Assembly: GCA_009392915.1 (NCBI GenBank)
Contig: CP045477.1
Coordinates: 672,001-736,000 of the forward strand
Source: Candidatus Forterrea multitransposorum CG_2015-17_Forterrea_25_41
GTDB taxonomy: Archaea; Iainarchaeota; Iainarchaeia; Iainarchaeales; CSSED10-239
Direction: 5' to 3'
Length of the DNA stretch: 64,000 bases
Shown: in pieces, positions 1 through 64,000 of the stretch
How the letters are laid out: the number at the start of each line of letters is the position of its first letter
How positions within the stretch are numbered: position 1 is the stretch's first letter
The notes under the pieces: model-generated
What the model was told of the DNA's origin: nothing
Database searches by the model: none
What the model saw: the letters and a program-made list of their open reading frames with translations, nothing else
Position numbers and translations under genes: made by a program

Positions 1-595
1 TTTAAATGCTTTAATTTTCTTTTATAGTCCAATTATAAAAGTTATAATTGTTCTTGTAGCAGTTATTTTTGGACTAATAAACATTAAAGATTATTTTTGG
101 TATAAAAAAGGAATTTCTTTAACTATATCTGAAAAAGAAAAACCTAAAATCTATGATAAGATAAGAAACATAATGAATCCTAAAAATAGTTTATTTGCAA
201 TTATGTTAGGAACAATAATCTTAGCTGGAGGAGTTACAATTTTAGAAATTCCATGTACAGCAGGGCTACCTTTGCTTTGGGCAAACATGATTGCAAACAG
301 TACTCTTTCAAGTACAGGATATTATCTTCTTTTAGGAATATATATGATTATTTATTTGTTAGATGAAATAGTTTTATTCTCAATAGCTATATTTACTTTG
401 AAGATATCTAAGATGGAAGAAAAACATGGAAAGGTCTTAAAATTATTTAGTGGGCTTTTAATCTTTGGTATTGGTGTTTCCTTTGCAGTTGCAGATAAAT
501 TTATGCAAAGTATTTTAGGAATATTACTATTAACAATAGGTTCTATTCTTTTAACATATATAATAAACAAAATATATACAAAATATAAAAAGTGA
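1..595 (+). CDS. Polytopic membrane protein, 5'-partial. The reading frame is open from position 2, and the listed ATG at 173 is internal. It carries a 'IPCTAGLPLLW' motif reminiscent of the first Cys motif of CcdA/DsbD-family thiol-disulfide transporters.
   Basis: Frame 2 has no stop from nt 2 to 595. Several hydrophobic helices. The 'PC...LPLL' motif resembles CcdA 'SPCVLPLLP'. Confidence 0.35.
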   Translation, partial: LNALIFFYSPIIKVIIVLVAVIFGLINIKDYFWYKKGISLTISEKEKPKIYDKIRNIMNPKNSLFAIMLGTIILAGGVTILEIPCTAGLPLLWANMIANSTLSSTGYYLLLGIYMIIYLLDEIVLFSIAIFTLKISKMEEKHGKVLKLFSGLLIFGIGVSFAVADKFMQSILGILLLTIGSILLTYIINKIYTKYKK

Positions 596-603
596 AAGAA
601 TCC

Positions 604-945
604 TTAACTTAGGATTCTTTTATCTATTTCTGAAATTTTATCTCTAACATCTTCATTTAATCTATCATAATCTCTTTCAATATTTGAAGGAACATCTTTT
701 TTTGAAATATTATCTGAGATTGAATGTTGAAGATAAGAAATATCTTTCTTTAAAGCAGTTAAGTCTTCTCTATCTAAAGAATTTAAAGAAATTGAAAGAA
801 GTCTTTGTAATTTTCTAATATCCGTTACAATTTTTGATAAAGAAACTGGAGAATCATTACCTCTTTGATTATAAGAATAATTTGTTGAGCCTTTTGACCA
901 AGAAAAACTATCTTTTGATTTTATATTAGCCATATTTTTTAACAC
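604..945 (-). CDS. Hypothetical protein, predicted coiled-coil.
   Basis: 113-aa ORF with charged heptad-like composition and no recognisable motif. Confidence 0.3.
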   Translation of the reverse strand: MLKNMANIKSKDSFSWSKGSTNYSYNQRGNDSPVSLSKIVTDIRKLQRLLSISLNSLDREDLTALKKDISYLQHSISDNISKKDVPSNIERDYDRLNEDVRDKISEIDKRILS

Positions 946-1140
946 CTTTTTTATATACTTTTAATAGAAACATTTTTTATTTATATTAATATAATACATA
1001 AGAAGAATATTTATAATATATGGATATTAAAAACATACCAAAAATAAGTTTTAGATATACTTTTTAAACTTAATTAAAAGTTAGGTTTTAATTCTTATTG
1101 GTTAATAACTATAATATAATATTTATAAGAAAGAAAAAAT

Positions 1141-1695
1141 ATGGACACAATAAACATATCTATTTATGGTAGAGGGGGGCAAGGTGCTAAAACCTGTGCT
1201 CAAATCATTGCAGAAGCAGGAGTTAAGGCAGGGAAAAATGTACAAGCTTTTCCTGAGTATGGACCTGAAAGAAGAGGTGCTCCTGTAAGATCTTATGTAA
1301 GACTTTCAAATAAACCTATTAGGACACATGAGCCTATCTTAAACCCTGATGTTGTTATTGTAATTGATGGTAATTTAGCAAATGTTTTAAAAGAAATTAA
1401 AGAATATTCTTCTCCTTTAATTATTAATGGAAATGCAGAGATTAAAGGTTTTAAAAGTAAAGAAATATTTATAGTTGATGGGACTAAAATATCTTTAGAA
1501 GAGATTAAGATTAATAATCCAAATATTGTTTTAATAGGTTCTCTTTTAAAAATCTTAGAAGATAAAAAAATTAATTTTATAAAATATAAAGATGTTGAAA
1601 AAGTTATTAAAGAAACATTTACTAAAAAAAGAAAAGAACATTTTATTATGCCAAACCTTAATTGTCTTAAGAGAGGATATAATTTTAAAAAATAA
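1141..1695 (+). CDS. porG: Pyruvate/2-oxoacid:ferredoxin oxidoreductase gamma subunit.
   Basis: N-terminal 'IYGRGGQGAKTCAQIIAEAG' is typical of POR gamma. It is the first gene of a porGDAB-ordered operon. Confidence 0.85.
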   Translation: MDTINISIYGRGGQGAKTCAQIIAEAGVKAGKNVQAFPEYGPERRGAPVRSYVRLSNKPIRTHEPILNPDVVIVIDGNLANVLKEIKEYSSPLIINGNAEIKGFKSKEIFIVDGTKISLEEIKINNPNIVLIGSLLKILEDKKINFIKYKDVEKVIKETFTKKRKEHFIMPNLNCLKRGYNFKK

Positions 1696-1711
1696 AAAAT
1701 AAGAAATAACT

Positions 1712-1999
1712 ATGACAAAAGAAAATAAAAAAATTGGTGGAGTTTTAGAAGGTGGAACTTCTAAACAATACAGTACTGGTAACTGGAGACATAAAAAACC
1801 AATCTGGGATTCTAAAAGATGTGTTCAGTGTATGTTGTGCTATGTTTATTGCCCTGATAATTGTATTTTAGTAAAAAAAAATAAAGATGGTAAGCTTGTA
1901 AGAACAGAAACAGACTTAGAGTTTTGTAAAGGTTGTGGAATCTGTGAAAAAGTATGCCCTGTTAAATGTATAAAGATGGTTGAAGAAGACAAAGAATGA
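1712..1999 (+). CDS. porD: Pyruvate:ferredoxin oxidoreductase delta subunit (2x[4Fe-4S] ferredoxin).
   Basis: Two CxxCxxCxxxCP motifs, 'CVQCMLCYVYCP' and 'CKGCGICEKVCP'. About 95 aa, sitting between porG and porA. Confidence 0.85.
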   Translation: MTKENKKIGGVLEGGTSKQYSTGNWRHKKPIWDSKRCVQCMLCYVYCPDNCILVKKNKDGKLVRTETDLEFCKGCGICEKVCPVKCIKMVEEDKE

Positions 2000-2577
2000 T
2001 TCTAATGAACTTTATTGAAGAATTAAATCAAATAGAAACAATCATCAAAGTAAAAGAAAGCAAAAGAAAAAGTATTGTTGAAGAAAGATATGAAAGTTCT
2101 GCAGAACACACTTTTGGATGTATTCTTTTAGCACAATATTTTTTAAAAAAAATACCAGATAAATTAGATGAATTAAAAATATTAAAATTATTAAGTTACC
2201 ATGATATTCAAAATATCTATTTTGAAGATATAAATATAACAGATGAAAATTGGAAAAATAAAAAAAATCTTGAAAAAATAGCACATGAAAAAACAATTAA
2301 GACAATTCCAAAAGAAATATCTGAAGAATATAAGACACACTACATAGAATTTGAAGAATTAAAAACAAAAGAATCCAAATTTGCAAAAGCCATTGATGTT
2401 TTAGAACCAGTAATACACGCTAGCAATCATAAAGAACATTGGATAAGAGGAAACTGGAAGGAATCAGATTTAAGAAAACATAAAGAAAAATATTTAACCG
2501 AATTTCCAATATTAATGGAATTCTTTAATGAATTTGTAAATTATGCAAAAGAAAATAATTATTTTATAAAAGAATAG
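1996..2577 (+). CDS. HD-domain metal-dependent phosphohydrolase (YfbR-like), inserted inside the por operon.
   Basis: His 'SAEHTFG' followed by 'SYHDIQ' (the H...HD signature). The start overlaps the porD stop (ATGA), implying translational coupling. Confidence 0.55.
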   Translation: MILMNFIEELNQIETIIKVKESKRKSIVEERYESSAEHTFGCILLAQYFLKKIPDKLDELKILKLLSYHDIQNIYFEDINITDENWKNKKNLEKIAHEKTIKTIPKEISEEYKTHYIEFEELKTKESKFAKAIDVLEPVIHASNHKEHWIRGNWKESDLRKHKEKYLTEFPILMEFFNEFVNYAKENNYFIKE

Positions 2578-2589
2578 ATGTGAAAAAAA

Positions 2590-3750
2590 ATGAAAACTAA
2601 AAAAACAGCACTTAACGGCGGAGAAGCAATCTCCTATGCAATAAAACAAGTAGATGTTGATGTGTTTGCAATGTATCCTATAACACCACAAACACCAATC
2701 ATTGAAAGTTATGCAAACCATCATAATAATGGAGAAGTTACAACTGAATTAATCTTAGTTGAATCAGAACATTCTGCTCTTTCAACAGTTATTGGTTCAG
2801 CTGCATCAGGTGCCAGAAGTGTAACAGCAACAGCCTCTCAAGGTTTAATGTACATGTATGAAGTTTTATCAGTTGCATCTGGTTTAAGACTTCCAATTGT
2901 TATGCCTGTTGCAAATAGAGCTATCTCTGCACCTATAAACATACATTGTGATCATAGTGACGCTATGGCTTGTCTTGATCAAGGATGGATGATGGCTTTT
3001 TGTGAAAGTGCACAAGAAGCATATGACATGACAATCTTTGCTTTTAAACTTGCAGAAAAGGTTTCTCTTCCAATCATGGTGTGTATAGATGGTTTTTATA
3101 CTTCACATAATTTAGAAAATTTAGAAACATATGAAGACAAAGTTGTTAAAAAATTTGTAGGAGATTACAAAGGACCTTATAATCTTTTAGATACAAAGAA
3201 ACCAATCTCTATTGGTGCACTTTCTCTTCCAAATACATTTTTTGAAATAAAGGTGGAATTGTTTAAAGCATTTGATGATGTTGAAAAAGATTTTTTAGAA
3301 GTTTCAAAAGATTTTGAAAAGACTTTTGGAAAAAAAATTAATTTCTTTGAAGAGTATAAAGTAAAAGATGCTGAAGTGGTTATTGTTGTAATGTCCTCAA
3401 CTGCTCAGTCAACAAAAAATGTTATTGATAAATTAAGAAAAGAAAGAAAGAAGGTTGGGCTTTTAAGACCTATTCTTTTTAGACCTTTTGTTTATTCTAA
3501 ATATCTTAATACTTTAAAAAAAGCAAAAGAAATAATTGTTCTTGATAGAGCTGAAGGCCCAGGATCCTCTTCTCCTCTTTATAAAGAAATTAAACTTTCT
3601 GTTTGCGATAATGATAAAAAAATAAATGTAACCTCTTATGTCTTTGGACTTGGAGGAAGAGATCTTTTTGAAAAAGATATTGAAGAACTTCTTAATGGTT
3701 TTATAAAAGGAAAACCAAATAAAGAAAAATATTTAGGGCTTAAAAAATAA
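2590..3750 (+). CDS. porA: Pyruvate:ferredoxin oxidoreductase alpha subunit.
   Basis: 386 aa. Typical POR-alpha N-terminus 'LNGGEAISYAIKQVDVDVFAMYPITPQTPIIE' and operon context. Confidence 0.85.
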   Translation: MKTKKTALNGGEAISYAIKQVDVDVFAMYPITPQTPIIESYANHHNNGEVTTELILVESEHSALSTVIGSAASGARSVTATASQGLMYMYEVLSVASGLRLPIVMPVANRAISAPINIHCDHSDAMACLDQGWMMAFCESAQEAYDMTIFAFKLAEKVSLPIMVCIDGFYTSHNLENLETYEDKVVKKFVGDYKGPYNLLDTKKPISIGALSLPNTFFEIKVELFKAFDDVEKDFLEVSKDFEKTFGKKINFFEEYKVKDAEVVIVVMSSTAQSTKNVIDKLRKERKKVGLLRPILFRPFVYSKYLNTLKKAKEIIVLDRAEGPGSSSPLYKEIKLSVCDNDKKINVTSYVFGLGGRDLFEKDIEELLNGFIKGKPNKEKYLGLKK

Positions 3751-3762
3751 AGTGAAAAATTT

Positions 3763-5796
3763 ATGAACTATATTGAACTTGCAAGTAAAATTGAAGAAAG
3801 AAAAGCTATTGTTCCTGGACATAGAACTTGTCCTGGGTGTCCTATAGCCATTATCTTAAGAACAGCATATGCTGCAACTGATAAAAAAATAATAACATCA
3901 TCTGCTACATCCTGTGCAGAAGTTACAACAACAATTTATCCTTACACCTCATGGAATGAACCTTGGATTCATTCTGTTTTTGCAAATGCTGCAGCAACCA
4001 TATCTGGTGTTGAAACTGCTTATAGAGCTTTAAAGAAAAAAGGAAAGATAAAAGAAGAAATTAAATTTATGGCTTTTGCTGGAGATGGTGGAGCTTTTGA
4101 TATTGGACTTCAGAGCCTTTCAGGAGCTCTTGAAAGAGGACATGATTTTGTTTTTGTTTGTTACGATAACGAAGGTTACCAAAACTGTTTATCAATAGAT
4201 TCATTAATAATGACAGAAACAGGTCTTAAAAAAATAACTGAAATTAAAAAAGGAGAGAAAGTCTGGGCTTTTGATCAAAATAAACATTTGCCGGTACTAA
4301 AAGAATGTACAGGGGTCTTTAATAATGGAAGAAAAAGAGTATACGAAATAGAAACTATACATCAAAATATAAAAGCAACATCAAACCACCCATTCTTAAC
4401 TTTAAAAAGAAACGGTAGAGGAAAAGAAAACGAGCTTATCTGGAAAACAGTTTCTCAATTAAAGGTAAATGATGAAATTGTAACTATGAGAAAACTTTAT
4501 GATAAAGGAAAAGCATATGAATTTAATAAAATAAAGCTAACTAAAAAAGGCGATTATAAAGTAAATATTATTAATGATGTTAAGCTTCCAGAAAAATCTA
4601 CAAAAGAATTAATGTTATGGCTAGGTTTATATGTTGGAGATGGATGGATTAGAGAAGAAAGAGGAGAAATTGGATTTGCTCTTCCAGAAAATACAGAAGA
4701 GAGAAAAATACTTCTTAAGATCCATAAGAAAATATTTGGACAAGAAAATAAATCTAAAGATAAATATTACATATACTATAATTCTGTAAATATTTCAAAA
4801 TTTATTAATTCCTTAGGGTTTATGCAAGGTGCTAAAAATAAAACAATACCATCTTGGGTTTTTACTTTACCAATAGATCAAAAAGAAGAATTTGTAAAAG
4901 GTTTATTAATGTCTGATGGATATATTTATAAAAAGAAAAAAGATAGTTGTAGATATTTATCAGCAAGCAAAGAATTAATTAAAAGATTAAGACTTTTACT
5001 TCAAACAATGGATTACAGAGTAGGAAAAATAACTATTCAGAAAAAACCAAAAGGAACTTTTGTAGTTTATAGAGAAATGTTAAATGATGGAGAATACTAT
5101 AGTATTTGTTTTAGTAAAAAAGACAAATGGGATGTTAAAAAATACCCTAACCAATACAAATATCAAAATTATTTTATTGAAAATGAATATTTTGAAACAA
5201 GAAAAATAAAAAATATTATTCCTAGAGGAATTGAACAAACATTAGATTTAAGAGTTGATGGAGAACACAACTTTATTGCAGATGGAATTGTTGTTCATAA
5301 CACAGGAGCACAACGATCCTCTGCAACACCTTATGGAGCTTCAACAACTACCACTCCTGGAGAGAAAAAAGAATTTCAAAAAGATCTTGCAAGGATAGCT
5401 ATTGCTCATAAAATACCATATGTTGCAACTGCAAACCCAGGAAATCTTTTAGACATGCATGAAAAGTTTAGAAAGGCTTTTGAAAAGAAAGGGCCAGCTG
5501 TAATCATTGTTTATGCAGCATGCCCTACAAACATGAAGGCTCCTGAAGACTTAACTATTGATATTTCAAAGCTTGCAACTGAAACTAATTTTTGGCCACT
5601 TTATGAAGTTGAAGATGGAAAATATAAAGTAAACTATAAGCCTGCAAATAAAAAACCTATTGAAGAATTTTTAAAAATGCAAACTAAGTTTAAAGAAGTT
5701 TTAAAAGATAAAAATGAAATTAAAAAAATACAACAAGAAATAGATGATGATTTTAAAGAACTTCTAAAAATGGAAGAAGCTTTTCCTTTAAAATAA
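3763..5796 (+). CDS. porB: Pyruvate:ferredoxin oxidoreductase beta subunit (TPP-binding), interrupted by an in-frame intein.
   Basis: N-terminal 'CPGCP', then 'AFAGDGGAFDIG' and 'YDNEGYQN|C...HN|TGAQ'. The extein motif reconstitutes as DNEGYQNTGAQ, the TPP-binding loop. 677 aa against about 300 aa for a normal PorB. Confidence 0.85.
   Translation: MNYIELASKIEERKAIVPGHRTCPGCPIAIILRTAYAATDKKIITSSATSCAEVTTTIYPYTSWNEPWIHSVFANAAATISGVETAYRALKKKGKIKEEIKFMAFAGDGGAFDIGLQSLSGALERGHDFVFVCYDNEGYQNCLSIDSLIMTETGLKKITEIKKGEKVWAFDQNKHLPVLKECTGVFNNGRKRVYEIETIHQNIKATSNHPFLTLKRNGRGKENELIWKTVSQLKVNDEIVTMRKLYDKGKAYEFNKIKLTKKGDYKVNIINDVKLPEKSTKELMLWLGLYVGDGWIREERGEIGFALPENTEERKILLKIHKKIFGQENKSKDKYYIYYNSVNISKFINSLGFMQGAKNKTIPSWVFTLPIDQKEEFVKGLLMSDGYIYKKKKDSCRYLSASKELIKRLRLLLQTMDYRVGKITIQKKPKGTFVVYREMLNDGEYYSICFSKKDKWDVKKYPNQYKYQNYFIENEYFETRKIKNIIPRGIEQTLDLRVDGEHNFIADGIVVHNTGAQRSSATPYGASTTTTPGEKKEFQKDLARIAIAHKIPYVATANPGNLLDMHEKFRKAFEKKGPAVIIVYAACPTNMKAPEDLTIDISKLATETNFWPLYEVEDGKYKVNYKPANKKPIEEFLKMQTKFKEVLKDKNEIKKIQQEIDDDFKELLKMEEAFPLK
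4186..5301 (+). mobile_element. Intein with a LAGLIDADG homing endonuclease domain inside porB (372 aa).
   Basis: Begins 'CLSIDSLIMTETG' (block A) with a block B 'TSNHPF'. Two LAGLIDADG-like motifs, 'LGLYVGDGWI' and 'KGLLMSDGYI'. Ends '...GIVVHN' followed by extein Thr (HN|T). Confidence 0.8.
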
Positions 5797-5849
5797 AAAT
5801 ATAATGGCGGTTATTATAACCACTATTATAAATCATTTTAAAAAAAGAA

Positions 5850-7796
5850 TTAAATCTTTTTAGATTTAATTTTTTCAATAACCTCTGGATTGTAAAGTGT
5901 TGAAAGGTCTCCATAATCTTCAGAGTCATAAGCAATTGCTCTTAAGATTCTTCTTATGATCTTACCACTACTTGTCTTTGGAAGAGAATCTACAAATTGT
6001 ATTTTATCAGGTTTTGCAATTGGCCCGATTTCCTTTGCAACATGCTCTCTTAATTCTTTCACTAAATCTTCAGAAGGATTTATTCCTGCTCTTAAGATTA
6101 CAAAAGCATAAAGAGCTTGACCTTTAATTTCATGTGGGAAAGGAACAACTGCTGCTTCACCAACATTTTTATTTGAAACTAAGGCAGATTCAATTTCTGC
6201 AGAACCAAGTCTATGTCCTGAAACTTTAATTACATCATCCATTCTTCCAATTATGAAAAAATAACCATCTTCATCTATTTTTCCTCTATCTCCACAGAAA
6301 TAATAACCTGGGTATTTAGAAATATAGATATCTAAATATTTTTGATGTTCTCCATAAATTGTTCTCATCATTCCTGGCCATGGTTTTTTAATAACCACAG
6401 AACCTGGTTCATTAACATCTGCTTTAGAACCATCCTCTCTTAAGACATCAGCATCAATACCAAAGAAAGGTTTTGTTGCAAAGCCTGGTTTTAAAGGAAA
6501 GGCACCTGGAAATGGTGCTATTAAAAATCCACCAGATTCTGTTTGCCACCAAGTATCAACTATTGGACAATTACTTTTTCCAATGTTTTCATAATACCAA
6601 ACCCATGCTTCAGGGTTTATAGGCTCACCAACTGAACCTAAAAGTTTTAAGGATGAAAGATCATGTTTTTTTACAGGGTCAGTTCCATATCTCATTAATG
6701 ATCTTATAACTGTTGGAGCTGTATAAAAAATATTTACTTTATGTTTTTCAATAATTCTCCAGTATGTTTCATTATCTGGAAAGGTTGGTATTCCTTCATA
6801 CATTAAAACTGTTGCAGCATTTGCAAGAGGACCATAAACTAAATAAGAGTGCCCTGTGATCCAGCCTATGTCTGCTGTACACCAATAAACATCATCTTGA
6901 TGATAATTAAAAATATATTTAAAAGTCTCCTTTGTGTATACTAAATAACCTGCATTTGTGTGAAGTGTACCTTTTGGTTTTTCAACAGTTCCTGAATTAA
7001 ATAAAATAAATAAAGGATCTTCAGAATCCATTTCCTCTGGTTCGCAAGTGTCCAAGATATCTAGAGATTTTACTTCTTCTTGATAGATATATTCATTTTC
7101 TTTTAAAGTTAAAGGAATATCTATATTTTTAACAACTAATATTTTTTCAATATCTTTAATATCCTCAATTGCTTTTGAAACTTCTTCTTTAAAGTTTATT
7201 TTCTTTCCTGCTCTTAGAGAACCATCAGCTGTGATAAGCATTTTTGATTTTGCAAACTCAATTCTTTCTTTTGTTGTTTGTGTGCTATATCCTGCAAAAA
7301 CAACAGAATGTATTGCACCTATTCTTGCACATGCTAAAAGAGAGATTAGAAATTCTGGTATCATTGGCATATAGATAGAAACACGATCACCTTTCTTTAT
7401 ACCATGTTTCTTTAAAACATTTGCAAATCTTGAAACTTCTAAATGTAATTGTTTATAAGTATATTTTTTTACATTACTTTCTTCTTCCCCTTGAAAGATT
7501 AAAGCTATTTTTTCTGCATTCTTTTCTAAATGCTTATCTAAGCAATTATAAGAAACATTTAGTTTTCCATTCTTAAACCAAGAATAAAGATATTTTTCTT
7601 TATCTTCCCACTCAAAGACAGAAGTATATGGTTTAAACCAAGTAATATCTTTTGCTACTTCTTTCCAAAACTCTTCTGGGTTTTTAATAGAAGCATCATA
7701 TATCTTTTGATATTCTTCCATTGATTTAATATATGCTTTTTCTTGAAAAGCTTTTGAAGGGTAATATTTTTTTTCATCACTCATAAATAATCTCAT
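5850..7796 (-). CDS. acs: Acetyl-CoA synthetase (AMP-forming).
   Basis: 648 aa. Matches 'YWRIIEKHKVNIFYTAPTVIRSLMRYG', 'SGTVEKPKG', 'WWQTESGG' and the C-terminal 'SGKIIRRILR'. Confidence 0.9.
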   Translation of the reverse strand: MRLFMSDEKKYYPSKAFQEKAYIKSMEEYQKIYDASIKNPEEFWKEVAKDITWFKPYTSVFEWEDKEKYLYSWFKNGKLNVSYNCLDKHLEKNAEKIALIFQGEEESNVKKYTYKQLHLEVSRFANVLKKHGIKKGDRVSIYMPMIPEFLISLLACARIGAIHSVVFAGYSTQTTKERIEFAKSKMLITADGSLRAGKKINFKEEVSKAIEDIKDIEKILVVKNIDIPLTLKENEYIYQEEVKSLDILDTCEPEEMDSEDPLFILFNSGTVEKPKGTLHTNAGYLVYTKETFKYIFNYHQDDVYWCTADIGWITGHSYLVYGPLANAATVLMYEGIPTFPDNETYWRIIEKHKVNIFYTAPTVIRSLMRYGTDPVKKHDLSSLKLLGSVGEPINPEAWVWYYENIGKSNCPIVDTWWQTESGGFLIAPFPGAFPLKPGFATKPFFGIDADVLREDGSKADVNEPGSVVIKKPWPGMMRTIYGEHQKYLDIYISKYPGYYFCGDRGKIDEDGYFFIIGRMDDVIKVSGHRLGSAEIESALVSNKNVGEAAVVPFPHEIKGQALYAFVILRAGINPSEDLVKELREHVAKEIGPIAKPDKIQFVDSLPKTSSGKIIRRILRAIAYDSEDYGDLSTLYNPEVIEKIKSKKI

Positions 7797-7853
7797 TTAT
7801 TATATTTCTATTTGTACAGATAAAAGAGTAGATGAAAAGATATTTATATGTTT

Positions 7854-8447
7854 TTAAAGTATCTTTTTTCTAACAATAGGTTTCTTTTTAGAAACTTCTT
7901 TTGCAAAATAATTTTTAGGACTTTTTGTATCAAAAGGATTTAATCTAGGTTTAGGTTTTTTAACTTCTATATATTTTTCAAAAAAATAATCTCTAAACTT
8001 ACTTTTAAAAATAATATTTGATGCTTTTTTATTTTTTTCTAAATTTTTAAAAGCAGAATATTTTTCTAAAACAGGGTAAAGAGAATCTAATTTCTGGTTT
8101 GACAAAGAATTTGTAAAAGCTTTATAAAATCTATTAAAAGCAGGGTAACATGATTTTTTAGTTAAAGTTCCTGCTCTATAATAATCAATATGCTCAATAA
8201 AACTTTTAGCATGGAAAGAAATATCTGGATTTTTTAAAATAAATGAAATTTCTTTAACAACAAAAGCACTATCTTCTTTTGTTAATTGATATTTTTTTGT
8301 TAAAAAATTAGCTTGGTTTTCAAAAAGATATTTTTTTACATTTTCTCTTTTTTTATTTTGATCAATCTTAAGAGTAGAAAAAGTAACAATGGAAGAAACA
8401 CTTAAAATAAATAAAGCCCTTTTAAGCAAATCTCTATCCATAATCAT
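7854..8447 (-). CDS. Hypothetical protein with an N-terminal hydrophobic segment.
   Basis: 197-aa ORF with an N-terminal signal or TM-like stretch and no motif. Confidence 0.3.
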   Translation of the reverse strand: MIMDRDLLKRALFILSVSSIVTFSTLKIDQNKKRENVKKYLFENQANFLTKKYQLTKEDSAFVVKEISFILKNPDISFHAKSFIEHIDYYRAGTLTKKSCYPAFNRFYKAFTNSLSNQKLDSLYPVLEKYSAFKNLEKNKKASNIIFKSKFRDYFFEKYIEVKKPKPRLNPFDTKSPKNYFAKEVSKKKPIVRKKIL

Positions 8448-8469
8448 TTTTTTTCTTTTTTAAAAAAAT

Positions 8470-9609
8470 CTATAAGAAAATCTCATTATCTATTTTTTCT
8501 GGCAAATACTTTTTAGCAACAAAATCTAAAGATTTGTTTGCAAGAGCCTGCTGTTCAATTCTGATCTTTTTATCAATTGCAAGCTTTAGTTCTTTTTGCC
8601 AAGCAGGAGATTTAAACCAATCATAAGACATAAGCTCTTTTGCTCTCTTAACATCCCCATCTTTCATTTTTTCAGTTACTGCTTGAAGACCGTATTCTTC
8701 AACATCTGTTAAAGTCATACCAACATACTTTGCATCAGGAACTGCTAAAAACTTAGAGTGAGCTGCAAGAGCCATAGAACCACTCTTAATTACAGAATAA
8801 ATATACCAACCATAAGGATCTCCATCAGTGAAAACAACAATTGGAAGATTAAACTCATATCTTAAACGGTGAACAAGTCTTCTTGCACCTCTTGCTGCTT
8901 GACCTGAAGTTCCAATTAATATAGCGTTATGTTTTTTAGGATAGTTTTCTTCAATTAATCTACCATACATCGCAGAAGTCTCTACAACTAAAACAAAATC
9001 AGCATTAACTTCTTTAATTTCAATTTCATCAGGCTCAATTCTGGACATGATAGACCATCCACCTCTTCCAAGATTTTTACAACTAAACTCATCATTGTTG
9101 TGTTTTCTATCAATTAAAGTAATGTCACCATAAAGTGAACCTTTAGGATCAGCTTGAAGTCCTAATTTTTCTCTAATTGTTGAAACAGAATGTTCAATAT
9201 CAACAATTACATCATTAGATTCTTCTTGACCATCAAAAGTATTTTCATTAGATTTTGCAACAGTGTGCTTAAGCTCATAATAAATTTCTCTGATTGATGC
9301 TGTTTTTGAATGTTTTAAATATTCATTACATTTTTCTGTGACTAAAACAGTTTGCATAAATTTTCTTGCAGCACCAAGATTTAAGAAAGGCCTTGTAACG
9401 GTTTTATCTCCAAGTTGTATAAATCCTTTTTCTTGATCAAAATAAACGTTTGAAAGTCCTCTTACCTTTGTTGAAAAAGTTGGAGTATGTTCATGTTCTA
9501 TTTGATGAACAATATTTTCTGCAATTTCATATACTCTTTTACCTATTTCTTTTGCACCCTCAACTTCGTGCTTTTCAAGTTCTTGTTTTTTTGGTTTTTG
9601 GTTTGCCAT
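8470..9609 (-). CDS. top6A: DNA topoisomerase VI subunit A (Spo11-like).
   Basis: Catalytic-Tyr region 'SIREIYYEL' and Toprim 'VVETSAMYGRL...FTDGDPYGWYIY'. Confidence 0.85.
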   Translation of the reverse strand: MANQKPKKQELEKHEVEGAKEIGKRVYEIAENIVHQIEHEHTPTFSTKVRGLSNVYFDQEKGFIQLGDKTVTRPFLNLGAARKFMQTVLVTEKCNEYLKHSKTASIREIYYELKHTVAKSNENTFDGQEESNDVIVDIEHSVSTIREKLGLQADPKGSLYGDITLIDRKHNNDEFSCKNLGRGGWSIMSRIEPDEIEIKEVNADFVLVVETSAMYGRLIEENYPKKHNAILIGTSGQAARGARRLVHRLRYEFNLPIVVFTDGDPYGWYIYSVIKSGSMALAAHSKFLAVPDAKYVGMTLTDVEEYGLQAVTEKMKDGDVKRAKELMSYDWFKSPAWQKELKLAIDKKIRIEQQALANKSLDFVAKKYLPEKIDNEIFL

Positions 9610-9654
9610 ATTTTAATCACATTTTTATAAAGTTTTATTTTTTTTAAAAAAGAA

Positions 9655-11382
9655 TCATTCTTCAATTTCTTCTTCTTCTTCAATTTCTTCTTCTATCTTG
9701 TCATCTTTTGCTTTTTGCTTTTGATCTTCTAAATCTTCCATTTTTAATTTTTCAAGAACCATTTTATCTAAATTCTTTTGAAGTTTAGTAGCATCAGCAC
9801 CTGTTATTCTTGAAAGAGCTTGAACAATTTCAGGAGCATATTTTGCAAAGACTTTTCTTTTTTCTAATTTTTCAGCTTCTTTCTTTTTATCAATAATATA
9901 TCTTCCAAGTCTTCTTGAAACATCCATTAAAGCAAGCTTTGTTTCTGCTAAAATTTCTTCTTCATCAGCAATTGCAGATTTACCAGCTGAAGTGTAAGGG
10001 ATATGCACAGAAATTAAATTTACAAAAACAGTTACTGGAGCAGATTCAAAATTATGAATACCATATCTTTTCCAATCAATAGATTGAACAGTTTTTGTAA
10101 TTGCACAACCTCCTGCATCAAATAAAAGAGGAGATTTATTTGCATATCTTATTATTTCAGAAACTCTTACTTCTTTAGTATCTTCTTCATTATCAAGAGA
10201 ATCTTTTCTGTTTTTAGCTTTTGGAGAAGAAACACTTACAAGACGTCCTGCATTACCTCCAAAAGCAACAGCAACTTCAACTTGGAAAGCATATCCTCCT
10301 TTATAAACAGAAGGCTTTCTAGTATACACAAAACAAAATTCAGGCTCAACAATTGTTTGTAAAGACTTTTCAATAAAATTTTCACCAATTGGAACTAAGT
10401 TATTTGTGTTTGGTGCAATAAATTTAGTTTTCTTAATAGCAGATACAATTTCTTCTGCTTCTTCCCAAGTTATTTTTCTTGGATCTTTATTAATATCAAA
10501 ATGAATCATTTTTGCAATTGAATCAACTGCAGTTTGACCAAATCTATCAAAAGTTAACATAAGATAAGAAGATATTTTTCTTGCAGAAGTATATCTTGCA
10601 AGAGATAATAATTCATCAACAGTAACTCCTCTAGGGTGAGGTTTTACTTGTTTTGGTATCTTTGGTAAAGTTTTAACTATTCTTTCATATTTTGTAACTT
10701 CTTGGAAAGGATCTTGAAAAACTATAGTTGCATGAGGATTTGCAATAGCAGTTCTTCTTAAATATTCATCAACAGAACCTTGTCCTTTCTTATACTGGAT
10801 TTCTTTAAATTTAGCTTTTATTCCAGTACCTCTAAATTTTTTTTCTAAATATACTTTATTTGTCATTTTTGGAGAATTAGTTTTTGAATCAATTGTTATT
10901 TCTAAAGAAACTGCTCTTTCTTTTGAAGTTCCAGAAATAACTTTTGTTGGTTTTCCAGTTGTAATTTGTGAAAATAAAATAATTCCTGAAACACCAATTC
11001 CTTGTTGTCCTCTAGTCTGAACTAACCTATGAAATTTAGTTCCAGCTAAAAGCTTTCCTAAAGCAGAACCAATTTTGTTTTCTGGAATACCAGGACCATT
11101 ATCCATTACAGATATTTCATAATATTCTTCTCCAATCTCTGAAATCTTAACTTCAATCTCAGGTAAGATACCTGCTTCTTCACAAGCATCTAAAGAATTT
11201 GTAACTAGTTCGTGAATAATTGTTGTTAAAGTTCTTTGTTTTCCATAAAGTCCTAACATTTGTCTGTTTTTTTTAAAAAAGTCAGCAACTGAATGTTCTT
11301 TAAATTCAGAGAATAAAACATTAGCATCTATTCCATCTTTTGAAACTTGAGTTTCTTGTTTTGTTATTTTTTCATTACTCAT
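9655..11382 (-). CDS. top6B: DNA topoisomerase VI subunit B (GHKL ATPase).
   Basis: Bergerat fold 'ELVTNSLDACEE' and 'MDNGPGI', plus a 'GQQGIG' G-box. Ends in an acidic tail. Adjacent to top6A. Confidence 0.85.
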   Translation of the reverse strand: MSNEKITKQETQVSKDGIDANVLFSEFKEHSVADFFKKNRQMLGLYGKQRTLTTIIHELVTNSLDACEEAGILPEIEVKISEIGEEYYEISVMDNGPGIPENKIGSALGKLLAGTKFHRLVQTRGQQGIGVSGIILFSQITTGKPTKVISGTSKERAVSLEITIDSKTNSPKMTNKVYLEKKFRGTGIKAKFKEIQYKKGQGSVDEYLRRTAIANPHATIVFQDPFQEVTKYERIVKTLPKIPKQVKPHPRGVTVDELLSLARYTSARKISSYLMLTFDRFGQTAVDSIAKMIHFDINKDPRKITWEEAEEIVSAIKKTKFIAPNTNNLVPIGENFIEKSLQTIVEPEFCFVYTRKPSVYKGGYAFQVEVAVAFGGNAGRLVSVSSPKAKNRKDSLDNEEDTKEVRVSEIIRYANKSPLLFDAGGCAITKTVQSIDWKRYGIHNFESAPVTVFVNLISVHIPYTSAGKSAIADEEEILAETKLALMDVSRRLGRYIIDKKKEAEKLEKRKVFAKYAPEIVQALSRITGADATKLQKNLDKMVLEKLKMEDLEDQKQKAKDDKIEEEIEEEEEIEE

Positions 11383-11537
11383 AAAGTATCACTAAAATAT
11401 ATTTATATATATAATATACTTAAAAAGATTTAAAAAGGTTATCTTAAATCTTTCTAAACTTTTCAAAATAAAAAGTATTAAAGAATATTTAAAGCAATAA
11501 GTATTTATATTTAACTTATAAAAAAGATACATAAAAA

Positions 11538-12812
11538 CTAACTTCTTAAATTAAATTTAAAAACAAAAGCATCTAATGGAAGATTGTTTTTAGCAGCAGT
11601 TACATTTTCTGAAGAATAATGATACATTTCGATATATTCTATATTTCCATTAAATTGTTCTGCAAAAGAATCAATAGAGCCTAAATTTGCAGCACCAAAA
11701 ACATTCTTAGGATTATAATTTTCAGAATAATAAATTGGATCAACATGTCCTCCATATGGCCAAGTCCAAACTTCTGAACAAATAATGTTCCTAAATTCAT
11801 CATAATAACATGCACTAAAGTTTTTTCCAGTCTTAAATAAAATTACTTCATAATAATCACTGGATGGAGGAAATTTAAATTCAGATTGAAAAGGTTCTGC
11901 AAATTCATCCCAACCTCCCCACCACCAAGAATTAGCACCACCAACAGCAACTATGTGTTGAGAAGGAATAATTTGTAATTTAAATCCACTCCTATTAGTC
12001 CCAGTCATTCCAACAGTCCCAGAATATTTATAAGACATTAAAGTATTTGCAGAAGTTAAAGAATCAATTTTAAATTTAAGTTTAATAATAAAATTTGAAA
12101 TATTTGGAAGATCTAGATCTCCATTAACATCAACATAACTTTCATTTACATCTAATCTATAAGCTAAAGGGAAAAGTTCTTCAAAAGAATAAATTTTATT
12201 TCCATCAAAATAATTATTATAATAAGAAAGAGTTTTTTCTCCAGAATCATCCCATCTAAAAGCAAATCTTGAAGAAGTTTTTGATTGATTATTTTTAACA
12301 GACTCAATAGATAAATAATAAGTATCTCCACAAGAAATAGTATCTAAAGGAATATTTGAAACAACTAAATTATTTAAAATATTTGGATTTAAATTTTCAG
12401 AATCCTGAATAACATCATTATAAGTTACAACATATCTACTATTTTCTATTTTTTCATTATTTGAAGTCTCTAAAATAAGTTTATAAGTACCATCTTTTGA
12501 AATTGGTTTCCAAGAAAAATCTAAAAGACCAACTTTATTTTTTGAATTTTCTGGATTAACTAAATAACAATCTAAATATTTTGCGTTTACAGAAACAATA
12601 GTAGGTGCTAAAGGAGCATCTTTTGAAGAAGAAATATTGTTTGCTTGATCTGAAACAGAATCTCTTGATTGTCCACCTAAAGATACAAGAATAGTTATTA
12701 TAATTACAGCAATTAATACAGCACCACCAATTAATATTAAAGTTTCAAGACTTGCTTGACCTTTATTTTTTAATAAATTTAGTAATTTAGAAGGATTTTT
12801 AATAATAGCCAT
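11538..12812 (-). CDS. Pilin-like surface protein with an archaeal class III (prepilin) signal peptide and a conserved N-terminal domain shared with two other proteins in the window.
   Basis: N-terminus 'KNKGQASLETLILIGGAVLIAVIIITILV'. The downstream 'SLGGQSRDSVSDQ...PLAPTIVSVNAKYLDC...SCGDTYYLSIESVKNNQSKTSSRFAFRWDD' is paralogous to the N-termini of ORFs 57654..62858 and 54616..55113. Confidence 0.6.
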   Translation of the reverse strand: MAIIKNPSKLLNLLKNKGQASLETLILIGGAVLIAVIIITILVSLGGQSRDSVSDQANNISSSKDAPLAPTIVSVNAKYLDCYLVNPENSKNKVGLLDFSWKPISKDGTYKLILETSNNEKIENSRYVVTYNDVIQDSENLNPNILNNLVVSNIPLDTISCGDTYYLSIESVKNNQSKTSSRFAFRWDDSGEKTLSYYNNYFDGNKIYSFEELFPLAYRLDVNESYVDVNGDLDLPNISNFIIKLKFKIDSLTSANTLMSYKYSGTVGMTGTNRSGFKLQIIPSQHIVAVGGANSWWWGGWDEFAEPFQSEFKFPPSSDYYEVILFKTGKNFSACYYDEFRNIICSEVWTWPYGGHVDPIYYSENYNPKNVFGAANLGSIDSFAEQFNGNIEYIEMYHYSSENVTAAKNNLPLDAFVFKFNLRS

Positions 12813-12879
12813 ACATAATCACTTATAATATTAGCTATATTAATGTATAAATACTTTACTAATAATTAAAAAAATCATT

Positions 12880-14988
12880 ATGTGCTCAATAATTGGTTTT
12901 GTAAACTACAAAGAAACTAAAAAAGAAATAATCTCTGCGTTTAAAACTCTAGAAAAAAGAGGTCTTGATGGATATGGAGTTTTTTGTAATGATAAGTGTA
13001 GTTATTTTAAAGAGATTAAAGAGATAGAATCTAAAAACATCCCTGATGATGTTGTTTTTGGACACAACTTACTTTCTATAACAGGAAATGTTTCACAACC
13101 TATTATTATTGATAAAAAAGTACTTTTATCTAATTGTGAAATATATAATTACAAAGAACTTTCTTCAAAATACAAAATAGATTCAAAAAATGATTCTGAT
13201 TTTTTACTTAAAGCAATAATAAAGATTGGAAAAAAAATATTTACTGAAATTAATGGACCTTATGCTATATGTTATTATGATGGCAGAGAAATTTATTTAA
13301 GAAGAGATTTATTAGGGATAAAGCCTTTATGGTATTCAATAGAAAAAAAATCATTTGGGTTTGCTTCAGAAAAGAAAGTTTTAGAAAATGCAGGTTTTAA
13401 AAAAATTGAATTTTTAGATCCTAGAAAAGAACTTTCTTATAATGTTTTAAAAAATAAAATTAGTTTTAAACAAATACCATTCTTTAAAATAGAAAAAAAA
13501 CAAACAACAAAAGAAAAAGTATATGAAAAACTAAAAAATGCAATTTTTAAAAGAGCATCTGGAAAACAAAAAATTGCTCTTTTATATAGTTCAGGAATAG
13601 ATTCTTTAGTTATTGCAAAAATTTTAAAAGATAATAAAATTCCTTTTAAAGGGTACTTTGCATATTCTCAAGATATTTTAAACCCTAAAGATCTTTCAAA
13701 TGTTTTAAGAACAGAAAAAGAATATGGTTTTTCTATTGAAAAGATTAAAATTTCTAAAACAGAAATTGAAAAAACATTACCTTTACTTATAGAGAGAGTA
13801 GAGTCATCAAACCCTATAAAAATTGGTGTGTCCTTACCTATATACTTTGCTTCAAAAAAAGCAAGAAAAGATGGTTGTAAAGTTATTCTTTCAGGACTAG
13901 GATCTGATGAAATTTTTGCAGGATATTCAAGATTTAAAGAATCAACTAATCTTTTAAAAGATACTTTAAACCTTTTATACCAAATGCATGAAAATGATCT
14001 TTATAGAGAAGATGTGGTTTGTACAAATAATAACATAGAAGCAAGATTTCCATATCTTGATAAAGAAGTTATTGAAGAATCTTTTTGCCTTACAGACAAA
14101 CAAAAAATTAATAATGAAGAAAATAAAGTAATCTTAAGAGAGATTGGAAAAGAAATTGGTCTTTTAAAAGAAGATTACAAGAGGAAAAAAACAGCAGCAC
14201 AATACGGAAGTGGATTTGATAAAATGATTGAAAAAATAGCAAAAGAAAATAATGTTAAACAAAAAGGAGAATTTCTTAAAAAACTTTCAAAAAAAGAAAA
14301 CCTTACTTTAGGATGTCTTTTCTCAGGTGGAAAAGATTCAAACCTTGCATACCACATTATGGCAAGACAAAATTATAAGATTGCATGCTTAATGACAATG
14401 GTCACTGAAAACCCAGATTCTTATATGTTTCAAAAAATTGATGAAAAAATACTTTCTCTTCAATCCAAAGCATTAGAAGTGCCTTTTGTTTTTCAAAAAA
14501 CAAAAGGAATTAAAGAAGAAGAACTTAAAGACCTTAAAAGATTACTTTTCAAAGCAAAAGAAAAATATTCTCTTCAAGGAATAATTACTGGTGCTATAAA
14601 AAGTAATTATCAAAGAGAAAGAATACAAGATGTTTGTAATGAACTTGGTTTAAGAATGTTTTCTCCTCTTTGGAACAAAACACAAGAAGGTGTTTTAAAA
14701 GAACTTTTAGATGATGACTACCAAGTAATGATTGTAAAAATTGCAGGACAAGGACTTTCTGAAAATTGGCTTGGAAAAGTTTTAACTAAAGAAGACGTCA
14801 TTAACTTAAAAATAATTAATAAAAAGAAAGGAATTAATGTTGCAGGAGAAGGAGGAGAATATGAAAGTATTGTTCTTGATGCTCCACTTTATAAGCAAAA
14901 AATAGTAATCACAAGTGCAAACCCAATTATGGAAAATGAAATCACTGGTTATTTAGATATTTTAAAATTAGGTTTAGAAGAAAAATGA
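12880..14988 (+). CDS. Asparagine synthetase (glutamine-hydrolysing) fused to a C-terminal MJ0570/Dph6-like PP-loop ATPase (diphthine-ammonia ligase-like) domain.
   Basis: Ntn glutaminase 'MCSIIGF...NGEIYNY-like...RDLLGIKPLWY'. AsnB PP-loop 'LYSSGIDSLVIA' and 'RFPYLDKEV...AAQYGSGFDK'. Second PP-loop 'LGCLFSGGKDSNLAYH...AIKSNYQRERIQDVCNELGL...SPLW' in the C-terminal 230 aa. Confidence 0.7.
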   Translation: MCSIIGFVNYKETKKEIISAFKTLEKRGLDGYGVFCNDKCSYFKEIKEIESKNIPDDVVFGHNLLSITGNVSQPIIIDKKVLLSNCEIYNYKELSSKYKIDSKNDSDFLLKAIIKIGKKIFTEINGPYAICYYDGREIYLRRDLLGIKPLWYSIEKKSFGFASEKKVLENAGFKKIEFLDPRKELSYNVLKNKISFKQIPFFKIEKKQTTKEKVYEKLKNAIFKRASGKQKIALLYSSGIDSLVIAKILKDNKIPFKGYFAYSQDILNPKDLSNVLRTEKEYGFSIEKIKISKTEIEKTLPLLIERVESSNPIKIGVSLPIYFASKKARKDGCKVILSGLGSDEIFAGYSRFKESTNLLKDTLNLLYQMHENDLYREDVVCTNNNIEARFPYLDKEVIEESFCLTDKQKINNEENKVILREIGKEIGLLKEDYKRKKTAAQYGSGFDKMIEKIAKENNVKQKGEFLKKLSKKENLTLGCLFSGGKDSNLAYHIMARQNYKIACLMTMVTENPDSYMFQKIDEKILSLQSKALEVPFVFQKTKGIKEEELKDLKRLLFKAKEKYSLQGIITGAIKSNYQRERIQDVCNELGLRMFSPLWNKTQEGVLKELLDDDYQVMIVKIAGQGLSENWLGKVLTKEDVINLKIINKKKGINVAGEGGEYESIVLDAPLYKQKIVITSANPIMENEITGYLDILKLGLEEK

Positions 14989-15010
14989 TTGTTTTTTTAA
15001 AAGAGAACAA

Positions 15011-15457
15011 TCATTTTAAAATATCTTCAACAATTGATAAAAATTCATAAGCACTTTTTTTAATTCCTAAAGAATCTTCTTTAGAACATAAATCTCCAGA
15101 ATATTGAATTGATTCTCTAAAAGATCTATACATGTTTAATAGATTTAAATATTTTAAAACTTGAGGATATTTACTATATTCTTCTTTTAAAAAAGTAATT
15201 AAACAATAATGGCTTCTTTCTGTATATCCTTTATTAAACAATAAAGCTCTTGCTGAATGAAATTAACTATTATAAGACATTAAATAAGAAGTATCATAAT
15301 AATCTATATTAAAACTCCCTTCTGCTCTTTCTAAAAAATGTCTTGAAACTTTAAGTGAACCATTAATTCTTTCAAAAGTATTATTGTCTTTTTTAATTAA
15401 TTTTTTTTCTAAACATTCTTCAAGAGTCATTAATATTAGCACCCCACAAACAAACAT
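15011..15457 (-). pseudogene. HEPN-like domain gene interrupted by an in-frame TAA. It is split into a 64-aa and a 76-aa ORF in the same frame, immediately downstream of the nucleotidyltransferase.
   Basis: The two ORFs are in the same frame, separated by a single TAA at 15263..15265. Joined, the translation reads '...YYDTSYLMSYNS*FHSARALLFNKGYTERSHY', helical and HEPN-like. The gene order NTase then HEPN is typical. Confidence 0.4.
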
Positions 15458-15989
15458 GATTATTTAAAATAGAAGTTATAAATTCATCCTTTTGATTTAA
15501 TTTTTTAACCCATTGGTTTAAAGATAACTTAGTTATATTAATCTCTTTTTTAAAAACATTTTCAAGATTTAAAATTGAATTATAATTTATTTTATCAGAA
15601 TTATAAATTATTAATATATCAACATCGCTATTTTCTGAATAATTACCAGAAGAATATCCACCATAAAGGATTAATGAAACTAAACTAGATTTATTTTCTT
15701 CAATAAATTTAGAAAAAGAAGAAGAATTTAATATACTTCCAATAAAATATGATTTTTTAAAAGATTTTACAAAAACATTATCATTATTAAGACTAAAAAA
15801 AACAGAATTTGATTTTTTCTCTTTAAAAAGAACAGTATCTTTAACATAACTATTACAGTATTTTAAAACACTACTTGCACTTACATTTAATTTTCTAGCA
15901 AGTTCATTTAAATGAATCTTTGTATTTGGATTTTCTATAAAATAAGAGAGAACTTTAAAACCAGTATATTGAGACCATTCTTTAAGCAT
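15420..15989 (-). CDS. Minimal nucleotidyltransferase (MNT-type, pol-beta superfamily) with an N-terminal HTH. Probable antitoxin-like partner of the downstream HEPN-like ORFs.
   Basis: NTase motif 'LILYGGYSSGNYSENSDVDILIIY' (hG[GS]...D.D). N-terminal 'LNELARKLNVSASSVLKY' is HTH-like. Confidence 0.6.
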   Translation of the reverse strand: MLKEWSQYTGFKVLSYFIENPNTKIHLNELARKLNVSASSVLKYCNSYVKDTVLFKEKKSNSVFFSLNNDNVFVKSFKKSYFIGSILNSSSFSKFIEENKSSLVSLILYGGYSSGNYSENSDVDILIIYNSDKINYNSILNLENVFKKEINITKLSLNQWVKKLNQKDEFITSILNNHVCLWGANINDS

Positions 15990-16063
15990 AAATATAATAG
16001 AACCATTTTATTTAAAAAACAATTGTTTTTTTAAAAGAATAATCATTCTTTTAAAAGAATGAT

Positions 16064-16909
16064 TTATTTTCTTACAAACTTTTGCTTAATTCTTGAAAAA
16101 AGACTTTTTTTTTCTTTTAAAGATTCTTTTTTAATTTCTTTTAAATGAAGTGGTTCTTTATGTCTTTCTTTAAAAGAAGTTCTTTCTTTAAATCTTGAAA
16201 GATAATTTTTCATTTCTTCTTTCAATGAGGCTAATTCATTTCTAGAATAAGGATCTGTTCTTAAAGAAAGAATAGCATCTCTTCTACTACTAAGCTTTAT
16301 TTTAGAAGTGTCTTTTAAAGAAAAAACATTTGAAATGCCTGCAAGATTATATATTTTAAAACTCTTAGGATCTAATATTAAAGAAGAAAAACCTAAATTT
16401 TCTGAAGGATTTTTAGAAAGTCCAACAAAAGTTTTTATAAAAACTCTTCTATTTTCTCCATCAATATTTATTTTTGTTGAAAAAACAGAATCTTGTTTAA
16501 AAGCTCTAATAAAACCAAATATAGTTTCTTTACAAGTTGCATAACCAGTATGAAAGATTAACCCTTTAGGAATAATTCCTTTTTTAATCCTCCAAAGCTC
16601 TCTTTCAAGAGAATTAAAGGAATTAATTTTTTTAGAAAATTTATAATTATAACTATTGTTATCAATTGCAAGTAAAAATAAGTTTTTTTGATTAAAAGAA
16701 AGAGATTTATAAACATTTAAAGCACTATTAAGTTCTTTTGAAGAAAAATTATTTAAGTAAGAAAATAATTTAGGATAATCAAGAGTATGAAAATGAAAAA
16801 CTGGACTTCTATGATTATCTGATTTTTGTTTTTTAAAAAGTTTTAAATTTTTACTTTTTTCAGAAATTAATATTTTTTCTAAACTATTTATAAAATCTAG
16901 AGCATCCAT
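16064..16909 (-). CDS. Hypothetical protein.
   Basis: 281-aa ORF with a basic C-terminus and no motif recognised. Confidence 0.3.
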   Translation of the reverse strand: MDALDFINSLEKILISEKSKNLKLFKKQKSDNHRSPVFHFHTLDYPKLFSYLNNFSSKELNSALNVYKSLSFNQKNLFLLAIDNNSYNYKFSKKINSFNSLERELWRIKKGIIPKGLIFHTGYATCKETIFGFIRAFKQDSVFSTKINIDGENRRVFIKTFVGLSKNPSENLGFSSLILDPKSFKIYNLAGISNVFSLKDTSKIKLSSRRDAILSLRTDPYSRNELASLKEEMKNYLSRFKERTSFKERHKEPLHLKEIKKESLKEKKSLFSRIKQKFVRK

Positions 16910-16924
16910 AAATATTTCTTATTT

Positions 16925-17491
16925 TTAAGAAAAATCAATATCATCAATTTTTTCTTCTTCTTTAACTTCTTTATAACCTTCAAGAAGAGAACTTCTTTTG
17001 ATTGCTTTAATTACAGTTGAATGTTTAGCACCAGCAAGAATTTTTTCAACAGCATCTCTTGCATCTTTAATATTATCTTCAGATGCAATTATTGAAACTG
17101 TTTTTCCATAAACAGAAATAATTGAAGAAAATTTACTTTCAATTAATTTTTTAATTCTTCCTTCTCTACCAATAACTCTTCCCTTTATTTGAGTATGTCT
17201 ATGTCTTGAGTTTTTAACATAATCTTCAAGAGGAATAACTTCTAAAACAAAATCATCTTTTAAAAGATTAAAAGCATTCTCTGGAGAAAAACCTCTTCCA
17301 ATTGCAGAAATAATATTCTTTGCAGTATGTACTTCAAAAAAAGATTGATCAGAAGAAATTGTAACTTCTCCTAAATGAGAATCAATATCTATCTTTGTTT
17401 TTGTTTTCTTTTCAATCTGTTTTTTAACAGTTCCATTTGGTCCAATTAAGACAGGAAGTCTATTATGACCAACTCTAATTATTTCTTCCAT
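16925..17491 (-). CDS. KH-domain RNA-binding protein (archaeal Dim2/Pno1-like, two KH domains).
   Basis: 'IIRVGHNRLPVLIGPNGTVKKQIE' and 'RVIGREGRIKKLIE' are KH GxxG-type motifs. Sits in the conserved neighbourhood with the RIO kinase and aIF1A. Confidence 0.7.
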   Translation of the reverse strand: MEEIIRVGHNRLPVLIGPNGTVKKQIEKKTKTKIDIDSHLGEVTISSDQSFFEVHTAKNIISAIGRGFSPENAFNLLKDDFVLEVIPLEDYVKNSRHRHTQIKGRVIGREGRIKKLIESKFSSIISVYGKTVSIIASEDNIKDARDAVEKILAGAKHSTVIKAIKRSSLLEGYKEVKEEEKIDDIDFS

Positions 17492-18212
17492 AAAGCTCTT
17501 CTTTTTTTGTTTTTAAATCTTCTAAAAAAGATTCATAAGTAATATTTTTATTTTTAAATTTTTTATTTAAAAAATCAGTAATAGAAATTATATCTCTTTT
17601 TAAAAAATCTTTAGATAAAGGATGACTATAAACAACAGCTTGGCCCATATCAATAATTGTAATTTCTTCTGTTTCTGGATTTATTAAAATATTAAATGCA
17701 GAAAAATCTGCATGAACAATCTTTGCACCATATAACATTTTTGCATAATTTTCAATTATCTGTGGATAAACCACATCAAAAGAAAACTTCACCTCTGAAA
17801 GTTTAGGAAAAGGAATCCCATCTTTTGAACCTAAAAAAGACATAACAATTATATTTTTTTCTTTTGCAATAACAATTGGAACCTTAACATTATTTCTTAA
17901 AGCTAAAGTTAGATTTTTATATTCTTTTGAAGCCCAGATTAAGAATAACTCTCTTCTGTCTTTAGAGATTCTTTTAAATCTGTGATCTCCAATAATATAT
18001 TTATCCATGTTTTTAAAATCAGAAGTTTCTACTTTATATATCTTTAAAGCAAGAGGAGTATCATTTAAATAACCAAGAAAAGTTATAGCTTCTTTTCCAC
18101 TTGATATTGGAGAATCTATAGTATCCATTATACCATTCTTTGAAAGTTTAAAAATAGCTTCATGTGTTCTATTATCAAACACATAACCTTCAACTTTTCT
18201 TTTTTCAATCAT
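17475..18212 (-). CDS. RIO-type serine protein kinase.
   Basis: 'ISSGKEAITFLG' (ATP loop), 'IVHADFSAFNILI' (catalytic loop) and 'IIDMGQAV' (metal-binding loop). Confidence 0.75.
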   Translation of the reverse strand: MIEKRKVEGYVFDNRTHEAIFKLSKNGIMDTIDSPISSGKEAITFLGYLNDTPLALKIYKVETSDFKNMDKYIIGDHRFKRISKDRRELFLIWASKEYKNLTLALRNNVKVPIVIAKEKNIIVMSFLGSKDGIPFPKLSEVKFSFDVVYPQIIENYAKMLYGAKIVHADFSAFNILINPETEEITIIDMGQAVVYSHPLSKDFLKRDIISITDFLNKKFKNKNITYESFLEDLKTKKEELYGRNN

Positions 18213-18226
18213 TTAAAATAACATCC

Positions 18227-18571
18227 TTAATATCTATTTCTATTACCAGTAGAACTTTGTGCGTGCTTACTCATTTCTGTTAAAAGACCACGTTTTTCAA
18301 GAGCATTTACTTGGAAACCTAAATATCTCCAAACAACATCTCCTTTTGTAGGTTGGAAATCCCATAATTTTACAATTACTAAATCTCCTTGCTTTATCCA
18401 GATGTGTTTAAACATTTTACCAGGAATTCTACAGATTCTTTCTTTTCCATCTTCACACATTATAGAAATATTATTAACACCCATTAATTGAGTAACCACA
18501 CCAAACATTTCAAGTTCTTTTTTATTTGGTGTTTTTAATCTAATATTTGTATTATCAGTATTTGGTTCCAA
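18227..18571 (-). CDS. Translation initiation factor 1A (aIF-1A).
   Basis: S1/OB fold 'GVVTQLMGVNNISIMCEDGKERICRIPGKM...IWIKQGDLVIV' is typical of eIF1A. Confidence 0.8.
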   Translation of the reverse strand: MEPNTDNTNIRLKTPNKKELEMFGVVTQLMGVNNISIMCEDGKERICRIPGKMFKHIWIKQGDLVIVKLWDFQPTKGDVVWRYLGFQVNALEKRGLLTEMSKHAQSSTGNRNRY

Positions 18572-18592
18572 AAATTAATCAACTCCTTTTCT

Positions 18593-18883
18593 CTAAACTT
18601 TATAAATTTGAACATGAGGAATTTTTTCAATATAAATAATTGACTCTTTTACAATTATTTTTTCCTCTAAAAGTAAATTGCAGACTTTTTCTCCAAAAAT
18701 ATTTGCAGAATGACAACTATCAATATACTTTAAAATTTCTTCTTTAGAAAGTAATCTATCACCATAAAAAGATTCTGAAAAATAGATTTCAAAATCATCT
18801 GTAATAATTGTTTTTCCAACTAAAGATTTATCACAAGATGCAAAAATTTTATTTCCACTTACATCATGTATTTTACCAATCAT
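18593..18883 (-). CDS. Hypothetical small protein.
   Basis: 96-aa ORF between the aIF1A and aIF2-beta genes. Confidence 0.3.
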   Translation of the reverse strand: MIGKIHDVSGNKIFASCDKSLVGKTIITDDFEIYFSESFYGDRLLSKEEILKYIDSCHSANIFGEKVCNLLLEEKIIVKESIIYIEKIPHVQIYKV

Positions 18884-18913
18884 AAAAAGTACCTTTCTTT
18901 TAAAACTTAAGAT

Positions 18914-19351
18914 TTACAACTTAGGTAATGGACTTATTGCTCCGCAAGCAGTACATTTTAATATCTTAACATTATTTTGAACAACAATCTCTGTATCTGG
19001 TTTTTTACATGCAGAACAAAGTACAAAATATTTTAGATATTTATCTAATATCTGATTCATCTTTTGATTATTAAAAATACCATTTAATACTAAAGTACCA
19101 TTAACAATAGTAGAAGATGTTGAAATTTCTTTCATAACAAACTTATACATTTGCAATTCTTCTCTTTTTAGGTCTTTTGCACATTTTGAAAAATTTTTCC
19201 AAATAGTTTGTTTACCTTGAACAATAGAGTCAACTGTTGGAAGTTCAAACCTTGTGTTTTCTAATGTTTTTGTTGGAAGAGACATGTAAAGTCTATCTAA
19301 CAAAGAATTATAATCTAAAGGATTATCAGTATTTGTTTTTTCTTTAACCAT
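18914..19351 (-). CDS. Translation initiation factor 2 beta subunit (aIF2-beta).
   Basis: C-terminal zinc ribbon 'CSACKKPDTEIV...CTACGA' and an eIF2-beta/eIF5-like core. Confidence 0.8.
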   Translation of the reverse strand: MVKEKTNTDNPLDYNSLLDRLYMSLPTKTLENTRFELPTVDSIVQGKQTIWKNFSKCAKDLKREELQMYKFVMKEISTSSTIVNGTLVLNGIFNNQKMNQILDKYLKYFVLCSACKKPDTEIVVQNNVKILKCTACGAISPLPKL

Positions 19352-19668
19352 AATATATTATATGTTTAGAAGTGTTTATAAATATTAGTTAGTTTGGAAA
19401 TTTTGATAAAAAGTAAAGTATAAACATTAAATCAAAAGAGAGTAAAATTTAAGTTTAAAACATTATTTCTTTTCAATCTTATTAATCTCTTTTATAAAAA
19501 GACTATAATTTTCAGCATATGTTAAAGGATCAAATAAATAAAGATCTATTGGTTTTTTGGAAAAATCTATAAAACAATTATTCTTTGTTAAATCAAGATC
19601 CTTAAAACCTATTTTTTCAAGTGATTTGTTTAATTTTAAAAATTTAGAATTAATTTCTTTTTTATCTT

Positions 19669-20265
19669 CTAAAGTAAGTTTTTTTTCTTAATGGCATCAC
19701 TAACTGTTATTAAATAAGATAAATCATAAGCAATAAAAGATCTAAGATCAGAAGCATTATAAAAAAATCCTTTTTTTTGAGAATAATTATCAAATGCAAA
19801 ATGAGGTTTAATTATTTTAAAACCAGACTTTTTTGCTTCTTTTTCAATTAATCTTAAAGCAAGTAATTCTTCTGTTAGAGACATGTCTACCTTACCTTTT
19901 GTTTCTTTTATAAAAAACCTAATTGGTTTTTTATTATTAACAATTAAAACAAAACCATTAGAGGTGTTAAGAACACTGGTATTTCTGTTATTAAGAATTT
20001 GATTTGTAACTTTTAAAATTTCAAAATTACCTTTTTTATCAACAAATCTTATTTCTTTTTTATTTTTTGACAAAAAATCAATTGCTTTAATAATTCCTGG
20101 ATTTTCTATTAATACTTTCCTTGCAAAATTATTATAGATTAATTTTTTACCTAGATATCTGTAAGGCCGATTATCTTTATAAGTTAATTGATCTGGATGT
20201 TTAGAAGTTTTTGATGGAACTATTTTTTTCTTTTTTTCAAAAGCACTTTTTAATAACTTAAACAT
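19669..20265 (-). CDS. Hypothetical protein, distant member of the 'PVFIDFENKKLF' paralog family (see 32784..33587 and 53770..54567).
   Basis: 'SGFKIIKPHFAFDNYSQKKGFFYNASD' parallels 'AGFNIIKPHFAYKIKGKESFIFYEY' in the paralogs. Confidence 0.35.
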   Translation of the reverse strand: MFKLLKSAFEKKKKIVPSKTSKHPDQLTYKDNRPYRYLGKKLIYNNFARKVLIENPGIIKAIDFLSKNKKEIRFVDKKGNFEILKVTNQILNNRNTSVLNTSNGFVLIVNNKKPIRFFIKETKGKVDMSLTEELLALRLIEKEAKKSGFKIIKPHFAFDNYSQKKGFFYNASDLRSFIAYDLSYLITVSDAIKKKNLL

Positions 20266-20350
20266 TATATCAAAACCTTTTTACATAAAATATAAATATT
20301 AAAAATAACAAACCATTTATAAAGATTGTTTTAATGGCTGTTAAAAAAAA

Positions 20351-21292
20351 TTAAAAACTAATTAAAATAACCATCACAATAATCATAAACAAAGCTTGCA
20401 AAGGAAGAGCAGGCATTGCCTTAAATTTATATTTCTTTAAAAGATAAAATGTTAAAAATAAACCTAAAAGAGAAGAAAGTAAAACTAAAGAAACATAGAG
20501 AAGAGAACAAAACAAAGTTATTTTAGAGCTTAAAAAGAAATAAAAAGAAGAAGCCACAACTAAAGGAATTACTAAATCTCCTCCACCTAACTGATAGGTT
20601 TTTTCTTTTGTTGGAATATAAAAGATTAAAGCCATTTTAGTTTTTGAAAATGTTTTTGCTAAAGTTATCATGTGCTTTGTATAGAAAACAGCAATAATAT
20701 CATAAATAGATAAAAGAATTAAAAAAACTAAAACAGGAATAAAACCTAAAGAAAGCCCAATTATTGATCCTGCTCCTGCAATAGAGATTGCAAGAAGTAT
20801 ATTATTGTACCAAGAAACTAGGTTTAAAGATAGTTTTTTGCTTTTATCCATTAAATATTTAATAAATAAAAAAATTACTGTTAAGTACATTGCAAGAGTT
20901 TCAAAAAAGAAAACATCAAAAACAATTGTAATACCAACAAATAAAGCTAAATATTCAAATATTCTTAAATAAGAGGTTTTTTTTGAAAATCTTTTTATTA
21001 AAAGAATAATTCCTGTAACTACAAGAATTTGAACAATTATGAAAACAGAATTAATAATATCATCAGGATTATCAGTGATTAAAGCAATTCTTAGATCTGT
21101 TAAAGAAGAATAATAAGATGCAGTGTAAAGTCCTATGACTTGAACAATTACAAAAATGATTATTAAGTAAAATATAAAAGATGTTGAAAAAGAAGTTTCT
21201 TTAAAAGACTCTTTTTTACTATTCTTAAGAGGTTTATCCTTCTTAAGAGGTTTATCCTTTTTAACAAATTTTGTTTCTTTTTTAGAGCTCAT
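20351..21292 (-). CDS. Presenilin/signal-peptide-peptidase family (A22) intramembrane aspartyl protease homolog.
   Basis: Polytopic, with 'SIYDIIAV' (YD), 'QLGGGDLVIP' (GxGD) and 'KAMPALPLQ' (PAL) in the canonical order. The N-terminus has a repeated 'KDKPLKKDKPLK'. Confidence 0.65.
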   Translation of the reverse strand: MSSKKETKFVKKDKPLKKDKPLKNSKKESFKETSFSTSFIFYLIIIFVIVQVIGLYTASYYSSLTDLRIALITDNPDDIINSVFIIVQILVVTGIILLIKRFSKKTSYLRIFEYLALFVGITIVFDVFFFETLAMYLTVIFLFIKYLMDKSKKLSLNLVSWYNNILLAISIAGAGSIIGLSLGFIPVLVFLILLSIYDIIAVFYTKHMITLAKTFSKTKMALIFYIPTKEKTYQLGGGDLVIPLVVASSFYFFLSSKITLFCSLLYVSLVLLSSLLGLFLTFYLLKKYKFKAMPALPLQALFMIIVMVILISF

Positions 21293-21819
21293 TTTCTACC
21301 ATGCTTTTTAATTAAAATATTTGTTTTTGGTTTTATTTTTTTAAATTTATCAATATACATTTCAGATTTTTTTTCTAAAGAATATTCTTTTTTAAAAGAT
21401 TTATTTCTTCGATTAACTATATCTTCATTTATAGAATATATTTTTTTAGAAATCACAGCACCACTCTCTATTTTTTCAACCTTATATTTAGAAGACATAA
21501 AAGTTGTAACTCTTAGTTTTAGTTTTCTACCTAAACCTTTATTTTGAAAATCAGGATGAATATAAAGATTATTTATAAAAAAAGATTTATTCTTTAAATT
21601 TCCTTGACAAACACCAACAATCTTTGAATCTGATTTTAGTAAAAATAAATGAGTGTTTTTCTTTAAAAGATCTTTTTTAAAAAGAGAAACTTCTCTTGAA
21701 GTGAAATTTTGAATCTTTGTTAAATATTGCATCAATATTGAAAAAGTCTCATTAACTTCACTTCTGTTTTTAATAAATTCAGATATATTTTCTGAAGAAT
21801 AATGTTTATAATTAATCAC
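21289..21819 (-). CDS. GNAT-family N-acetyltransferase.
   Basis: 'VGVCQGNLKN...LYIHPDFQNKGLGRKL' is the Q/RxxGxG/A acetyl-CoA motif. Confidence 0.55.
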   Translation of the reverse strand: MINYKHYSSENISEFIKNRSEVNETFSILMQYLTKIQNFTSREVSLFKKDLLKKNTHLFLLKSDSKIVGVCQGNLKNKSFFINNLYIHPDFQNKGLGRKLKLRVTTFMSSKYKVEKIESGAVISKKIYSINEDIVNRRNKSFKKEYSLEKKSEMYIDKFKKIKPKTNILIKKHGRK

Positions 21820-21822
21820 AAC

Positions 21823-22326
21823 TTATTTCCTCTTTAAACTTGTTTTTTTAAAAACCTTAAAAGATTTTTTAGAAAATAAAGTATCTTGAAAATAACTAAT
21901 TCTTTTTGATTTATTTTCTCTAGAGAACATTTTTTTAAAAGAATTTGTTGTTTCTGGAGATAAAATATAACTTGATTCAAAATGTTTAATATCTTTTTTA
22001 ACTCTTAAATATCCAATTGCTCTTGTAATTAGCTTTTGCTCAATCAACGATTTGTTTGTTCCTTTTAAAACAAAAAAATGATTTAAAGTAAAATGATCTT
22101 TAAAAACACTACCTTGAGCAATTGCAATTAATTTTTTATTTTCAAAAGCCATAAACAAAGAAGTATTTAAGACATCTTTTAAAAGTTGATTTTTTATTTT
22201 TTGAGAATAAGAAATTGGAATTTTTTCAACATTAAAATAAATTTTATAAACTTCTTTTAAAAATTCTGGTTTATGAATTATTTTTTCATAAATCTCATTT
22301 CCAAAATATTGTTTGTAAGTTATCAT
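21823..22326 (-). CDS. GNAT-like acetyltransferase, tandem paralog of the preceding gene.
   Basis: Similar N-termini ('MITYKQYFGNEIYEKI' vs 'MINYKHYSSENISEFI'). The motif A is weaker. Confidence 0.4.
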   Translation of the reverse strand: MITYKQYFGNEIYEKIIHKPEFLKEVYKIYFNVEKIPISYSQKIKNQLLKDVLNTSLFMAFENKKLIAIAQGSVFKDHFTLNHFFVLKGTNKSLIEQKLITRAIGYLRVKKDIKHFESSYILSPETTNSFKKMFSRENKSKRISYFQDTLFSKKSFKVFKKTSLKRK

Positions 22327-22391
22327 ATCTTTTTACCTATATTTATTTATAAATAAAAAAATATATAAAAGACTTTATAAAACCTATTTTT

Positions 22392-24530
22392 CTAAAAAGC
22401 ATCAGGCTCTGTTGCTTTTAAAAGACCAGATCTAGGTTCATAAATATCCCCTATTTTCTTAAGCTTTGAAATAGCATCCATTACTTTATCTTTATCATGA
22501 CCTTCTTTTGTTGTAAAATCAATAAACTCTTTTGTGGTAATAGGATCTTTTGAAGATAAATCTTTTAAATATTTTAAAACAACTTTAATAAAGTTTCTCT
22601 CACTTTGAGATTGACCAGTCTGCAAAATATCAATATCAATCTTACCAGTCTCTTTATCCATAGCAACTTGCTCTAAAGAAGTTTTAAATATCCTAATTGC
22701 TCTTTGAGCATCTTCTGCATCAATGGTTTTTTTAAGTTTTATTTTAGCACTAGCTTCAGATAATCTTATAAAACCTTCAAGCTGTCTTGGTGTTGCAGTA
22801 AAACTTCTATTTTTTCTACCTAAATCTCTTAACTCAACATAATATTTTAAAATAATATCAGAAGCTTCTTTTGAAAGAACAGGACGTATATTCTGTCTTG
22901 CAAAAGCTACAAATTTTTTAAAAAGATTAGGATCAATTGAAGGAAGTATTTCTTTTTCAATATCATTTAATTCTTCTTTTGAAATAGTTTTATCTCTACC
23001 AGATAATTTTTCTGCAAGTTCTTGAGTTCTTAAAACATGTTTTGCAATATCTGAATCCATTTGTCTATCTAAAAGATCTGGAATTACAAAATAAAGATCA
23101 AATCTTGAAAGAAGAGAAAAAGGTAAGTCAATTTGTTCTAAAGGATTCTTATAAGGATCAAACCTATTGTATTTTGGATTTGCAGCAGCTAAAACTGATG
23201 TATCAGCTCTAAATTTACTATATAAACCTGCCTTAGATACAGAAACTGTAGCTTGAGCCATTGCTTCGTGAAGAGAAGATCTATCATCTGCACCAATCTT
23301 ATCAAACTCATCAATCATTGCAATTCCACCACTTGCTAAAATAATAGCACCGGCTTTTAAAGTCCAACCACCTTCTCCATATTCATCTTTCACAGCAGAA
23401 ACTGTAAGACCAGCACCAGAAACTGTTTTTCCTGCAACATATATACTTTTTGGAGCTAAAATATTTGCATATTCTAAAATTTTAGATTTACCAGTAGAAG
23501 GATCTCCCACAAGAAGAATATGTATGTTTCCTCTAAACTTTTGTTTTGCAATTTCTTTTTTAACACCACCAAACATTTGTAAGGTTACAGCTTCTTTTAC
23601 AACTTCATGTCCAAAGATATTAGGAGCAACTGATTTTGATAATAATTGATAAACATCTTCTTTTTTTGAAAGAGCTTTAATATCTTGTTCTTCTTCATAA
23701 GATATTTTTAATTCTTCATACTCTTGATCTATTTTTTCAATATGGTTTGCAACTAGATATCTTGAAAAAATATTAATGTCTCCTTTTGGAGGTCTTAATT
23801 TTAATGTACCAGTTACAATTATTTTATCTCCAGCTGAACATCTATTAACTAAATCATCTGATAAATAAACATCTATGTTAGAGGCTTGTTCTGAACCTTT
23901 TAAGTTTTCTAAAGGTTCTTGAATTTGTATTTTTTGATAATCAATAAATTTAGATTGTTCTAAATCTAAATCAAACTCTCTAGATTTACATTCATTACAC
24001 ATTACAGGTTTTACAAGTTGTTGTGTTTTTTGAGATAAAACAACTGGAGTTGAACATTTTCTACAAATATAATAAGCTTGAGTTAATTTTTCTAATTTTT
24101 CAGTAATAACTCTTATTGTTCCTTCAACAGAGACAAGATCAGTTAAATGTTCAGAACCAACTTCCCTTATTGAAACTCTGTATTCTTCAGGAAGATTAAA
24201 AAATCTTACAATAGGTTCAAAATTATCTTCAATTTCTGAATCTAAAATACCAAGATCTATTTTTTTAATAGCAACATTTGCTGCTTCAAAAATAATACCT
24301 GGAGAAGATAATAACCTTTCTGCTAAATTTAGATCAAAATCTTCTAATTTTTTATAATCAATATCTAATGATTTTTTTGTAGGATAATTAGAGGCTAATT
24401 GTTCAATTTCTTTTTTATAAACATCTTCAAAAAAATCTATAAAGAGATCAACATATTCATCAACTAAAATACTCTTTGATTCTTTAATATCAAACTCGTT
24501 TAATTCTTTTTCAAGATCTATATCAACCAT
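22392..24530 (-). CDS. mcm: MCM replicative helicase.
   Basis: Zinc finger 'CRKCSTPV...CNECKS', Walker A 'LLVGDPSTGKSKILEY', Walker B 'AMIDEFDKI' and an arginine-finger region. 712 aa. Confidence 0.9.
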   Translation of the reverse strand: MVDIDLEKELNEFDIKESKSILVDEYVDLFIDFFEDVYKKEIEQLASNYPTKKSLDIDYKKLEDFDLNLAERLLSSPGIIFEAANVAIKKIDLGILDSEIEDNFEPIVRFFNLPEEYRVSIREVGSEHLTDLVSVEGTIRVITEKLEKLTQAYYICRKCSTPVVLSQKTQQLVKPVMCNECKSREFDLDLEQSKFIDYQKIQIQEPLENLKGSEQASNIDVYLSDDLVNRCSAGDKIIVTGTLKLRPPKGDINIFSRYLVANHIEKIDQEYEELKISYEEEQDIKALSKKEDVYQLLSKSVAPNIFGHEVVKEAVTLQMFGGVKKEIAKQKFRGNIHILLVGDPSTGKSKILEYANILAPKSIYVAGKTVSGAGLTVSAVKDEYGEGGWTLKAGAIILASGGIAMIDEFDKIGADDRSSLHEAMAQATVSVSKAGLYSKFRADTSVLAAANPKYNRFDPYKNPLEQIDLPFSLLSRFDLYFVIPDLLDRQMDSDIAKHVLRTQELAEKLSGRDKTISKEELNDIEKEILPSIDPNLFKKFVAFARQNIRPVLSKEASDIILKYYVELRDLGRKNRSFTATPRQLEGFIRLSEASAKIKLKKTIDAEDAQRAIRIFKTSLEQVAMDKETGKIDIDILQTGQSQSERNFIKVVLKYLKDLSSKDPITTKEFIDFTTKEGHDKDKVMDAISKLKKIGDIYEPRSGLLKATEPDAF

Positions 24531-24980
24531 TAATTATCAACTTTTTTTTGTTCTATCATTATATTTAAGTTCCCAAAACCTTTTTAAAGGTAAATTGGGA
24601 GGGAGAGGATGTGGCCGAGAAAGAAAAAAAAAAATTTTTTCTAAAAGATAATTTATTTTTCCTTTAACTTTTCACAAACCTCTTTTTTATTGATAACTAT
24701 TATATGTTTATAAAAAAGCAGAATTTTATATAAAGTAATTATACAGTAAAATGATTATAATTAGATTTAGTTTAGAAAACTAAGAAAATTGTTAAAAATA
24801 GATATAAATTGAACTAAATATAGTTAATTTATTTAAGTTAACGAAAAGTTTATAAAAGAAAAATTAAAAAAGAAAAGAAATAACCCTCTTTTTCTCTTTT
24901 AAAAAAGAAATAAAGGTTATTTTTTATTTTAAGATTGTATTTTTAAGTTTTAAACAAATAAGGATTCTAATGTTTTAAAA

Positions 24981-25172
24981 TTAAACTTTTTGAACATTAA
25001 TTGCTTTTTGACCTTTTTCATCTTCTGTAACTTCAAAAGTAACAGGCATACCATCTTTAATCATTTGTCCGTCAGCAACGCCTGAACTATGAACAAAGTA
25101 GTCTTTACCATCTTCTCCAGTTATAAAACCGAAATTTTTTTTAAAATTATAGAATTTAACAGTACCATTCAT
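24981..25172 (-). CDS. csp: Cold-shock protein (CspA family).
   Basis: 'MNGTVKFYNFKKNFGFITGEDGKDYFVHSSGV' carries the RNP1/RNP2-type cold-shock domain motifs. Confidence 0.85.
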   Translation of the reverse strand: MNGTVKFYNFKKNFGFITGEDGKDYFVHSSGVADGQMIKDGMPVTFEVTEDEKGQKAINVQKV

Positions 25173-25546
25173 ATTTTTTTCACTCTTTTTTTATATTTTT
25201 TTTTTATTTAAAACAATATCTTAGATAACCAAGTTTTCTTTATAAAAATAAGTTATTTAAAAGAATCATTAAAAATAAAGATTTTTAATTCATAGTATAA
25301 AAATTTTATTAAAAATAGTTAATTATTGTTTTATTGTCAATTGTAGTATAAGGATTTGATAATAAATAGTTTTTATTTTTATTAAAACATTTTCCATTGA
25401 ATTTATTTTTTATTTTTATTTTCTTTAACAACACATTTTATTTTTTCAACTTTGTTATTAATCATTTATCATTTTATAATGTAATTATAGATTAGAAAAG
25501 TATATAAAGGGTTTTATTTTGTATTATATAAAAACTGTGATTATAT

Positions 25547-26323
25547 ATGACTATATTTAAAAAAATAATAACAACTTATAATAATGAAGGATTAAAGAAA
25601 TTATTATTAAAAAGTAAAAATTATATTAATAGAAAATATTTTAAAAAAGATAAAAATATATTTCACAATATAATTACACTAATAAAAATAAAAAGATTTA
25701 TTAAAAATAATAAAAACCCAAATATTAAAAAAATTATTAATTTTTTATTTAATAATAACTTAACTATTAGACCAGCACAAATAAAATATGAACTTAAAGA
25801 ATTATTAGAATTATTAATTTTAAATAATCCAAAATATGTCTTGGAAATTGGCACATACAATGGGGGAACACTATTTACTTTTTCTCAAATTAGTAATAAA
25901 AAGTCAACAATTATTTCTTTAGATCTACCAAATGGAAAATATGGCGGTGGATACCCTAATTGGAAAAAAAAAATATACAAAGCATTTATTTTAAAAACAC
26001 AAAAAATACATTTAATTAGAAAAAACTCTCATCTTAAAGAAAGCTACTTAGAAGTTAAATCAATACTTAAAAACAAAAAACTAGACTTTCTATTTATAGA
26101 TGGTGATCACACATACGATGGAGTTAAAAAAGATTTTAAATTATATAGTACTTTTGTTAAAAAAGGAGGTATAATTGCATTACACGATATAGTTGTTCAC
26201 CCTCCTAAATTAAATTGTCATGTAAATGAATTTTGGAAAGAACTAAAAAATAAATACAAATATAAAGAGATAATAAAAAATAAAAATCAAGGATGGGGGG
26301 GAATTGGGATAATTTACAAATAA
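25547..26323 (+). CDS. Class I SAM-dependent methyltransferase (CmcI/TylF-like sugar O-methyltransferase family).
   Basis: Motif I 'VLEIGTYNGGT' and 'FLFIDGDHTYDGVKKDF' are typical of that family. Confidence 0.55.
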   Translation: MTIFKKIITTYNNEGLKKLLLKSKNYINRKYFKKDKNIFHNIITLIKIKRFIKNNKNPNIKKIINFLFNNNLTIRPAQIKYELKELLELLILNNPKYVLEIGTYNGGTLFTFSQISNKKSTIISLDLPNGKYGGGYPNWKKKIYKAFILKTQKIHLIRKNSHLKESYLEVKSILKNKKLDFLFIDGDHTYDGVKKDFKLYSTFVKKGGIIALHDIVVHPPKLNCHVNEFWKELKNKYKYKEIIKNKNQGWGGIGIIYK

Positions 26324-26330
26324 GATAAAT

Positions 26331-27134
26331 ATGAATACAAAAGTATCAATCTTAATTTGCACATATAATTGTGAAAAATACATAAAAAACACAATTCAAA
26401 CAATATTAGATCAAACTTACAAAAATTGGGAACTTTTAATATTAGATAATAATTCTAAAGATAGCACTAAAAATATACTTTCAAAATACAAAAAAAATAA
26501 AAAGATAAAATTATTTTTTTCAAAAAATAATAAAGGAGCATATTCTGGACTTAACTATCTAATTAAAAAAGCAAAAGGAAAATATATTGCAATCCAAGAT
26601 CATGATGACCTATGGCACCCTAATAAATTAAAAGTACAAGTTAAATTTTTAAACGAAAATAAAAAATATATAGGGTGTGGAACAAATCAAATTACTTATT
26701 ATGAAAAAGAAAAAAAAATTTATTTTGGGTCAGTTAAAAAAGATAATTTTTTTGCATGCCACACTACATTAATGTTTAGAAACAATAATTTTTATTACAA
26801 TCCTAATATTTCTTTTGAAACAGACCTATATTTTATGAAAAAAATTATTTGCAAAGATGAATTAAAAATATATAATATTAATAAATTTTATAGTGTACAT
26901 ATTATTAGAAAAGATCAAAATAACTTAACAATAAAAACAATTAAAGAAAATAGTTTAATAGAAATAATAAAAATAATAAAAATAAATAATAGATCTAATA
27001 TAAAATATTTTTTAAAAATAATATTTATAAAATATTTTTATAAAATTTACAAAATAATTGAAAATAAAAAAATAAAAAAAATAAAAAACAAAAATAAAAT
27101 TAACTATTTTAAAAAATATTTAAAAGTAGATTAA
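26331..27134 (+). CDS. Glycosyltransferase family 2.
   Basis: 'VSILICTYNCEKYIKNTIQTILDQTY...LLILDNNSKDST' and the 'QDHDD' DxD motif. Confidence 0.7.
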   Translation: MNTKVSILICTYNCEKYIKNTIQTILDQTYKNWELLILDNNSKDSTKNILSKYKKNKKIKLFFSKNNKGAYSGLNYLIKKAKGKYIAIQDHDDLWHPNKLKVQVKFLNENKKYIGCGTNQITYYEKEKKIYFGSVKKDNFFACHTTLMFRNNNFYYNPNISFETDLYFMKKIICKDELKIYNINKFYSVHIIRKDQNNLTIKTIKENSLIEIIKIIKINNRSNIKYFLKIIFIKYFYKIYKIIENKKIKKIKNKNKINYFKKYLKVD

Positions 27135-27135
27135 A

Positions 27136-28053
27136 ATGGATTTAATTAGCATAGTATTACCAGTATTTAATTCAGAAAAATTTATTTTTAAATCAATAAA
27201 AAGTATTCTTAATCAAACATACAAACATATTGAATTAATTATAATTAATGACGCATCTACAGACAATAGCGAAAAAATTATTTTAAAATTTAAAGATAAA
27301 AGAATAAAATATATTAAAAATAAATTTAATTTAGGAGAACAAAAAACTACTAATGTAGGTTTAAAACTATGTAAAGGAAAATATATATCTATAATGCACT
27401 CAGACGATATAGCTCATAAAAATAAAATAGAAGAACAAACAAACTATTTAAATAAAAATAAAAATATATTTTTAGTTGGCACAAGTTATAATATTATTGA
27501 TGAAAATGAAAAAATAATAAAAATAGTTAATAAAAAAATAACACCAAAAAAAATAAATAAAAAAATACTTAAAGGAAAAAATATAATCTGCCATCCTACA
27601 ATAATGTTTAGAAAAGAAAAAATAAATTACAGATCAAAAATATACTATTGCCCAGATTTAGATTTGTATTTAAGATTAATTAAAAAAAATAAAAAAATAG
27701 CTATTTTAAATAAAGTTTTATTAAACTACAGAGTACACTTTAATCAAATAAGTATTTCTAAAAAATATAAACAAAACTTATTTAAAAAAATAACTCTAGA
27801 AATTAACAATGGAGAAAGAAAATATAAATTATTTAATCCTCAAAAAATATTAAACATAAATGAAAAAAAATTAGATTACAAAGAACAGATTATATACCAC
27901 TATTTATATAAAAATCCTAAAAAAATTAGAGATAATTATATCAAATACATATATAAAGAAAAAAAAATTGACAAATATTTATTTTATTATTTATATTCTT
28001 ATTTAATTAACATTTACATTTTATTTAGAAACAATAAAAGAATATATTTTTAA
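27136..28053 (+). CDS. Glycosyltransferase family 2.
   Basis: 'ISIVLPVFNSEKFI...LNQTYKHIELIIINDASTDNS' and 'HSDD'. Confidence 0.7.
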   Translation: MDLISIVLPVFNSEKFIFKSIKSILNQTYKHIELIIINDASTDNSEKIILKFKDKRIKYIKNKFNLGEQKTTNVGLKLCKGKYISIMHSDDIAHKNKIEEQTNYLNKNKNIFLVGTSYNIIDENEKIIKIVNKKITPKKINKKILKGKNIICHPTIMFRKEKINYRSKIYYCPDLDLYLRLIKKNKKIAILNKVLLNYRVHFNQISISKKYKQNLFKKITLEINNGERKYKLFNPQKILNINEKKLDYKEQIIYHYLYKNPKKIRDNYIKYIYKEKKIDKYLFYYLYSYLINIYILFRNNKRIYF

Positions 28054-29208
28054 AATAGCAATATTAATTTTTGAAATATAATAATTTTTAGAATATTTCA
28101 TAATTTTTTTATATTCCCATTTTTTATTTAATCCATAATTAATTAAAAAAAACAATTTGTTAAAATTATAAGGATCATCTAATATAATTCCTATGTCTGG
28201 AAAAATAATTTCTTCCATTCCACCAGCACTTGAACCTAAAAAAGGACATCCACAAGTCAATGCCTCTAACATAACAGTAGGGTTTCCTTCAAAATAACTT
28301 GGCAAAACAAATAAATCAGAAGCACTCATCCAAATAGGTATTTCATTGTGAGATTTTGAACCAACTACTTTAATATATTTAGTTAAATTTAATTTAATTA
28401 TTTCTTGTTTAATTTTAAATTCATCTTTTCCAGAACCTATTAAATATAGAACAAAATCACCTCTTACTTTTGATAATTCATTAATAGCTTTTATTAAATT
28501 AATTTGATTCTTAATATCAACAATATAATTACCAACATGTAAAATAATTTTCTTGTTTAGAGGTAATTTTAATTTTTTCCTAGCAATTACTTGTGACGTA
28601 TTTTTAAAATAATTAGGAATTCCATTAGGAATTATTTTATATTTATCTTTAACGTCAACAATTGAATTTACTTTATTCATATTTTTTTTAGAAACAGTAA
28701 TAAAATAATCACAATTATTTAAAGTATAAATAAACTTACTTTTATTATTTTTATTTCTAAAAGGAAAATCATAAACATCAAATCCATGACCAGTAACAAT
28801 TAATTTAATACCATATTTCTCTTTTAATTTACTTGCAACATATCCAGAAGGATATGTGAAATGAGCATGCATTAAATCAAATTTCAAGTTATTTTTTTTA
28901 ATAACACTATCGACTGAATCAAATAAATTAAATGTTTTATAACTAATTTTATTTGGAAGTTTAAAATAAGTTGTATAATAAACTTCTATATTTTTATAAC
29001 AATAATTCTTATTATTAAGTCTATTTTTATAACCTTTAACAAACTTACTTAAAAAAATAGAAAAATAAGGTGTTGGTACAATTACATACACTTTTTTAAA
29101 ATATTTTGAAAGTTCATCAACCTGTGTTTTTACAAAAGTACAATCTATACTACCTTCTTTATTAGGATAACCATTAGAAATAATCAATAAGTTCTTATCT
29201 TTAAACAT
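28021..29208 (-). CDS. Glycosyltransferase family 4 (GT-B, GT1/GT4).
   Basis: C-terminal 'PSYFEGNPTVMLEALTCGCPFLGS' is the E-x7-E region of GT4. Confidence 0.7.
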   Translation of the reverse strand: MFKDKNLLIISNGYPNKEGSIDCTFVKTQVDELSKYFKKVYVIVPTPYFSIFLSKFVKGYKNRLNNKNYCYKNIEVYYTTYFKLPNKISYKTFNLFDSVDSVIKKNNLKFDLMHAHFTYPSGYVASKLKEKYGIKLIVTGHGFDVYDFPFRNKNNKSKFIYTLNNCDYFITVSKKNMNKVNSIVDVKDKYKIIPNGIPNYFKNTSQVIARKKLKLPLNKKIILHVGNYIVDIKNQINLIKAINELSKVRGDFVLYLIGSGKDEFKIKQEIIKLNLTKYIKVVGSKSHNEIPIWMSASDLFVLPSYFEGNPTVMLEALTCGCPFLGSSAGGMEEIIFPDIGIILDDPYNFNKLFFLINYGLNKKWEYKKIMKYSKNYYISKINIAILKIYSFIVSK

Positions 29209-30242
29209 TATTTTTTACTCCTTTTTAATGAATTAAATAGCAAATCCACAAATTTAGATATGTTTGTAGATTTTAACTTTTTAGCTTTATTTTTTTTAAC
29301 AAGCATAATATTTTTAACAGTTTTTAACTTTTTTAAATAACCTTTTTTTAATAAATATTTATCAACACCCCCTATTTTTAAAGCTAATATAGTGTATACC
29401 GGAGTGCCTAATGCACAAGCCTCTCTATTCATAGTGCCACCTGCGCTTATCACTAAATCAGATTGTTTAATTAAACTAGGAGCGTCAATAGCTTTAACAG
29501 GAATTATAAAATTATTATATTTATTAGATTTTATTAAATTAATTTGATCTACATCTCTCCCTAAATATACTACAACTACATTTTTTTTATTTGATAAATA
29601 ATTTATTAAATCTAAATAAATATTATTTTTAATCCCTTTATGATATAAAGATTTTTCAGCAGGAGGTCTAAAAACTACAATTATCTTTTTAGAATCTATA
29701 TTTAATTTTTTTAAAATTTTATTATCAAAATTATAATCAGAAAGATACATTTGCTCTTTAAGACCATCATATTTAATAATTTTTTTATCATTAACACCAA
29801 ATTTATATAAATCTTTTGAATTTATATATTTAGGACAAACTATTTTTGTTGCACATCTAAAATTAATATGATGGAATTGAGCATACTCATAATCAAAGAT
29901 ATCTATTATAGGTATTCTTGAAATCCAAGAAACGATACAAATATCAATAGAATTATGAGATAAAGATAAATGAAATTTATGTTTTATTGAAAAAAATAAT
30001 AATCGAATAGACCTTGTTATAAGGAACAATATTTTTTTAAATAAATTATTTCCTGCATATTTTCCAAATTTATAATACTTAATATTATATTGATCTAGTA
30101 AATCATAGGTCTGCGCAAAATCTCTTGCAGTAACTATAACTTTAAAGCCTCTTTTTTCTAAATTTTTTATAATAGGTCTAAAAAACAAAACGTGAGGTGA
30201 ATTTGTAACATCAATCCATATTTTTTTAACCATAATAATCAA
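29208..30242 (-). CDS. DUF354-family protein (predicted GT-B-like glycosyltransferase or epimerase-fold).
   Basis: N-terminal 'KIWIDVTNSPHVLFFRPIIKNLEKRGFKVIVTARDF' matches the DUF354 consensus. Confidence 0.55.
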   Translation of the reverse strand: MIIMVKKIWIDVTNSPHVLFFRPIIKNLEKRGFKVIVTARDFAQTYDLLDQYNIKYYKFGKYAGNNLFKKILFLITRSIRLLFFSIKHKFHLSLSHNSIDICIVSWISRIPIIDIFDYEYAQFHHINFRCATKIVCPKYINSKDLYKFGVNDKKIIKYDGLKEQMYLSDYNFDNKILKKLNIDSKKIIVVFRPPAEKSLYHKGIKNNIYLDLINYLSNKKNVVVVYLGRDVDQINLIKSNKYNNFIIPVKAIDAPSLIKQSDLVISAGGTMNREACALGTPVYTILALKIGGVDKYLLKKGYLKKLKTVKNIMLVKKNKAKKLKSTNISKFVDLLFNSLKRSKK

Positions 30243-31691
30243 TTATTTTTTAAAAGTAAATAATATTTCTTTAATTTCAGTAATAGAAAGTATTTTTGTA
30301 ACAAATAATAAAATTAAATAAATAAAACCACTAATTAATAATATAAATAATATATCTAAAGAATTATAAAAGAATCTAATTACATAAATATTTTTTAAAA
30401 AATAAACTGCAAAACACATTAAAATACTAGATAAAAATAATTTAATAAAATCTATTTTAAAACTAAAAAAGGTGATTTTTTTAGTATGAATAGATAAATA
30501 TATTAAATTAATAATTTCAGATATAACAGTTGTTATTGCAGCTCCGATTATTCCAAATAAAGGTATAAATATAAAATTTAAGAAAATATTAATTCCAGTT
30601 GATATTCCTCTTATTTTTAAAACAAATTTTTCTTTATTATGAGCCATTAAAAAAATAGTGAAAATTACTGAAAAAGACATAAGGAAGAAAAATAAAAGTA
30701 ATATAGAAAAAGAAGTGCTTGCTAGAATATACTCACTACCAAAAACTAATTGAATAATCTCTTTTGAAAGTAATATTCCACCTAAAAAAATTGGAAAAGA
30801 AATAATCATTGAAACTTTTAAAAATTTATTTAATATTGAAGATACTTGTTTTTTAAAAGAATACTTTGAAAATAAATTAAAAAATACAAAACTAAATAAA
30901 CTAATTATTGCAGTTAAAAAACTAATCAATGTAACACTTGAAGAATAAAGCCCTAATTGAAAATCATTTATAAAAAAAGAAATAAATAATTTATCAAAAT
31001 TAAAAAAAATTATTGTAAAAAGATTAGACAAAGCAAATGGCCAAGAATATTTTAACTTTTCAATAAAAAAAGAAATATTTAATTTTAAATTAAGTTTAAC
31101 ATATTTTTTAACAATAAAAAACAAATATAAAAAAACAATAAAGAAAGCAATTACTTGAGATAAAAATATACCTAATAGCCCTTGATTAAAATAAATAACA
31201 ATTATTGCTAAAACAGTATATAATAATTTAGATAATAATTCTTGATAAGCCTGATATTTAAAATTTTGAAGAGAAGATAATAAATTATAAATTGTATTAG
31301 AACTATAATGAAAAATTAAATAAAATAAACCTAAAAAAATCATTTCTTTAACAATAAATGGCTTATCTATAAACAAAGAAACAAAAATCATTACAAGAGA
31401 TACTAAAAATAACAAAAACATCTTTGGCAGAAAAAGATCATTAAAATATTTATCCTTAAGAGAAGGATTCTTTGAAACATCCCTAAATATCAAAGTGTTT
31501 ATCCCTAAATCACCAAAGATTGCAAAAAGTCCAATAAATGACAAAACAAAATTTAAATAACCATAATTTTCAACACCTAAATATCTAGGAATTAAAGTAA
31601 TAGTTACAATAGATAATAGATAAACTAAAAACTTAGAAATAGATAAATAACCAATATTTCTAATAACTCCTCTTTTTTCTTCTAACTCCAT
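30243..31691 (-). CDS. Polysaccharide/oligosaccharide flippase (MOP superfamily, Wzx-like).
   Basis: 482 aa and about 12-14 TM helices. Glycosylation-cluster context. Confidence 0.6.
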   Translation of the reverse strand: MELEEKRGVIRNIGYLSISKFLVYLLSIVTITLIPRYLGVENYGYLNFVLSFIGLFAIFGDLGINTLIFRDVSKNPSLKDKYFNDLFLPKMFLLFLVSLVMIFVSLFIDKPFIVKEMIFLGLFYLIFHYSSNTIYNLLSSLQNFKYQAYQELLSKLLYTVLAIIVIYFNQGLLGIFLSQVIAFFIVFLYLFFIVKKYVKLNLKLNISFFIEKLKYSWPFALSNLFTIIFFNFDKLFISFFINDFQLGLYSSSVTLISFLTAIISLFSFVFFNLFSKYSFKKQVSSILNKFLKVSMIISFPIFLGGILLSKEIIQLVFGSEYILASTSFSILLLFFFLMSFSVIFTIFLMAHNKEKFVLKIRGISTGINIFLNFIFIPLFGIIGAAITTVISEIINLIYLSIHTKKITFFSFKIDFIKLFLSSILMCFAVYFLKNIYVIRFFYNSLDILFILLISGFIYLILLFVTKILSITEIKEILFTFKK

Positions 31692-31742
31692 AATAAATAT
31701 AAATATATAAACAAATTTATAAAAACATAGTTTTTTTTAATA

Positions 31743-32690
31743 TTAAAATAATTTCTTATACCATAAAAACAAACCAATAACAACAGATATAACAAAAGAA
31801 ATTAAAAGTATAAATATAAAAGCACTAGGATTATCTTGAAAAGGCAAAATAACATTCATACCATAAAGACTTGCAACTAAAGTAGGAATTGCAATAATAA
31901 TTGACATAGATGTTAAAAATTTAACAATTCTATTTAAATTATTAGAAATTAAGGAAGAAACTACATTTAAAGTATGCTTTAAATTATCAGAATAAATATT
32001 ATTTGTCTGTATTGCTTGTTTTGTTTCATCTAAAAGATCAGAAATTAAATCTTCATTTTCAGAAGTTTGTAAAAAAATACTAGATCTTGAAACTTTTTCA
32101 AAAAGAATATAATTATTTGTAAGAGAAGTATTAAAATAAACTAAAGACTTCTGAACATCAAGTAAATGACTCATTTCTTTGTTTGTAGGATGTCTTTCTA
32201 AAACATCTTCTATTCTTTTTAGTTTTTTATTAATTAATTTTAAAAAATACAAATAGGATTTAGTAGAAGTTAACATTAACCTTAAAGTAAAATAAACTGT
32301 ATTAAAAGTATACTTTTTTTCTTTCATTCTTAAGATAGTATTATTATTTTTCTTAAAAGAAATAGTCACAACAATTTCTTTTGTTAAAATAATACCTAAA
32401 GGCACAGTATCATATTCTTTATCTGCTCTATAATGAGTTTCTTCTGGTGTTTTAATAATTATAAAAATTAAACCATCATTCTTTAAATCAAATAAAGGAA
32501 TTTCTTCTTCATCTGAAAGAGAAAGAATATCTTGTTTTAAATCTTCAAAATCTTTTTTTTTAATTTTTAAAATTTTAGATAATTTTTCAATATCTGCTTC
32601 TGTAGGGTTTGATAAATGAATCCAGCTTTCTGATTGTACTTTTTTAAAAGTCTTAAGACCAGTTAGTGTTGGTTTGAAATATTCAATCAT
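31743..32690 (-). CDS. corA: CorA-family magnesium transporter.
   Basis: C-terminal two TM helices with 'LYGMNVILPF' (the GMN motif). Confidence 0.75.
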   Translation of the reverse strand: MIEYFKPTLTGLKTFKKVQSESWIHLSNPTEADIEKLSKILKIKKKDFEDLKQDILSLSDEEEIPLFDLKNDGLIFIIIKTPEETHYRADKEYDTVPLGIILTKEIVVTISFKKNNNTILRMKEKKYTFNTVYFTLRLMLTSTKSYLYFLKLINKKLKRIEDVLERHPTNKEMSHLLDVQKSLVYFNTSLTNNYILFEKVSRSSIFLQTSENEDLISDLLDETKQAIQTNNIYSDNLKHTLNVVSSLISNNLNRIVKFLTSMSIIIAIPTLVASLYGMNVILPFQDNPSAFIFILLISFVISVVIGLFLWYKKLF

Positions 32691-32783
32691 AATTTAATGT
32701 CACCCTAATATATAAATAAATAGTATTGTTTCTACTTTAAAAAAATAGTACATCAATTAATTTTTAAATAGCATGTATTTATT

Positions 32784-33587
32784 CTACTCTAAAAGCCAAG
32801 GATCATAGATAAATAATTTTTTATTTTCAAAATCAATAAAAACAGGAAGAGAATGGTTTTCTTTAGAAAAATGAGGATAAATATCTTTTATTAAAGCATT
32901 AGAAGATATTTTTAAATCTTTATAAGTATATAAAAATTGATTTACTTTTTTTTCTACTTTATAAAGATTATTTCTAATTTCTTTAATATCTGTATCTTTA
33001 ATTAGTTTTTTTTTAAAAGCAATTTCTACATCCATTAGCTTTTCTTGAAATTCATAAAAAATAAAAGATTTCTTATTTATTTTATCAACATATCCAAAAT
33101 GAGCAGGAATTACATTAAAACCAGCTTTTGAAATAACATCTAAAGCTTTAATTTCTGAAGCTCCATGAAAATTATTAAATAAATCAACAGAATCAGCTGT
33201 ATGTTTTACAAAATATTTAGAAGAAGAGGAACCAGATTTAATTTCAAATAATAAATAATCTTGAGTATGAAAAGAATTAAGAGAAGGTTTTTCTAAACTT
33301 TTTAAAGAAACAATTAATGGTTTATTTGAAATTGATTTTAAAGTAATTGAAGTTTCTTTAACTCTTTTACTATTAAAAGATCTTACTTCTTCAAACATTT
33401 TTAAAAAAGAAGGAATTAATTTAGGAATGATTGCAACTTTTGATTTTGCATGTTTAGAATAAACTAATTCCCTTCTATTCCCAATAACTTGTTTTAAAGG
33501 ATTTTTTTTACCAACAGTATCTTTTAAAGACTTATAAACTTTTGAAGAAAATTTAAATTTATTTTTAATATTAAATAATCTAATCAT
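32784..33587 (-). CDS. Uncharacterised protein, member of a three-copy paralog family ending 'LPVFIDFENKKLFIYDP'.
   Basis: It shares '...ALDVISKAGFNVIPAHFGYVDKINKKSFIFYEFQEKLMDVEIAFKKK' and the C-terminal 'HSLPVFIDFENKKLFIYDPWLLE' with 53770..54567. Confidence 0.35.
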   Translation of the reverse strand: MIRLFNIKNKFKFSSKVYKSLKDTVGKKNPLKQVIGNRRELVYSKHAKSKVAIIPKLIPSFLKMFEEVRSFNSKRVKETSITLKSISNKPLIVSLKSLEKPSLNSFHTQDYLLFEIKSGSSSSKYFVKHTADSVDLFNNFHGASEIKALDVISKAGFNVIPAHFGYVDKINKKSFIFYEFQEKLMDVEIAFKKKLIKDTDIKEIRNNLYKVEKKVNQFLYTYKDLKISSNALIKDIYPHFSKENHSLPVFIDFENKKLFIYDPWLLE

Positions 33588-33610
33588 TTATTTTCTTTTT
33601 TAAATAAATT

Positions 33611-34942
33611 TTAAATAACTTCAATTGAGTCTGCTAAAAACTCAATTTGTGAAGAAAAGCTATTTAATTTAGCTCTACCTGAAAGTTTAATTCTTTTTCC
33701 TAAAAGTTCATTTTCAAGTCTATCAAAGATAGTTAATTTATCTTCATCTGATAATTCTTTTTTTAAATCTTCTTTATTAAGAGAGAATAGTTTTTCAGCT
33801 AAATCAGAAAAGAAAACAACTTTTAAAATACCAGTTCCATCATCAATATCAATAGAACCAAATAAATTTGTATTAACATCAACTACTTTAGAACATTTTT
33901 CACAAATGAAATCTCCATTTATAATTTGTACTTTTTCATTACATTCTTTACATTTAAAATATCTTAAGTTATTTCTATTTATAGAAACAATTAAACCTTC
34001 AAGAGAATAATTTCTTCCATCTTCTAAAGATTCAATTTTTCCTTCTTCTAAAGATTTTGTAAGTGTTAAGATATCTGAAAGAGAAGGTATTTTTTTAGAA
34101 GTTTTTGGATTTTTTAAAACTGTTGAAAACCAATTTAAACTAACTTCAAGATCATAAAGACCTTCTTTAACTCTTAAATCACTTAATTTTACTAAATCTC
34201 CTTTTGAAAGATTTTCTAAAATATAATCTGGCCATGGGTCCCATGCTACAAATCTTAAAGACTTAATACCATCTGATACTTCAAAGTTTAAAACACTTTT
34301 ATCTCTATCGTCTTTTCCTTTAAAAGTATTTTTATTATAGATAGCTGTTATTCTTCCAATAACATCAATTAATTGTTCAGTTGCAGAAATATCTGAAACA
34401 TCAACTAAATTTTCTTCCTTTGGAGGAATTAATGGAAAATCTTTAGGATCTAAAAGTATTGAACCTCCTTGTCTTAGAGAAAGTTCTTTTTTATCATTAT
34501 AAGTTGTAATATATGCATCTTTAATTAAAATTTTTGAATTTTTATCTAAATTAAGAGAACTTATAAACTCTGAATGTTCATTCCAAAGATTTAATTTTAT
34601 TTCTCCAGTATCATCAAAAATAAAAAGAGAAGTTATTTTTCCTTTTGAACCATCTTTTTGAGTATAATATCTTGGAGGAGAAATAAATTTTATTCTTGCA
34701 TAAATAGAAGCTGCATCTTGAATATTATCTAAATCTTTTATTTTAACTATTGCAGAAGTTGATTGTTTAATATCTAAGTTAACACCTAGTTGTTTTGCAA
34801 GCATTATACTTGCACCAACTTCTGATAAAAGACCTTGATATTTAGCTTTTATTTTTTCAAGTTCTTCTAAAAGAAAAGGTTCATCTTTACCTGTTTCTTC
34901 CATTACTCTATTAAATATTTGTTTAGCATCGTTTAATTCCAT
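33611..34942 (-). CDS. Replication protein A-like ssDNA-binding protein (multiple OB folds plus a zinc ribbon).
   Basis: Repeated OB-fold-like segments and 'CKECNEKV...CEKCSK' (C4). 443 aa. Confidence 0.6.
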   Translation of the reverse strand: MELNDAKQIFNRVMEETGKDEPFLLEELEKIKAKYQGLLSEVGASIMLAKQLGVNLDIKQSTSAIVKIKDLDNIQDAASIYARIKFISPPRYYTQKDGSKGKITSLFIFDDTGEIKLNLWNEHSEFISSLNLDKNSKILIKDAYITTYNDKKELSLRQGGSILLDPKDFPLIPPKEENLVDVSDISATEQLIDVIGRITAIYNKNTFKGKDDRDKSVLNFEVSDGIKSLRFVAWDPWPDYILENLSKGDLVKLSDLRVKEGLYDLEVSLNWFSTVLKNPKTSKKIPSLSDILTLTKSLEEGKIESLEDGRNYSLEGLIVSINRNNLRYFKCKECNEKVQIINGDFICEKCSKVVDVNTNLFGSIDIDDGTGILKVVFFSDLAEKLFSLNKEDLKKELSDEDKLTIFDRLENELLGKRIKLSGRAKLNSFSSQIEFLADSIEVI

Positions 34943-35032
34943 AAGTAGTTCACAAATATAATTATAGAATGAAAATATTAATAAAGGGTAAGTTTTATTG
35001 TTATGTAGTAATTAAAGAAAAATAGGTTTTAA

Positions 35033-35251
35033 TTAAAAAAACCTATTCTCTTTAGTTGTAATTTCTAAAGATTCTAAAGAAATATTCTCTTGATTATAAG
35101 TAGTTTGAGAATAATTAATATTATCTTTAAAAATATACATGTTTATTTCTTCTTTTTTTTTAAAAGAAAAATCTGTTTGCACAGCTAAAAGTAAAGATGC
35201 AATTATTACTAAAGCTACACCTATTACTAAATGTCTTGTTTTTATTTTCAT
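35033..35251 (-). CDS. Small secreted or membrane-anchored protein.
   Basis: N-terminal TM 'LVIGVALVIIASLLLAV'. 72 aa. Confidence 0.25.
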   Translation of the reverse strand: MKIKTRHLVIGVALVIIASLLLAVQTDFSFKKKEEINMYIFKDNINYSQTTYNQENISLESLEITTKENRFF

Positions 35252-35408
35252 TTTTAGTCACCTTTTTTTATAATTGTTTGATCGCTCTTAGTTTTATTTT
35301 AGAAAAATAAAAACTAGAAAAAGATTTCTGTTGAAATAAAATGTTAAACAAAATGTTTTTAAAGCAAAGCTTAAAGATAAACATAAAAAAAAGAAAAAAA
35401 TGGTTTAA

Positions 35409-35786
35409 TTAACCATTATAAGGATATTCTTTTTCAGTTTCAATACCGTACTTTTCATCTGAAAAGTCATAATTAGATTCTTCATCAGTATTTTCACTAC
35501 CGTCAGGTTCAATGTATGGATATTCTTTTTCAGTGGTTATACCTTTATCACTAGTAAAAGTATATGGATATTTATCTTCAGTTGTAATACCATGATCCAT
35601 TGTACTTGTAGGACTAACAGCACCTTTATCAACCCAATCTACATCATCTGAAGAAGACATGGTATAAGGATATTCTTTTTCAGTTGTTAAACCTTTATCT
35701 TTTGTAGAACTAAAAGATAAAAGTAAAGCAAAAGCAACAACTATTGCAAAAATTGCAACTAAATATATCTTTTTCATATTTCTCAA
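35409..35786 (-). CDS. Secreted repeat protein with four 'G[IL]TTEKEYPY' repeats.
   Basis: Signal/TM 'IYLVAIFAIVVAFALLLSFS', then DKGLTTEKEYPYT, DHGITTEDKYPYT, DKGITTEKEYPYI and KYGIETEKEYPYN. Confidence 0.4.
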   Translation of the reverse strand: MRNMKKIYLVAIFAIVVAFALLLSFSSTKDKGLTTEKEYPYTMSSSDDVDWVDKGAVSPTSTMDHGITTEDKYPYTFTSDKGITTEKEYPYIEPDGSENTDEESNYDFSDEKYGIETEKEYPYNG

Positions 35787-35929
35787 CTCATTTATTATTT
35801 TTTAATATAATAATTATATAAAAGATATATAAATAAATCGGTTAATTAAAAAAAATACATTTTTAAAAGTAACATACATATATATTGTTAAAAATAAACA
35901 TTTTTTAAAAAAAAGGAAAACACTTTATT

Positions 35930-37051
35930 ATGGATATAATAAATAAAAACTTAGAAAGTTATTTTAGTCTTGCAAATCAATTAAAGGAAGCGTTTAATAA
36001 TAAAAAATATGCCTTTATTAAATCAGTTTATATTCATGGTTCTTTTGCAAGAGGAGAAATTACTCCTAAAGAAAGTGATATTAACTTAATGATTTTTACT
36101 AAGAAAAAAGAAATTTTAGAAAAAGAAATTGAAACTATCTATAATATTAAACAAAAAATTGAAAGTAATTATTCAATAAAAATAGAATTTAAAATAAATA
36201 ATATTGAGAAAAATAGTCTTAAAAACATTACAACAGATATGTTCTATCCTTATCTTTATGATTTTATATTAAATAGCTTTTATATCTACGGAGAAAGAAT
36301 AGAAGACAAATTATTAAAAATTTTAAAAAATAAAACCTATTTTGAATTTTCATTTGAAACTACAAGTGTTTTTTCAAAAATAAGAATTGATTTTTTAGAA
36401 AATTATTTTAAAGAAAATAAATATAGAATGTACCATAATCTTTACAAATATTCAAGACTTTTAAAACAATTAAAAGTAAATGAAGAAGATATAGAAAAAT
36501 TAGTTTTAAAAATAACAGATTATAAAAATATAGATAAAGAAGAAATATTAAAATACATACTTAAATTTGAAGAACTTCTTGAAAAAGCAGATCTTAAAGA
36601 AATATATGAAAATAATAAAAAATTAAAATTATTTTTAGGATATGCAAAAGGAAGTTTAATCTATAATACTAAAACTAAAAAACTATTAATCCTTAGAGAA
36701 GATAGAAACATCTGTTCTTTTTGGTCAAAATCAGAAAAACAAGTAAAAAATAAAATTACTTTAAAAGATATCAAAAAAGATATTAAAGATAATTGTGGAA
36801 TTGATAAAATAACAATTGTTAAAAACAAAATAGGGGAATGTCATAATTGGTATGAAAAAGAAGACAATAGCTTTAAGAAAATACACACAGAATACTATTA
36901 TGCAACCACAGATTCTCCTGAAATGCCAATAAAAGATAATTGTTATGCATGGATTAAATTAAATGAAATTCAAAAATATATTTCTTCTCCTTGTCTTGGA
37001 TATATTGCAAAAGCATTCTATGAAGATTATATTAAAAAATTAGAAAAATAA
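35930..37051 (+). CDS. Nucleotidyltransferase-domain protein (pol-beta superfamily N-terminus, second acidic residue replaced by Asn) with a 250-aa uncharacterised C-terminal region.
   Basis: 'VYIHGSFARGEITPKESDINLMIF' (hGS...D.N). Confidence 0.5.
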   Translation: MDIINKNLESYFSLANQLKEAFNNKKYAFIKSVYIHGSFARGEITPKESDINLMIFTKKKEILEKEIETIYNIKQKIESNYSIKIEFKINNIEKNSLKNITTDMFYPYLYDFILNSFYIYGERIEDKLLKILKNKTYFEFSFETTSVFSKIRIDFLENYFKENKYRMYHNLYKYSRLLKQLKVNEEDIEKLVLKITDYKNIDKEEILKYILKFEELLEKADLKEIYENNKKLKLFLGYAKGSLIYNTKTKKLLILREDRNICSFWSKSEKQVKNKITLKDIKKDIKDNCGIDKITIVKNKIGECHNWYEKEDNSFKKIHTEYYYATTDSPEMPIKDNCYAWIKLNEIQKYISSPCLGYIAKAFYEDYIKKLEK

Positions 37052-37139
37052 AAAATGTACGTAAAAATGTAAGAAATCACTAATTTTTCTTACATTTTTT
37101 AGAAAGAAAACAACCAGTCAAAAATAACAAAAGAGACCA

Positions 37140-37322
37140 TTATTTAGATTTTTTTAAATGAGGAAATTTATCTAAAAATTCTTTTTCAGAATACATTTTT
37201 AATTTGTTTTTTTTAATATCTGAAAGTTCTTTTTTAATTGCTTTTCCAACTTTATATAATTCTTCCTTATCTATAACAAAATTAAAAGAATATTTCTTTT
37301 TTAAAAAACTTTCTTTATTCAT
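37140..37322 (-). CDS. Small hypothetical protein.
   Basis: 60-aa lysine-rich ORF. Confidence 0.2.
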   Translation of the reverse strand: MNKESFLKKKYSFNFVIDKEELYKVGKAIKKELSDIKKNKLKMYSEKEFLDKFPHLKKSK

Positions 37323-37437
37323 AACAATTAACCTCTATTTAAAATATAAAAAATAATAACATTTAAATAAACTATTAACCTACTATAATAATATATTTTA
37401 CACATTATATAAATTTAAAACAAAAACTTGAAAACAT

Positions 37438-39750
37438 ATGAAGATAGGAAACTACACTGTTGGAGACCATGTAGTTACAACTGAAGGTAATAAGAAAAAA
37501 TTAGTTTTTGATTGTAGAAATTGTCCTTATAATACATCAATTGCAGAAGACCCTAGATGTAGGTTTCATGCAATGAAAGTTTTAGAAACTGTTGATGCTG
37601 ATGAAATAATCTTAGCTGAAGTTTATGAAAGAAACTATAATGAAGAACAAACTAAATATTTAAAAGAAATGGTAAACCTACTTTTAGAATTTGAAAATAG
37701 AGCTGTCTGGGTATCACAACATCTTGGAATAAAGGATATTGATTGTGATGAATGTTATCCTGAAAGACATAATAATATTATTAAATTTGCAAGAGAACTT
37801 TTAGCATATGATCCTATAGCCTCATATATTAGTCTTTTAAAAGAAATAGAAAATACAAAAAACAGAGGAAATGAAAGAAAAGGACAACCATGTGAACCAT
37901 GTTTTGTTGCAAATGTTAAACATTTATCAAAATTAAAAGAAATGTTTGAAAAAACAGATTTTATAAGAAAAATAAAACCTTTATTATTAAAAATAAAAGA
38001 TTTATCTGAAGTTACAGACATCTATAGAACAATTTTTGAAGTTGAAATTAAACCTGCATTTATTGGTTCAAAATTAACTTTTAAAGACATGGATACTTTA
38101 GAACTTCTAGATGAATATCAAGTATTAAACACAACAGTTCAAATTTTTAAACATCCAGAAAAAGTTGAAAACATTTATTTAATTAATCCTCCTGAATATA
38201 CCTTATCACCAGATCATTATTTTGTTTTAACTAAAACAAAAGAAACTGTTGCAAACTATAAACCAGGAAAAGTAACTTTAACAACTGGAGAGTCTACAAG
38301 AAAATATTTCCAAAGAATATATCAATCAACAATTATTGATATTGCAAAAAAATATAATATTGAACTTTCACCTGATGATGTTTATTCACTTTCAGAAATT
38401 GTTACAAGATACACTATTGGATATGGGGTTTTAGAATTATTATTATCAGATAAACAAGTTACAGATGTTTATCTAGATTCACCATTAGGTGCAAAACCAA
38501 TATATTTAGTGCATTCAAAATATGGACAATGTCAAACAAATGTACATTATCCAGAAAAAGATGCAGAAAGCTTTGTTGGAAAAATAAGAGCAATGTCTGG
38601 AAGACCATTTGATGATGCACACCCTGTCTTAGACTTTGATATGCCAGACTTAAATACCAGAATTGCAGTTATTGGAAGACCTCTTGCAACAGATGGTATA
38701 GCTTTTGCTTTTAGGTTACATAAAGATACTCCATGGACTTTACCACAACTTATAAATGTTAAATCCTTAAATCCTTTAGCTGCTGGAATGTTAAGTTTCT
38801 TTATTGATAATAACTCAACTCTTTTAGTTGCAGGATCTCGTGGTGCAGGAAAAACTTCACTTATGACAGCTTTAATGCTTGAAATTTTACAAAATGCAAG
38901 AATTATTGTGCAAGAAGACACTTTAGAGCTTCCTATAACTTATATGAAAGATATTGGTTTTAATGCTCAAAGATTAAAAACAAGATCTGCAATTGGAGGA
39001 TCAGGAGATCAATCTAATGCAGAAGTAAAACCTGAAGATGCTTTAAGAACAGCCTTAAGATTAGGTGATTCTGCTTTAATTGTTGGAGAAGTAAGATCAG
39101 TTGAAGCAAAAGTACTGTATGAAGCCATGAGAGTTGGTGCTGCAGGGAACGTTGTTATGGGAACTATTCACGCAGACTCAGCTTATGCTGTATGGGATAG
39201 AGTAGTTAATGATTTAGGAGTGCCTACCACTTCATTTAAAGCAACAGACATTATTGTTGTTGCAAAGCCAATTAGGTTTAAAGGTTCTCTTAAAAGTTAT
39301 AGAAGAGTTGTACAGATAACAGAAGTTAGAAAACATTGGAATGATGATCCTGAAGCTGAAGGTGGAATTTTAAATTTAATGGAATATGATGCTTCTAAAG
39401 ATACTTTAGTTTTAAACGAAGATGCTTTAAAAGATTCTGAAATCTTTTCAAAAATATCTAAACTTACAGGTATGACAATTGAAGAGATTTGGGATAATAT
39501 TACTTTAAGATCAAAAGAAAAGAAATTCCAAGTAGAATTTGCAAATGAAAAAGGAGTAATTGAACTTTTGGAAGCTGAACATACTGTTTTTGTGCATAAT
39601 AAACTACTTATTACAAAAGAAGACTATTTAGAAGAACATGGAAAAACAGATTATGATCAAGTCTTTGAGCTTTGGAAGAAATGGTATATAGAAAAGTTTG
39701 CTCCAAGGATGATGAAGAGAATAATTGAGAATAGAAAAAGTGAAGAATAG
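37438..39750 (+). CDS. Type II/IV secretion-system ATPase of the archaeal FlaI/PilB/TadA family, with an unusually long Cys-containing N-terminal extension.
   Basis: Walker A 'LLVAGSRGAGKTSLMTAL', 'IIVQEDTLEL', Asp box and 'VGEVRSVEAKVLYEAMRVGAAGNVVMGTIHADSA' (His box). N-terminus has 'CRNCPYN...CRFH' and 'CDECYP...CEPC'. Confidence 0.7.
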   Translation: MKIGNYTVGDHVVTTEGNKKKLVFDCRNCPYNTSIAEDPRCRFHAMKVLETVDADEIILAEVYERNYNEEQTKYLKEMVNLLLEFENRAVWVSQHLGIKDIDCDECYPERHNNIIKFARELLAYDPIASYISLLKEIENTKNRGNERKGQPCEPCFVANVKHLSKLKEMFEKTDFIRKIKPLLLKIKDLSEVTDIYRTIFEVEIKPAFIGSKLTFKDMDTLELLDEYQVLNTTVQIFKHPEKVENIYLINPPEYTLSPDHYFVLTKTKETVANYKPGKVTLTTGESTRKYFQRIYQSTIIDIAKKYNIELSPDDVYSLSEIVTRYTIGYGVLELLLSDKQVTDVYLDSPLGAKPIYLVHSKYGQCQTNVHYPEKDAESFVGKIRAMSGRPFDDAHPVLDFDMPDLNTRIAVIGRPLATDGIAFAFRLHKDTPWTLPQLINVKSLNPLAAGMLSFFIDNNSTLLVAGSRGAGKTSLMTALMLEILQNARIIVQEDTLELPITYMKDIGFNAQRLKTRSAIGGSGDQSNAEVKPEDALRTALRLGDSALIVGEVRSVEAKVLYEAMRVGAAGNVVMGTIHADSAYAVWDRVVNDLGVPTTSFKATDIIVVAKPIRFKGSLKSYRRVVQITEVRKHWNDDPEAEGGILNLMEYDASKDTLVLNEDALKDSEIFSKISKLTGMTIEEIWDNITLRSKEKKFQVEFANEKGVIELLEAEHTVFVHNKLLITKEDYLEEHGKTDYDQVFELWKKWYIEKFAPRMMKRIIENRKSEE

Positions 39751-39770
39751 TTTTTTCCTCTTCACTTTAA

Positions 39771-40091
39771 ATGTTTAAGTTACTTTTTTTAACATCTTTT
39801 AAAAAATATAATACAGACATAAACATATTTAAAATAATTGGAACTAATATATTGATGGTTGAAAGAATATTTAAAAAAATGAAGAGTATGGAAACTAAAT
39901 TTAAAAAAGCAATAGAGCTTCTTGAAAAAACAAATGCTACTTTATCTGAAGGAGCAAAACTTTCAGGGCTTAACTACAGAGATTTTTATGAAAAGGTCAT
40001 AGAAAGTAAGGTATTATCAAAGACAGAGATCAATAAAAGAGAAATAGATGTTAAAGAAATTGATGATGTTTTAAAAAAAATAAAAGTTTAA
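39771..40091 (+). CDS. Small protein with a putative HTH.
   Basis: 'LSEGAKLSGLNYRDFYEKV' is HTH-like. The true start may be an internal Met. Confidence 0.25.
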   Translation: MFKLLFLTSFKKYNTDINIFKIIGTNILMVERIFKKMKSMETKFKKAIELLEKTNATLSEGAKLSGLNYRDFYEKVIESKVLSKTEINKREIDVKEIDDVLKKIKV

Positions 40092-40109
40092 AAAGAAAAA
40101 AATTATTTT

Positions 40110-41456
40110 TTATAAAAAATATCTTGGAACCTCTAACAAACTTAAAAAGATACAAGCAGGAATAACTAACCTATTTTCTACAAAAACATCTCCAGGGGGC
40201 AAAACTGATTTAGATAATATTAAATAGTCTTTAACAAAATTAACATTATTTGGTTTTATTAAAGTATTTCTATATTTTACTTCTACTGCTTTTTTAAAAA
40301 CAATAAAATCAATTTCTTTTTTATCAACATTAAAATAAGATAAATCTAAATTATATAGATTATGTAAATGACTTGCAACAATGTTTTCAACTATAACACC
40401 TAATTTTTGTTCATTAAATAACAATTCTTTACTTTGAGCAAAATAATCTATATTTTTATAAAAATTTGTAATTGCATGTATTATAAAAGGATCTTTTACA
40501 TAAAATTTTTTAAGAATAGAAGATTGATTTTCTTTAACTTCAAAAACAACTAATAGCTCTGACAAAGTATTTAAGTAACTTTTAATAACATCTTGAGAAT
40601 AACCTGTTTTTTGTTGAATTGTAGAATATTTAATTTGGTTTGATAAAGAATCTATTAAAACTCTTAAAATTGCAATAGATTTTTGTTTATCTATTTTTTC
40701 AAATATTTTTTCTACAATATCTTCATAATATTTTTCAGATATATGATTTTTTTCAAAAAAAGAATTTATTGTTTCTGGAAAACCACCAGTTAATAAATAA
40801 TTATAGAAATATTTATTAATTTCTTCAAAATAATTTTCTAATAATTTATATTTCTCATAAATTAAAGTATTATCTTCACTTAGATTTATATGGTTATTTA
40901 ATATTACATCATGTAGTTTTAGGTTTTCTTTTTTTAATATAGTTAAAATATATTGTCTAAAAGTTAATGGGCCCATAATATTTTTTTTTTCAGACCTTCC
41001 AATTAGATATTGCCTACAAGCATCTATTGCTCTTGGATCAGAACCAGTAACAAATACACAAACATCTTTTAATAAATTTAAATCTTTTAAAGATTTTAAA
41101 AATAAACAACCTTCTTTTAAAGACTGAATTTCATCTAATAAAATTATTTTTTTATTATTTATTTTAATATCATGTTCTATAGTTTTTATTAATTCACTAG
41201 ATCTTATATTTAAAAGAGTGTCAAAATTAATGTAAGTAGAAGTATTTGGGTTATCTTGAGCAATTTTTTTTAAAAAAATAGTTTTTCCAACTCTTCTAGG
41301 GCCCTTTATTAAGTATATTTTGTTAGGAGCTATCTCTAATTGCTTTCTTTCGATGGAATATCTATTATTTTTTATTTTGGTAATCTCTAAGTCTTCTTTT
41401 CCTTGCCACCAAGGATTTTGTAAAATTATGTTTTTCCAATCAAGCATATATATCAT
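40110..41456 (-). CDS. AAA+ ATPase of the archaeal ATPase (AAA_14/DUF4143-like, COG1373-type) family.
   Basis: Walker A 'IYLIKGPRRVGKTIFL' and Walker B 'IILLDEIQ'. 448 aa with a C-terminal DUF4143-like region. Confidence 0.6.
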   Translation of the reverse strand: MIYMLDWKNIILQNPWWQGKEDLEITKIKNNRYSIERKQLEIAPNKIYLIKGPRRVGKTIFLKKIAQDNPNTSTYINFDTLLNIRSSELIKTIEHDIKINNKKIILLDEIQSLKEGCLFLKSLKDLNLLKDVCVFVTGSDPRAIDACRQYLIGRSEKKNIMGPLTFRQYILTILKKENLKLHDVILNNHINLSEDNTLIYEKYKLLENYFEEINKYFYNYLLTGGFPETINSFFEKNHISEKYYEDIVEKIFEKIDKQKSIAILRVLIDSLSNQIKYSTIQQKTGYSQDVIKSYLNTLSELLVVFEVKENQSSILKKFYVKDPFIIHAITNFYKNIDYFAQSKELLFNEQKLGVIVENIVASHLHNLYNLDLSYFNVDKKEIDFIVFKKAVEVKYRNTLIKPNNVNFVKDYLILSKSVLPPGDVFVENRLVIPACIFLSLLEVPRYFL

Positions 41457-41589
41457 ATATGCTAACTAGTATATAAACTTTTCTAAAAGTTACAGGGCTA
41501 ACCCTTGAGAAACACCCTTTTCTTACAGGATACACCCATGAGAAAAGCAAAAGTATATATATAAGCAACTTATTAATACTAAATAGTTT

Positions 41590-41655
41590 CTAACCGGCTA
41601 GTCTATTGACCGGTTTATATTGTTAACCGGCTAGTCTATTGACCGGTTTTTAAAA
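41590..41655. promoter_or_regulatory. Two tandem 33-bp units, each containing the GC-rich palindrome AACCGG-N12-CCGGTT, about 140-190 bp upstream of the AAA+ ATPase gene.
   Basis: 41592..41615 and 41625..41648 are identical ('aaccggctagtctattgaccggtt'), with 6-bp inverted arms. GC-rich in an AT-rich intergenic region. Confidence 0.5.
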
Positions 41656-41687
41656 TAAAACTTAAAATAAAATTATATTTAAATATA

Positions 41688-42197
41688 CTAAACAAACTTA
41701 GAACTTGTTGTTGCTAAAAAAGAACCTAAAAGAGCAGTTATTAATTGTAAAACACCCATGTTAATTAAAAAAACTTTTGGAAAGTTTAAAATAAAAATAA
41801 AAGCTAAAGAAACAATAAATAATAAAGAAAATTTAATTACAGAAGAGATTACTGAAGAAAACCATTTATTATTAATAAATCTTCTATAAGAAACAATAAA
41901 GATTAAGTTTGAAAGCCAAATAAAAGGAAGATAGTATAAAAGAAAAGAAGTATTTGTACTAAAAATAATACCTGCACTTAAAACTCCTAAAGAAGGTAAA
42001 AAAAGTAAAGGTAATAAATATTTAAGTTTAAAATAAAGAGCAGCTCTTATTAAAAAGAAATTAACTAAAGTACCTATAAGCCATTGAGGATGACCTATTA
42101 AAAAAGGAAGAAAAAAAGAAACTATTGAATAGATTGTAAACTCATAAACTTCTAAGTTTATGTATTTATAGTTTTGTTGTTGTTTGTAAAGATTCAT
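41688..42197 (-). CDS. Polytopic membrane protein, hypothetical.
   Basis: 169 aa with 4-5 hydrophobic helices. Confidence 0.35.
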   Translation of the reverse strand: MNLYKQQQNYKYINLEVYEFTIYSIVSFFLPFLIGHPQWLIGTLVNFFLIRAALYFKLKYLLPLLFLPSLGVLSAGIIFSTNTSFLLYYLPFIWLSNLIFIVSYRRFINNKWFSSVISSVIKFSLLFIVSLAFIFILNFPKVFLINMGVLQLITALLGSFLATTSSKFV

Positions 42198-42208
42198 GTT
42201 TATTTCTT

Positions 42209-43144
42209 TTAAAATTTATATTTTTCTCTTAATTTACCTATAAATAATTCAGCAACACTACTATTTACATGATTTTCATTATACCTAGAATTATTAAAAA
42301 AATTCTTATAAAAAGAATTTAATTCACTAGGATCAATTTTAGATAACTCTCTTTTATAGTGGACTCTATAAGATCTAGGATGATTTAATAAGTTTATTAA
42401 AGAATTTACTTTTCTTAAAGTTGTTTTATTTAATTGAGCCCTAACTTTAATTAAACTTCTTTCTCCTCTTTTATTAATATTAGAGATATTTTTAGAATAA
42501 TCAATTTCTTTTAAAGGAGCATTTGGTTTTTGAACAGTTATCATAAAAGATAAAATATCATGAATATTATGTTCTTTTAAATTTGTAAATTTTAAGTTAT
42601 TTATGTAAAGATATCTATTTAAGCTTTCTCTTAAAACATTTGGATCATTAACTTTTAAGTTTTGTTTAAAAGCTTTTATTTCTTGTCTTGTTGGTTCTAA
42701 TTCTAGAAATAAAGAAAAATATTTTTTTTTAATAATTTCGTCTTGTCTTTTTTCTCTATCTATAGCTCTTGTTTTTAAATATTGTTCTTGTTTTTTTTTA
42801 AAATTTTCTAAATCTTGTTTTTTATTAATTTCATGCTTAAAAGAAGCATCTTCTTTTGCATCTTGAAAAGCTTTAAGTAAATTTTTTTTTTCTGAATTTA
42901 ATTTTTCAATAGAAATAGCAATTTTTCTTTTTTCAATAGAGCCATTTGGTTTTAATTTATTTAATTTTTCTAAAGAAGATTCAATTTTATCTAATTTAGA
43001 TTTATAATTAGAGACAACAGCATCTTTTTTTAAATCAGGTCTAGAATTTATTTTAGCTTCTTTTTGTTTAATAGCTTCTTGTCTTGAAGTTACTTTTTTT
43101 CTTAATTGAGAAAAGCTTTTTTTAAATGGATTTTTTATTAACAT
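42209..43144 (-). CDS. Hypothetical basic coiled-coil protein.
   Basis: 311 aa, K/E-rich. Confidence 0.3.
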   Translation of the reverse strand: MLIKNPFKKSFSQLRKKVTSRQEAIKQKEAKINSRPDLKKDAVVSNYKSKLDKIESSLEKLNKLKPNGSIEKRKIAISIEKLNSEKKNLLKAFQDAKEDASFKHEINKKQDLENFKKKQEQYLKTRAIDREKRQDEIIKKKYFSLFLELEPTRQEIKAFKQNLKVNDPNVLRESLNRYLYINNLKFTNLKEHNIHDILSFMITVQKPNAPLKEIDYSKNISNINKRGERSLIKVRAQLNKTTLRKVNSLINLLNHPRSYRVHYKRELSKIDPSELNSFYKNFFNNSRYNENHVNSSVAELFIGKLREKYKF

Positions 43145-43346
43145 AAAATATCAAAACTCCTTTTAAATTTATAAAGTGATAATTATAAAGTATATAAAAA
43201 GTATTAAAAAGCTATATTATTTAAAAAAATAATAAAAGATTTAGAAGAAAAAGTAAAAATTAATAAAAACTTAATTTTAAAAAAAATAAAAAGAAAAGAA
43301 AAAAGAAAGAAATAAATTCCTTCCTTTAATCTTTATGTTTTAGAAT

Positions 43347-45860
43347 CTAGTCTAACATTTCGATAGCGTTGATTAATTCTTTTGCAGCGTCAGCTGTGTC
43401 TGCAGCAGAGAATCCAGCAACAACGATGTTACCGTTTTCAACAGAACCAACAACAAATTGACCAGCTTCTGTTAAGAATTCATCAGTAATTCCACTAGCT
43501 AAAGAATTAACTAAGTGTCCACCAACGATTATCTTAGCACCAGCACTTGTCATTGTTTCGTTGTCAAGGTATACAATTCTTTGTGTACTTGCATTCCAGT
43601 TAGCAGGTGTCATAGCTGTCATTTCTTCTCCACCAGTTACTGTTGAAGTGATTAATTTAGCTGAGATCATACCGTCTTCTGTTTCAACAACTGTACCAGG
43701 AGTAGTTAAAACAAGTTCTCCACCGTTAAGTGTAGTTTCTGAAGAAACTCCTCCACCTATGAAGATTTGTCCTTTTAATTGTTTCTCAGGAAGAGTAAAC
43801 ATTGGATACCCGTCTTCTATTGTTGCGTAAGCACCGTATGTTGTATAACCGAAAACTAAATCTGAATCGTTACCTTTATCTGATAAATCAAATGTGTCTG
43901 ACCCATTAGCACCGTATACTTGCTTATAAGTACCTAAAAAGTCATTATCATTTAAGTTAACCATATCTCCTGTGTATGCATCCATATACATTGTAATAGA
44001 ATCTGATCCATTAGTTACAGTTATTGCAGCAATAGATTCAAAATCATCATTTGCATAATTATCTGTAAATGTTGCACTATCTACTCTATCACCAATAAAT
44101 GAAGCATCAGATATAAATCCAGCAGCAGTATTAGTTGAATCTATTCCAGAAACATCCCATGTATAACCTGTGTCTCCAATTCCTAAATCAACTGTTTGAT
44201 TATTTTTCAAACCCATTGCAACTGTTTTAATTGTATTATAAACTGCATCTGCAGAAGCTGTTTTTGCAACACCAGGAGCTACCATCACAGTATACTCTAC
44301 ATCTCTAGCATCGTTGTTATATAAAGGAATTCTTAAATTTGTATATAATCCTGTATTAACATCTTGAACACTACCAGATTTAGAATAATAATCAGGAGTA
44401 GTTGAAACCCATGTTGGAGTTGATCCATCTGCACCAGTTAAATACTTACCATCTGAATCTTCTAATTGAACTGTGAAATTAACATCATTAGCAGCAGCAG
44501 TATAGAACTTGAAATACAATTCTTTACCATCTAATAATAATGAAGTGTATGAATCTCTAGCAGTTGTTGCTTCGTCGTAATCATACATGAAAACTTCGTG
44601 ATCTTTTCTATCAGCATCTGTAAAGTAGATGTAATTATCTTGAGCATAGAATTCTGCTGATTTTTCTTCAGTTAAACCTAAGAAATCAATTGAACCAAAT
44701 CCTAAAGGAAGCTCTACTGAATCTCCAACTCTTAATGAGTCATCATTAGTAAATCTTAATGATGTATCATCTGTAGATAAAGTGATTTTTGTTAAATAAC
44801 CAGAAGCACCAGGTGCTGAAGGAGTAAAATCAACTTTCCATAATTTATCATCTTTATTAGGGAAATCAGTTATTTTTGACCCATTCTTTAACTCTAATTT
44901 TCCTGAAGATCCAGTTATTACTTTAACAGTAGTTGCGTAAACAGTATCAACATCGATATTAGATTCTAAGTAGCTATCAAATATCTTTGTATCACCAGTT
45001 CTGAATACATCAGTTGCAACAACACTACCTGTTGAATCTTTTAAGTTCATTTCAGCTTGGTATCTGTTTGTTGTGTCACCAGTATCTAAAATATTTACAA
45101 CTTCAATTGTGTAATCGTCAGCAGTAAATGATGCACCAGGAGCATATGTTTGAGTAGCTAAGTTTTGAACTAATTTTAATGTTGTACCATCGAATGAATC
45201 AACAGTGTAGTTCTTACCCATTAAATTAAATTTAAGTCTTGGGCTTGCACCAGCATCTGTGTAATCTCCTTTAATACCTTCATCAAAATCAACAGAGTAT
45301 GATATAGCACCTTTGTCGATTGAAGCAACTAAATCTTTGACATCTTTATCTTTATTAAAGTAAACATTTGCTGTTACTGACAACTCATCAGAAATTGTTA
45401 AAGTACTTGCACCAGCGTGATCTGAATCAGCAGATGTATCTGTCTTATATAACATAGAATAATCTGTTTCATCAATTACTTTTGCAGTATTAGTCATATC
45501 ATTTAATGTGTAATTATCTGATAAGTAACCGTCACCTGATATTGTTGATGTACTTGAAGAACCTACTTCGATAGTTACGTCTTGTAAAGAAGCTCCGCCA
45601 ACTGTACCTGTAGTTGTGTATGCTTTCTTTCCGATAGCAGCAGCTATGTTACCAGCCCATACTACATCAACTGGTTGTGCCATAGAACCAACTACAACAC
45701 TAACACTTGGAACACCATTATTATACATTGTATCTTTAGTGATGTTCATAGAAAAGTTATCTGCACCAACGTTAGCAGCAACAACTGATCCAGCTAAAAG
45801 AGCTGAAACACCTAAAGCAGCTACACCAGCAACAACTTTTTTCATGTTTATATTTTTCAT
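43347..45860 (-). CDS. Secreted S-layer-like surface protein.
   Basis: Signal peptide 'MKKVVAGVAALGVSALLAGSVVAANVGA'. 837 aa, T/S/D/G/V-rich with beta-rich low-complexity composition. GC content and codon usage are visibly higher than the neighbours. Confidence 0.5.
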   Translation of the reverse strand: MKNINMKKVVAGVAALGVSALLAGSVVAANVGADNFSMNITKDTMYNNGVPSVSVVVGSMAQPVDVVWAGNIAAAIGKKAYTTTGTVGGASLQDVTIEVGSSSTSTISGDGYLSDNYTLNDMTNTAKVIDETDYSMLYKTDTSADSDHAGASTLTISDELSVTANVYFNKDKDVKDLVASIDKGAISYSVDFDEGIKGDYTDAGASPRLKFNLMGKNYTVDSFDGTTLKLVQNLATQTYAPGASFTADDYTIEVVNILDTGDTTNRYQAEMNLKDSTGSVVATDVFRTGDTKIFDSYLESNIDVDTVYATTVKVITGSSGKLELKNGSKITDFPNKDDKLWKVDFTPSAPGASGYLTKITLSTDDTSLRFTNDDSLRVGDSVELPLGFGSIDFLGLTEEKSAEFYAQDNYIYFTDADRKDHEVFMYDYDEATTARDSYTSLLLDGKELYFKFYTAAANDVNFTVQLEDSDGKYLTGADGSTPTWVSTTPDYYSKSGSVQDVNTGLYTNLRIPLYNNDARDVEYTVMVAPGVAKTASADAVYNTIKTVAMGLKNNQTVDLGIGDTGYTWDVSGIDSTNTAAGFISDASFIGDRVDSATFTDNYANDDFESIAAITVTNGSDSITMYMDAYTGDMVNLNDNDFLGTYKQVYGANGSDTFDLSDKGNDSDLVFGYTTYGAYATIEDGYPMFTLPEKQLKGQIFIGGGVSSETTLNGGELVLTTPGTVVETEDGMISAKLITSTVTGGEEMTAMTPANWNASTQRIVYLDNETMTSAGAKIIVGGHLVNSLASGITDEFLTEAGQFVVGSVENGNIVVAGFSAADTADAAKELINAIEMLD

Positions 45861-46546
45861 TTTTTATTCACCTTTTTATTTGTTTTTTATAAAACAAAGA
45901 TTGAACCTGTATATTAAAATTTTGATTAACAAAAAAACAAAGTTAAAAACAACACAACAGATTCTCTTTACAAAAAACACTTCATCGTAATCTGTAGAAT
46001 ACACTACAGATACTAATGTCCTCTGTAAGATAATTAAAGAGCAGTTTTGTTTAAAAACCTTTCTTTTTCAGAAAGAAAACAATAGGTTTTTAAAGGAATA
46101 ACTTCAGAAATTAACTCTTCATTATAAGCATATAAGAGACTTCTTCTTTCTCTTTACTTATAAGAGATTTATCTCATAAGGTAATTAATTATTTGTTTTA
46201 AAAAAAGAAGGTTTTTACTTATAACTTAAAAGAATAGTTTTCTTTTGTTTTTCCTCAAAAAAAACATTATTTATTCTCTTTAACTATATATAATATATAG
46301 TATATATAATATTAAAAAGATATTGTTTTTAAGAAAAAAAGAGTTTTTTTTAGGTAAAAGAGGAGTTTTAGAGAATACCTATTAGAGGTTTATACTCTTC
46401 TTTATAGGTATTATACCTTCTTTTATAGAGAATAAAGAAAAAATATTATAAGAGAAGAAAGAACTAATTGTTTAAAAGAAGAGTTATAATAAAGAATCTT
46501 TACTTGATAATATATAGAGAGTTTACTCATTTTACTCGTATCCTCT

Positions 46547-46765
46547 TTAAGCAGGAATCTCTATTGAATATAACTTTGCAGGAAATATGTTTTTAATAAC
46601 CTCTTTAACATCTTCATCTTCTAGAAATAAAGAAACTGCTTCTTTAAGATTTTCAAGAGCATTATTTTCATCATCTCCTTGACTAACTACATTTAATTCT
46701 GGACAAAGTGCTACAAATATTTTATCTTCTTTTGTAATTATTGCTGAAAATTTCATAAATATCAC
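46547..46765 (-). CDS. hicB: HicB-family antitoxin-like protein (orphan copy).
   Basis: 'FVALCPELNVVSQGDDENNALENLKEAVSLFLED' (UPF0150/HicB fold motif). The 5' region is identical to that of 47280..47486. Confidence 0.55.
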   Translation of the reverse strand: MIFMKFSAIITKEDKIFVALCPELNVVSQGDDENNALENLKEAVSLFLEDEDVKEVIKNIFPAKLYSIEIPA

Positions 46766-47046
46766 CTAATATATTATAGTTATAAACAAAATTTAAAGCT
46801 TTTTTTTTAAAGTCTAAGTTAAAAGCTCGTTTTTAAACATTGCGTGTTAAATGAGCAAAACCAAGTTTAAGCTTATGGCAAGGATTTTTCATATTATCAA
46901 ACCATTGCGCGTGAACCGAGAGAAACCGGTTCAACAAAAAGTTTTTATTTATGTCGATTTAAATCGACAAAGAAAAGTATTTTTGACGATTATTTTCGCT
47001 AAAACAACCTAATAGAAAATAACTACTAATATTTTTTTTAGATATA

Positions 47047-47277
47047 TTATACCAATTTTAAAAATTCATCTCTTGTAAGACCTAAATCTTTTTTAATAAT
47101 TTTATTAAGTAAACCTGGTCTTAATTTTTCAGAACCATGATTAGGGATTGTAATTTTATGATTATCTTCTTTGTTTATAAAAGTCATATGACTTCCAGAA
47201 CTATGACTATACTCATAGCCAATTTTTGAAATAATTTCACCTAATTCTTTTCCAGTTATCAAAGGTAGCTCAGACAA
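47047..47277 (-). CDS. hicA: HicA-family mRNA interferase toxin.
   Basis: 'ITGKELGEIISKIGYEYSHSSGSHMTF...HKITIPNHG.EKLRPGLLNKIIKK' is HicA/YcfA-like. The stop overlaps the upstream hicB. Confidence 0.7.
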   Translation of the reverse strand: MSELPLITGKELGEIISKIGYEYSHSSGSHMTFINKEDNHKITIPNHGSEKLRPGLLNKIIKKDLGLTRDEFLKLV

Positions 47278-47279
47278 AA

Positions 47280-47486
47280 CTACACCTCTAATTGTTGTAA
47301 GCCTATAAATTTAGAAACAGGAACTTCAATTTTAGTTTCAGAAGTATGACACTTGATAGCTTCTTTTGTTCTTTCTATTAATTCATCCATAGTTTTTGCT
47401 TGAGAATAGCAACCAGGTAATTCTAAGACTTCTGAAATGTACCAACCATCAGAATCTTTTTCAATAATTATATTATATTTATCCAT
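47280..47486 (-). CDS. hicB: HicB-family antitoxin.
   Basis: 'IIIEKDSDGWYISEVLELPGCYSQAKTMDELIERTKEAIKCH' is a typical HicB. Immediately upstream of hicA. Confidence 0.7.
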   Translation of the reverse strand: MDKYNIIIEKDSDGWYISEVLELPGCYSQAKTMDELIERTKEAIKCHTSETKIEVPVSKFIGLQQLEV

Positions 47487-47539
47487 ATTATTTTCACCTA
47501 ATATATTATAGTTATAAACAAAATTTAAAACATTCTTTT

Positions 47540-49927
47540 TTAGTAAGGCAAAGCAGCATTGTTATTTGCAAGAAGACATAAACAAACTTTTAAATCTACT
47601 TGAGAAGTAAACTGAGTAACTCCATCGTTTGTAGTTAAAGTTAAAGTTCTTGTAAAACCTGCAGGGAAATTACCTAAATAAGTTAAACTTCTATTTGGTT
47701 CTATTAAAGAAGGTTGTGAAACTTTAAATAATTTAGAAGAAATATTTGTTTTAGGTAAAGGTTTAGTTGTTATTGATAAATTATTACTCTTTACAGAAGT
47801 GTAAGGAGGAGACGCTAAACCTAAGTCATATGGACTTGCAGAAAAATTACAATCGTTTGAAATTATTTGAGAACCATACTTCCAAACACAACTTACATTA
47901 TTATAATTATTATAAACAGCAACAGTAAAATCTAAATCTTCTTTGTAAGGATAACTTCTGTTTTCTTCAGGACTTAAAACTTCATGATAATGTGCTTCTG
48001 GCATTGTAACATTAATTGTTACAATATCTGTGTCTTGTCTTGAAAAATCATCTGTTACTATTAATTTAATTTCATATTCTGAAGTTTCTAAATTTAATTG
48101 ACCAGGAGTTTTATTTAAGTTACATTGGTTTGAAAAATTAGTATAAGAACTATTACCTTGTTTTTTGTGTTGCCATTGACAACTAGAATCGCCAATTTCA
48201 TTTTCTATAGAAGAAGAAAATGAAATAACATCATCAATCTCATAAGAAGAATTGTTTTCTGGAGAAGTGATTTCTGCTTCAAGGTCTAAAGGTTCTGTAA
48301 CTGTTAAATAAACATCAACAGTTGTTCCACTTTCTGATAAACCTTCAAGACGGATACCACTATCAACTAAACCATTGTAGGTTGTTGAAGTGGTGTCTCT
48401 TATTACTTGACAATTTGGATCGATTCTTGAAACATCATCAAATTTACCTTCTACAATTTCTGGGTTACAACCACCAAAATCATCCGGAAGTTCGGTTGTA
48501 TATAGATCACTATGAGTTCTAGAAGGGCTAGTATAAGCATCTAATATATTTTGTTCGAAAATAATACCAGGATGACTTATTGTATCATCATAATAATCAT
48601 CATCTTCATCGTACATGATACTGTTAAAAGCTATATCCCCAGCATAACGATCATCAATATAAGCTTCATCAACATGTAAAACATCTATTCCACCATTTGC
48701 ATTAAAAACTGGTGTAGTTACACCAAATAAATATCTATCTAAAGAAGTATCAGAAATATATCTATTAGTGATTAAAAAATATTCTCGATCACCCATGGTA
48801 TCAGGGTTGTTTAAAAGATAAGCATCATTACTAGTATCATAAGGACCTAAACTATAAATGTCTGCTTGAGAAGCAGAATTTATAACAACAGGATTAAGCC
48901 AGCCAAAAAAGAATTTTGACCAAGAATCAAAATTAACTGGTTTTTTATGATCTTGACCAACATCAATATCAAAAACCATTACAGTGTGACCTCCAAGACC
49001 AGAGCCTAACTGAATACCAGTATAACTAAGTTCATAAAGATCTGGAAGACCTAAAACATGAGCAAACTCATGAACAGCAGAATCAATACTTAATCTACAG
49101 TCTGTTGGATAATTAAAATAATTTATCCAGTTTTGACAAATAGATTGAAGATGACGAGAAGGAACTACAGCAACATTACCATAAAGCATACCTTGTATTT
49201 CTAAAGTTGTTTCTTTATAAATTCTTGCTTGAGAAATAATATTATTACCCATCTCTTGAGCAGGAAGACCAGCATGAACTAAAACAACACCATCAAGTCT
49301 ACCATCACCATCAGAATCATATTGTGTGAAATCAATTGAATTACTTCCAGTTCCAAAAAGATTTAATGTTTCAACAATAAGTTCATGAACATTATTGTTG
49401 TTATAATAATAACTATAATTGTGAGAAACAGTTCTCCAATCATAAACATCATATGAAATATCTAAAGAATCATAAGAATTGTGTTTATAAAATTCACTTA
49501 CACTTATACCTTCACCAGATAAATAATTATTTGAATTATAAACATCATCATAAACTGATGCTGTTAAACCTGCATCAGGAGAAAGATCAGGAAATTTAAC
49601 TAATAAAACAGGAATACTATAATTACCGGTTGTTGGAGAAGTTCCTATTTTATTATCTAAGGTTGTTGTTTCAAAATCTCTTGTAGAAACATTAGAAGAA
49701 TAATTTAAACCTAAACTTGCAGGAGTTTCTCCTGGAGGAAGACAAATACTTCCTGAACAATAACTTGAAAGAATTGGTGGAATTTCAAAGACAGGAGGTT
49801 TAGATTTTGTAATTGGTTTTATAACTGCAATATTTTCTGCACTTGAAGAAGCTTCTTTAGAATAAACTAAAGGAAGAAGTAAAAGTGAGAAAATTATTAT
49901 AACTACTAAAAATATTCTTTTATCCAT
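47540..49927 (-). CDS. Secreted zinc metalloprotease, M6 (immune inhibitor A-like) family.
   Basis: Signal peptide 'IFLVVIIIFSLLLLPLVYS'. 'AVHEFAHVLGLPDLYE' matches the M6 HExxHxxGxxD motif. 795 aa with C-terminal beta domains. Confidence 0.65.
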   Translation of the reverse strand: MDKRIFLVVIIIFSLLLLPLVYSKEASSSAENIAVIKPITKSKPPVFEIPPILSSYCSGSICLPPGETPASLGLNYSSNVSTRDFETTTLDNKIGTSPTTGNYSIPVLLVKFPDLSPDAGLTASVYDDVYNSNNYLSGEGISVSEFYKHNSYDSLDISYDVYDWRTVSHNYSYYYNNNNVHELIVETLNLFGTGSNSIDFTQYDSDGDGRLDGVVLVHAGLPAQEMGNNIISQARIYKETTLEIQGMLYGNVAVVPSRHLQSICQNWINYFNYPTDCRLSIDSAVHEFAHVLGLPDLYELSYTGIQLGSGLGGHTVMVFDIDVGQDHKKPVNFDSWSKFFFGWLNPVVINSASQADIYSLGPYDTSNDAYLLNNPDTMGDREYFLITNRYISDTSLDRYLFGVTTPVFNANGGIDVLHVDEAYIDDRYAGDIAFNSIMYDEDDDYYDDTISHPGIIFEQNILDAYTSPSRTHSDLYTTELPDDFGGCNPEIVEGKFDDVSRIDPNCQVIRDTTSTTYNGLVDSGIRLEGLSESGTTVDVYLTVTEPLDLEAEITSPENNSSYEIDDVISFSSSIENEIGDSSCQWQHKKQGNSSYTNFSNQCNLNKTPGQLNLETSEYEIKLIVTDDFSRQDTDIVTINVTMPEAHYHEVLSPEENRSYPYKEDLDFTVAVYNNYNNVSCVWKYGSQIISNDCNFSASPYDLGLASPPYTSVKSNNLSITTKPLPKTNISSKLFKVSQPSLIEPNRSLTYLGNFPAGFTRTLTLTTNDGVTQFTSQVDLKVCLCLLANNNAALPY

Positions 49928-49985
49928 ATATATTTATTGATTTAACTTATATAAAAAGTTAACTTATTAACTTTTTAAAATAACT

Positions 49986-51023
49986 TTAATTTAAACCAAG
50001 AGAAAAACACACTTCTCCATTTGAGTTTGTAACACAAACTGGTTCTAAATCATAGTATTCAGATAAATCTGGATGACTTACATAAAATGTAGCATCTCCT
50101 TCTGAAGAACTATCTGATGCTGAAAATCTATTAAGACAAAGGTTTACAGAACCATTAGAATTTGTTTGTGCACTACAAAGTGCATATTCTGGAGCATCTT
50201 GAACAGGAAGTGTAAACTCTAACATCTTTTCATCAGAATTACCATTTTGATCTATTCCTGTAAAATAAAAATTAAAAACTCCTTCTTGATTACAAGAAAT
50301 ATTACTTGCAAGTTCTTCTTCTGGATTAAGACTTGAGAAAGTATGTATGAATAATCCTTCTGCTGTTGCAGGAACTTGAGTTCCATCGTAACTACATGCA
50401 TTACTTAAAACAATTTCATTAATTGCAGAGTTATATGTTTTTACAACTAAACTAACATCAACTAATTGTTCTTCAGTTGAATTAAAATCTATACTTAAAG
50501 TTGTAGGATAAGGTTGATTTACATTTGCACTTGCTGTTGGATGTGGACTTAAATTTAAAATAAATGTATTAGGAAGAGAATTTCCATATTCACAAGAAGA
50601 ATAATCTATTTCACAAGAAACACAATTATAAACATCATTAATTAAAAAATAACCAAATGGAAGATTATCTATACAACCTTCAGAATCTGGACCTAAAACA
50701 ATAGAACCATTCACCCATTCACATTCCTCGCCAGTATTTAAAACATTATCTCCACAAACACCACCTGGAATTGGGTCAGGATCATCATTACCTACTCCTC
50801 CAGAACCACCAGCATTACCATCCCCACCGCCTACAGAACCTAAGCCATCACCATCTCCTGATGGAATATAGTTAGATAGATCTACTTCTGGTATATCTTG
50901 AGTATTATCTATTTTTTTATTAATGTTAGATAAATAAAATGTTGCAAAAACAACACTACCTAAAACTATAACACCTATAATAATTATTGCTTCTAAAGAA
51001 ACCTGTCCTTTATCTCTAATCAT
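49986..51023 (-). CDS. Pilin-like protein with a class III signal peptide, a Gly-rich linker and a Cys-rich globular domain.
   Basis: 'MIRDKGQVSLEAIIIIGVIVLGSVVF' (prepilin-type). Then 'GDGDGLGSVGGGDGNAGGSGGVGND' followed by more than 12 Cys. Confidence 0.55.
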   Translation of the reverse strand: MIRDKGQVSLEAIIIIGVIVLGSVVFATFYLSNINKKIDNTQDIPEVDLSNYIPSGDGDGLGSVGGGDGNAGGSGGVGNDDPDPIPGGVCGDNVLNTGEECEWVNGSIVLGPDSEGCIDNLPFGYFLINDVYNCVSCEIDYSSCEYGNSLPNTFILNLSPHPTASANVNQPYPTTLSIDFNSTEEQLVDVSLVVKTYNSAINEIVLSNACSYDGTQVPATAEGLFIHTFSSLNPEEELASNISCNQEGVFNFYFTGIDQNGNSDEKMLEFTLPVQDAPEYALCSAQTNSNGSVNLCLNRFSASDSSSEGDATFYVSHPDLSEYYDLEPVCVTNSNGEVCFSLGLN

Positions 51024-51228
51024 AACTCTCCCACCAAAATTAATAAAATATATTATTATTAGTTAATGGAAATATTTATAAAACTATTTAGTTTGGAATT
51101 TCACAACATATGATGAATAAATCATATATCTTTATAAACATTTACAACCAATATATACTTTGAAAACATAAAATCGCCTTATACCAACACCTCAACAAAA
51201 TGTTTTTAAAAAAGAGGAGAGAAATACC

Positions 51229-51879
51229 ATGACAAAAAAAGAAAACAATTTAATGTATATTAAAATTCTTTTAGGTGCAATCTTAGCAGTTTTAGTTTTA
51301 TTATTAGTATTGAATCTATCAAACAATAATAAAACAGCAGATGCTTTTTTAAAAGAAACAACAAGTAAAACAGATAACCAAGCAAATCATTTTTTAGGAA
51401 ATGAAGATGCACCTTTAGTAATGTATGAATATTCTTCTTTTACATGTCCTTTTTGTAAAAGATATCAAATAGATGATCAAACTTTTGAAACTATTAAAAA
51501 AGAATATATAGATACAGGAAAAATTAAATATGTTTATCAACACTTTGTAAGAAACGAAATAGATATTAAAGCTGCAAATGCTGCTGAATGTGCAGGAGAA
51601 CAAGATATGTTCTTTGAATATAAAAAGAAACTTTATGAAAATCAAACAGATTTACCAAAAGAAGAATTTTCAAAGTATGCACAAGAACTTGATTTAGATG
51701 TTACAGCTTTTGAAAGTTGTCTTGCAGAAAACAAATATGTAAACAAAATAACACAAGATAAACAAGATGGTGTTAATAAAGGAATTAGTGGAACACCAGG
51801 ATTTATTGTTGGTAACCAAAGAATATCTGGTGCTCAAGACTATCAAGTCTTTAAAGCAGCAATAGATGAACAACTATGA
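51229..51879 (+). CDS. DsbA-like thioredoxin-fold thiol:disulfide oxidoreductase (secreted or membrane-anchored).
   Basis: N-terminal TM, then 'YSSFTCPFCKRY' (CxxC) in a thioredoxin-fold context, and a 'GTPGFIVG' cis-Pro region. Confidence 0.7.
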   Translation: MTKKENNLMYIKILLGAILAVLVLLLVLNLSNNNKTADAFLKETTSKTDNQANHFLGNEDAPLVMYEYSSFTCPFCKRYQIDDQTFETIKKEYIDTGKIKYVYQHFVRNEIDIKAANAAECAGEQDMFFEYKKKLYENQTDLPKEEFSKYAQELDLDVTAFESCLAENKYVNKITQDKQDGVNKGISGTPGFIVGNQRISGAQDYQVFKAAIDEQL

Positions 51880-52371
51880 ATCTAAATTTACATCTATTAA
51901 AAATAATAGATGCTAATAAAACAAAGAAAGATAAATTAATTTTTATTCTTTCTTCTTTTTTTTATTTAACATCAATAATAATAGTAAATAAAGTATACAT
52001 CACTTATAAAAACATTATTTTTATTTGAAAAAACTTTTTTTATAACATTTATTTTTATAAATATAATAATTGCAATTCTATTTGGAATAATTATTAATTT
52101 ACTTAGAAAAAGAATAAAAGATTCAAAAGAGATAAGACAAAAAATAGGTCTTGCACCAGTTGGTGTTTTTTTAGGAATCTTAGGTGGTGCATGTCCAGGA
52201 TGTGTAACTGGCTTATTACCTTTAATACTTAGTTTATTTGGAATAAGTTTTTCATTATTATCATTACCATTTAATGGTTTAGAATTATTATTGCTTTCAA
52301 TAATATTAATGATGGTTTCTATTTATTATTTAACAAAAGAACAAAGAGTTTGTAAAATAAATTATTTATAA
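51876..52371 (+). pseudogene. Small polytopic CxxC membrane protein, translationally coupled to dsbA. It needs a +1 frameshift (or non-ATG start) near 51988..52028. Possible DsbA redox partner.
   Basis: An ATG at 51876 overlaps the dsbA TGA (ATGA). Frame 0 ORF 'MNLNLHLLKIIDANKTKKDKLIFILSSFFYLTSIIIV...' stops at 52026. Frame +1 is open 51988..52371 and encodes three TM helices with 'GGACPGCVTGLLPL'. The overlap is homopolymer-rich. Confidence 0.3.
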
Positions 52372-52430
52372 AAAAAATAGAAAAGAAAGATTAAATAATA
52401 TTTAACCTTTTTTATATTAATAGACAAAAA

Positions 52431-53102
52431 TTATTTTAATTTTTTAGATAACATTTCATTTTTCTTCTTTAAATCATAAATCATTCCAGCATAACCATGA
52501 ACCATATCAACAATTGTTTGAAGAGAATTTTGAAGATCAGAAATTCCAACATTTAATTTTTCTGGTTTTATAACATCAATTGCAGTTACACCATAATAAT
52601 AAATTAATCTAAATAAATGAAATAAATCAGCACAAGAAACTTCTGCAGAAATATATGTTGAAAAAAGATCATCATGAACAACTATATCTGCTAAAGTAGA
52701 ATCATACACAAAGTATGCAGAATCTTCTTTAAGAGATTTTAATATTTTTTCCATAGCTTCTCTTAAAACTGTTTTATCATCAGATTTAGATTCTATAATT
52801 ATTGAGACTCTTATTAAATTTTTATCATTTTCAGATAATTCTTTTCTTCTTTCTAAAGTTTTTTTAATTTCATCAGATAAATGATACTTAACAGGGAAAC
52901 CTTCTTTTTTAATTAACTTTAAAGAAAGCATGTTTTTTAAAACAGTTAAAATTTCTTCATAACTTGCATTTGAAAACTCTTTTTTTAAATCATCATCTGT
53001 CTTTGGAGATTTATGAAGAGATTTTGCAATTAAGTCTCTTAAGTTTTTTAAATTATTTTCTTTTTTTATTTCTTGTTCTTTAAAGGATATTTCTTCAGCC
53101 AT
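52431..53102 (-). CDS. Hypothetical protein (possible regulator).
   Basis: 223 aa and helical. No confident motif. Confidence 0.3.
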   Translation of the reverse strand: MAEEISFKEQEIKKENNLKNLRDLIAKSLHKSPKTDDDLKKEFSNASYEEILTVLKNMLSLKLIKKEGFPVKYHLSDEIKKTLERRKELSENDKNLIRVSIIIESKSDDKTVLREAMEKILKSLKEDSAYFVYDSTLADIVVHDDLFSTYISAEVSCADLFHLFRLIYYYGVTAIDVIKPEKLNVGISDLQNSLQTIVDMVHGYAGMIYDLKKKNEMLSKKLK

Positions 53103-53473
53103 AATTAATCATTTTTTATAAGTATATATAGAATATAGAATACAAAATACTTAAAAATAGAAGGTAAAAATATATTTTAGGAAAAACAATAAATTTACAC
53201 ACATTATGTATATTAATATTATTGGTGTGTAGACAAAAGTTAAAAGGTTTGCATCTTTTTTAACTAGTATGCTTTAAGCTAGAATTTATATTAAAGTTAA
53301 GGATTGTTTGCTTAGGTAGGTTTTTCTTAATTTTAATCGTTTACACACCATTTTTAATTTAAACTATTTTTTTTTTAAAATTAATAATAATATTTTCATA
53401 AATCTATAAAACAAAAAGTATTTATTTAATAAGAAGTATAAAATATAAATAAACACACAAATAAAGATTATTT

Positions 53474-53764
53474 ATGAATATATTATTTTTAGCAACAGAA
53501 GTTACAAAAGAAAGTACAAAAGTATTAACATTAAATCCAATGTATTTAGTGTATGCAGTCATACTTATTATTTTAACTGTAATATTCATTAAAGTTTTTA
53601 AAAATGTAATTGTAAATAGTATAATTGGTGTTGTTGCTTTATTATTTTTAAATTATGTTTTAAACATTAAACTCCCTTTTCTAATAACTTTAATAATAAC
53701 AGTTATTTTTGGTCCTGCAGGTCTTGGTGTTATGCTTGTTTTAAAATTCTTTGGTGTAGTGTAA
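53474..53764 (+). CDS. Small membrane protein (2-3 TM).
   Basis: 96-aa hydrophobic ORF directly upstream of the paralog-family gene. Confidence 0.3.
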   Translation: MNILFLATEVTKESTKVLTLNPMYLVYAVILIILTVIFIKVFKNVIVNSIIGVVALLFLNYVLNIKLPFLITLIITVIFGPAGLGVMLVLKFFGVV

Positions 53765-53769
53765 GATTT

Positions 53770-54567
53770 ATGAATTCAAGATTTATAAATTTTTTTAAAC
53801 TTAATAAAGAAAAAAAAACTACATTACAACCAAAAATAAACTTTAGTTTAAAAAAAGCAATTAAAGGAAAAAAAGAAAAACTAGAAATTACAACTAAAGA
53901 AAATAAATATAAAAAAATAATGTATACTAAAAAAGCAAAAGACTTAATTAAAAATACACCTGGACTTTTAAGAGAGATTAGAGAATATTTAGAAGGTAAA
54001 AAATATAGGCCTAAAGTATACACTGTGTTTTTAAATAAAGAAAAAGTAAGACTTAGAATAGAAGAAATAAATAGACCTTCAAAAAACAGTATTTTAACAA
54101 ATAATTTTTATAAAATAGAAATTAAAGATGGAAAAGAAATCCATAAATTTTTTGTTAAAAAAAAGAAAATTACAACAAATACTCTTTGCTGCATAGGAAC
54201 TAGAGAAATGCAAGCTTTAGATATTATTAATCAAGCAGGATTTAATATTATTAAACCACATTTTGCATATAAAATAAAAGGAAAAGAAAGTTTTATTTTT
54301 TATGAGTATCAAGATAAAATAATTGATGCTGAAAAAGCTTTTCTTGAAAGAAAAATAAACTCTGAAGATGTTAAACAAATTTCAAGAAAATTAAATAATC
54401 TAGAAACAAGACTTAATGATTTTATAAAAGTAAAATATCCTAATGAAAATTTTAAAATCACAGATATTTCTTCAAGCACACAAAAAGAAAAACATGCTCT
54501 CCCTGTTTTTATTGATTTTGAAAACAAGAAACTATTTTTATTTGATCCAATACTTTCAAAAAATTAA
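53770..54567 (+). CDS. Uncharacterised protein, member of the 'PVFIDFENKKLF' paralog family.
   Basis: 'ALDIINQAGFNIIKPHFAYKIKGKESFIFYEYQDKIIDAEKAF...HALPVFIDFENKKLFLFDP', paralogous to 32784..33587. Confidence 0.35.
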   Translation: MNSRFINFFKLNKEKKTTLQPKINFSLKKAIKGKKEKLEITTKENKYKKIMYTKKAKDLIKNTPGLLREIREYLEGKKYRPKVYTVFLNKEKVRLRIEEINRPSKNSILTNNFYKIEIKDGKEIHKFFVKKKKITTNTLCCIGTREMQALDIINQAGFNIIKPHFAYKIKGKESFIFYEYQDKIIDAEKAFLERKINSEDVKQISRKLNNLETRLNDFIKVKYPNENFKITDISSSTQKEKHALPVFIDFENKKLFLFDPILSKN

Positions 54568-54615
54568 AAAAAAGTTGATTTCTTTTTAAAAAATCAACTT
54601 AATTTAGTTTACTAC

Positions 54616-55113
54616 TTATTCATTCCAACCAAACTTATAACCTTGTGAAGTTACAATTTGGTTGTTTTTAATAGAATCAATATACAAGTAATATGTATCA
54701 CTACATTTATTATCATATCCTTCTAAAATAACATATCCTCTTACATCTTTATTCATTTTTGGATCAAGATATGCACCAGGAAAACCTACATTATCACTAG
54801 AAGTTACTTTTAATTCCATTAGGTTTGCAGAAGCATCTTTTAAATATACTTTATATCTTTGATCTTCTCCTTTAGGAACCCAATCAAAAGTAAAATATGC
54901 TTTATCACCTGCAACACAATCTTGATATTGCGCATTTACATTTATAATATAAGCAGGAAGAGGAGCATTATTACCTTGAGCAGTAATTTTAATTGCATCT
55001 CCTGTAGTAGTTAATGTAGTGGTTACAATTATTCCTAAGATTAATCCTAAGATTAAACCAAATAAACCATACACCATTATTTGTTTTTTATTTTTCATTT
55101 TTAAAAACCTCAT
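54616..55113 (-). CDS. Membrane-anchored protein carrying the same conserved domain found at the N-termini of the pilin-like proteins 11538..12812 and 57654..62858.
   Basis: N-terminal TM 'IMVYGLFGLILGLILGIIV'. 'VNAQYQDC...YFTFDWVPKGEDQRYKVYL...KCSDTYYLYIDSIKNNQIVTSQGYKFGWNE' is paralogous to the other two. No canonical class III cleavage motif. Confidence 0.45.
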   Translation of the reverse strand: MRFLKMKNKKQIMVYGLFGLILGLILGIIVTTTLTTTGDAIKITAQGNNAPLPAYIINVNAQYQDCVAGDKAYFTFDWVPKGEDQRYKVYLKDASANLMELKVTSSDNVGFPGAYLDPKMNKDVRGYVILEGYDNKCSDTYYLYIDSIKNNQIVTSQGYKFGWNE

Positions 55114-55202
55114 TTTAATTTTTATAAATTATAATTAATTAAAGATATTGTTATAGAAAACCTTTATAAAATAAACTTTTAAAAAAAAAGAAAGAAAACA
55201 AA

Positions 55203-56311
55203 ATTGTGTTGCATAACTCTTTTTAAAAGTATTGTCTAACCTATTTTATTACTAGATAAAGGAGGTTAGACAATATGAATATTAAGAACGAAAAGATTAA
55301 TAAAAGGAACTGGTCAAAGATAAATTATGGAAAAACAAGACAAATCTTGTTTTTACTAGATAAAAACATTATTTTTAGTGAAAATGAAAGACTAGTTTCC
55401 CAAAATAAAAACAAACCAGGAAGACAATTTATATATAGTGATAGAATAATAGAACTATTAATTGATCTTAAAAATTATTTTAAATTTGATTATCGTAAAC
55501 TACAGGCATTCTGCCTGTTGTTTAATAATGTTATAAAAATAAAAACACCTGACTTTACAACTATTTGTAGAAGAATGCACAAATTAGAATTATTTCTAAA
55601 AAATATAAAAACAAAAAAAGAACCAACCTTTATAGCTATAGATGGTTCTGGACTTCAAACTACTAATCGAGGAGAATGGCTTAGATTAATACACAAAAAA
55701 GGAAAAATAAACTTAAGAAATGGATTTGTAAAATTAGTGATTGCAACAGATGTTGCATCTGGAGAAATAACTGGAGTGTATATTTCAGATGATTCTGATT
55801 TTGAAAATAAAAGCTTATCAGATTTATTATACCAAACAATAAATAATCAAAACCAAGAAGTCAAAGGACTTCTTGGAGATGGGGCATACGATTCTTATGA
55901 TAACTTTGATATGCTTGATGATATGGGAATAAAACCAATTATCAAAATCAGAAAGAATGCAATTACAACAGAACCTAATGACGATTATTTAAAAAGAAGA
56001 AGAAAACTTGGAAAAAAGAAAAAAATAAAAAGAATTGAAGTTGCAAAAAAGCAACTTAAAAATGTAGATGACTGGAAACAAAAAAATGAGTATAATAAAA
56101 GGTGGGTTGTTGAATACACGTTTAGTGTATTCAAAAGACTATTCGGACATAGTGTGTACTCTAAAAGAAAGAAATATGTCAAAAATGAAGTAATTTCTAA
56201 AGTAAATTTGTATAATAAATTATTAAATATCAATTAAGAAAAAAATAAAATGAATTAAAAAAAGAAATAAGCTAAAAATATTGTGTAAAACACAATATTT
56301 GTGCAACACAA
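55203..56311 (+). mobile_element. Insertion sequence (IS4/IS5-superfamily) with imperfect terminal inverted repeats, flanked by 26-bp direct repeats.
   Basis: IRL 'attgtgttgcataa' (55203..) and IRR 'ttgtgcaacacaat' (..56311). The direct repeat 'ttttaaaaaaaaagaaagaaaacaaa' sits at 55177..55202 and 56312..56337. Confidence 0.7.
55275..56237 (+). CDS. DDE transposase (IS4/IS5 family).
   Basis: 'IAIDGSG' (D), 'LLGDGAYDSYDN' (D) and 'YNKRWVVEYTFSVFK' (Y-x2-R-x3-E-x6-K). Confidence 0.75.
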   Translation: MNIKNEKINKRNWSKINYGKTRQILFLLDKNIIFSENERLVSQNKNKPGRQFIYSDRIIELLIDLKNYFKFDYRKLQAFCLLFNNVIKIKTPDFTTICRRMHKLELFLKNIKTKKEPTFIAIDGSGLQTTNRGEWLRLIHKKGKINLRNGFVKLVIATDVASGEITGVYISDDSDFENKSLSDLLYQTINNQNQEVKGLLGDGAYDSYDNFDMLDDMGIKPIIKIRKNAITTEPNDDYLKRRRKLGKKKKIKRIEVAKKQLKNVDDWKQKNEYNKRWVVEYTFSVFKRLFGHSVYSKRKKYVKNEVISKVNLYNKLLNIN

Positions 56312-56366
56312 TTTTAAAAAAAAAGAAAGAAAACAAATAAAAACATAAACTTCTTAAATATTAAAT

Positions 56367-57641
56367 ATGCAAACATTTAATTGTGATCTTCATTATCACT
56401 CTCCATATGCAGCCGCTTGTTCTAAAAACATAACCATACCTTTACTTGCACAAGAAGCTAGAAAAAAAGGTTTAGATATTTTAACTACAGCAGACATCCT
56501 ACACCCTGTTTGGCTTAATCACGTTAAAGAAAACTTAATTGAAGAAAATGATTGTTTTAGATACAAAGAAATCATTGAAGGAAAAAAAATATATTTTCTC
56601 TTAGGAACAGAAGTTGAAACTGAAGGAAGAGTACATCATCTTCTTTATTTTAAAAATTTTAAACATATTGAAGAATTTAAAAAAGAAATTAAAAACTTTT
56701 GTCAAGATATGTCTGTTTATGGAAGTGGAAGAACAAAACTTAAAACTACTGCAGAAAATTTATTAAACCTCTGTAAAAAACTAGAAATAATTATTGCTCC
56801 TGCACATGTCTTTACCCCTTATTTTGGAATATTTGCACATTTTAATTCTTTAAAAGAGGCGTATGGTAAAAACTGGGAATATGTTAAGTTTATTGAACTT
56901 GGACTTTCAGCAGATACAAAAATTGCAAACACAATTCCAGAACTTAAAAATATTAAATTTTTTTCATTTTCAGATTCTCATTCTCCTTTAAGTTATAGAA
57001 TAGGGAGAGAATATATTTCTCTTGAGATGGAAAGAGCAAACTTTTCTTCTTTTAAAGATCTACTTGAAAATAAAAAAGGAAAATTACTTTATAATGTAGG
57101 ATATAACCCAAGAGAAGGAAAGTATGGTTTAACTGCTTGCTCTAAATGTTATCAACATTATACTTTAAAACAAGCTATTGAAAATAAATGGAAATGTTCT
57201 GTTTGTAAAAAAAGTATTAAAAAAGGAGTTTTAGAAAGAGCAGAAGAAATGGCAGCCTTACAAGGTAACTCTTCTTTAAAACAAATAACAAAAAGACCAG
57301 ATTATAAATATCTAATGCCTTTAGCTCAAGTTATCCAGATTGCAATTAATCAAAAAAATATTAATCATAAAAAAGTTATTGAAATTTATGATAAGTTTAT
57401 TGAAAAGTATACAGAGATTGAAACTATGCAAAGTATTCCTTTTGAAAAACTAAAAGAGATTGATGAAAATATTGCAAAGTACATTATTTCTTTTAGAAAA
57501 GACTTAGTTGTTTTCCATCCTGGCGGTGGAGGAAATTACGGAACTCCATTTATATTTTTCACAAAAGAAGAAAAAGAAAAAAAAGAAAAAGAAATTAATG
57601 AAAATCTTTATCTAAAAGATCTTCAAAAAAAATTATTTTAA
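56367..57641 (+). CDS. PHP-domain metal-dependent phosphoesterase with an internal C4 zinc ribbon.
   Basis: N-terminal 'CDLHYHSPYA' (PHP motif I). 'CSKCYQHY...CSVCKK'. 424 aa. Confidence 0.5.
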   Translation: MQTFNCDLHYHSPYAAACSKNITIPLLAQEARKKGLDILTTADILHPVWLNHVKENLIEENDCFRYKEIIEGKKIYFLLGTEVETEGRVHHLLYFKNFKHIEEFKKEIKNFCQDMSVYGSGRTKLKTTAENLLNLCKKLEIIIAPAHVFTPYFGIFAHFNSLKEAYGKNWEYVKFIELGLSADTKIANTIPELKNIKFFSFSDSHSPLSYRIGREYISLEMERANFSSFKDLLENKKGKLLYNVGYNPREGKYGLTACSKCYQHYTLKQAIENKWKCSVCKKSIKKGVLERAEEMAALQGNSSLKQITKRPDYKYLMPLAQVIQIAINQKNINHKKVIEIYDKFIEKYTEIETMQSIPFEKLKEIDENIAKYIISFRKDLVVFHPGGGGNYGTPFIFFTKEEKEKKEKEINENLYLKDLQKKLF

Positions 57642-57653
57642 AAAATACTAATT

Positions 57654-60600
57654 TTAAACAGGGATTTGTACTCTTACAATTACAACTCCAGAACCACCTG
57701 AAAGACCTCTTGTACCACTACCAGAAGCTTTTCCATCCCCACCATTACCAGTATTTGGAGCACCTGCAGAACCACTATTTTCACGAGAATTACCTCCTGC
57801 AGCATAAATTACATTTGATCCAGTTATGTCATTTGAGGTACCAGGTCCTCCTACACCATATCCAGGAGGAGATGCCCAACAACTACCAGAACCTCCAGAA
57901 CCAGTACCACCTCTATTTTGAGGAGGACAAGCATAATTTGTAGAAGATGATCCTCCAGAACCTCCAGATGCTATTGTTCCATTAAAGAAAGAATACCCAC
58001 CTGCAGTTCCTGCTGTATTATAAGATCCACCAGATCCACCAGATCCCACTACAACATCATAAGTGTCAGCAGAACTGGATACAAGTCCATAATATCTATA
58101 TTGGCCGGCATTTCCACCATTACCATTATAACCACCACCACCACCACCACCGCCGACGACTAAGTATTCTAACATATACATTGGGAAGTCTATATTTATA
58201 GTGTAAGTTCCAGTACCACTTCTAAATTTATGAACACGGTATGCATAACCTCCTGAAATTCCCTCGGTTACTGTTGCTGTACCTGTGTGAGTAGTAATTA
58301 TTTTTCTAACCTTTAAAGTGTAGGTTGCAGAGGTTGCACCTTGTGTAACATTAACAGTAATTGTTTTTAAATTACCATCAGAAATGCTTATAGGGCTTGA
58401 TGCTGATCCAGATGAAACAGTTGAACCATTTACAGTTATTGTTCCAGTACCAGTAGGAGTTACAGTAATACTGTTAGTTGTACTAATTAAATAAAAAATA
58501 TCATTATAATTATATGTATTTGAATTAAAAGCAAATCCAGAAGGATTATTACTTAATTCTAAATTTGAAAGACCAGCAGGAATTGTTACGTTTATACTGC
58601 TTTGACTTCCCCAACAACCGTTTGTAGATCTTGCTCTAAAATAATAGGTGCCATTAGAATTTACTGTTTGAGGAGTGCCTCCTAAAGAGGTACTAGTACC
58701 CATTGATGTAGTTCCTTGGAAATATATAGTTCCACCTGAACCACCAGTTGCAGAAATGGTTGCAAACCCAGGACCACTATTTTGAAGAGATATACTTACA
58801 CTTCCTGGTTGAGAAAGTATAGTTGCAGTAACTGGAACTCTTGTTGTTAAATTACAAGTTCCGCCTGTCACTCCTACATAATAAGTTGTTGTCCAATTTA
58901 GAAGTGGAGTTGTAAAACTATTTCCTGTTGCAATTGGAGAACCACCAGTTGATGAAGTATACCATTCAATAGTTCCGCTTGTTGTAGTTGCACCTAAAGT
59001 TACAGAACCATTACCACATCTTTCTCCAGGAGTAACATTTACTGTTGGTGGAGATGCAATAGTCACTGTTTTTGAAACACAACTTGTTGTATTACAAGTA
59101 CCTGAAAGTCTTGCATAATAAGTTGTAGTTGAGGTTGGACTTACAGTTAAACTTGAAGAAGATCCTAATGAAATTGCAGTCCCACAAGTTCCAGCATACC
59201 ATTGATATGTAGCACCAGTTCCAACAGTTCCACCTATTGCAGTTAAAGTAGTTGGAGATCCAGAACATACACTTGTATTTCCAGTAATTGAGGTTGGAGC
59301 AACTGAAGGTGTATTAAATGAAACAGTTGCACTTCCTTGAGTACCCCAAGTACCAGAAGTAGATCTTGCTCTAAAATAATAAGTTCCAGGACTTGAAACA
59401 ACTTCTGATGTTGAAGCATTCATTGTACTGGTACCATTAGAAGTTGTGCCTTGATAATAAATTGTTCCATTAGCACCACCAGTTGCAGTTAAAGTTGCAT
59501 TAGCATTACAAGTTGCCCCACCACCTAAAACAGTTACTGGATCAGGAGTTATATCTACATTATAATAACCTTGAACTAAATCACTTGAAGTCCATCCTGT
59601 TTTATAAGCAATTGCTTTTAATGGAGTTGGAGAGTTAATTAAAACACTTTCTCCATGATTAATAACATTTACTCCACCTTGAACAGGTGTAGAGTTGTCT
59701 AAAGTATAACTGATTTGTGCTCCAGGCACAGAAGTAATAACTACATTTTGTGCAGTTGAATAAGTTCCAGGTAAAGGACTAAAGGTTGGTGAATTTAGTT
59801 TAAAAGTATAATCTGCTTGAGAAACAGAACTTTCAAGATAACCAGACTTGTAAACTATTGCTTTTAAAGTTTGATTTCTGGTTACAGGGATTGAAGTTCC
59901 GAGATATTGAGTTGAACTTGATGTTGGAGTATCACCATTGGTTGTGTAATAAATACTATAAGGAAGAGGAGTTGTAGTTGATAGATCTACAAAAATATTA
60001 TTATTGTATGTTCCTGAAGGACTTGAGAAAGTAGCAGGATTTGCAATTAATTGAACAGTGAAAGTTTGTGTGGCAACAGGACTGGTTGAATAACCAAAAG
60101 CATAACAAACTGCTTTTAAAGTTGTAGTGGATGTAAAATTAATTGGAGAAGAATAAACTGTTCCATCATCTCTTGTTGGATCAGTTCCATCAGTTGTATA
60201 TCTTATGGTGCTTGAAGGTGTGGAACAACTTAAAGTAACATTAACACTATTTGTGTGGGTTCCACCGTTTGGTGAAAAGGTAGGAGTTGCAGCAGGAGCA
60301 TTTATAGTGTAAACACCAGTTGAAACATCACTTGAAGTCCAACCTGTTTTGTAAGTGATTGCACGTAAAGTAGAGGTTGAAGTGATTGGAACAGTTGACT
60401 CTCCACTATTGATTTGTGTACCAGTTGTCTGTGTTGGAGTTGCTCCATTTATAGTGTATCTGATTTGGGCACCAGCAACAGAAGTTATTGCTACAGATTG
60501 AGAATCTGAATATGCACCAGGAGAAGGACTAAAGGTTGGTGCATTTAATTTGAAGACATAATCTGCTTGAGTGACAGAACTTGCAAGATAACCAGGCTTA

Positions 60601-62858
60601 TAAACAATTGCTTTTAAAGTTTGATTTCTGGTTACAGGGATTGAAGTTCCGAGATATTGAGTTGAACTTGAAGTTGGAGTATCTCCATTTGTTGTATAAT
60701 AAATACTATAAGGAAGAGGAGTTGTGGTTGATAGGTCGACAAAAATATTATTATTGTATGTTCCTGAAGGACTTGAGAAAGTAGCAGGACTTGCAATTAA
60801 TTGAACAGTGAAAGTTTGTGTAGCAACAGGACTGGTTGAATAACCAGAAGCATAACAAACTGCTTTTAAAGTTGTAGTGGATGTAAAATTAATTGGAGAA
60901 GAATAAACTGTTCCATCCTCTCTTGTTGGATCAGTTCCATCAGTTGTATATCTTATGGTGCTTGAAGGGGTTGTACAACTTAAAGTTACATTAACACTAT
61001 TTGTAAAAGTACCACCGTTTGGACTAAAGGCAGGAGTTGCAGCAGGAGCATTAATAGTATAAACACCAGTTGAAACATCACTTGAAGTCCAACCTGTTTT
61101 GTAAGTGATTGCACGTAAAGTAGAGGTTGAAGTGATTGGAACAGTTGACTCTCCACTATTGATTTGTGTACCAGTTGTCTGTGTTGGAGTTGCTCCATTT
61201 ATAGTGTATCTGATTTGGGCACCAGCAACAGAAGTTATTGCTACAGATTGAGAATCTGAATATGCACCAGGAGAAGGACTAAAGGTTGGTGCATTTAATT
61301 TGAAGACATAATCTGCTTGAGTGACAGAACTTGCAAGATAACCAGGCTTATAAACAATTGCTTTTAAAGTTTGATTTCTGGTTACAGGGATTGAAGTTCC
61401 GAGATATTGAGTTGAACTTGAAGTTGGAGTATCTCCATTTGTTGTATAATAAATACTATAAGGAAGAGGAGTTGTAGTTGATAAATCAACAAAAATATTA
61501 TTATTATAAGTTCCTGAAGGAAGAGAAAAGATTGCAATATTAGCAGGAAGAGTAACATTATAATCTGCTTGAGATATTGGACCGGTATTTGAACCTACAG
61601 CTGCCATTGCCTTAATAGTTACAGGAGATGATATGTTAATTGGACTTGAATAAACTGGACTTAAAAGAGTAGGATCAAAACCACTTGTGGTATAATGAAT
61701 AGTTGCACCAGGATTTGAATTACTTAAAGTAATATTTTGTATTGTAGAATAATCTCCTGCAGGAGGATTAAAAATAATAGGATCTAAAGGTACAAAGAAA
61801 CTATAAGTAAAAGTTGAAACTGAACTATCATTATAATTTTCTCTACAAGCAATTGCTTTTATGGTAGAGTCTGCAGAAACATTTATTGGAGAAGTATATT
61901 CTGAAAAGCTACCTGAACAATCAGGAATAGAAGAATCTAAAGTATAATAAATAGTTGAAGAAGAGGTTGCACTTGAAAGAACAACATTAATTGGATCTTC
62001 TAAATTTATAGAACTATCAGGAGTTGCAGTTACTGAAGATACAGTATCATAAGAAACTGTGTAAGTTCCAGAAGCAATTCCAGATTTAACACTGTTATAT
62101 TCAGAATATGCCATAATAGTTGTTCCAGGACTAATTGAAATAGGAAGCCCTAAAGTATAAGGTATACCGCTAGTATAAGGATCACTACCATCTATTGTAT
62201 AATAAACAGAAAAACTTGGATCAGATACATCTAAAGTTATAGTTGATGGAAAAGAAAAATAATTATAAGAACCAGGAACAGGATTAAATAATGGTCTTGA
62301 AATCACTGTTGTTTTAGGACCACTATCAGACCAATTAAAAGAATATCTAGAAGATTTTTTGGATTGATTATTTTTTGAAACTTCTATAGATAAATAATAA
62401 GAATCTCCACAAGAACCATTACCTAAATCAATATCTGAAACAATTAAATTATTTGTAATAATTGGATTTAAGTTATCTTCGGGAATAATATTCCCATCTA
62501 AAATAACAGTGTAATCTCCCTCATTTAAAACATCATTATCTTTATTTTCAATAATTAATTTATAAGTACCCTCTCTCGATAAAGGTTTCCAAGAAAAAGA
62601 TAAAAGCCCAATTTTTCTTAAAGTTCCACCTACATCAATAGTTTCACAATCTAAATAATTAGCTTTAACAGAAGTTATTGTTGGAGGTAAAGGACCATCA
62701 GTTGAAGAAGAAACATCATCAACTTGTTCTGATGCTGAATCTCTTGATTGACCACCTAGAGAAACTAAAATAGTTACAATAATTACAGCAACTAATACAC
62801 CACCACCAATCAATATTAAAGTTTCTAAATTACCTTGACCTTTTTTTGATGGTAGCAT
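57654..62858 (-). CDS. Giant (1734 aa) pilin-like surface adhesin: class III signal peptide, the conserved family N-domain, about 13 chitobiase/hexosaminidase-C-like Ig-type repeats, a Cys-containing beta region and a glycine-rich C-terminal domain.
   Basis: N-terminus 'KKGQGNLETLILIGGGVLVAVIIVTILV...SLGGQSRDSASEQ...VKANYLDC'. Repeats with 'IYYTTNGDTPT...TLKAI' signatures. C-terminus 'GGGGGGGYNGNGGNAGQYRYYG...GSGGSGGS'. Confidence 0.7.
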   Translation of the reverse strand: MLPSKKGQGNLETLILIGGGVLVAVIIVTILVSLGGQSRDSASEQVDDVSSSTDGPLPPTITSVKANYLDCETIDVGGTLRKIGLLSFSWKPLSREGTYKLIIENKDNDVLNEGDYTVILDGNIIPEDNLNPIITNNLIVSDIDLGNGSCGDSYYLSIEVSKNNQSKKSSRYSFNWSDSGPKTTVISRPLFNPVPGSYNYFSFPSTITLDVSDPSFSVYYTIDGSDPYTSGIPYTLGLPISISPGTTIMAYSEYNSVKSGIASGTYTVSYDTVSSVTATPDSSINLEDPINVVLSSATSSSTIYYTLDSSIPDCSGSFSEYTSPINVSADSTIKAIACRENYNDSSVSTFTYSFFVPLDPIIFNPPAGDYSTIQNITLSNSNPGATIHYTTSGFDPTLLSPVYSSPINISSPVTIKAMAAVGSNTGPISQADYNVTLPANIAIFSLPSGTYNNNIFVDLSTTTPLPYSIYYTTNGDTPTSSSTQYLGTSIPVTRNQTLKAIVYKPGYLASSVTQADYVFKLNAPTFSPSPGAYSDSQSVAITSVAGAQIRYTINGATPTQTTGTQINSGESTVPITSTSTLRAITYKTGWTSSDVSTGVYTINAPAATPAFSPNGGTFTNSVNVTLSCTTPSSTIRYTTDGTDPTREDGTVYSSPINFTSTTTLKAVCYASGYSTSPVATQTFTVQLIASPATFSSPSGTYNNNIFVDLSTTTPLPYSIYYTTNGDTPTSSSTQYLGTSIPVTRNQTLKAIVYKPGYLASSVTQADYVFKLNAPTFSPSPGAYSDSQSVAITSVAGAQIRYTINGATPTQTTGTQINSGESTVPITSTSTLRAITYKTGWTSSDVSTGVYTINAPAATPTFSPNGGTHTNSVNVTLSCSTPSSTIRYTTDGTDPTRDDGTVYSSPINFTSTTTLKAVCYAFGYSTSPVATQTFTVQLIANPATFSSPSGTYNNNIFVDLSTTTPLPYSIYYTTNGDTPTSSSTQYLGTSIPVTRNQTLKAIVYKSGYLESSVSQADYTFKLNSPTFSPLPGTYSTAQNVVITSVPGAQISYTLDNSTPVQGGVNVINHGESVLINSPTPLKAIAYKTGWTSSDLVQGYYNVDITPDPVTVLGGGATCNANATLTATGGANGTIYYQGTTSNGTSTMNASTSEVVSSPGTYYFRARSTSGTWGTQGSATVSFNTPSVAPTSITGNTSVCSGSPTTLTAIGGTVGTGATYQWYAGTCGTAISLGSSSSLTVSPTSTTTYYARLSGTCNTTSCVSKTVTIASPPTVNVTPGERCGNGSVTLGATTTSGTIEWYTSSTGGSPIATGNSFTTPLLNWTTTYYVGVTGGTCNLTTRVPVTATILSQPGSVSISLQNSGPGFATISATGGSGGTIYFQGTTSMGTSTSLGGTPQTVNSNGTYYFRARSTNGCWGSQSSINVTIPAGLSNLELSNNPSGFAFNSNTYNYNDIFYLISTTNSITVTPTGTGTITVNGSTVSSGSASSPISISDGNLKTITVNVTQGATSATYTLKVRKIITTHTGTATVTEGISGGYAYRVHKFRSGTGTYTINIDFPMYMLEYLVVGGGGGGGGYNGNGGNAGQYRYYGLVSSSADTYDVVVGSGGSGGSYNTAGTAGGYSFFNGTIASGGSGGSSSTNYACPPQNRGGTGSGGSGSCWASPPGYGVGGPGTSNDITGSNVIYAAGGNSRENSGSAGAPNTGNGGDGKASGSGTRGLSGGSGVVIVRVQIPV
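59545..61500. repeat. About 740-bp tandem direct repeat (2.6 copies, the last two nearly identical) inside the giant adhesin gene.
   Basis: 60284..60723 and 61024..61470 are near-identical by eye. 59745..60283 is a slightly diverged copy. Each unit encodes three Ig-like domains (about 247 aa). Confidence 0.8.
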
Positions 62859-62891
62859 AATTAATTCCTATTTAAATTTAAAAAAAATCAT

Positions 62892-63563
62892 TTAATTAAT
62901 ATAAATAAAAAATGATTTAAATCCCTCTTGTTGTAAAAACAATTCTCCTGAACATTTATCATATGAAAGCATTAAATTTTTCATAAAGTCAAGTGAACTA
63001 TTTAAAAATTCAGGATTAGACGCATCTAAATTACAAGAACCTTCTTTAGAAATTAAATGTTTTGAAGACTCATTTAAACCAACTTCCATTTCTGCAATAC
63101 CTTCTTCAGTATAACCATCATCTAGATACATTTGTTTTTGAGCATCTAAAAAAGATGTATTATGATCTAAAAGTTTTAAAGAAACTATACATTCATTAGA
63201 TTCATTAAGTCCTTCAATAGAATATTCTACAGAATAATTATATCTACTACCTGCTGAAGGATAGTCAATAGATTCAGTTGAAGAGAAAACTACATTTTCT
63301 TGACAAGTTGAAAAATTATTTGAAAAACAAGCAAAGTCTTCACAATATGTGTTAGGATCAACTACTTCTTCTGGAACATGAGGTTGATTTTCATCTCCCG
63401 CACCACCATTAGGATTTATTGTATCTATATCATCTGGTAAATTTTCAAAAGAAGAATCGTCAATAACATCTTCTTGTGGAGAACTTACAAGAACAAAAGC
63501 AACTGCAGCTGCTAAAACTAGTAAAACTAATAAAATTATTATAATTGGTCTCAAAAATATCAC
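62892..63563 (-). CDS. Secreted or membrane-anchored acidic protein, hypothetical.
   Basis: N-terminal TM 'IIIILLVLLVLAAAVAFVLV'. D/E-rich with several Cys. Confidence 0.3.
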   Translation of the reverse strand: MIFLRPIIIILLVLLVLAAAVAFVLVSSPQEDVIDDSSFENLPDDIDTINPNGGAGDENQPHVPEEVVDPNTYCEDFACFSNNFSTCQENVVFSSTESIDYPSAGSRYNYSVEYSIEGLNESNECIVSLKLLDHNTSFLDAQKQMYLDDGYTEEGIAEMEVGLNESSKHLISKEGSCNLDASNPEFLNSSLDFMKNLMLSYDKCSGELFLQQEGFKSFFIYIN

Positions 63564-63686
63564 CTTTATTTTTTTCTAATTTATTAAATAAATATATTTA
63601 TCTATATATATGTAGATAGTATTATAAATACTTTTCTTTTTATTTAAAAACCTTTAAAAATTAATTATTTTATTTAAAAAAACACA

Positions 63687-64000
63687 TCAACCTATTAAAA
63701 CAATTACAGGTTTTAAAGTTAAAACTTTTTTTACCATTTTTGAATCAACCATAGATTTTACAACTTCATTTGAAGATTTATAAGCAGAAGGTTGTTCTTC
63801 TCTTGCTAAATTTTCAGAAACATTTTCTAAAATAACATTGTTTTTTTCCATAAATAATTTTAAATCTTTAAAAGAAATTTTTTCTTTAGCTTCTTTTCTT
63901 GAAAGACTTCTTCCAGAACCATGAGCTACAGAACAAAAAGTATTTTTCACACCCTTATCTGGAATTAATAAATAAGTATCATCAAGCATAGAACCTGGCA
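63687..64000 (-). CDS. rtcB: RNA-splicing ligase RtcB, C-terminal fragment (the gene continues beyond the window end).
   Basis: 'FCSVAHGSGRSLSRKEA' matches the conserved RtcB C-terminal 'CHGAGR' region. The frame is open to the window edge. Confidence 0.55.
   Translation of the reverse strand, partial: PGSMLDDTYLLIPDKGVKNTFCSVAHGSGRSLSRKEAKEKISFKDLKLFMEKNNVILENVSENLAREEQPSAYKSSNEVVKSMVDSKMVKKVLTLKPVIVLIG

Follow-up and report, generated by a model that had tools for sequence, protein, structure and literature searches.

The 64-kb window (the whole stretch of DNA that was analysed, 64,000 nucleotides) encodes three proteins of 424, 1734 and 165 aa, here called p424, p1734 and p165, which judging from their sequences are true paralogues over a module of ~125 aa. 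We think it likely that the archaeal type IV pilins include a small, unannotated family whose globular head is this module, and that p424 and p1734 would be archaeal 'modular pilins', in which a pilin unit acts as the carrier for C-terminal cargo. In support of this reading, the analysis established homology and a predicted fold, and it identified a signal motif, the arrangement of the domains and the operons in which short relatives lie.

A module common to three proteins

The three genes, all on the minus strand, and the module within each are as follows.

11538 to 12812, minus strand: p424 gene, 424 aa, open reading frame confirmed
12231 to 12626, minus strand: p424 module, residues 63–194; Cys82 and Cys161 are invariant (C20 and C99 in module numbering)
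57654 to 62858, minus strand: p1734 gene, 1734 aa, open reading frame confirmed
62310 to 62705, minus strand: p1734 module, residues 52–183; 55% identity to the p424 module
54616 to 55113, minus strand: p165 gene, 165 aa, open reading frame confirmed
54619 to 54981, minus strand: p165 module, residues 45–165; 27–31% identity to the other two modules

The initial annotation had proposed that these proteins have a conserved module and had made the proposal depend on pairwise alignment. All three pairs align significantly in BLASTP, with E-values of 2e-67 for p424 and p1734 (50% identity over 255 aa), 2e-14 for p424 and p165 (31% identity) and 1e-11 for p1734 and p165 (27% identity), and the peptide strings quoted in the annotation are present. 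The alignment of p424 with p1734 begins at the extreme N-terminus and takes in signal peptide, helix, linker and module; past approximately residue 192 of p424 and residue 181 of p1734, the few matches left are sparse and gapped. What these two proteins have in common is thus the whole N-terminal ~190 residues, including a 'SLGGQSRDS' linker, whereas p165 has only the module in common with them; the term 'domain' is too narrow for the relationship between p424 and p1734. A fourth copy of the module was not found in the window, either by tblastn with each of the three modules or with a 21-member HMM applied to all window ORFs.

Family members and their lineage

An exhaustive HMMER search of 1.84e9 representative proteins with a 3-copy profile returned 30 proteins at E<=1e-3. 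Approximately 20 of the 30 are single-stretch, full-length matches in which the module begins at residue ~35–90, straight after an N-terminal hydrophobic segment, and the remaining ~10 match Ig-type repeat proteins weakly and in several stretches. With a word-indexed search, the module alone recovered one truncated copy and the 21-sequence profile recovered 8 proteins. In GTDB genomes and JGI metagenomes we located 25 loci, a lower bound, as the locus scan was built on the 8 closer sequences and the pattern C[GSA]D[ST]YY[LV]xI[ED] limits the relatives that can be found. One of these loci (L007) has 96% DNA identity to the window. The named genomes that carry the family are all Candidatus Iainarchaeum or ainarchaeum MAGs (DPANN), in agreement with the earlier suggestion of a lineage-specific family; the other two are labelled 'uncultured archaeon', and the source lineage of the window is Iainarchaeota. 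The family is rare and unannotated, and has been seen only in DPANN-type archaeal MAGs.

The module is predicted to adopt an FN3-like fold

An AF2 model of the module, built with 21 sequences, is an all-beta sandwich with a pLDDT of 93.3 and a pTM of 0.86. Its best Foldseek match is human fibronectin FN3 (E 4e-3), and it superposes as a seven-strand beta-sandwich on FN3 domains. Plain FN3 domains make up the top structural matches, with carbohydrate-binding modules (CBMs) and lectins not among them; other matches include the carbohydrate-binding or adhesin beta-sandwiches BhCBM56, Epf adhesin and PsaA. The weak profile matches of the family, to proteins with Ig, He_PIG or Big_9 repeats, had already hinted at an Ig-like fold. 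Based on the model, the module is predicted to be an FN3-like beta-sandwich. The annotation had asked whether structure prediction would show 'a pilin-like or lectin-like fold'; in AF2 and Foldseek the predicted fold is FN3-like, and is neither the alpha-beta roll of bacterial pilins nor a lectin fold.

Sequence searches with the module found no Pfam family at E<=1 except the signal peptide, and in particular no fn3 match. No NCBIfam family matched, and searches against PDB sequences with the 21-sequence module profile or with a short pilin of the family (see below) returned noise only (E >= 0.3). Two NCBIfam assignments were rejected as spurious: DUF499_antiphage for p1734, which scores 44.8 bits where the cut-off is 1200 bits, and E492 microcin for p165, at E 0.015. 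In terms of recognizable features, p424 and p1734 class as class III signal peptide proteins and not as members of Pfam fn3.

Across 21 aligned members, C20, W39, C99, D101 and S118 of the module are invariant, and the AB-loop insertion and C'-E region are highly variable in both length and sequence. W39 in strand B, Y48 in strand C, L94 ahead of strand F and Y103/Y104 within it mirror the hallmark residues of FN3. Compared with FN3 domains such as NCAM FN3 (2vkw), tenascin and CD45 d1–d4, the module has 25–35 additional residues; strands A and B are separated by an insertion, the C'-E region varies, and the invariant Cys pair has no counterpart in classical FN3. The two cysteines are located in the A-B insertion and the E-F loop. 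In the FN3 sandwich these loops lie at the same pole, and a single Cys20–Cys99 disulfide is therefore plausible and would probably pin the module. In keeping with this, these two Cys are the only ones in most short members, and the same is true of p165. A candidate oxidase is encoded in the window:

51229 to 51879, plus strand: DsbA/thioredoxin-like protein whose N-terminal segment is hydrophobic (Pfam Thioredoxin_4, 1.6e-34; DSBA, 4.7e-13)

This protein could plausibly oxidize the invariant Cys pair, a tie to the module that we infer.

Short relatives lie in pilus operons

The short class III members of the family (158–192 aa) comprise no more than a signal peptide, a helix and the module, and they end 0–3 residues past the final 'F-x-W' of the head. 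All of those with readable upstream sequence lie directly downstream of T2SSE and/or T2SSF genes (loci L005, L006, L018, L019, L021 and L028–L031). In L005, L006, L019, L021 and L028 the short members come after one T2SSE ATPase gene and a pair of T2SSF genes; in L018 and L029–L031, where contigs are cut upstream, they are preceded by T2SSF gene(s). Two or three short module genes often occur in tandem. An A24 prepilin peptidase gene is found downstream in all three loci with readable downstream sequence, as a 373–375-aa Peptidase_A24+Arc_PepC gene accompanied by further small class III genes in L005 and L006, and as the start of an A24 gene in L021. Two platform genes per operon are a feature of 'system 1' of the archaeal type IV filaments, reported in methanogens and DPANN (bioRxiv 10.64898/2026.04.22.720090), and the operons of the short members have this layout.

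Since the whole globular part of the short members is the module, and these members are encoded inside pilus operons, we interpret it as the head of a pilin. Similarity to p424 extends beyond the head: in the mature N-terminal 34 residues, p424 is ~74% identical to the operon pilin of L005. The view of the module as an 'adhesin scaffold' is altered accordingly by the short operon pilins, in which there is only helix and module, and it is better described as a pilin head or carrier.

Class III signal peptides

A motif scan detected [KR][GA]Q[GAS]x[LIV]E ahead of ~25 hydrophobic residues, e.g. KGQGALEYLLLIGGAVLIAVIVIALLVGMGGQSRD, in 27 of 32 family members; in these, p424 and p1734 included, Gln occupies position +1 and Glu position +5 of the predicted mature protein. 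The N-termini of this type in the window are:

12675 to 12812, minus strand: p424 N-terminus, residues 1–46, an 18-residue leader ending in KG and a hydrophobic helix
62754 to 62858, minus strand: p1734 N-terminus, residues 1–35, leader MLPSKKG and a hydrophobic helix
49986 to 51023, minus strand: Cys-rich protein of 345 aa with a third class III-type N-terminus (MIRDKGQVSLEAIIIIG...), found in the motif scan

Cleavage of p424 is predicted before Q19 (QASLE, Glu at +5), at KNKG↓QASLETLILIGGAVLIAVIIITILV. When full-length p424 was modelled with AF2 from its single sequence, the overall pLDDT was 39 and helix 22–54 was the sole part to reach 60–75. The predicted mature N-terminus of p1734 is Q8 (SKKG↓QGNLETLILIGGGVLVAVIIVTILV), and its N-terminus is 62% identical to the first 60 residues of p424. 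Pfam PF04021 (Class_IIIsignal) scores 23.2 bits on p424 (E 6.4e-5), just below the 23.7-bit cut-off, and a weak, sub-threshold 11.4 bits on p1734, and several relatives exceed the cut-off with 25–30 bits. An NCBI protein identical to p424, NCP71800.1, bears the name 'class III signal peptide-containing protein'. The 345-aa protein matches neither the module nor any Pfam family.

The Epd pilins of Methanococcus maripaludis, which are substrates of EppA, a large dedicated prepilin peptidase, have as their signature a KGQ whose Gln is residue +1, together with a Glu as residue +5 (PMC4371748). The earlier description of p424 as 'pilin-like' holds, and it applies equally to p1734.

p165 carries the head on a different anchor

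In p165, a transmembrane anchor or signal (MRFLKMKNKKQIMVYGLFGLILGLILGIIV) is followed by the head module, and nothing comes after it. The motif scan found no G/A-Q cleavage motif at its N-terminus, which is not of class III, and p165 does not qualify as a class III pilin. The N-terminal sequence (MRFLKMKNKKQIMVYGLFGLILGL...) is conserved in p165 and its orthologues of L007 and L023–L026. One further protein, P0012, likewise has the module behind a non-class III signal, showing that the module is not strictly tied to pilins. We read p165 as a membrane-anchored or Sec-secreted cell-surface paralogue that would lie outside the filament. It is the sole head-only protein seen in this genome, where no short class III pilin of the family was detected (HMM scan of window ORFs).

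Cargo of p424 and p1734

In both p424 and p1734 the head is followed by a 'DSGxKT' linker and then by cargo. In p424 the cargo is a single region:

11541 to 12230, minus strand: p424 C-terminal domain, residues 195–424, 230 aa; also present in P0002 and P0037

P0037 (GW835_04080) has this domain on a different N-terminus and is encoded on the 839,632-bp contig that also carries NCP71800.1. The domain has no Pfam hit at E<=10 (four homologues), its profile yields noise only against PDB sequences (E >= 0.3), and in single-sequence AF2 the region has a pLDDT <50. A LamG/ConA-like identity, which would parallel PilC of S. sanguinis, found no support, either in the Pfam search at E<=10 or in hhalign against the Laminin_G_3 domain of P0026 (probability 0.1%).

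The cargo of p1734, ~1550 residues, is a repeat stalk followed by a Gly-rich C-terminal domain. Pfam assigns to p1734 11 stretches each of the overlapping CHB_HEX_C_1 and Fn3_assoc models, three copies of Ig_7, and Gly_rich_2 at residues 1549–1730. A repeat search identified 750-nt repeats in its gene, which TRF, with a maximum period of 500, had missed. Relatives with the same N-terminal unit bear other cargo: an RCC1 propeller, PKD plus Laminin_G_3, CHB_HEX_C arrays or Gly_rich_2. BLASTP and Pfam thus agree with the initial annotation in calling these proteins 'domain-shuffled', a constant N-terminal unit carrying differing C-terminal parts, and its placement of the proteins at the surface or in the secreted fraction is supported. 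Adhesive functions more likely reside in the C-terminal cargo than in the module.

Genomic context, proposed mechanism and alternatives

The window is archaeal, encoding topoisomerase VI A and B, MCM and diphthamide synthase, and it has an S-layer protein gene at 43347–45860. It contains one gene for machinery of the type IV filament type:

37438 to 39750, plus strand: lone T2SSE-family ATPase, 770 aa (Pfam T2SSE, 3.2e-17), 17–25 kb from the three genes

Considered as the cognate pilus ATPase, this protein has only 30% identity to the ATPase of the L005 operon. Homologues of T2SSF or A24 were found neither beside it nor anywhere else in the 64-kb window. None of p424, p1734 and p165 adjoins pilus machinery, and none of the long relatives has machinery within 10 kb. 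This counts against the pilin reading, and so do the sub-threshold PF04021 scores of p424 and p1734, the failure to see a short class III pilin of the family in this genome, and the occurrence of the module behind non-class III signals.

In the mechanism that we propose, the basic unit consists of class III signal peptide, hydrophobic helix, polar 'GGQSRD...' linker and head. Following Sec insertion, p424 and p1734 would be cleaved at KG↓Q by a large A24 peptidase of the EppA type, and an ATPase and platform would then extract the helix into the core of a filament. The FN3-like head would then come to lie on the outside of the filament, and the cargo, joined to its C-terminus, would project outward for attachment. 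p424 and p1734 would probably be placed at the pilus tip or sparsely along the pilus, or would at least be retained in the membrane. In this genome, cargo would have been grafted onto the C-terminus of a pilin unit that was kept as a carrier. Cleavage, disulfide formation, incorporation into filaments and adhesion are all steps that we infer. p424 is accordingly best termed a putative bimodular pilin and p1734 a giant putative modular pilin.

A different reading, which we consider a possible but weaker account, is that p424 and p1734 are envelope-anchored adhesins. The class III signal and helix would then serve for export and anchoring only, and the FN3-like module would be a membrane-proximal spacer lifting the cargo through the S-layer, for which the window has a gene. 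Such an arrangement would suit the distance of every long family member from pilus machinery and the ability of the module to work behind ordinary anchors in p165 and P0012, and it has precedents in the sugar-binding proteins of the Sulfolobus bindosome, whose prepilin-like subunits are mentioned in PMC4371748, and in other class III substrates that are not pilins. At 1734 aa, a pilin subunit would also be far above any modular pilin described, the largest noted being 860 aa (PMC8179133). A mere anchor, however, would not be expected to retain ~74% conservation with operon pilins across the helix and 'GGQSRD' linker, as p424 does. The short members, moreover, are helix and module only and occupy the operon position of the major pilin, and proteins of the same architecture in bacteria (PilB, PilC and CofB) do enter pili (PMC8179133).

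Alternatively, and compatibly with either account, the module itself could be a ligand-binding unit, lectin-like or adhesive, that was duplicated for recognition of a host or substrate surface. The variability of the AB-loop insertion and the C'-E region, which resembles the outcome of diversifying pressure, and the Foldseek matches to BhCBM56, Epf adhesin and PsaA would fit a binding function. We judge it improbable: plain FN3 domains rank above CBMs and lectins as structural matches, conserved pocket residues were not identified in the module, and the positions that are invariant look structural (the Cys pair, the Trp and the Tyr-Tyr of strand F). The long proteins, in addition, have separate and more obvious candidates for binding domains. 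That the similarity is due to chance or to compositional bias in a 26% G+C genome has virtually no probability, for although N/K/I-rich matches are inflated at the 25.7% G+C of the window, this is refuted by E-values of 2e-67 to 1e-11 obtained with compositional adjustment, by Cys, Trp, Cys, Asp and Ser residues that are invariant across 21 sequences from different organisms, and by a confident common fold from AF2.

The reading of the module as a pilin head can be taken further, although we regard the extension as doubtful: p1734 and its relatives of 1479–1542 aa might be genuine filament subunits, plugged into a DPANN pilus by helix and FN3-like head, with a stalk of ~1550 residues that captures a host cell or surface, and p165 a possible membrane docking or priming partner. 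If true, p1734 and these relatives would exceed every other known type IV pilin in size by a wide margin, and pili would be the attachment organelle of Iainarchaeota, with swappable adhesins.

DPANN archaea have tiny genomes and many are contact-dependent on other cells, and p424, p1734 and p165 are concrete candidates for surface-attachment proteins of Iainarchaeota. The results would define an unannotated pilin family whose unit serves very large, interchangeable adhesin arrays, and would carry the 'modular pilin' principle, surveyed so far in bacteria, over to archaea. On the practical side, a profile of the family could be used to annotate ~30 protein clusters that are now labelled hypothetical or lack a name. 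For a specialist this is useful and mildly surprising, and it does not change a paradigm.

Comparison with known systems

Among the closest parallels are the Epd pilins of Methanococcus maripaludis (EpdA-E) with their prepilin peptidase EppA, and the archaeal type IV filament 'system 1'. The KGQ site is the same, down to the Gln at +1 and the Glu at +5 (PMC4371748), and the likeness continues in the large A24 peptidase within the operon, the ATPase and two T2SSF genes, and the tandem pilin genes (bioRxiv 10.64898/2026.04.22.720090). Unlike in Epd, the head of the family described here has no detectable Pfam or NCBIfam relation, the lineage is DPANN, and the pilin units in the window bear large fused cargo, with their genes lying apart from any machinery.

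In overall plan, p424 and p1734 resemble the bacterial modular pilins, among them Streptococcus sanguinis PilB (pilin plus vWA) and PilC (pilin plus ConA-like lectin) and ETEC CofB (PMC8179133; PMC9934059). These too have a small N-terminal carrier, a short linker and C-terminal modules in many architectures, and p424 and p1734 each have what defines a modular pilin in the sense of Raynaud et al. 2021, namely a pilin module, an extra domain of no specific tie to pilus biology and a short linker. The published survey of modular pilins covered bacteria only (PMC8179133). p424 and p1734 have an archaeal class III signal (PF04021) in place of the bacterial N-terminal methylation motif IPR012902, by which the published set was defined, and would therefore be analogues, not members, of that bacterial set. 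Their carrier is predicted to be an FN3-like sandwich, in contrast to an alpha-beta roll packed on alpha-1C, and the cargo alone reaches ~1550 residues here, compared with a maximum total length of 860 aa in the bacterial proteins (PMC8179133).

Among solved archaeal pilins, AapB of Sulfolobus acidocaldarius follows the same tadpole plan, an N-terminal helix with a two-sheet beta head (PMC11178815). It has no sequence similarity to the present family, which differs from it further in having a polar linker between helix and head. Against these systems, what is new is the head family itself, the way in which it carries cargo as long as ~1550 residues, and a paralogue on a non-pilin anchor.

Surroundings of p165

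Directly upstream of the gene for p165, the smallest of the three surface proteins with the common module, lies an IS element that encodes a DDE_Tnp_1 transposase.

55199–56325, IS element; DDE_Tnp_1 transposase ORF at 55275–56237 (+)

At the matching position, a 96% identical relative of the window (L007, Ca. ainarchaeum STF1_257) carries instead, within 929–1943, a 304-aa gene. The product of this gene and p165 both open with the leader 'MRFLKMK', so in the window an IS element has taken the place of a surface-protein gene at the site upstream of p165, by replacement or by exchange. Together, a 265-aa ORF, p165 and the IS element occupy ~3.2 kb (53122–56362), and no detectable DNA match to this segment was found in Candidatus Iainarchaeum FAS170219_bin_363 (L002), in which the flanking matches are only ~470 nt apart (15034–15507) as compared with ~3.2 kb in the window. 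p165 thus sits within a variable island.

Internal repeats and leader of p1734

The giant surface protein p1734 contains a tandem repeat and is preceded by a short in-frame stretch.

59700–61499, tandem repeat inside p1734, three copies of a 750-nt unit
62859–62891 (-), upstream in-frame ATG and TAG, 5′ of the p1734 start

Each unit encodes 250 aa, or ~3 CHB_HEX_C-type domains, and the copies are 87% identical across a 300-nt core. Several related contigs stop within their homologues of this giant gene; repeats of this kind, which break assemblies, are the probable cause. The in-frame ATG is located 11 codons upstream of the p1734 start and is followed seven codons later by the TAG. In tblastn comparisons, this upstream stretch aligns with the longer leader of p424, the pilin-like protein of the window, and leaders longer than that of p1734 are also found in two relatives (L003 and L009). 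The p1734 leader may have been shortened through a nonsense mutation and restart.

A possibly disrupted copy of p424 and other genes of the window

A contig from JGI metagenome 3300025124 (L001) is 99.99% identical to the window.

L001 9530–10804, counterpart of p424, differing at window ~12369–12380 (p424 codons 145–148)
12880–14988 (+), 702-aa ORF, GATase_7, Asn_synthase and Diphthami_syn_2 fusion
3763–5796 (+), TPP_enzyme_C protein gene; identical gene at L001 16546–18579

In the L001 counterpart of p424, one homopolymer is longer (T4 to T5) and another, 11 nt away, is shorter (T3 to T2). Together, the two length changes introduce a TAA stop in frame, and gene calling splits the gene into pieces of 147 and 166 aa. 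The break reflects an error in sequencing or assembly, or else a genuine inactivating variant. In the 702-aa ORF adjoining p424, a diphthamide synthase domain (Diphthami_syn_2) is fused to GATase_7 and Asn_synthase domains, an unusual-looking arrangement. Within the TPP_enzyme_C protein, precomputed Pfam annotation of the L001 gene places Intein_splicing and LAGLIDADG_3 domains, which suggests that a 2-oxoacid:ferredoxin oxidoreductase subunit carries an intein.

A third class III-type protein and a lone ATPase

49986–51023 (-), class III-type protein, 345 aa, N-terminus MIRDKGQVSLEAIIIIG...
37438–39750 (+), lone T2SSE-family ATPase, 770 aa

The 345-aa protein is the third in the window whose N-terminus is of class III type. 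It is Cys-rich and contains a linker rich in Gly and Asp; the module is absent, and no match to a Pfam family was obtained. Its gene is just downstream of that for an M6 (immune inhibitor A-like) peptidase (795 aa, 47540–49927). In the ATPase, a ~290-aa N-terminal region precedes the part that aligns to the ATPase of the L005 type IV pilus operon. Neither a platform nor a pilin gene lies beside the ATPase gene, whose neighbours encode a nucleotidyltransferase and an AAA_14/DUF4143 ATPase.

The p424 C-terminal domain on a different N-terminus

L027 10001–11137 and 12171–14504, P0037 locus on an ENA contig

An identical protein to P0037 is also present on the 839,632-bp contig that bears p424. 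Located ~1 kb from P0037 is a 777-aa protein containing PKD, Cadherin-like and Gly_rich_2 domains. Gly_rich_2 is also the terminal domain of p1734; surface proteins of the genome carrying p424 and P0037 thus share modules combinatorially. P0037 itself (378 aa) has the p424 C-terminal domain behind another hydrophobic N-terminus, 'KSISPLISVILLIVVSIAF', which resembles, without Pfam confirmation, the archaeal Pilin_N motif.

Follow-up and report, generated by a model that had tools for sequence, protein, structure and literature searches.

The gene at positions 12880..14988 of the window (the whole 64-kb stretch of DNA that was analysed) appears, on balance, to encode a three-domain and probably glutamine-dependent enzyme, a predicted diphthamide synthetase belonging to a DPANN-like archaeon with a small genome. 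Diphthamide, a conserved modification of elongation factor 2 (EF-2), safeguards the fidelity of translation; Dph6 is the PP-loop enzyme that adenylates the diphthine carboxylate on EF-2 and amidates it to diphthamide. We know of no archaeon for which this last step has been reconstituted. The fusion family to which the gene belongs is the best natural material for asking whether archaea use glutamine. It also bears on a question about both PP-loop domains that was put by a reviewer in 2012, namely which of the two uses ammonia, and what the role of the asparagine-synthetase-like one may be (PMC3541065).

The ORF is uninterrupted and runs on the forward strand from an ATG at 12880 to a TGA at 14986-14988, specifying 702 amino acids. 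Its features and flanks are:

12846..12853, + strand: candidate archaeal TATA box TATAAATA, 27 nt upstream of the ATG (sequence reading)
12880..14988, + strand: complete ORF, GAT-II / AsnB-like PP-loop / Dph6 fusion, 702 aa plus stop
12880..13479, + strand: class-II (Ntn) glutamine amidotransferase domain, aa 1-200 (Pfam GATase_6/7, conservation, residue mapping)
12883-12885, + strand: codon of the Cys2 nucleophile of the glutaminase domain
13492..14289, + strand: AsnB-type synthetase-like PP-loop domain, aa 205-470 (Pfam Asn_synthase, Foldseek 1ct9)
13588..13605, + strand: PP-loop 1, S237-S-G-I-D-S242 (sequence, family conservation)
13897..13899, + strand: codon of Leu340, at the catalytic Glu position (E. 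coli E348, human E364; alignment)
14290..14307, + strand: short junction of fixed length between both PP-loop domains, aa 471-476 (homologue alignment)
14308..14985, + strand: Dph6 domain (diphthine--ammonia ligase, DUF71/MJ0570-type), aa 477-702 (TIGR03679, PF0828 match, Foldseek)
14323..14340, + strand: PP-loop 2, S482-G-G-K-D-S487 (sequence, family conservation)
14989..14998, + strand: T-rich run TTGTTTTTTT, immediately 3' of the stop codon (sequence reading)

A Pfam scan of the 702-aa protein gives matches to GATase_7 (aa 72-169, 6.5e-19), Asn_synthase (aa 214-357, 6.4e-35) and Diphthami_syn_2 (aa 479-696, 1.8e-56). The order GAT-II, Asn_synthase PP-loop, DUF71 on one polypeptide is that of the AsnB-DUF71 family. 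An earlier note, made from the DNA letters, had named a glutaminase of class II together with two PP-loop domains, one of AsnB type and one of the MJ0570/Dph6 type; all three calls are borne out by Pfam and NCBIfam. The AF2 model of the protein has a mean pLDDT of 92.8 and a pTM of 0.88, is without a low-confidence linker, and predicts that the three domains form a single rigid body. In the flanks, TATAAATA is possibly an archaeal TATA box serving a leaderless or short-leader transcript, and the T-rich run TTGTTTTTTT is a possible archaeal terminator. The 64-kb window contains no second Dph6 or AsnB-like copy, and no dph2, dph5 or EF-2 gene.

At least 24 contigs, each assembled independently (87 index blocks), encode the identical 702-aa protein, JGI 3300007985 and NCBI GCA_009993835.1 among them. 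The earlier note had proposed a search for the fusion in relatives, and this yielded 119 full-length homologues of 40-77% identity, the alignment of which underlies all conservation counts given here; the family as a whole exceeds 119. All three domains are present in 119/119, 118 of them do not differ in length from position 466 to position 480, and the junction residue N474 is conserved at 98%. The junction is modelled by AF2 at a pLDDT of about 90. The three domains thus constitute one conserved polypeptide with a fixed-length junction. That an assembly or sequencing frameshift near 14280 joins two separate genes, as the note had feared and as the A-rich homopolymer runs at 14279-14296 and the two-gene versions of other lineages might suggest, has a negligible chance of being true and is rejected, given the identical ORF in independent assemblies, the shared architecture and junction length of the homologues, and the confidently modelled junction.

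The C-terminal domain is, with high confidence, an archaeal Dph6 orthologue. It scores 235.8 bits against TIGR03679 (Dph6_archaeal, NCBIfam; aa 479-694), above the trusted cutoff of 197.3, and this agrees with the previous assignment of the C-terminal ~230 aa to the MJ0570/Dph6 family; the score against Pfam PF01902 is 191.6 bits (cutoff 23.2). Comparison of the domain with PF0828 (3rjz) and PH1257 gives 2.1e-51 and 4.7e-48, respectively, and Foldseek matches the AF2 model to 3rk1 and 2d13 with TM 0.92-0.96 on the target and an rmsd of 1.3-1.6 Å. Within PP-loop 2, S482, G484, K485 and D486 are invariant in the 119 homologues. Nine residues of PF0828, namely S44, Y45, E78, Y103, Q104, A149, E183, E186 and E188, are singled out as Dph6-specific or EF-2-facing: they distinguish Dph6 from the DUF71 subfamily of B12 salvage and, in the PF0828 model, point towards EF-2 (PMC3541065). 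All nine are present here (S514, Y515, E548, Y577, Q578, A622, E657, E660 and E662), and each is kept in at least 103/119 homologues, most of them in 117-119/119. No archaeal Dph6 has been experimentally verified (PMC8305020). The NCBI name for the protein is already diphthine--ammonia ligase, and this is reasonable.

The glutaminase domain retains Cys2, R27-G-x-D30, N85-C-E87, D105 and K148, and so possesses the Cys nucleophile (C2), oxyanion Asn (N85) and Gln-amino-binding Asp (D105) expected of AsnB. In the 119 homologues, N85 and D105 are conserved in 119, E87 in 118, and C2 and K148 in 117; the counts for D378, R389 and E387 are 119, 119 and 118. By alignment, the equivalents in human ASNS are N74 (N85), E76 (E87), D96 (D105), R142 (K148), D405 (D378), R416 (R389) and E414 (E387). 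The R142/D405/E414/N74/E76 network of the human enzyme is its ammonia-tunnel gate (PMC11615228), and a sequence-level test finds each of the equivalents K148, D378, E387, N85 and E87 to be at least 98% conserved. Glutaminase and ammonia tunnel are therefore likely to be active, to judge from these residues. The picture is complicated by the Arg that binds the Gln α-carboxylate (E. coli R49, human R48). Arg-48 belongs to the substrate-recognition network of human ASNS (PMC6748925); its counterpart is Leu64, and Leu in 119/119, and the neighbouring His position is also Leu in the present protein, so that an amide other than free glutamine may be the donor. That the glutaminase would give Dph6 an ammonia channel is plausible from both sequence and model. 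This hypothesis is not new; a supply of glutamine-derived NH3 was proposed for AsnB-DUF71 fusions in 2012 (PMC3541065).

The N-terminal 470 residues adopt the fold of AsnB (Foldseek match to E. coli AsnB, 1ct9, with TM 0.78 on the target). They are not a canonical asparagine synthetase, since they miss the curated cutoffs (TIGR01536 asparagine synthase in NCBIfam, 245 bits, cutoff 267.1; PRK09431, 190.3 bits, cutoff 499) and have the essential Glu and two Arg residues replaced. The Glu that is essential for the synthetase reaction (E. coli E348, human E364) is Leu340, and Leu in 117/119; the E364A and E364Q variants of human ASNS are inactive (PMC6748925). The R339 position is occupied by G316. 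In view of this Leu and of the invariant Leu in place of the Gln-binding Arg, the label 'asparagine synthetase', used in the earlier note, is not supported, and metabolic reconstructions of DPANN archaea should not credit the N-terminal 470 aa with asparagine biosynthesis. The hallmarks of the domain are S338-G-L340-G-S-D-E344 and R435-K-K437-x-A-A-Q-Y-G-S, and it is without the ~80-100 C-terminal residues of AsnB. In PP-loop 1, S237, G239, D241 and S242 are invariant in the 119 homologues, with Gly at position 238 in 113/119, and the catalytic Lys K437 (K449/K466) is invariant in the family. The domain is thus probably still an ATP-binding module.

In the preferred explanation, an amide donor, most likely glutamine, would be hydrolysed by the N-terminal Ntn-glutaminase (Cys2), and the ammonia set free would cross the AsnB-type tunnel gate (K148/D378/E387/N85/E87). 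It would enter the AsnB-like PP-loop domain and go on to the Dph6 domain, where the diphthine-AMP intermediate would be bound. Being without the essential Glu and two Arg, the AsnB-like domain would not make asparagine; it may have a coupling or channel role, or a catalytic role of its own. The retention of this 700-aa protein by genome-reduced DPANN archaea would fit a role in translation better than one in amino-acid biosynthesis. The strict conservation of the second PP-loop domain is a point against the preferred explanation; yeast Dph6 reportedly requires only ATP and ammonium (Su et al. in 2012), which would make such a domain chemically unnecessary. Loss of the glutaminase (L049, L065 and 14 representative clusters) or its inactivation (Methanococcoides, L027) also speaks against it.

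Among GTDB species genomes, full fusions are found in Iainarchaeota, Woesearchaeota, Nanoarchaeota, Altiarchaeota, Nanosalina, Methanosarcinales and one Halobacteriota MAG, and in a neighbour-joining tree of the PP-loop domain the present protein clusters with those of Methanosarcinales and Nanosalina. Methanococcoides has two adjacent genes, split precisely at the domain boundary; the glutaminase is dead (Cys to Gly, NCE to DTD), and its gene adjoins dph6. At locus L027 the glutaminase motifs are degenerate and the AsnB-like domain is kept with Dph6, and L049 and L065 are AsnS-Dph6 fusions without a glutaminase. In a survey of the best 150 50%-identity representatives, the 147 newly returned sequences comprise 35 GAT-AsnS-Dph6 proteins, 14 AsnS-Dph6 proteins without glutaminase and 45 solo AsnB-like proteins. 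One AsnB-like gene without a glutaminase (P0134) overlaps the start of dph6 by ATGA. Since relatives keep the AsnB-like domain with Dph6 when the glutaminase is lost or inactivated, ammonia supply alone cannot explain the fusion; the glutaminase-less, dead-glutaminase and split relatives identify the AsnB-like PP-loop domain, not the glutaminase, as the constant Dph6 partner. The representative library also holds 53 stand-alone GAT-AsnS proteins, a count that is unreliable because the three sampled genes reach or approach contig ends (P0145 and P0148 run into one, P0128 stops 21 nt short); many of the 53 are probably cut-off fusions or have an unseen downstream gene.

Most solo AsnB-like genes, at the GTDB loci and the further loci inspected, are without an adjacent dph6. 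The neighbours of those that have no glutaminase (HerA-like ATPases, DUF371, SDR, cytidylyltransferase) give no consistent functional signal. A separate clade is made up of the stand-alone AsnB-like proteins of Methanobacteriaceae, Methanocella, Methanoperedens, ANME-1 and Bathyarchaeota. These have Gln at the Glu position, and across the whole archaeal subfamily that position is Leu or Gln. The clade that has no glutaminase shows drift at the glutaminase-coupling residues D378 and R389; the PP-loop, K416/R420, R435/K437 and Q441/Y442 are retained.

An unlikely but credible alternative is a bifunctional enzyme with two independent amidations. The GAT-II/AsnB-like half would act on a substrate of its own, aspartate or another carboxylate (protein-, tRNA- or sugar-bound), the Dph6 half would amidate diphthine with free or shared ammonia, and the fusion would provide co-expression or ammonia sharing only. 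The 2012 authors and reviewer kept this option open (PMC3541065). The near invariance of PP-loop 1, K416, K437, D373 and R376 (the last two being D400 and R403 in the substrate pocket of the human enzyme) suggests a working adenylating site; the tunnel gate would open onto the AsnB-like site, as in AsnB, and many relatives of the AsnB-like domain are solo (45/147 representatives), most of the solo genes at the loci inspected being without an adjacent dph6. Asparagine as the product is unlikely, however, because the indispensable Glu of ASNS is replaced across the archaeal subfamily, and to our knowledge DPANN archaea generally lack amino-acid biosynthesis. The fixed-length junction and the rigid body predicted by AF2 also argue against independent halves, and the recurrence across phyla of Dph6 fusions, split neighbours and overlapping genes, even without a glutaminase, points to more than co-expression.

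Improbable, in our estimate, is a role of the AsnB-like PP-loop domain as the performer or obligatory subunit of a further ATP-dependent step on EF-2, for which the glutaminase would be optional. It would accommodate the 14 representative clusters of glutaminase-less AsnS-Dph6 fusions (such as L049 and L065), the dead-glutaminase versions that adjoin dph6 in Methanococcoides, the overlap at P0134, and the glutaminase-less clade that loses the constraint on D378/R389 and keeps its PP-loop and the K416/R420, R435/K437 and Q441/Y442 pairs. Diphthine, however, has a single carboxylate, yeast Dph6 is said to be sufficient in vitro, many archaea such as Pyrococcus have a stand-alone Dph6, and most solo AsnB-like genes do not adjoin dph6. 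Also unlikely is the broader idea that the AsnB-like subfamily (Leu/Gln for Glu; RKKxAAQYGS) is a second component of diphthamide synthesis, or installs a further EF-2 modification, as an ATP-using partner of Dph6. If the idea is true, Dph6 depends on this partner whether a glutaminase is present or not, and this would explain why fusion or adjacency to dph6 persists after loss of the glutaminase.

As for known systems, the architecture itself has been known since 2012, when AsnB-DUF71 fusions of Methanohalophilus mahii, Methanosalsum zhilinae and 'Ca. Nanosalinarum' were described (de Crécy-Lagard et al. 2012, Biol Direct 7:32; PMC3541065); a literature search for later work on the fusion returned this paper only. 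Those proteins have the identical domain order GAT-II, Asn_synthase PP-loop, DUF71/Dph6; the present copy comes from a low-GC, DPANN-like lineage and shares 30-42% identity with them in the AsnB-like part. The 2012 paper took the AsnB part for an asparagine synthetase (PMC3541065), whereas its catalytic Glu and Arg are found here to be replaced family-wide. What is added is that the AsnB-like half is noncanonical, and that its PP-loop domain is the constant partner of Dph6.

The two-domain fold of E. coli AsnB (1CT9) and human ASNS (6GQ3/8SUE) matches with TM 0.74-0.78 on the target. Shared with these enzymes are the Cys1 nucleophile, N74/E76, D96/98, the PP-loop, K449/K466, D400/R403 and the tunnel-gate network; in contrast, R48/49 is Leu, G75 is Cys, E348/E364 is Leu and R339 is Gly in the present protein, and Dph6 stands in place of the ~80-100 C-terminal residues of AsnB. 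A repurposed synthetase site on the same fold is known from β-lactam synthetase, carbapenam synthetase, the TsnB9 hydroxyamidotransferase and lasso-peptide cyclases, and some of these non-asparagine enzymes have a degenerate glutaminase domain. Members of this group that do not make asparagine are matched by Foldseek (1mbz, 1q19, 7ylz) and NCBIfam (NF033535); identity is 13-17%, and fusion to a second PP-loop enzyme occurs in none of them. The stand-alone archaeal Dph6 proteins (PF0828, 3RJZ/3RK0/3RK1; PH1257, 2D13) share ~40% identity and the fold with the C-terminal 226 aa, and likewise have an SGGKDS PP-loop, a GEGGE[FY]E motif and the Y-Q pair. They are single domains of ~225 aa, to which the present protein adds an N-terminal AsnB-type accessory module; yeast Dph6 (YLR143W) has two C-terminal RidA-like domains instead.

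The domain description in the earlier note, a class II glutaminase followed by two different PP-loop domains in one chain, is correct: Pfam and NCBIfam domains are found as described, and both PP-loops are readable.

Domains and motifs of the fusion protein
12880-14988, + strand: uninterrupted fusion ORF, 702 aa
aa 72-169: GATase_7, class-II glutamine amidotransferase (Pfam, 6.5e-19)
aa 214-357: Asn_synthase (Pfam, 6.4e-35)
aa 479-696: Diphthami_syn_2 (Pfam, 1.8e-56)
PP-loop 1: S237-S-G-I-D-S242, read from the sequence
PP-loop 2: S482-G-G-K-D-S487, read from the sequence

The fusion is a genuine single polypeptide, because at least 24 of the contigs read encode it in identical form (87 index blocks; contigs of up to 0.84 Mb, with JGI metagenome 3300007985 and NCBI assembly GCA_009993835.1 among the carriers), 119 full-length homologues with all three domains (660-740 aa, 40-77% identity) were found among 5.8 billion proteins, the spacing 466-480 is identical in length in 118 of them, and an AlphaFold2 model built on the homologue alignment is confident throughout (mean pLDDT 92.8, pTM 0.88), with no low-confidence linker. 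Identical copies, homologues, constant junction length and model together exclude a frameshift in the A-rich run near 14280, and the chance that the fusion is an artefact is negligible. Many homologues, from Woesearchaeota, Nanoarchaeota, Diapherotrites/Iainarchaeota and 'archaeon' bins, are named 'diphthine--ammonia ligase' by NCBI.

By HMM, the halves match the families that the earlier note had named for them, with Asn_synthase (Pfam) at the N-terminus and, at the C-terminus, the archaeal Dph6 equivalog TIGR03679, whose trusted cutoff is exceeded (235.8 vs 197.3 bits; NCBIfam). The C-terminal domain aligns with Pyrococcus furiosus PF0828 (2.1e-51) and P. horikoshii PH1257 (4.7e-48), and the model fits both structures with target-normalised TM scores of 0.92-0.96. 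Nine PF0828 residues both distinguish the Dph6 subfamily and lie at the interface modelled with EF-2, namely S44, Y45, E78, Y103, Q104, A149, E183, E186 and E188 (PMC3541065). All are kept, as S514, Y515, E548, Y577, Q578, A622, E657, E660 and E662; none is conserved in fewer than 103 of the 119 homologues, and most are invariant. The domain thus carries every known defining feature of a diphthine--ammonia ligase. For archaeal Dph6 itself, experimental confirmation was still awaited as of 2021 (PMC8305020).

The N-terminal 470 residues adopt the AsnB fold, with E. coli AsnB and human ASNS matched by Foldseek at target TM scores of 0.74-0.78. The label 'asparagine synthetase' in the earlier note does not hold for this half, which scores below the equivalog cutoffs (TIGR01536, 245 vs 267.1 bits; PRK09431, 190 vs 499; NCBIfam) and has lost a key Glu and Arg. 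Catalytic residues were mapped by profile alignment to both enzymes, and conservation was counted over the 119 homologues.

Catalytic residues of the N-terminal half
Cys nucleophile: C2, 117/119 (Cys1)
R-G-x-D motif: R27, G28, D30, nearly invariant (AsnB R30-G-P-D)
Oxyanion Asn and Glu: N85, 119/119; E87, 118/119 (human N74, E76)
Gln amino-group binder: D105, 119/119 (human D96)
PP-loop 1: S237, G239, D241, S242, invariant (SGGxDS)
Substrate pocket: D373, 116/119; R376, 119/119 (human D400, R403)
Conserved Lys: K416, invariant (no equivalent mapped)
Catalytic Lys: K437, invariant (human K466)

The ammonia-tunnel gate, formed in the human enzyme by R142, D405 and E414 (PMC11615228), is also kept in the alignment, as K148, D378 and E387. 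Among the replaced residues, the Arg that binds the glutamine α-carboxylate (human R48, E. coli R49) is an invariant Leu64, adjoined by His in 109 of the 119 homologues and by Leu in the fusion protein; Cys86 stands in place of G75, and Gly316 in place of the TT(I/V)R-motif Arg (human R339); and Leu340, with Leu in 117/119, occupies the position of the synthetase-site Glu (human E364, E. coli E348). In ASNS, E364 contacts the aspartate α-carboxylate of the acyl-adenylate, and both E364A and E364Q are inactive (PMC6748925). The domain is also some 80-100 residues shorter at its C-terminus than AsnB, and Dph6 follows directly. Judged from these residues, the N-terminal part is predicted to be a module of the AsnB superfamily that binds ATP and is still supplied with ammonia by its own glutaminase, and is very unlikely to make asparagine.

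The gene stands alone in a very AT-rich window (GC 0.18-0.36), with a divergent hypothetical gene upstream and convergent genes downstream. TATAAATA lies 27 nt 5' of its ATG and a T-run directly 3' of its stop codon, a possible promoter and terminator, respectively. The 64-kb window contains archaeal informational genes (Topo VI A and B, MCM, aIF-1A, aIF-2 beta, Rio kinase, a KH protein); a search of it for a further Dph6 or AsnB-like copy, or for dph2, dph5 or EF-2, found none. Three other features were seen.

3763-5796, + strand (884-2917 in the compared locus L001): 677-aa gene for the TPP-binding subunit of a pyruvate/2-oxoacid:ferredoxin oxidoreductase, with an internal intein bearing a LAGLIDADG homing-endonuclease domain (Pfam TPP_enzyme_C, Intein_splicing, LAGLIDADG_3)
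55275-56237, + strand: DDE transposase gene
57654-62858, - strand: very large unannotated ORF, 1734 aa

The last lies in the sole clearly GC-richer part (0.35-0.36 vs 0.18-0.30 elsewhere) and could be a foreign or surface-protein gene. A contig with the same upstream genes (L084, 6545-11541) carries, after the transposase, bAvd and reverse-transcriptase genes resembling a diversity-generating retroelement, and a HicAB pair. Since these are apparently absent from the corresponding place in the window, the region around the transposase appears to be variable and mobile.

A profile built from the N-terminal 470 aa was used to find relatives, with every GTDB species represented by a single genome; each locus was analysed with separate N-terminal and Dph6 HMMs, and a glutaminase-only HMM was added for the representative library. 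Bacterial matches are canonical (H-x-R-L, NGE, T-G-E-G-A-D-E). In archaeal relatives the Glu is absent from all and the Arg from nearly all, and most have an RKKxAAQYG motif. Three-domain fusions of the clade to which the fusion protein belongs occur in Iainarchaeota, Woesearchaeota, Nanoarchaeota, Altiarchaeota and Nanosalina, in several Methanosarcinales (Methanolobus and others) and in one Halobacteriota MAG. In two Methanococcoides loci (L021, a cultured strain, 3794-6207; L046, 3503-5768) the AsnB-like gene and dph6 are separate and adjacent, split exactly at the domain boundary with gaps of ~15 nt and 1 nt; the glutaminase is dead (Cys to Gly, MGR... vs MCG...; NCE to DTD) and the PP-loop domain intact. 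Another locus, L027, encodes a fused protein with degenerate glutaminase motifs. Fusions without any glutaminase, 458-531 aa with the domains joined directly, are found in L049 (3914-5383), L065 (3839-5431) and the representatives P0136, P0152, P0155, P0160, P0162, P0166, P0180, P0182, P0207, P0220 and P0230. In the glutaminase-less subclade the glutaminase-coupling D378 and R389 are variable, and the PP-loop, K416/R420, R435/K437 and Q441/Y442 are kept. The clade also includes solo AsnB-like PP-loop proteins of 270-320 aa.

When only the PP-loop domain was used as query in an exhaustive HMMER search, 174 clusters among 1.84 billion 50%-identity representatives matched at E<=1e-30; 147 of the best 150 were classified, the already-known P0007, P0009 and P0092 being left out.

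Architectures among the 147 classified clusters (GAT, glutaminase; AsnS, AsnB-like PP-loop domain)
GAT-AsnS-Dph6: 35
AsnS-Dph6, no glutaminase: 14
AsnS alone: 45
GAT-AsnS: 53

Many GAT-AsnS clusters are probably fusions cut by contig ends, since two of three sampled members run into one and the third stops 21 nt before one.

The neighbours of solo AsnB-like genes form no informative pattern. The solo representative P0134 overlaps the dph6 start by ATGA; no dph6 was found near the other solo representatives examined. Three related loci have, 10-700 nt 3' of a glutaminase-less solo gene and in the same orientation, a DUF371 (PF04027) gene (L050, 3098-3511; L051, 4811-5215; L074, 4842-5255). In an Altiarchaeota MAG (L038, 1834-4166) a glutaminase-less AsnB-like gene of the other archaeal clade has its start overlapped by a HisF-like (His_biosynth) gene and is followed immediately by a convergent dph6; the HisF-like pairing is reminiscent of sugar acetamidino-transferase systems. 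A separate clade of stand-alone archaeal AsnB-like proteins comprises members from Methanobacteriaceae (L018, L020, L022, L028), Methanocella (L024), Methanoperedens (L047), ANME-1 (L025, L026, L031, L066) and Bathyarchaeota (L041, L053). With Gln at the essential-Glu position and the Gln-binding Arg also missing in most, these are unlikely to be canonical asparagine synthetases.

The unifying element is the AsnB-like PP-loop domain, which accompanies Dph6 in fused and split forms and also where the glutaminase has been lost, and whose ATP-binding residues are invariant. Because it remains after the glutaminase is lost, the association needs more than ammonia supply as its explanation. The reading favoured here, with moderate confidence, is a Dph6 with glutaminase-derived ammonia. 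The Dph6 domain would adenylate diphthine on EF-2, and Cys2 of the Ntn domain would hydrolyse an amide donor, probably glutamine, the donor being uncertain because the carboxylate-binding Arg is lost. Ammonia would enter the AsnB-like domain, as its conserved gate residues suggest, and be passed onward to the Dph6 site; the AsnB-like domain, with ATP bound, would serve as coupling and channel module. The rigid, fixed-length junction, conserved gate and intact nucleophile fit such channelling, which the earlier note had also suggested. An independent second amidation at the AsnB-like site is a rather unlikely alternative: PP-loop, substrate pocket and catalytic Lys are retained, and the Glu whose substitution inactivates ASNS is gone. 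An obligatory, yet-unrecognised role of this domain in EF-2 modification is more doubtful still; its persistence beside Dph6 and the solo genes bear on it from opposite sides.

The AsnB-DUF71 architecture and the favoured interpretation, glutamine-derived ammonia, were already published in 2012 (PMC3541065), and the NCBI entry already bears the Dph6 name. A reviewer of that paper raised the question of which PP-loop consumes the ammonia and what role the AsnB-like one plays (PMC3541065); our literature search found no later paper answering this. The present analysis sharpens this specialised question of the AsnB-like PP-loop's role: asparagine synthetase is the wrong identity for the AsnB-like half, a glutaminase can be dispensed with, and what the family conserves at its core is the pairing of two PP-loop domains. 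Like E. coli AsnB and human ASNS, the fusion protein has the fold, the nucleophile, the PP-loop and the tunnel gate; unlike them, it has no equivalents of E364, R48 and R339.

Follow-up and report, generated by a model that had tools for sequence, protein, structure and literature searches.

Contact with other cells is a necessity for DPANN archaea, whose surface machinery is poorly annotated. Two published types of type IV filament (TFF) system in archaea are relevant here. System 1, reported in DPANN and methanogens, is characterized by a split platform and a peptidase of its own, and system 2 by an ATPase with extended N- and C-termini, a single platform gene, many pilins and large adhesins (bioRxiv 10.64898/2026.04.22.720090). 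The presence of two type IV pilus (T4P) systems in a DPANN genome has precedent in Makarova et al. 2016 and in the Mia14 genome paper. In this work we analyze a stretch of 64,000 nt (CP045477.1, assembly GCA_009392915.1, positions 672,001 to 736,000, forward strand; hereafter the window) from the low-GC genome of a small archaeon of the Iainarchaeota (Diapherotrites, DPANN). Our results indicate, with a probability of roughly 0.75, that the window carries dispersed parts of two separate conventional TFF systems of one archaeon, so that the genes flagged in an initial annotation are ordinary pieces of two recognized archaeal pilus types rather than a new host-attachment apparatus.

The DPANN-type host proposed in the initial annotation is borne out by residues 1-300 of the window's secretion ATPase, which match a contig of 'Candidatus ainarchaeum sp. 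STF1_257' (phylum Iainarchaeota) at 100%. An S-layer protein, an M6 protease, a DsbA-like thioredoxin and a block of glycosylation genes are likewise present in the window as described, and the reported lack of a platform protein and a prepilin peptidase was reproduced, since the 53 open reading frames of at least 100 aa, together with HMM and tblastn searches, yielded no T2SSF/FlaJ and no A24 family member in the window. The idea of a single gene set or cluster did not survive. The flagged genes are scattered from 11.5 kb to 62.9 kb with housekeeping genes in between (topoisomerase VI, MCM, RPA, translation factors and others), and no machinery gene (ATPase, platform or peptidase) adjoins any of the pilin-type genes within the window. 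The listed features thus exist, yet they belong to no single system.

The secretion-superfamily (T2SSE/VirB11-type) ATPase has 770 aa (37438..39750, + strand) and was identified through Pfam T2SSE, a PDB match and its motifs. The best Pfam stretch delimits a P-loop catalytic core (residues 414-610; 38677..39267, + strand), scoring 62.7 bits against PF00437 (cutoff 24.9), and the closest PDB structure is Archaeoglobus fulgidus GspE (AfGspE, 2oap; E 2e-30). The four boxes characteristic of these enzymes are intact (Walker A, GSRGAGKT at 466; Asp box, IIVQEDTLE at 489; Walker B, LIVGEVRSVE at 547; His box, TIHA at 576) and align with those of AfGspE, relative to which the C-terminus is about 35 aa longer. 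More than 118 full-length homologues were recovered at 54-89% identity, with mean pairwise identities of 74-88% for the P-loop core in clade comparisons. Assignment to the archaellum motor is not indicated, the score against the FlaI/ArlI equivalog NF058587 (NCBIfam) being 157.4 bits, below the cutoff of 550, and neither the window nor any of the related loci contains archaellum genes (ArlJ, archaellins or others). Identity to the ATPase of system 1 operons is just 29%. As judged from sequence and its match to the published description, the protein appears to be an archaeal TFF ATPase of the system 2 kind.

The ATPase had been considered atypical on account of a Cys-containing N-terminal extension of 400 aa. 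The extension is real, and its size was overestimated: alignments with solved homologues begin at query residue ~298 (AfGspE residue ~101) and at query residue 324 (FlaI residue 122), leaving a true surplus of about 200 aa over canonical homologues. The family-specific part (residues 1-205; 37438..38052, + strand) comprises a beta/alpha knuckle (1-68) and a five-helix bundle (69-199). Its Cys content is a conserved feature only in part. The four residues of a CxxC...CxxH motif (C26, C29, C41 and H44; 37513..37569, + strand) are kept in 95-99% of 118 homologues, and C103, C106, C152 and C155 in 25-64% only. The CxxC...C part is seen in homologues from Altiarchaeota and Methanolobus and is missing from several others, and the pattern of conservation suggests a putative metal-binding knuckle. 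A search of the extension sequence against PDB chains returned nothing significant (best E 0.24, Fur). What the extension does not do is set this ATPase apart, given that at least 179 species-level genomes encode it, that homologues with it span 253 clusters at 50% identity, Altiarchaeota, Micrarchaeota and Methanolobus zinderi among them, and that the published account of archaeal system 2 ATPases gives extended N-termini as a hallmark (bioRxiv 10.64898/2026.04.22.720090).

The genomic context of the ATPase in related organisms identifies a partner. Of the 60 related loci whose downstream sequence is long enough for a judgement, 39 have a polytopic platform-like gene (~630-780 aa) directly 3' of the ATPase gene, and the same adjacency is observed in two further loci (L087 and L088) and in M. 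zinderi. The product matches TadC-like platforms, with an E-value of 2.7e-6 for Pfam T2SSF and of 4e-66, 3e-77 and 3e-91 for the family HMM. In one locus (L024) the platform gene is followed by 6-7 small proteins, mostly with K/R-G-Q class III-type N-termini. Across the family the ATPase gene normally precedes a single large TadC-like platform gene, to which Iainarchaeota add 6-7 pilins. In a neighbour-joining tree this linkage comes out as ancestral and as lost from the window's clade and from another subclade. At no locus of the window's clade does a platform or prepilin peptidase gene lie within 10 kb of the ATPase, a result that counts against the two-system reading. The 120 matches listed in a homology search for the TadC-like partner (at least 49% identity) all stem from other clades, with no known close-clade contig among them, a list too short to speak for or against a partner in the window's clade. 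The ATPase is uncoupled in every locus of the clade with enough flanking DNA, and its sequence is nevertheless fully conserved, N-terminal extension included. Decay of the uncoupled ATPase was considered and rejected, since no motif is damaged and the N-terminal extension is not relaxed relative to the core.

Within the window's clade the ATPase gene sits in a conserved MCM - RPA - ATPase order. Combined with the inteins present in two homologues (P0119 and P0120) and with high sequence conservation across the phylum, this arrangement could point to a housekeeping role unrelated to pili, such as DNA or protein translocation. We consider such a role extremely unlikely, since outside the window's clade the ATPase is flanked not by replication genes but by the TadC-like platform, pilins and a protein of the archaeosortase family, the neighbours in the second uncoupled subclade differ yet again, and both fold and motifs match pilus assembly ATPases.

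The four flagged pilin-type genes all lie on the reverse strand and had been described as encoding proteins with class III signal peptides or a related N-terminal anchor. Three of them do carry K-G-Q followed by a hydrophobic helix, with signals of the Q-x-S-x-E-x-x-x-L type (with a slash at the putative cleavage site, KG/QASLETLIL in the 424-aa protein, KG/QGNLETLIL in the 1734-aa protein and KG/QVSLEAIII in the 345-aa protein), whereas the 165-aa protein has K-K-Q. Against PF04021 the 424-aa protein reaches 23.2 bits, next to a gathering score of 23.7, and the other three give no match. The 424-aa protein consists of a pilin module (12243..12812, - strand), with the signal KNKG/QASLETLIL, a hydrophobic alpha-1 helix and a fibronectin-III-like (FN3-like) sandwich with two conserved Cys, and of a C-terminal module of 234 aa (11538..12242, - strand) with no family match (Pfam, E <=1). 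A LamG-like identity for the latter, as in a neighbouring gene of another locus (L089), was discarded, BLASTP similarity and Pfam matches at that threshold both being absent. The 1734-aa protein (57654..62858, - strand), recognized by its similarity to the 424-aa protein and its Pfam domains as a giant modular pilin or adhesin, opens with a pilin module formed by the class III signal and the shared head (residues 1-182; 62313..62858, - strand) and continues with 11 CHB_HEX_C_1/Fn3_assoc repeats, two Ig_7 domains and one Gly_rich_2 domain. Its gene has a GC content of 0.35-0.36, against a window background of ~0.25, and contains three 750-bp tandem repeats that TRF overlooked because of its period limit of 500. 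Both proteins can be interpreted, from their domain architecture, as pilin modules fused to large C-terminal modules, that is, as probable modular pilins or adhesins.

The 165-aa protein (54616..55113, - strand; orthologue cluster P0122), whose gene adjoins an IS5 transposase, has the FN3-like pilin head, as evidenced by its similarity to the 424-aa protein. Its KKQ N-terminus lacks a Gly at position -1 and offers no canonical cleavage site, which counts against the two-system reading. The 345-aa protein (49986..51023, - strand) begins with a class III-type signal in its translation (RDKG/QVSLEAIII) and proceeds through a Gly/Asp-rich linker to a Cys-rich C-terminal region, without the shared domain and without a match to any Pfam or NCBIfam family.

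That a domain is shared by the N-terminal regions of the other three proteins is beyond doubt, the similarity being far in excess of chance (50% identity over 255 aa, E 2e-67, between the 424-aa and 1734-aa proteins; 29% identity, E 2e-16, between the 165-aa and 424-aa proteins). The domain is not, as had been thought, a novel one. It is made up of the class III signal peptide, the hydrophobic helix and an FN3-like beta-sandwich, and corresponds to the globular head of ordinary class III pilins of ~170 aa in related contigs, most of these free-standing homologues having a precomputed PF04021 match. The AF2 prediction of the pilin module (pLDDT 83.1) shows a helix at 22-63 and strands at 71-185, with a head that matches FN3 domains structurally; no sequence match to the Pfam fn3 families was found in the head, the best E-value of a PDB profile search was 0.47, and the head family, with its two conserved Cys, is absent from Pfam and NCBIfam. 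In three low-GC contigs (L004, L005 and L006), whose taxonomic kinship to the window is not established, the operon order is T2SSE - T2SSF - T2SSF - pilins - Peptidase_A24, a complete system 1 operon with an ATPase of 610-667 aa, two platform genes, pilins and a peptidase. The fused heads of the window are 40-45% identical to the first pilins of these operons, and the match to published descriptions assigns the head family to Epd-like system 1 pili. No member of the pilin domain appears among the matches listed for a close-relative genome of ~1 Mb in a word-prefiltered search, which may miss members. This result and the unestablished kinship of the operon contigs count against the two-system reading.

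Proteins with class III signals need not be filament subunits, and the signal and helix might serve only to anchor or display large surface proteins at the membrane or S-layer, much as in Sulfolobus, whose bindosome-type substrate-binding proteins have class III signals. Non-pilin proteins with such signals are reported to be widespread and to 'functionalise' TFF machineries (bioRxiv 10.64898/2026.04.22.720090), the 345-aa protein is a case of a signal without a pilin head, and 424 and 1734 aa far exceed typical pilin sizes; 1734 aa in particular is very large for a filament subunit and counts against incorporation into pili. We nonetheless judge a purely anchoring function rather unlikely. 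The fusions retain the whole pilin head, well beyond the signal peptide, and the 40-45% identity of this head to the first pilins of system 1 operons argues for compatibility with a filament. Modular pilins that polymerise are, moreover, documented in Streptococcus sanguinis (PMC8179133).

With the pilin heads and the ATPase traced to two different modules, the view of the window as one incomplete or non-canonical apparatus loses its footing, and because the pilin head is ordinary and the ATPase extension common, the case for an unusual system largely falls away. A single reduced attachment apparatus could still be composed if the orphan ATPase, having lost its own platform and pilins, acted in trans on system 1 machinery, for instance as a second or retraction motor. 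The full conservation of an ATPase that is uncoupled throughout the judgeable loci of the window's clade is compatible with this scheme. So is the divergence of the helical part of the extension (69-205), the most diverged region between uncoupled and coupled clades, where 32% identity against 74% for the core could mean a changed partner, and Makarova 2016 puts forward that ATPase-TadC pairs may serve different pilin sets, with major pilins that would suit most such pairs. Even so, the scheme strikes us as quite improbable. The ATPase and pilin-type genes are unlinked in the window and in relatives alike, system 1 operons have their own ATPase, cross-complementation between systems has been published as limited and ascribed to mismatched extra domains, and separated genes alone are no proof of a lost partner. 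A bolder version, in our estimation very improbable, holds that the system 2 platform and pilins were truly lost, independently in two Iainarchaeota subclades, and that the ATPase became a second (e.g. retraction) motor on a system 1 pilus with giant modular pilins as host-attachment tips. It would amount to an archaeal counterpart of the extension/retraction motor pair, arisen through an orphaned assembly ATPase.

The preferred reading of two dispersed systems draws on homology and conservation, on the domain architectures and predicted folds, and on synteny among relatives, from which we infer processing of the signal peptides, incorporation into pili, adhesion and the role of the extension; the system 1 and system 2 labels rest on the match to published descriptions. 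On the system 1 side, the 424-aa and 1734-aa proteins and the variant 165-aa protein would carry the Epd-like pilin module. A prepilin peptidase encoded elsewhere would cleave the pilin-type proteins after K-G, and the pilin module would insert into a pilus assembled by the ATPase and split platform of system 1, or at the tip of that pilus, thereby exposing the fused C-terminal modules as adhesins. The 424-aa and 1734-aa proteins are candidate attachment factors because they are pilin-adhesin fusions. On the system 2 side, the 770-aa ATPase would act as the hexameric motor that drives assembly in a second module, which ancestrally would have joined the ATPase to one large TadC-like platform and several pilins, and the knuckle and helical bundle of ~200 aa most likely dock the motor to its own platform or to accessory proteins. 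The ATPase gene of the window's clade would have split off from the platform and pilin genes, and since the ATPase remains intact, a platform gene at another site in the genome most likely still supplies its partner.

These results leave current concepts unchanged and mainly clear up an apparent oddity. They place a previously unannotated FN3-like pilin head family in Epd-like system 1 pili, and they define the phylum-wide ATPase of 760-770 aa and an unannotated TadC-like platform family as a system 2 module shared with methanogens. Why two lineages hold the ATPase apart from its platform is of some interest.

Among known systems, archaeal TFF system 2 (clade 2 of Makarova et al. 2016; bioRxiv 10.64898/2026.04.22.720090) resembles the window's ATPase in its catalytic boxes and extended N- and C-termini, and resembles the loci of relatives, where one large platform gene comes after the ATPase, along with several class III pilins and with adhesin-like proteins of large size. 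It differs in that the window's ATPase is not adjacent to platform or pilins, and in that its description contains no archaeosortase-family gene, whereas most Iainarchaeota have such a gene divergently upstream of the ATPase. AfGspE (PDB 2OAP, 511 aa) lacks the knuckle and helical bundle of ~200 aa. FlaI/ArlI (PDB 4II7) shares the superfamily and the two-domain core, with residues 324-658 of the ATPase aligning to FlaI 122-438, but lacks the extra N- and C-terminal regions, and no archaellum genes lie near the window's ATPase.

The pilin-type proteins compare most closely with the Epd pili of Methanococcus maripaludis and with system 1 at large, with which they share class III signals of the Q-x-S-x-E-x-x-x-L (PF04021/DUF361) signature and, in related contigs, an operon in which the ATPase is accompanied by two platform genes and by an A24 peptidase of its own that has an Arc_PepC tail. 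Unlike in those systems, each head in the window is either part of a fusion or follows a variant N-terminus, away from machinery genes, and the heads form an FN3-like family with two conserved Cys outside Pfam and NCBIfam. The modular pilins of S. sanguinis (PilB with a vWA module, PilC with a lectin module) likewise carry a bulky functional module C-terminal to a pilin module, a way to make the pilus adhesive; the archaeal fusions are built alike, their polymerisation being putative. They differ from the bacterial proteins in being archaeal and in having a beta-sandwich pilin head, and one of them, with ~1550 aa of CHB_HEX_C, Ig and Gly-rich repeats, is far larger than the bacterial examples.

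The initial annotation was largely correct in what it observed, but the single non-canonical host-attachment apparatus with novel parts that it put forward is not supported: the pilin-type proteins and the secretion ATPase of the window belong to already known kinds, the shared domain being essentially that of ordinary pili and the N-terminal extension of the ATPase not being rare. The 64-kb window has a GC content of ~25% and carries archaeal housekeeping genes (topoisomerase VI A and B, MCM, RPA, aIF1A, aIF2-beta, RIO kinase, RtcB and pyruvate:ferredoxin oxidoreductase). A 'Candidatus ainarchaeum sp. STF1_257' contig (L007) matches residues 1-300 of the ATPase at 100%, and a JGI contig (L090) matches the window at 99.98% identity across 12.4 kb; these matches place the organism in the Iainarchaeota (formerly Diapherotrites; DPANN phylum), so the earlier DPANN guess was right. 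The S-layer protein (43347..45860), M6 metalloprotease (47540..49927), DsbA-like thioredoxin (51229..51879) and glycosylation block (25547..31691) were all confirmed. None of the 53 ORFs that reach 100 aa encodes a T2SSF/FlaJ/TadC platform or an A24 prepilin peptidase, and HMM and tblastn searches of the window with the platform genes of relatives found no platform, bearing out the reported absences. The flagged genes are unclustered, scattered over 11.5-62.9 kb with unrelated genes between them.

Several other genes of the window merit mention. The TPP-binding subunit of pyruvate:ferredoxin oxidoreductase (3763..5796, +) contains an intein (Intein_splicing and LAGLIDADG_3, residues ~149-513), and 12880..14988 (+) encodes a 702-aa fusion of glutamine amidotransferase/asparagine synthase with a diphthamide synthase (Diphthami_syn_2) domain that is also present in the near-identical JGI contig. 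Two Pol-beta-type minimal nucleotidyltransferase proteins (35930..37051, +; 15420..15989, -) lie in housekeeping surroundings; a DPANN-conserved MNT-HEPN family has been noted in housekeeping-type contexts (Makarova et al. 2019, PMC6393860).

Proteins of 424 aa (11538..12812), 1734 aa (57654..62858) and 165 aa (54616..55113) have an N-terminal region in common well above chance (424-aa versus 1734-aa, 50% identity over 255 aa, E 2e-67; 165-aa versus 424-aa, 29% identity, E 2e-16). Class III signals or a related anchor had been attributed to these three and to a 345-aa protein (49986..51023). The attribution holds for the 424-aa, 1734-aa and 345-aa proteins, whose N-termini combine K-G|Q, a Q-x-S-x-E-x-x-x-L pattern and a hydrophobic helix and are of the PF04021 type, although only the 424-aa protein scores with that Pfam model (23.2 bits, slightly below the 23.7 cutoff); the K-K-Q N-terminus of the 165-aa protein is non-canonical. 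A profile search with the shared region returned 54 clusters, almost all of free-standing proteins of 155-200 aa with PF04021, and in three contigs with long flanks these lie within a complete pilus operon: RFC, a T2SSE ATPase (610-667 aa), two consecutive T2SSF genes, a small class III protein, one or more shared-domain pilins, Peptidase_A24 (with Arc_PepC) and four small ORFs. The shared domain is thus the usual helix-plus-sandwich body found in archaeal type IV pilins; its proposed novelty stands at the sequence level, where it has no counterpart catalogued in Pfam, NCBIfam or PDB, but not as a new kind of domain. The gene set of the operon corresponds to system 1, the Epd-like filament machinery described for methanogens and DPANN, with a platform split in two genes and its own peptidase (bioRxiv 10.64898/2026.04.22.720090).

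In the window's 424-aa and 1734-aa proteins the pilin module is fused to C-terminal modules: a 234-aa domain without assigned family in the former, and 11 CHB_HEX_C_1/Fn3_assoc repeats, two Ig_7 and one Gly_rich_2 (Pfam) in the latter. Of the concepts already described, the one that comes nearest is that of the Streptococcus sanguinis modular pilins (PMC8179133, PMC9934059). The 1734-aa gene (minus strand) stands out from the ~0.25 GC background of the window with a GC content of 0.35-0.36, contains three tandem 750-bp repeats at about 59250..61500, and has an Ig_7 annotated 'CHU_C associated'; these features may reflect foreign origin and recent internal duplication. An IS5-family transposase (55275..56237, +; NF033579, 195 bits) directly adjoins the 165-aa pilin-head gene. 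Within the 424-aa gene, the JGI contig differs from the window only at 4 positions of a 7-bp stretch (L090:6438-6444 versus 12369..12375; gene positions 438-444), a micro-inversion-like change that introduces a stop codon, so that the gene is called as two pieces of 147 and 166 aa; strain variation, phase-type variation or an assembly artefact may lie behind it.

The 770-aa protein (37438..39750, +) is a bona fide secretion-superfamily ATPase (Pfam T2SSE, 62.7 bits), with Walker A, Asp, Walker B and His boxes all intact; archaellum FlaI identity was ruled out (NCBIfam, 157 bits against a cutoff of 550). The extension of 400 aa first reported arose because the Pfam match begins only at residue 414. 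In alignments to solved homologues, residue 298 pairs with residue 101 of A. fulgidus GspE and residue 324 with residue 122 of FlaI, and the real surplus is therefore ~200 N-terminal and ~35 C-terminal residues. A degenerate-pattern scan of species-representative genomes detected the extension in 179 of them, and those with names are mostly labelled Iainarchaeota/Diapherotrites; the exceptions (Micrarchaeota, Forterrea, Thaumarchaeota, Chloroflexota/Chloroflexi, Falkowbacteria) probably include mis-binned genomes. An exhaustive profile search gave 253 clusters at 50% identity, with named distant members in Altiarchaeota, Micrarchaeota, an unclassified euryarchaeon and the cultured methanogen Methanolobus zinderi. 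One architecture runs throughout their alignment, and a CxxC...C motif is present or absent depending on lineage. Two homologues (P0119 and P0120, 1260-1290 aa) contain inteins.

ORFs were called and clustered in related loci, and the 60 with sufficient DNA downstream of the ATPase were judged for what follows it. A co-directional gene for a polytopic protein of ~778 aa with a Pfam T2SSF match (2.7e-6) comes next in 39 of the 60, separated from the ATPase gene by a median of 13 bp. In more distant members (loci L087 and L088, and M. zinderi) the gene immediately after the ATPase encodes a protein of 630-687 aa that is homologous to this platform family (HMM E-values 4e-66, 3e-77 and 3e-91). 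In one relative (L024), six or seven small proteins follow the platform gene, mostly with K/R-G-Q class III-type N-termini that lack the E5 signature; they are a pilin class other than that of the window. A 413-aa ORF between that platform gene and the pilins (L024:14768-16009, +), found in this locus only and with C-terminal CxxC...CxxC motifs, resembles, by eye, a TnpB/OrfB-type transposon protein.

A neighbour-joining tree with the distant members as its root shows ATPase-platform linkage to be ancestral. It is missing in all loci of the window's clade with enough flanking DNA to judge, where the conserved order is MCM, RPA, ATPase, variable island and S-layer gene; a second subclade, that of L003 and its relatives, lacks the linkage independently. 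The island (40110..41456, -, in the window; L089:12572-19872 in a relative) holds defence or mobile-type genes, namely those for an AbiEii toxin, a YhcG-like nuclease and AAA_14/DUF4143 ATPases, of which the window has one and L089 three. In a close relative, an additional short T2SSE ATPase of 453 aa (L014:6596-7957, minus strand; 33-35% identity to system 1 ATPases) is inserted with a thymidylate-kinase-like gene between MCM and RPA. Decay of the uncoupled ATPases was ruled out, their motifs being intact and the ratio of extension to core conservation the same as in coupled lineages. The simplest reading is that these ~1-Mb genomes carry the platform gene at another site; the best 120 matches listed in a homology search for it all come from clades other than the window's. 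There is a small probability that the orphaned motor acts instead on the other (system 1) pilus, which would be the more interesting scenario.

What computation shows is homology and domain architecture, the predicted folds, the operons in which relatives carry such genes, the ancestral linkage and its loss, and purifying selection on the ATPase; the steps of the mechanism draw on what is established for type IV filaments. Cleavage after K-G would be the work of a class III peptidase, the alpha-1 helix and FN3-like head would permit insertion into a system 1 pilus, and the C-terminal modules would thereby be shown on the surface as adhesins; alternatively, the large proteins could be anchored at the surface in a bindosome-like manner, without polymerisation. 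The 770-aa ATPase would, as a hexamer, drive subunit extraction via a TadC-like platform, to which, or to an accessory protein, the N-terminal extension would dock it; a Cys/His knuckle is putatively metal-binding.

In system 2 as published, the ATPases are lengthened at the N-terminus and in some cases at the C-terminus, and are accompanied by one platform gene, several pilins and large proteins resembling adhesins; the additional ATPase domains are proposed to serve as interfaces for subsystem-specific partners (bioRxiv 10.64898/2026.04.22.720090). A sortase-pilus linkage conserved in Iainarchaeota forms no part of that description: just upstream of the system 2 ATPase most of them carry a divergent exosortase/archaeosortase-family membrane protein gene on the opposite strand (TIGR04178, 42.6 bits against a cutoff of 23; L024:9333-9914, minus strand), with homologues in ~45 related loci (e.g. 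L003:7199-7870) and none in the window. The extended ATPase, single platform and pilins of the relatives match system 2, and the 770-aa ATPase is just 29% identical to that of the system 1 operon; the ATPase and the pilin-type proteins of the window therefore represent two systems, assignments useful for annotating DPANN genomes.
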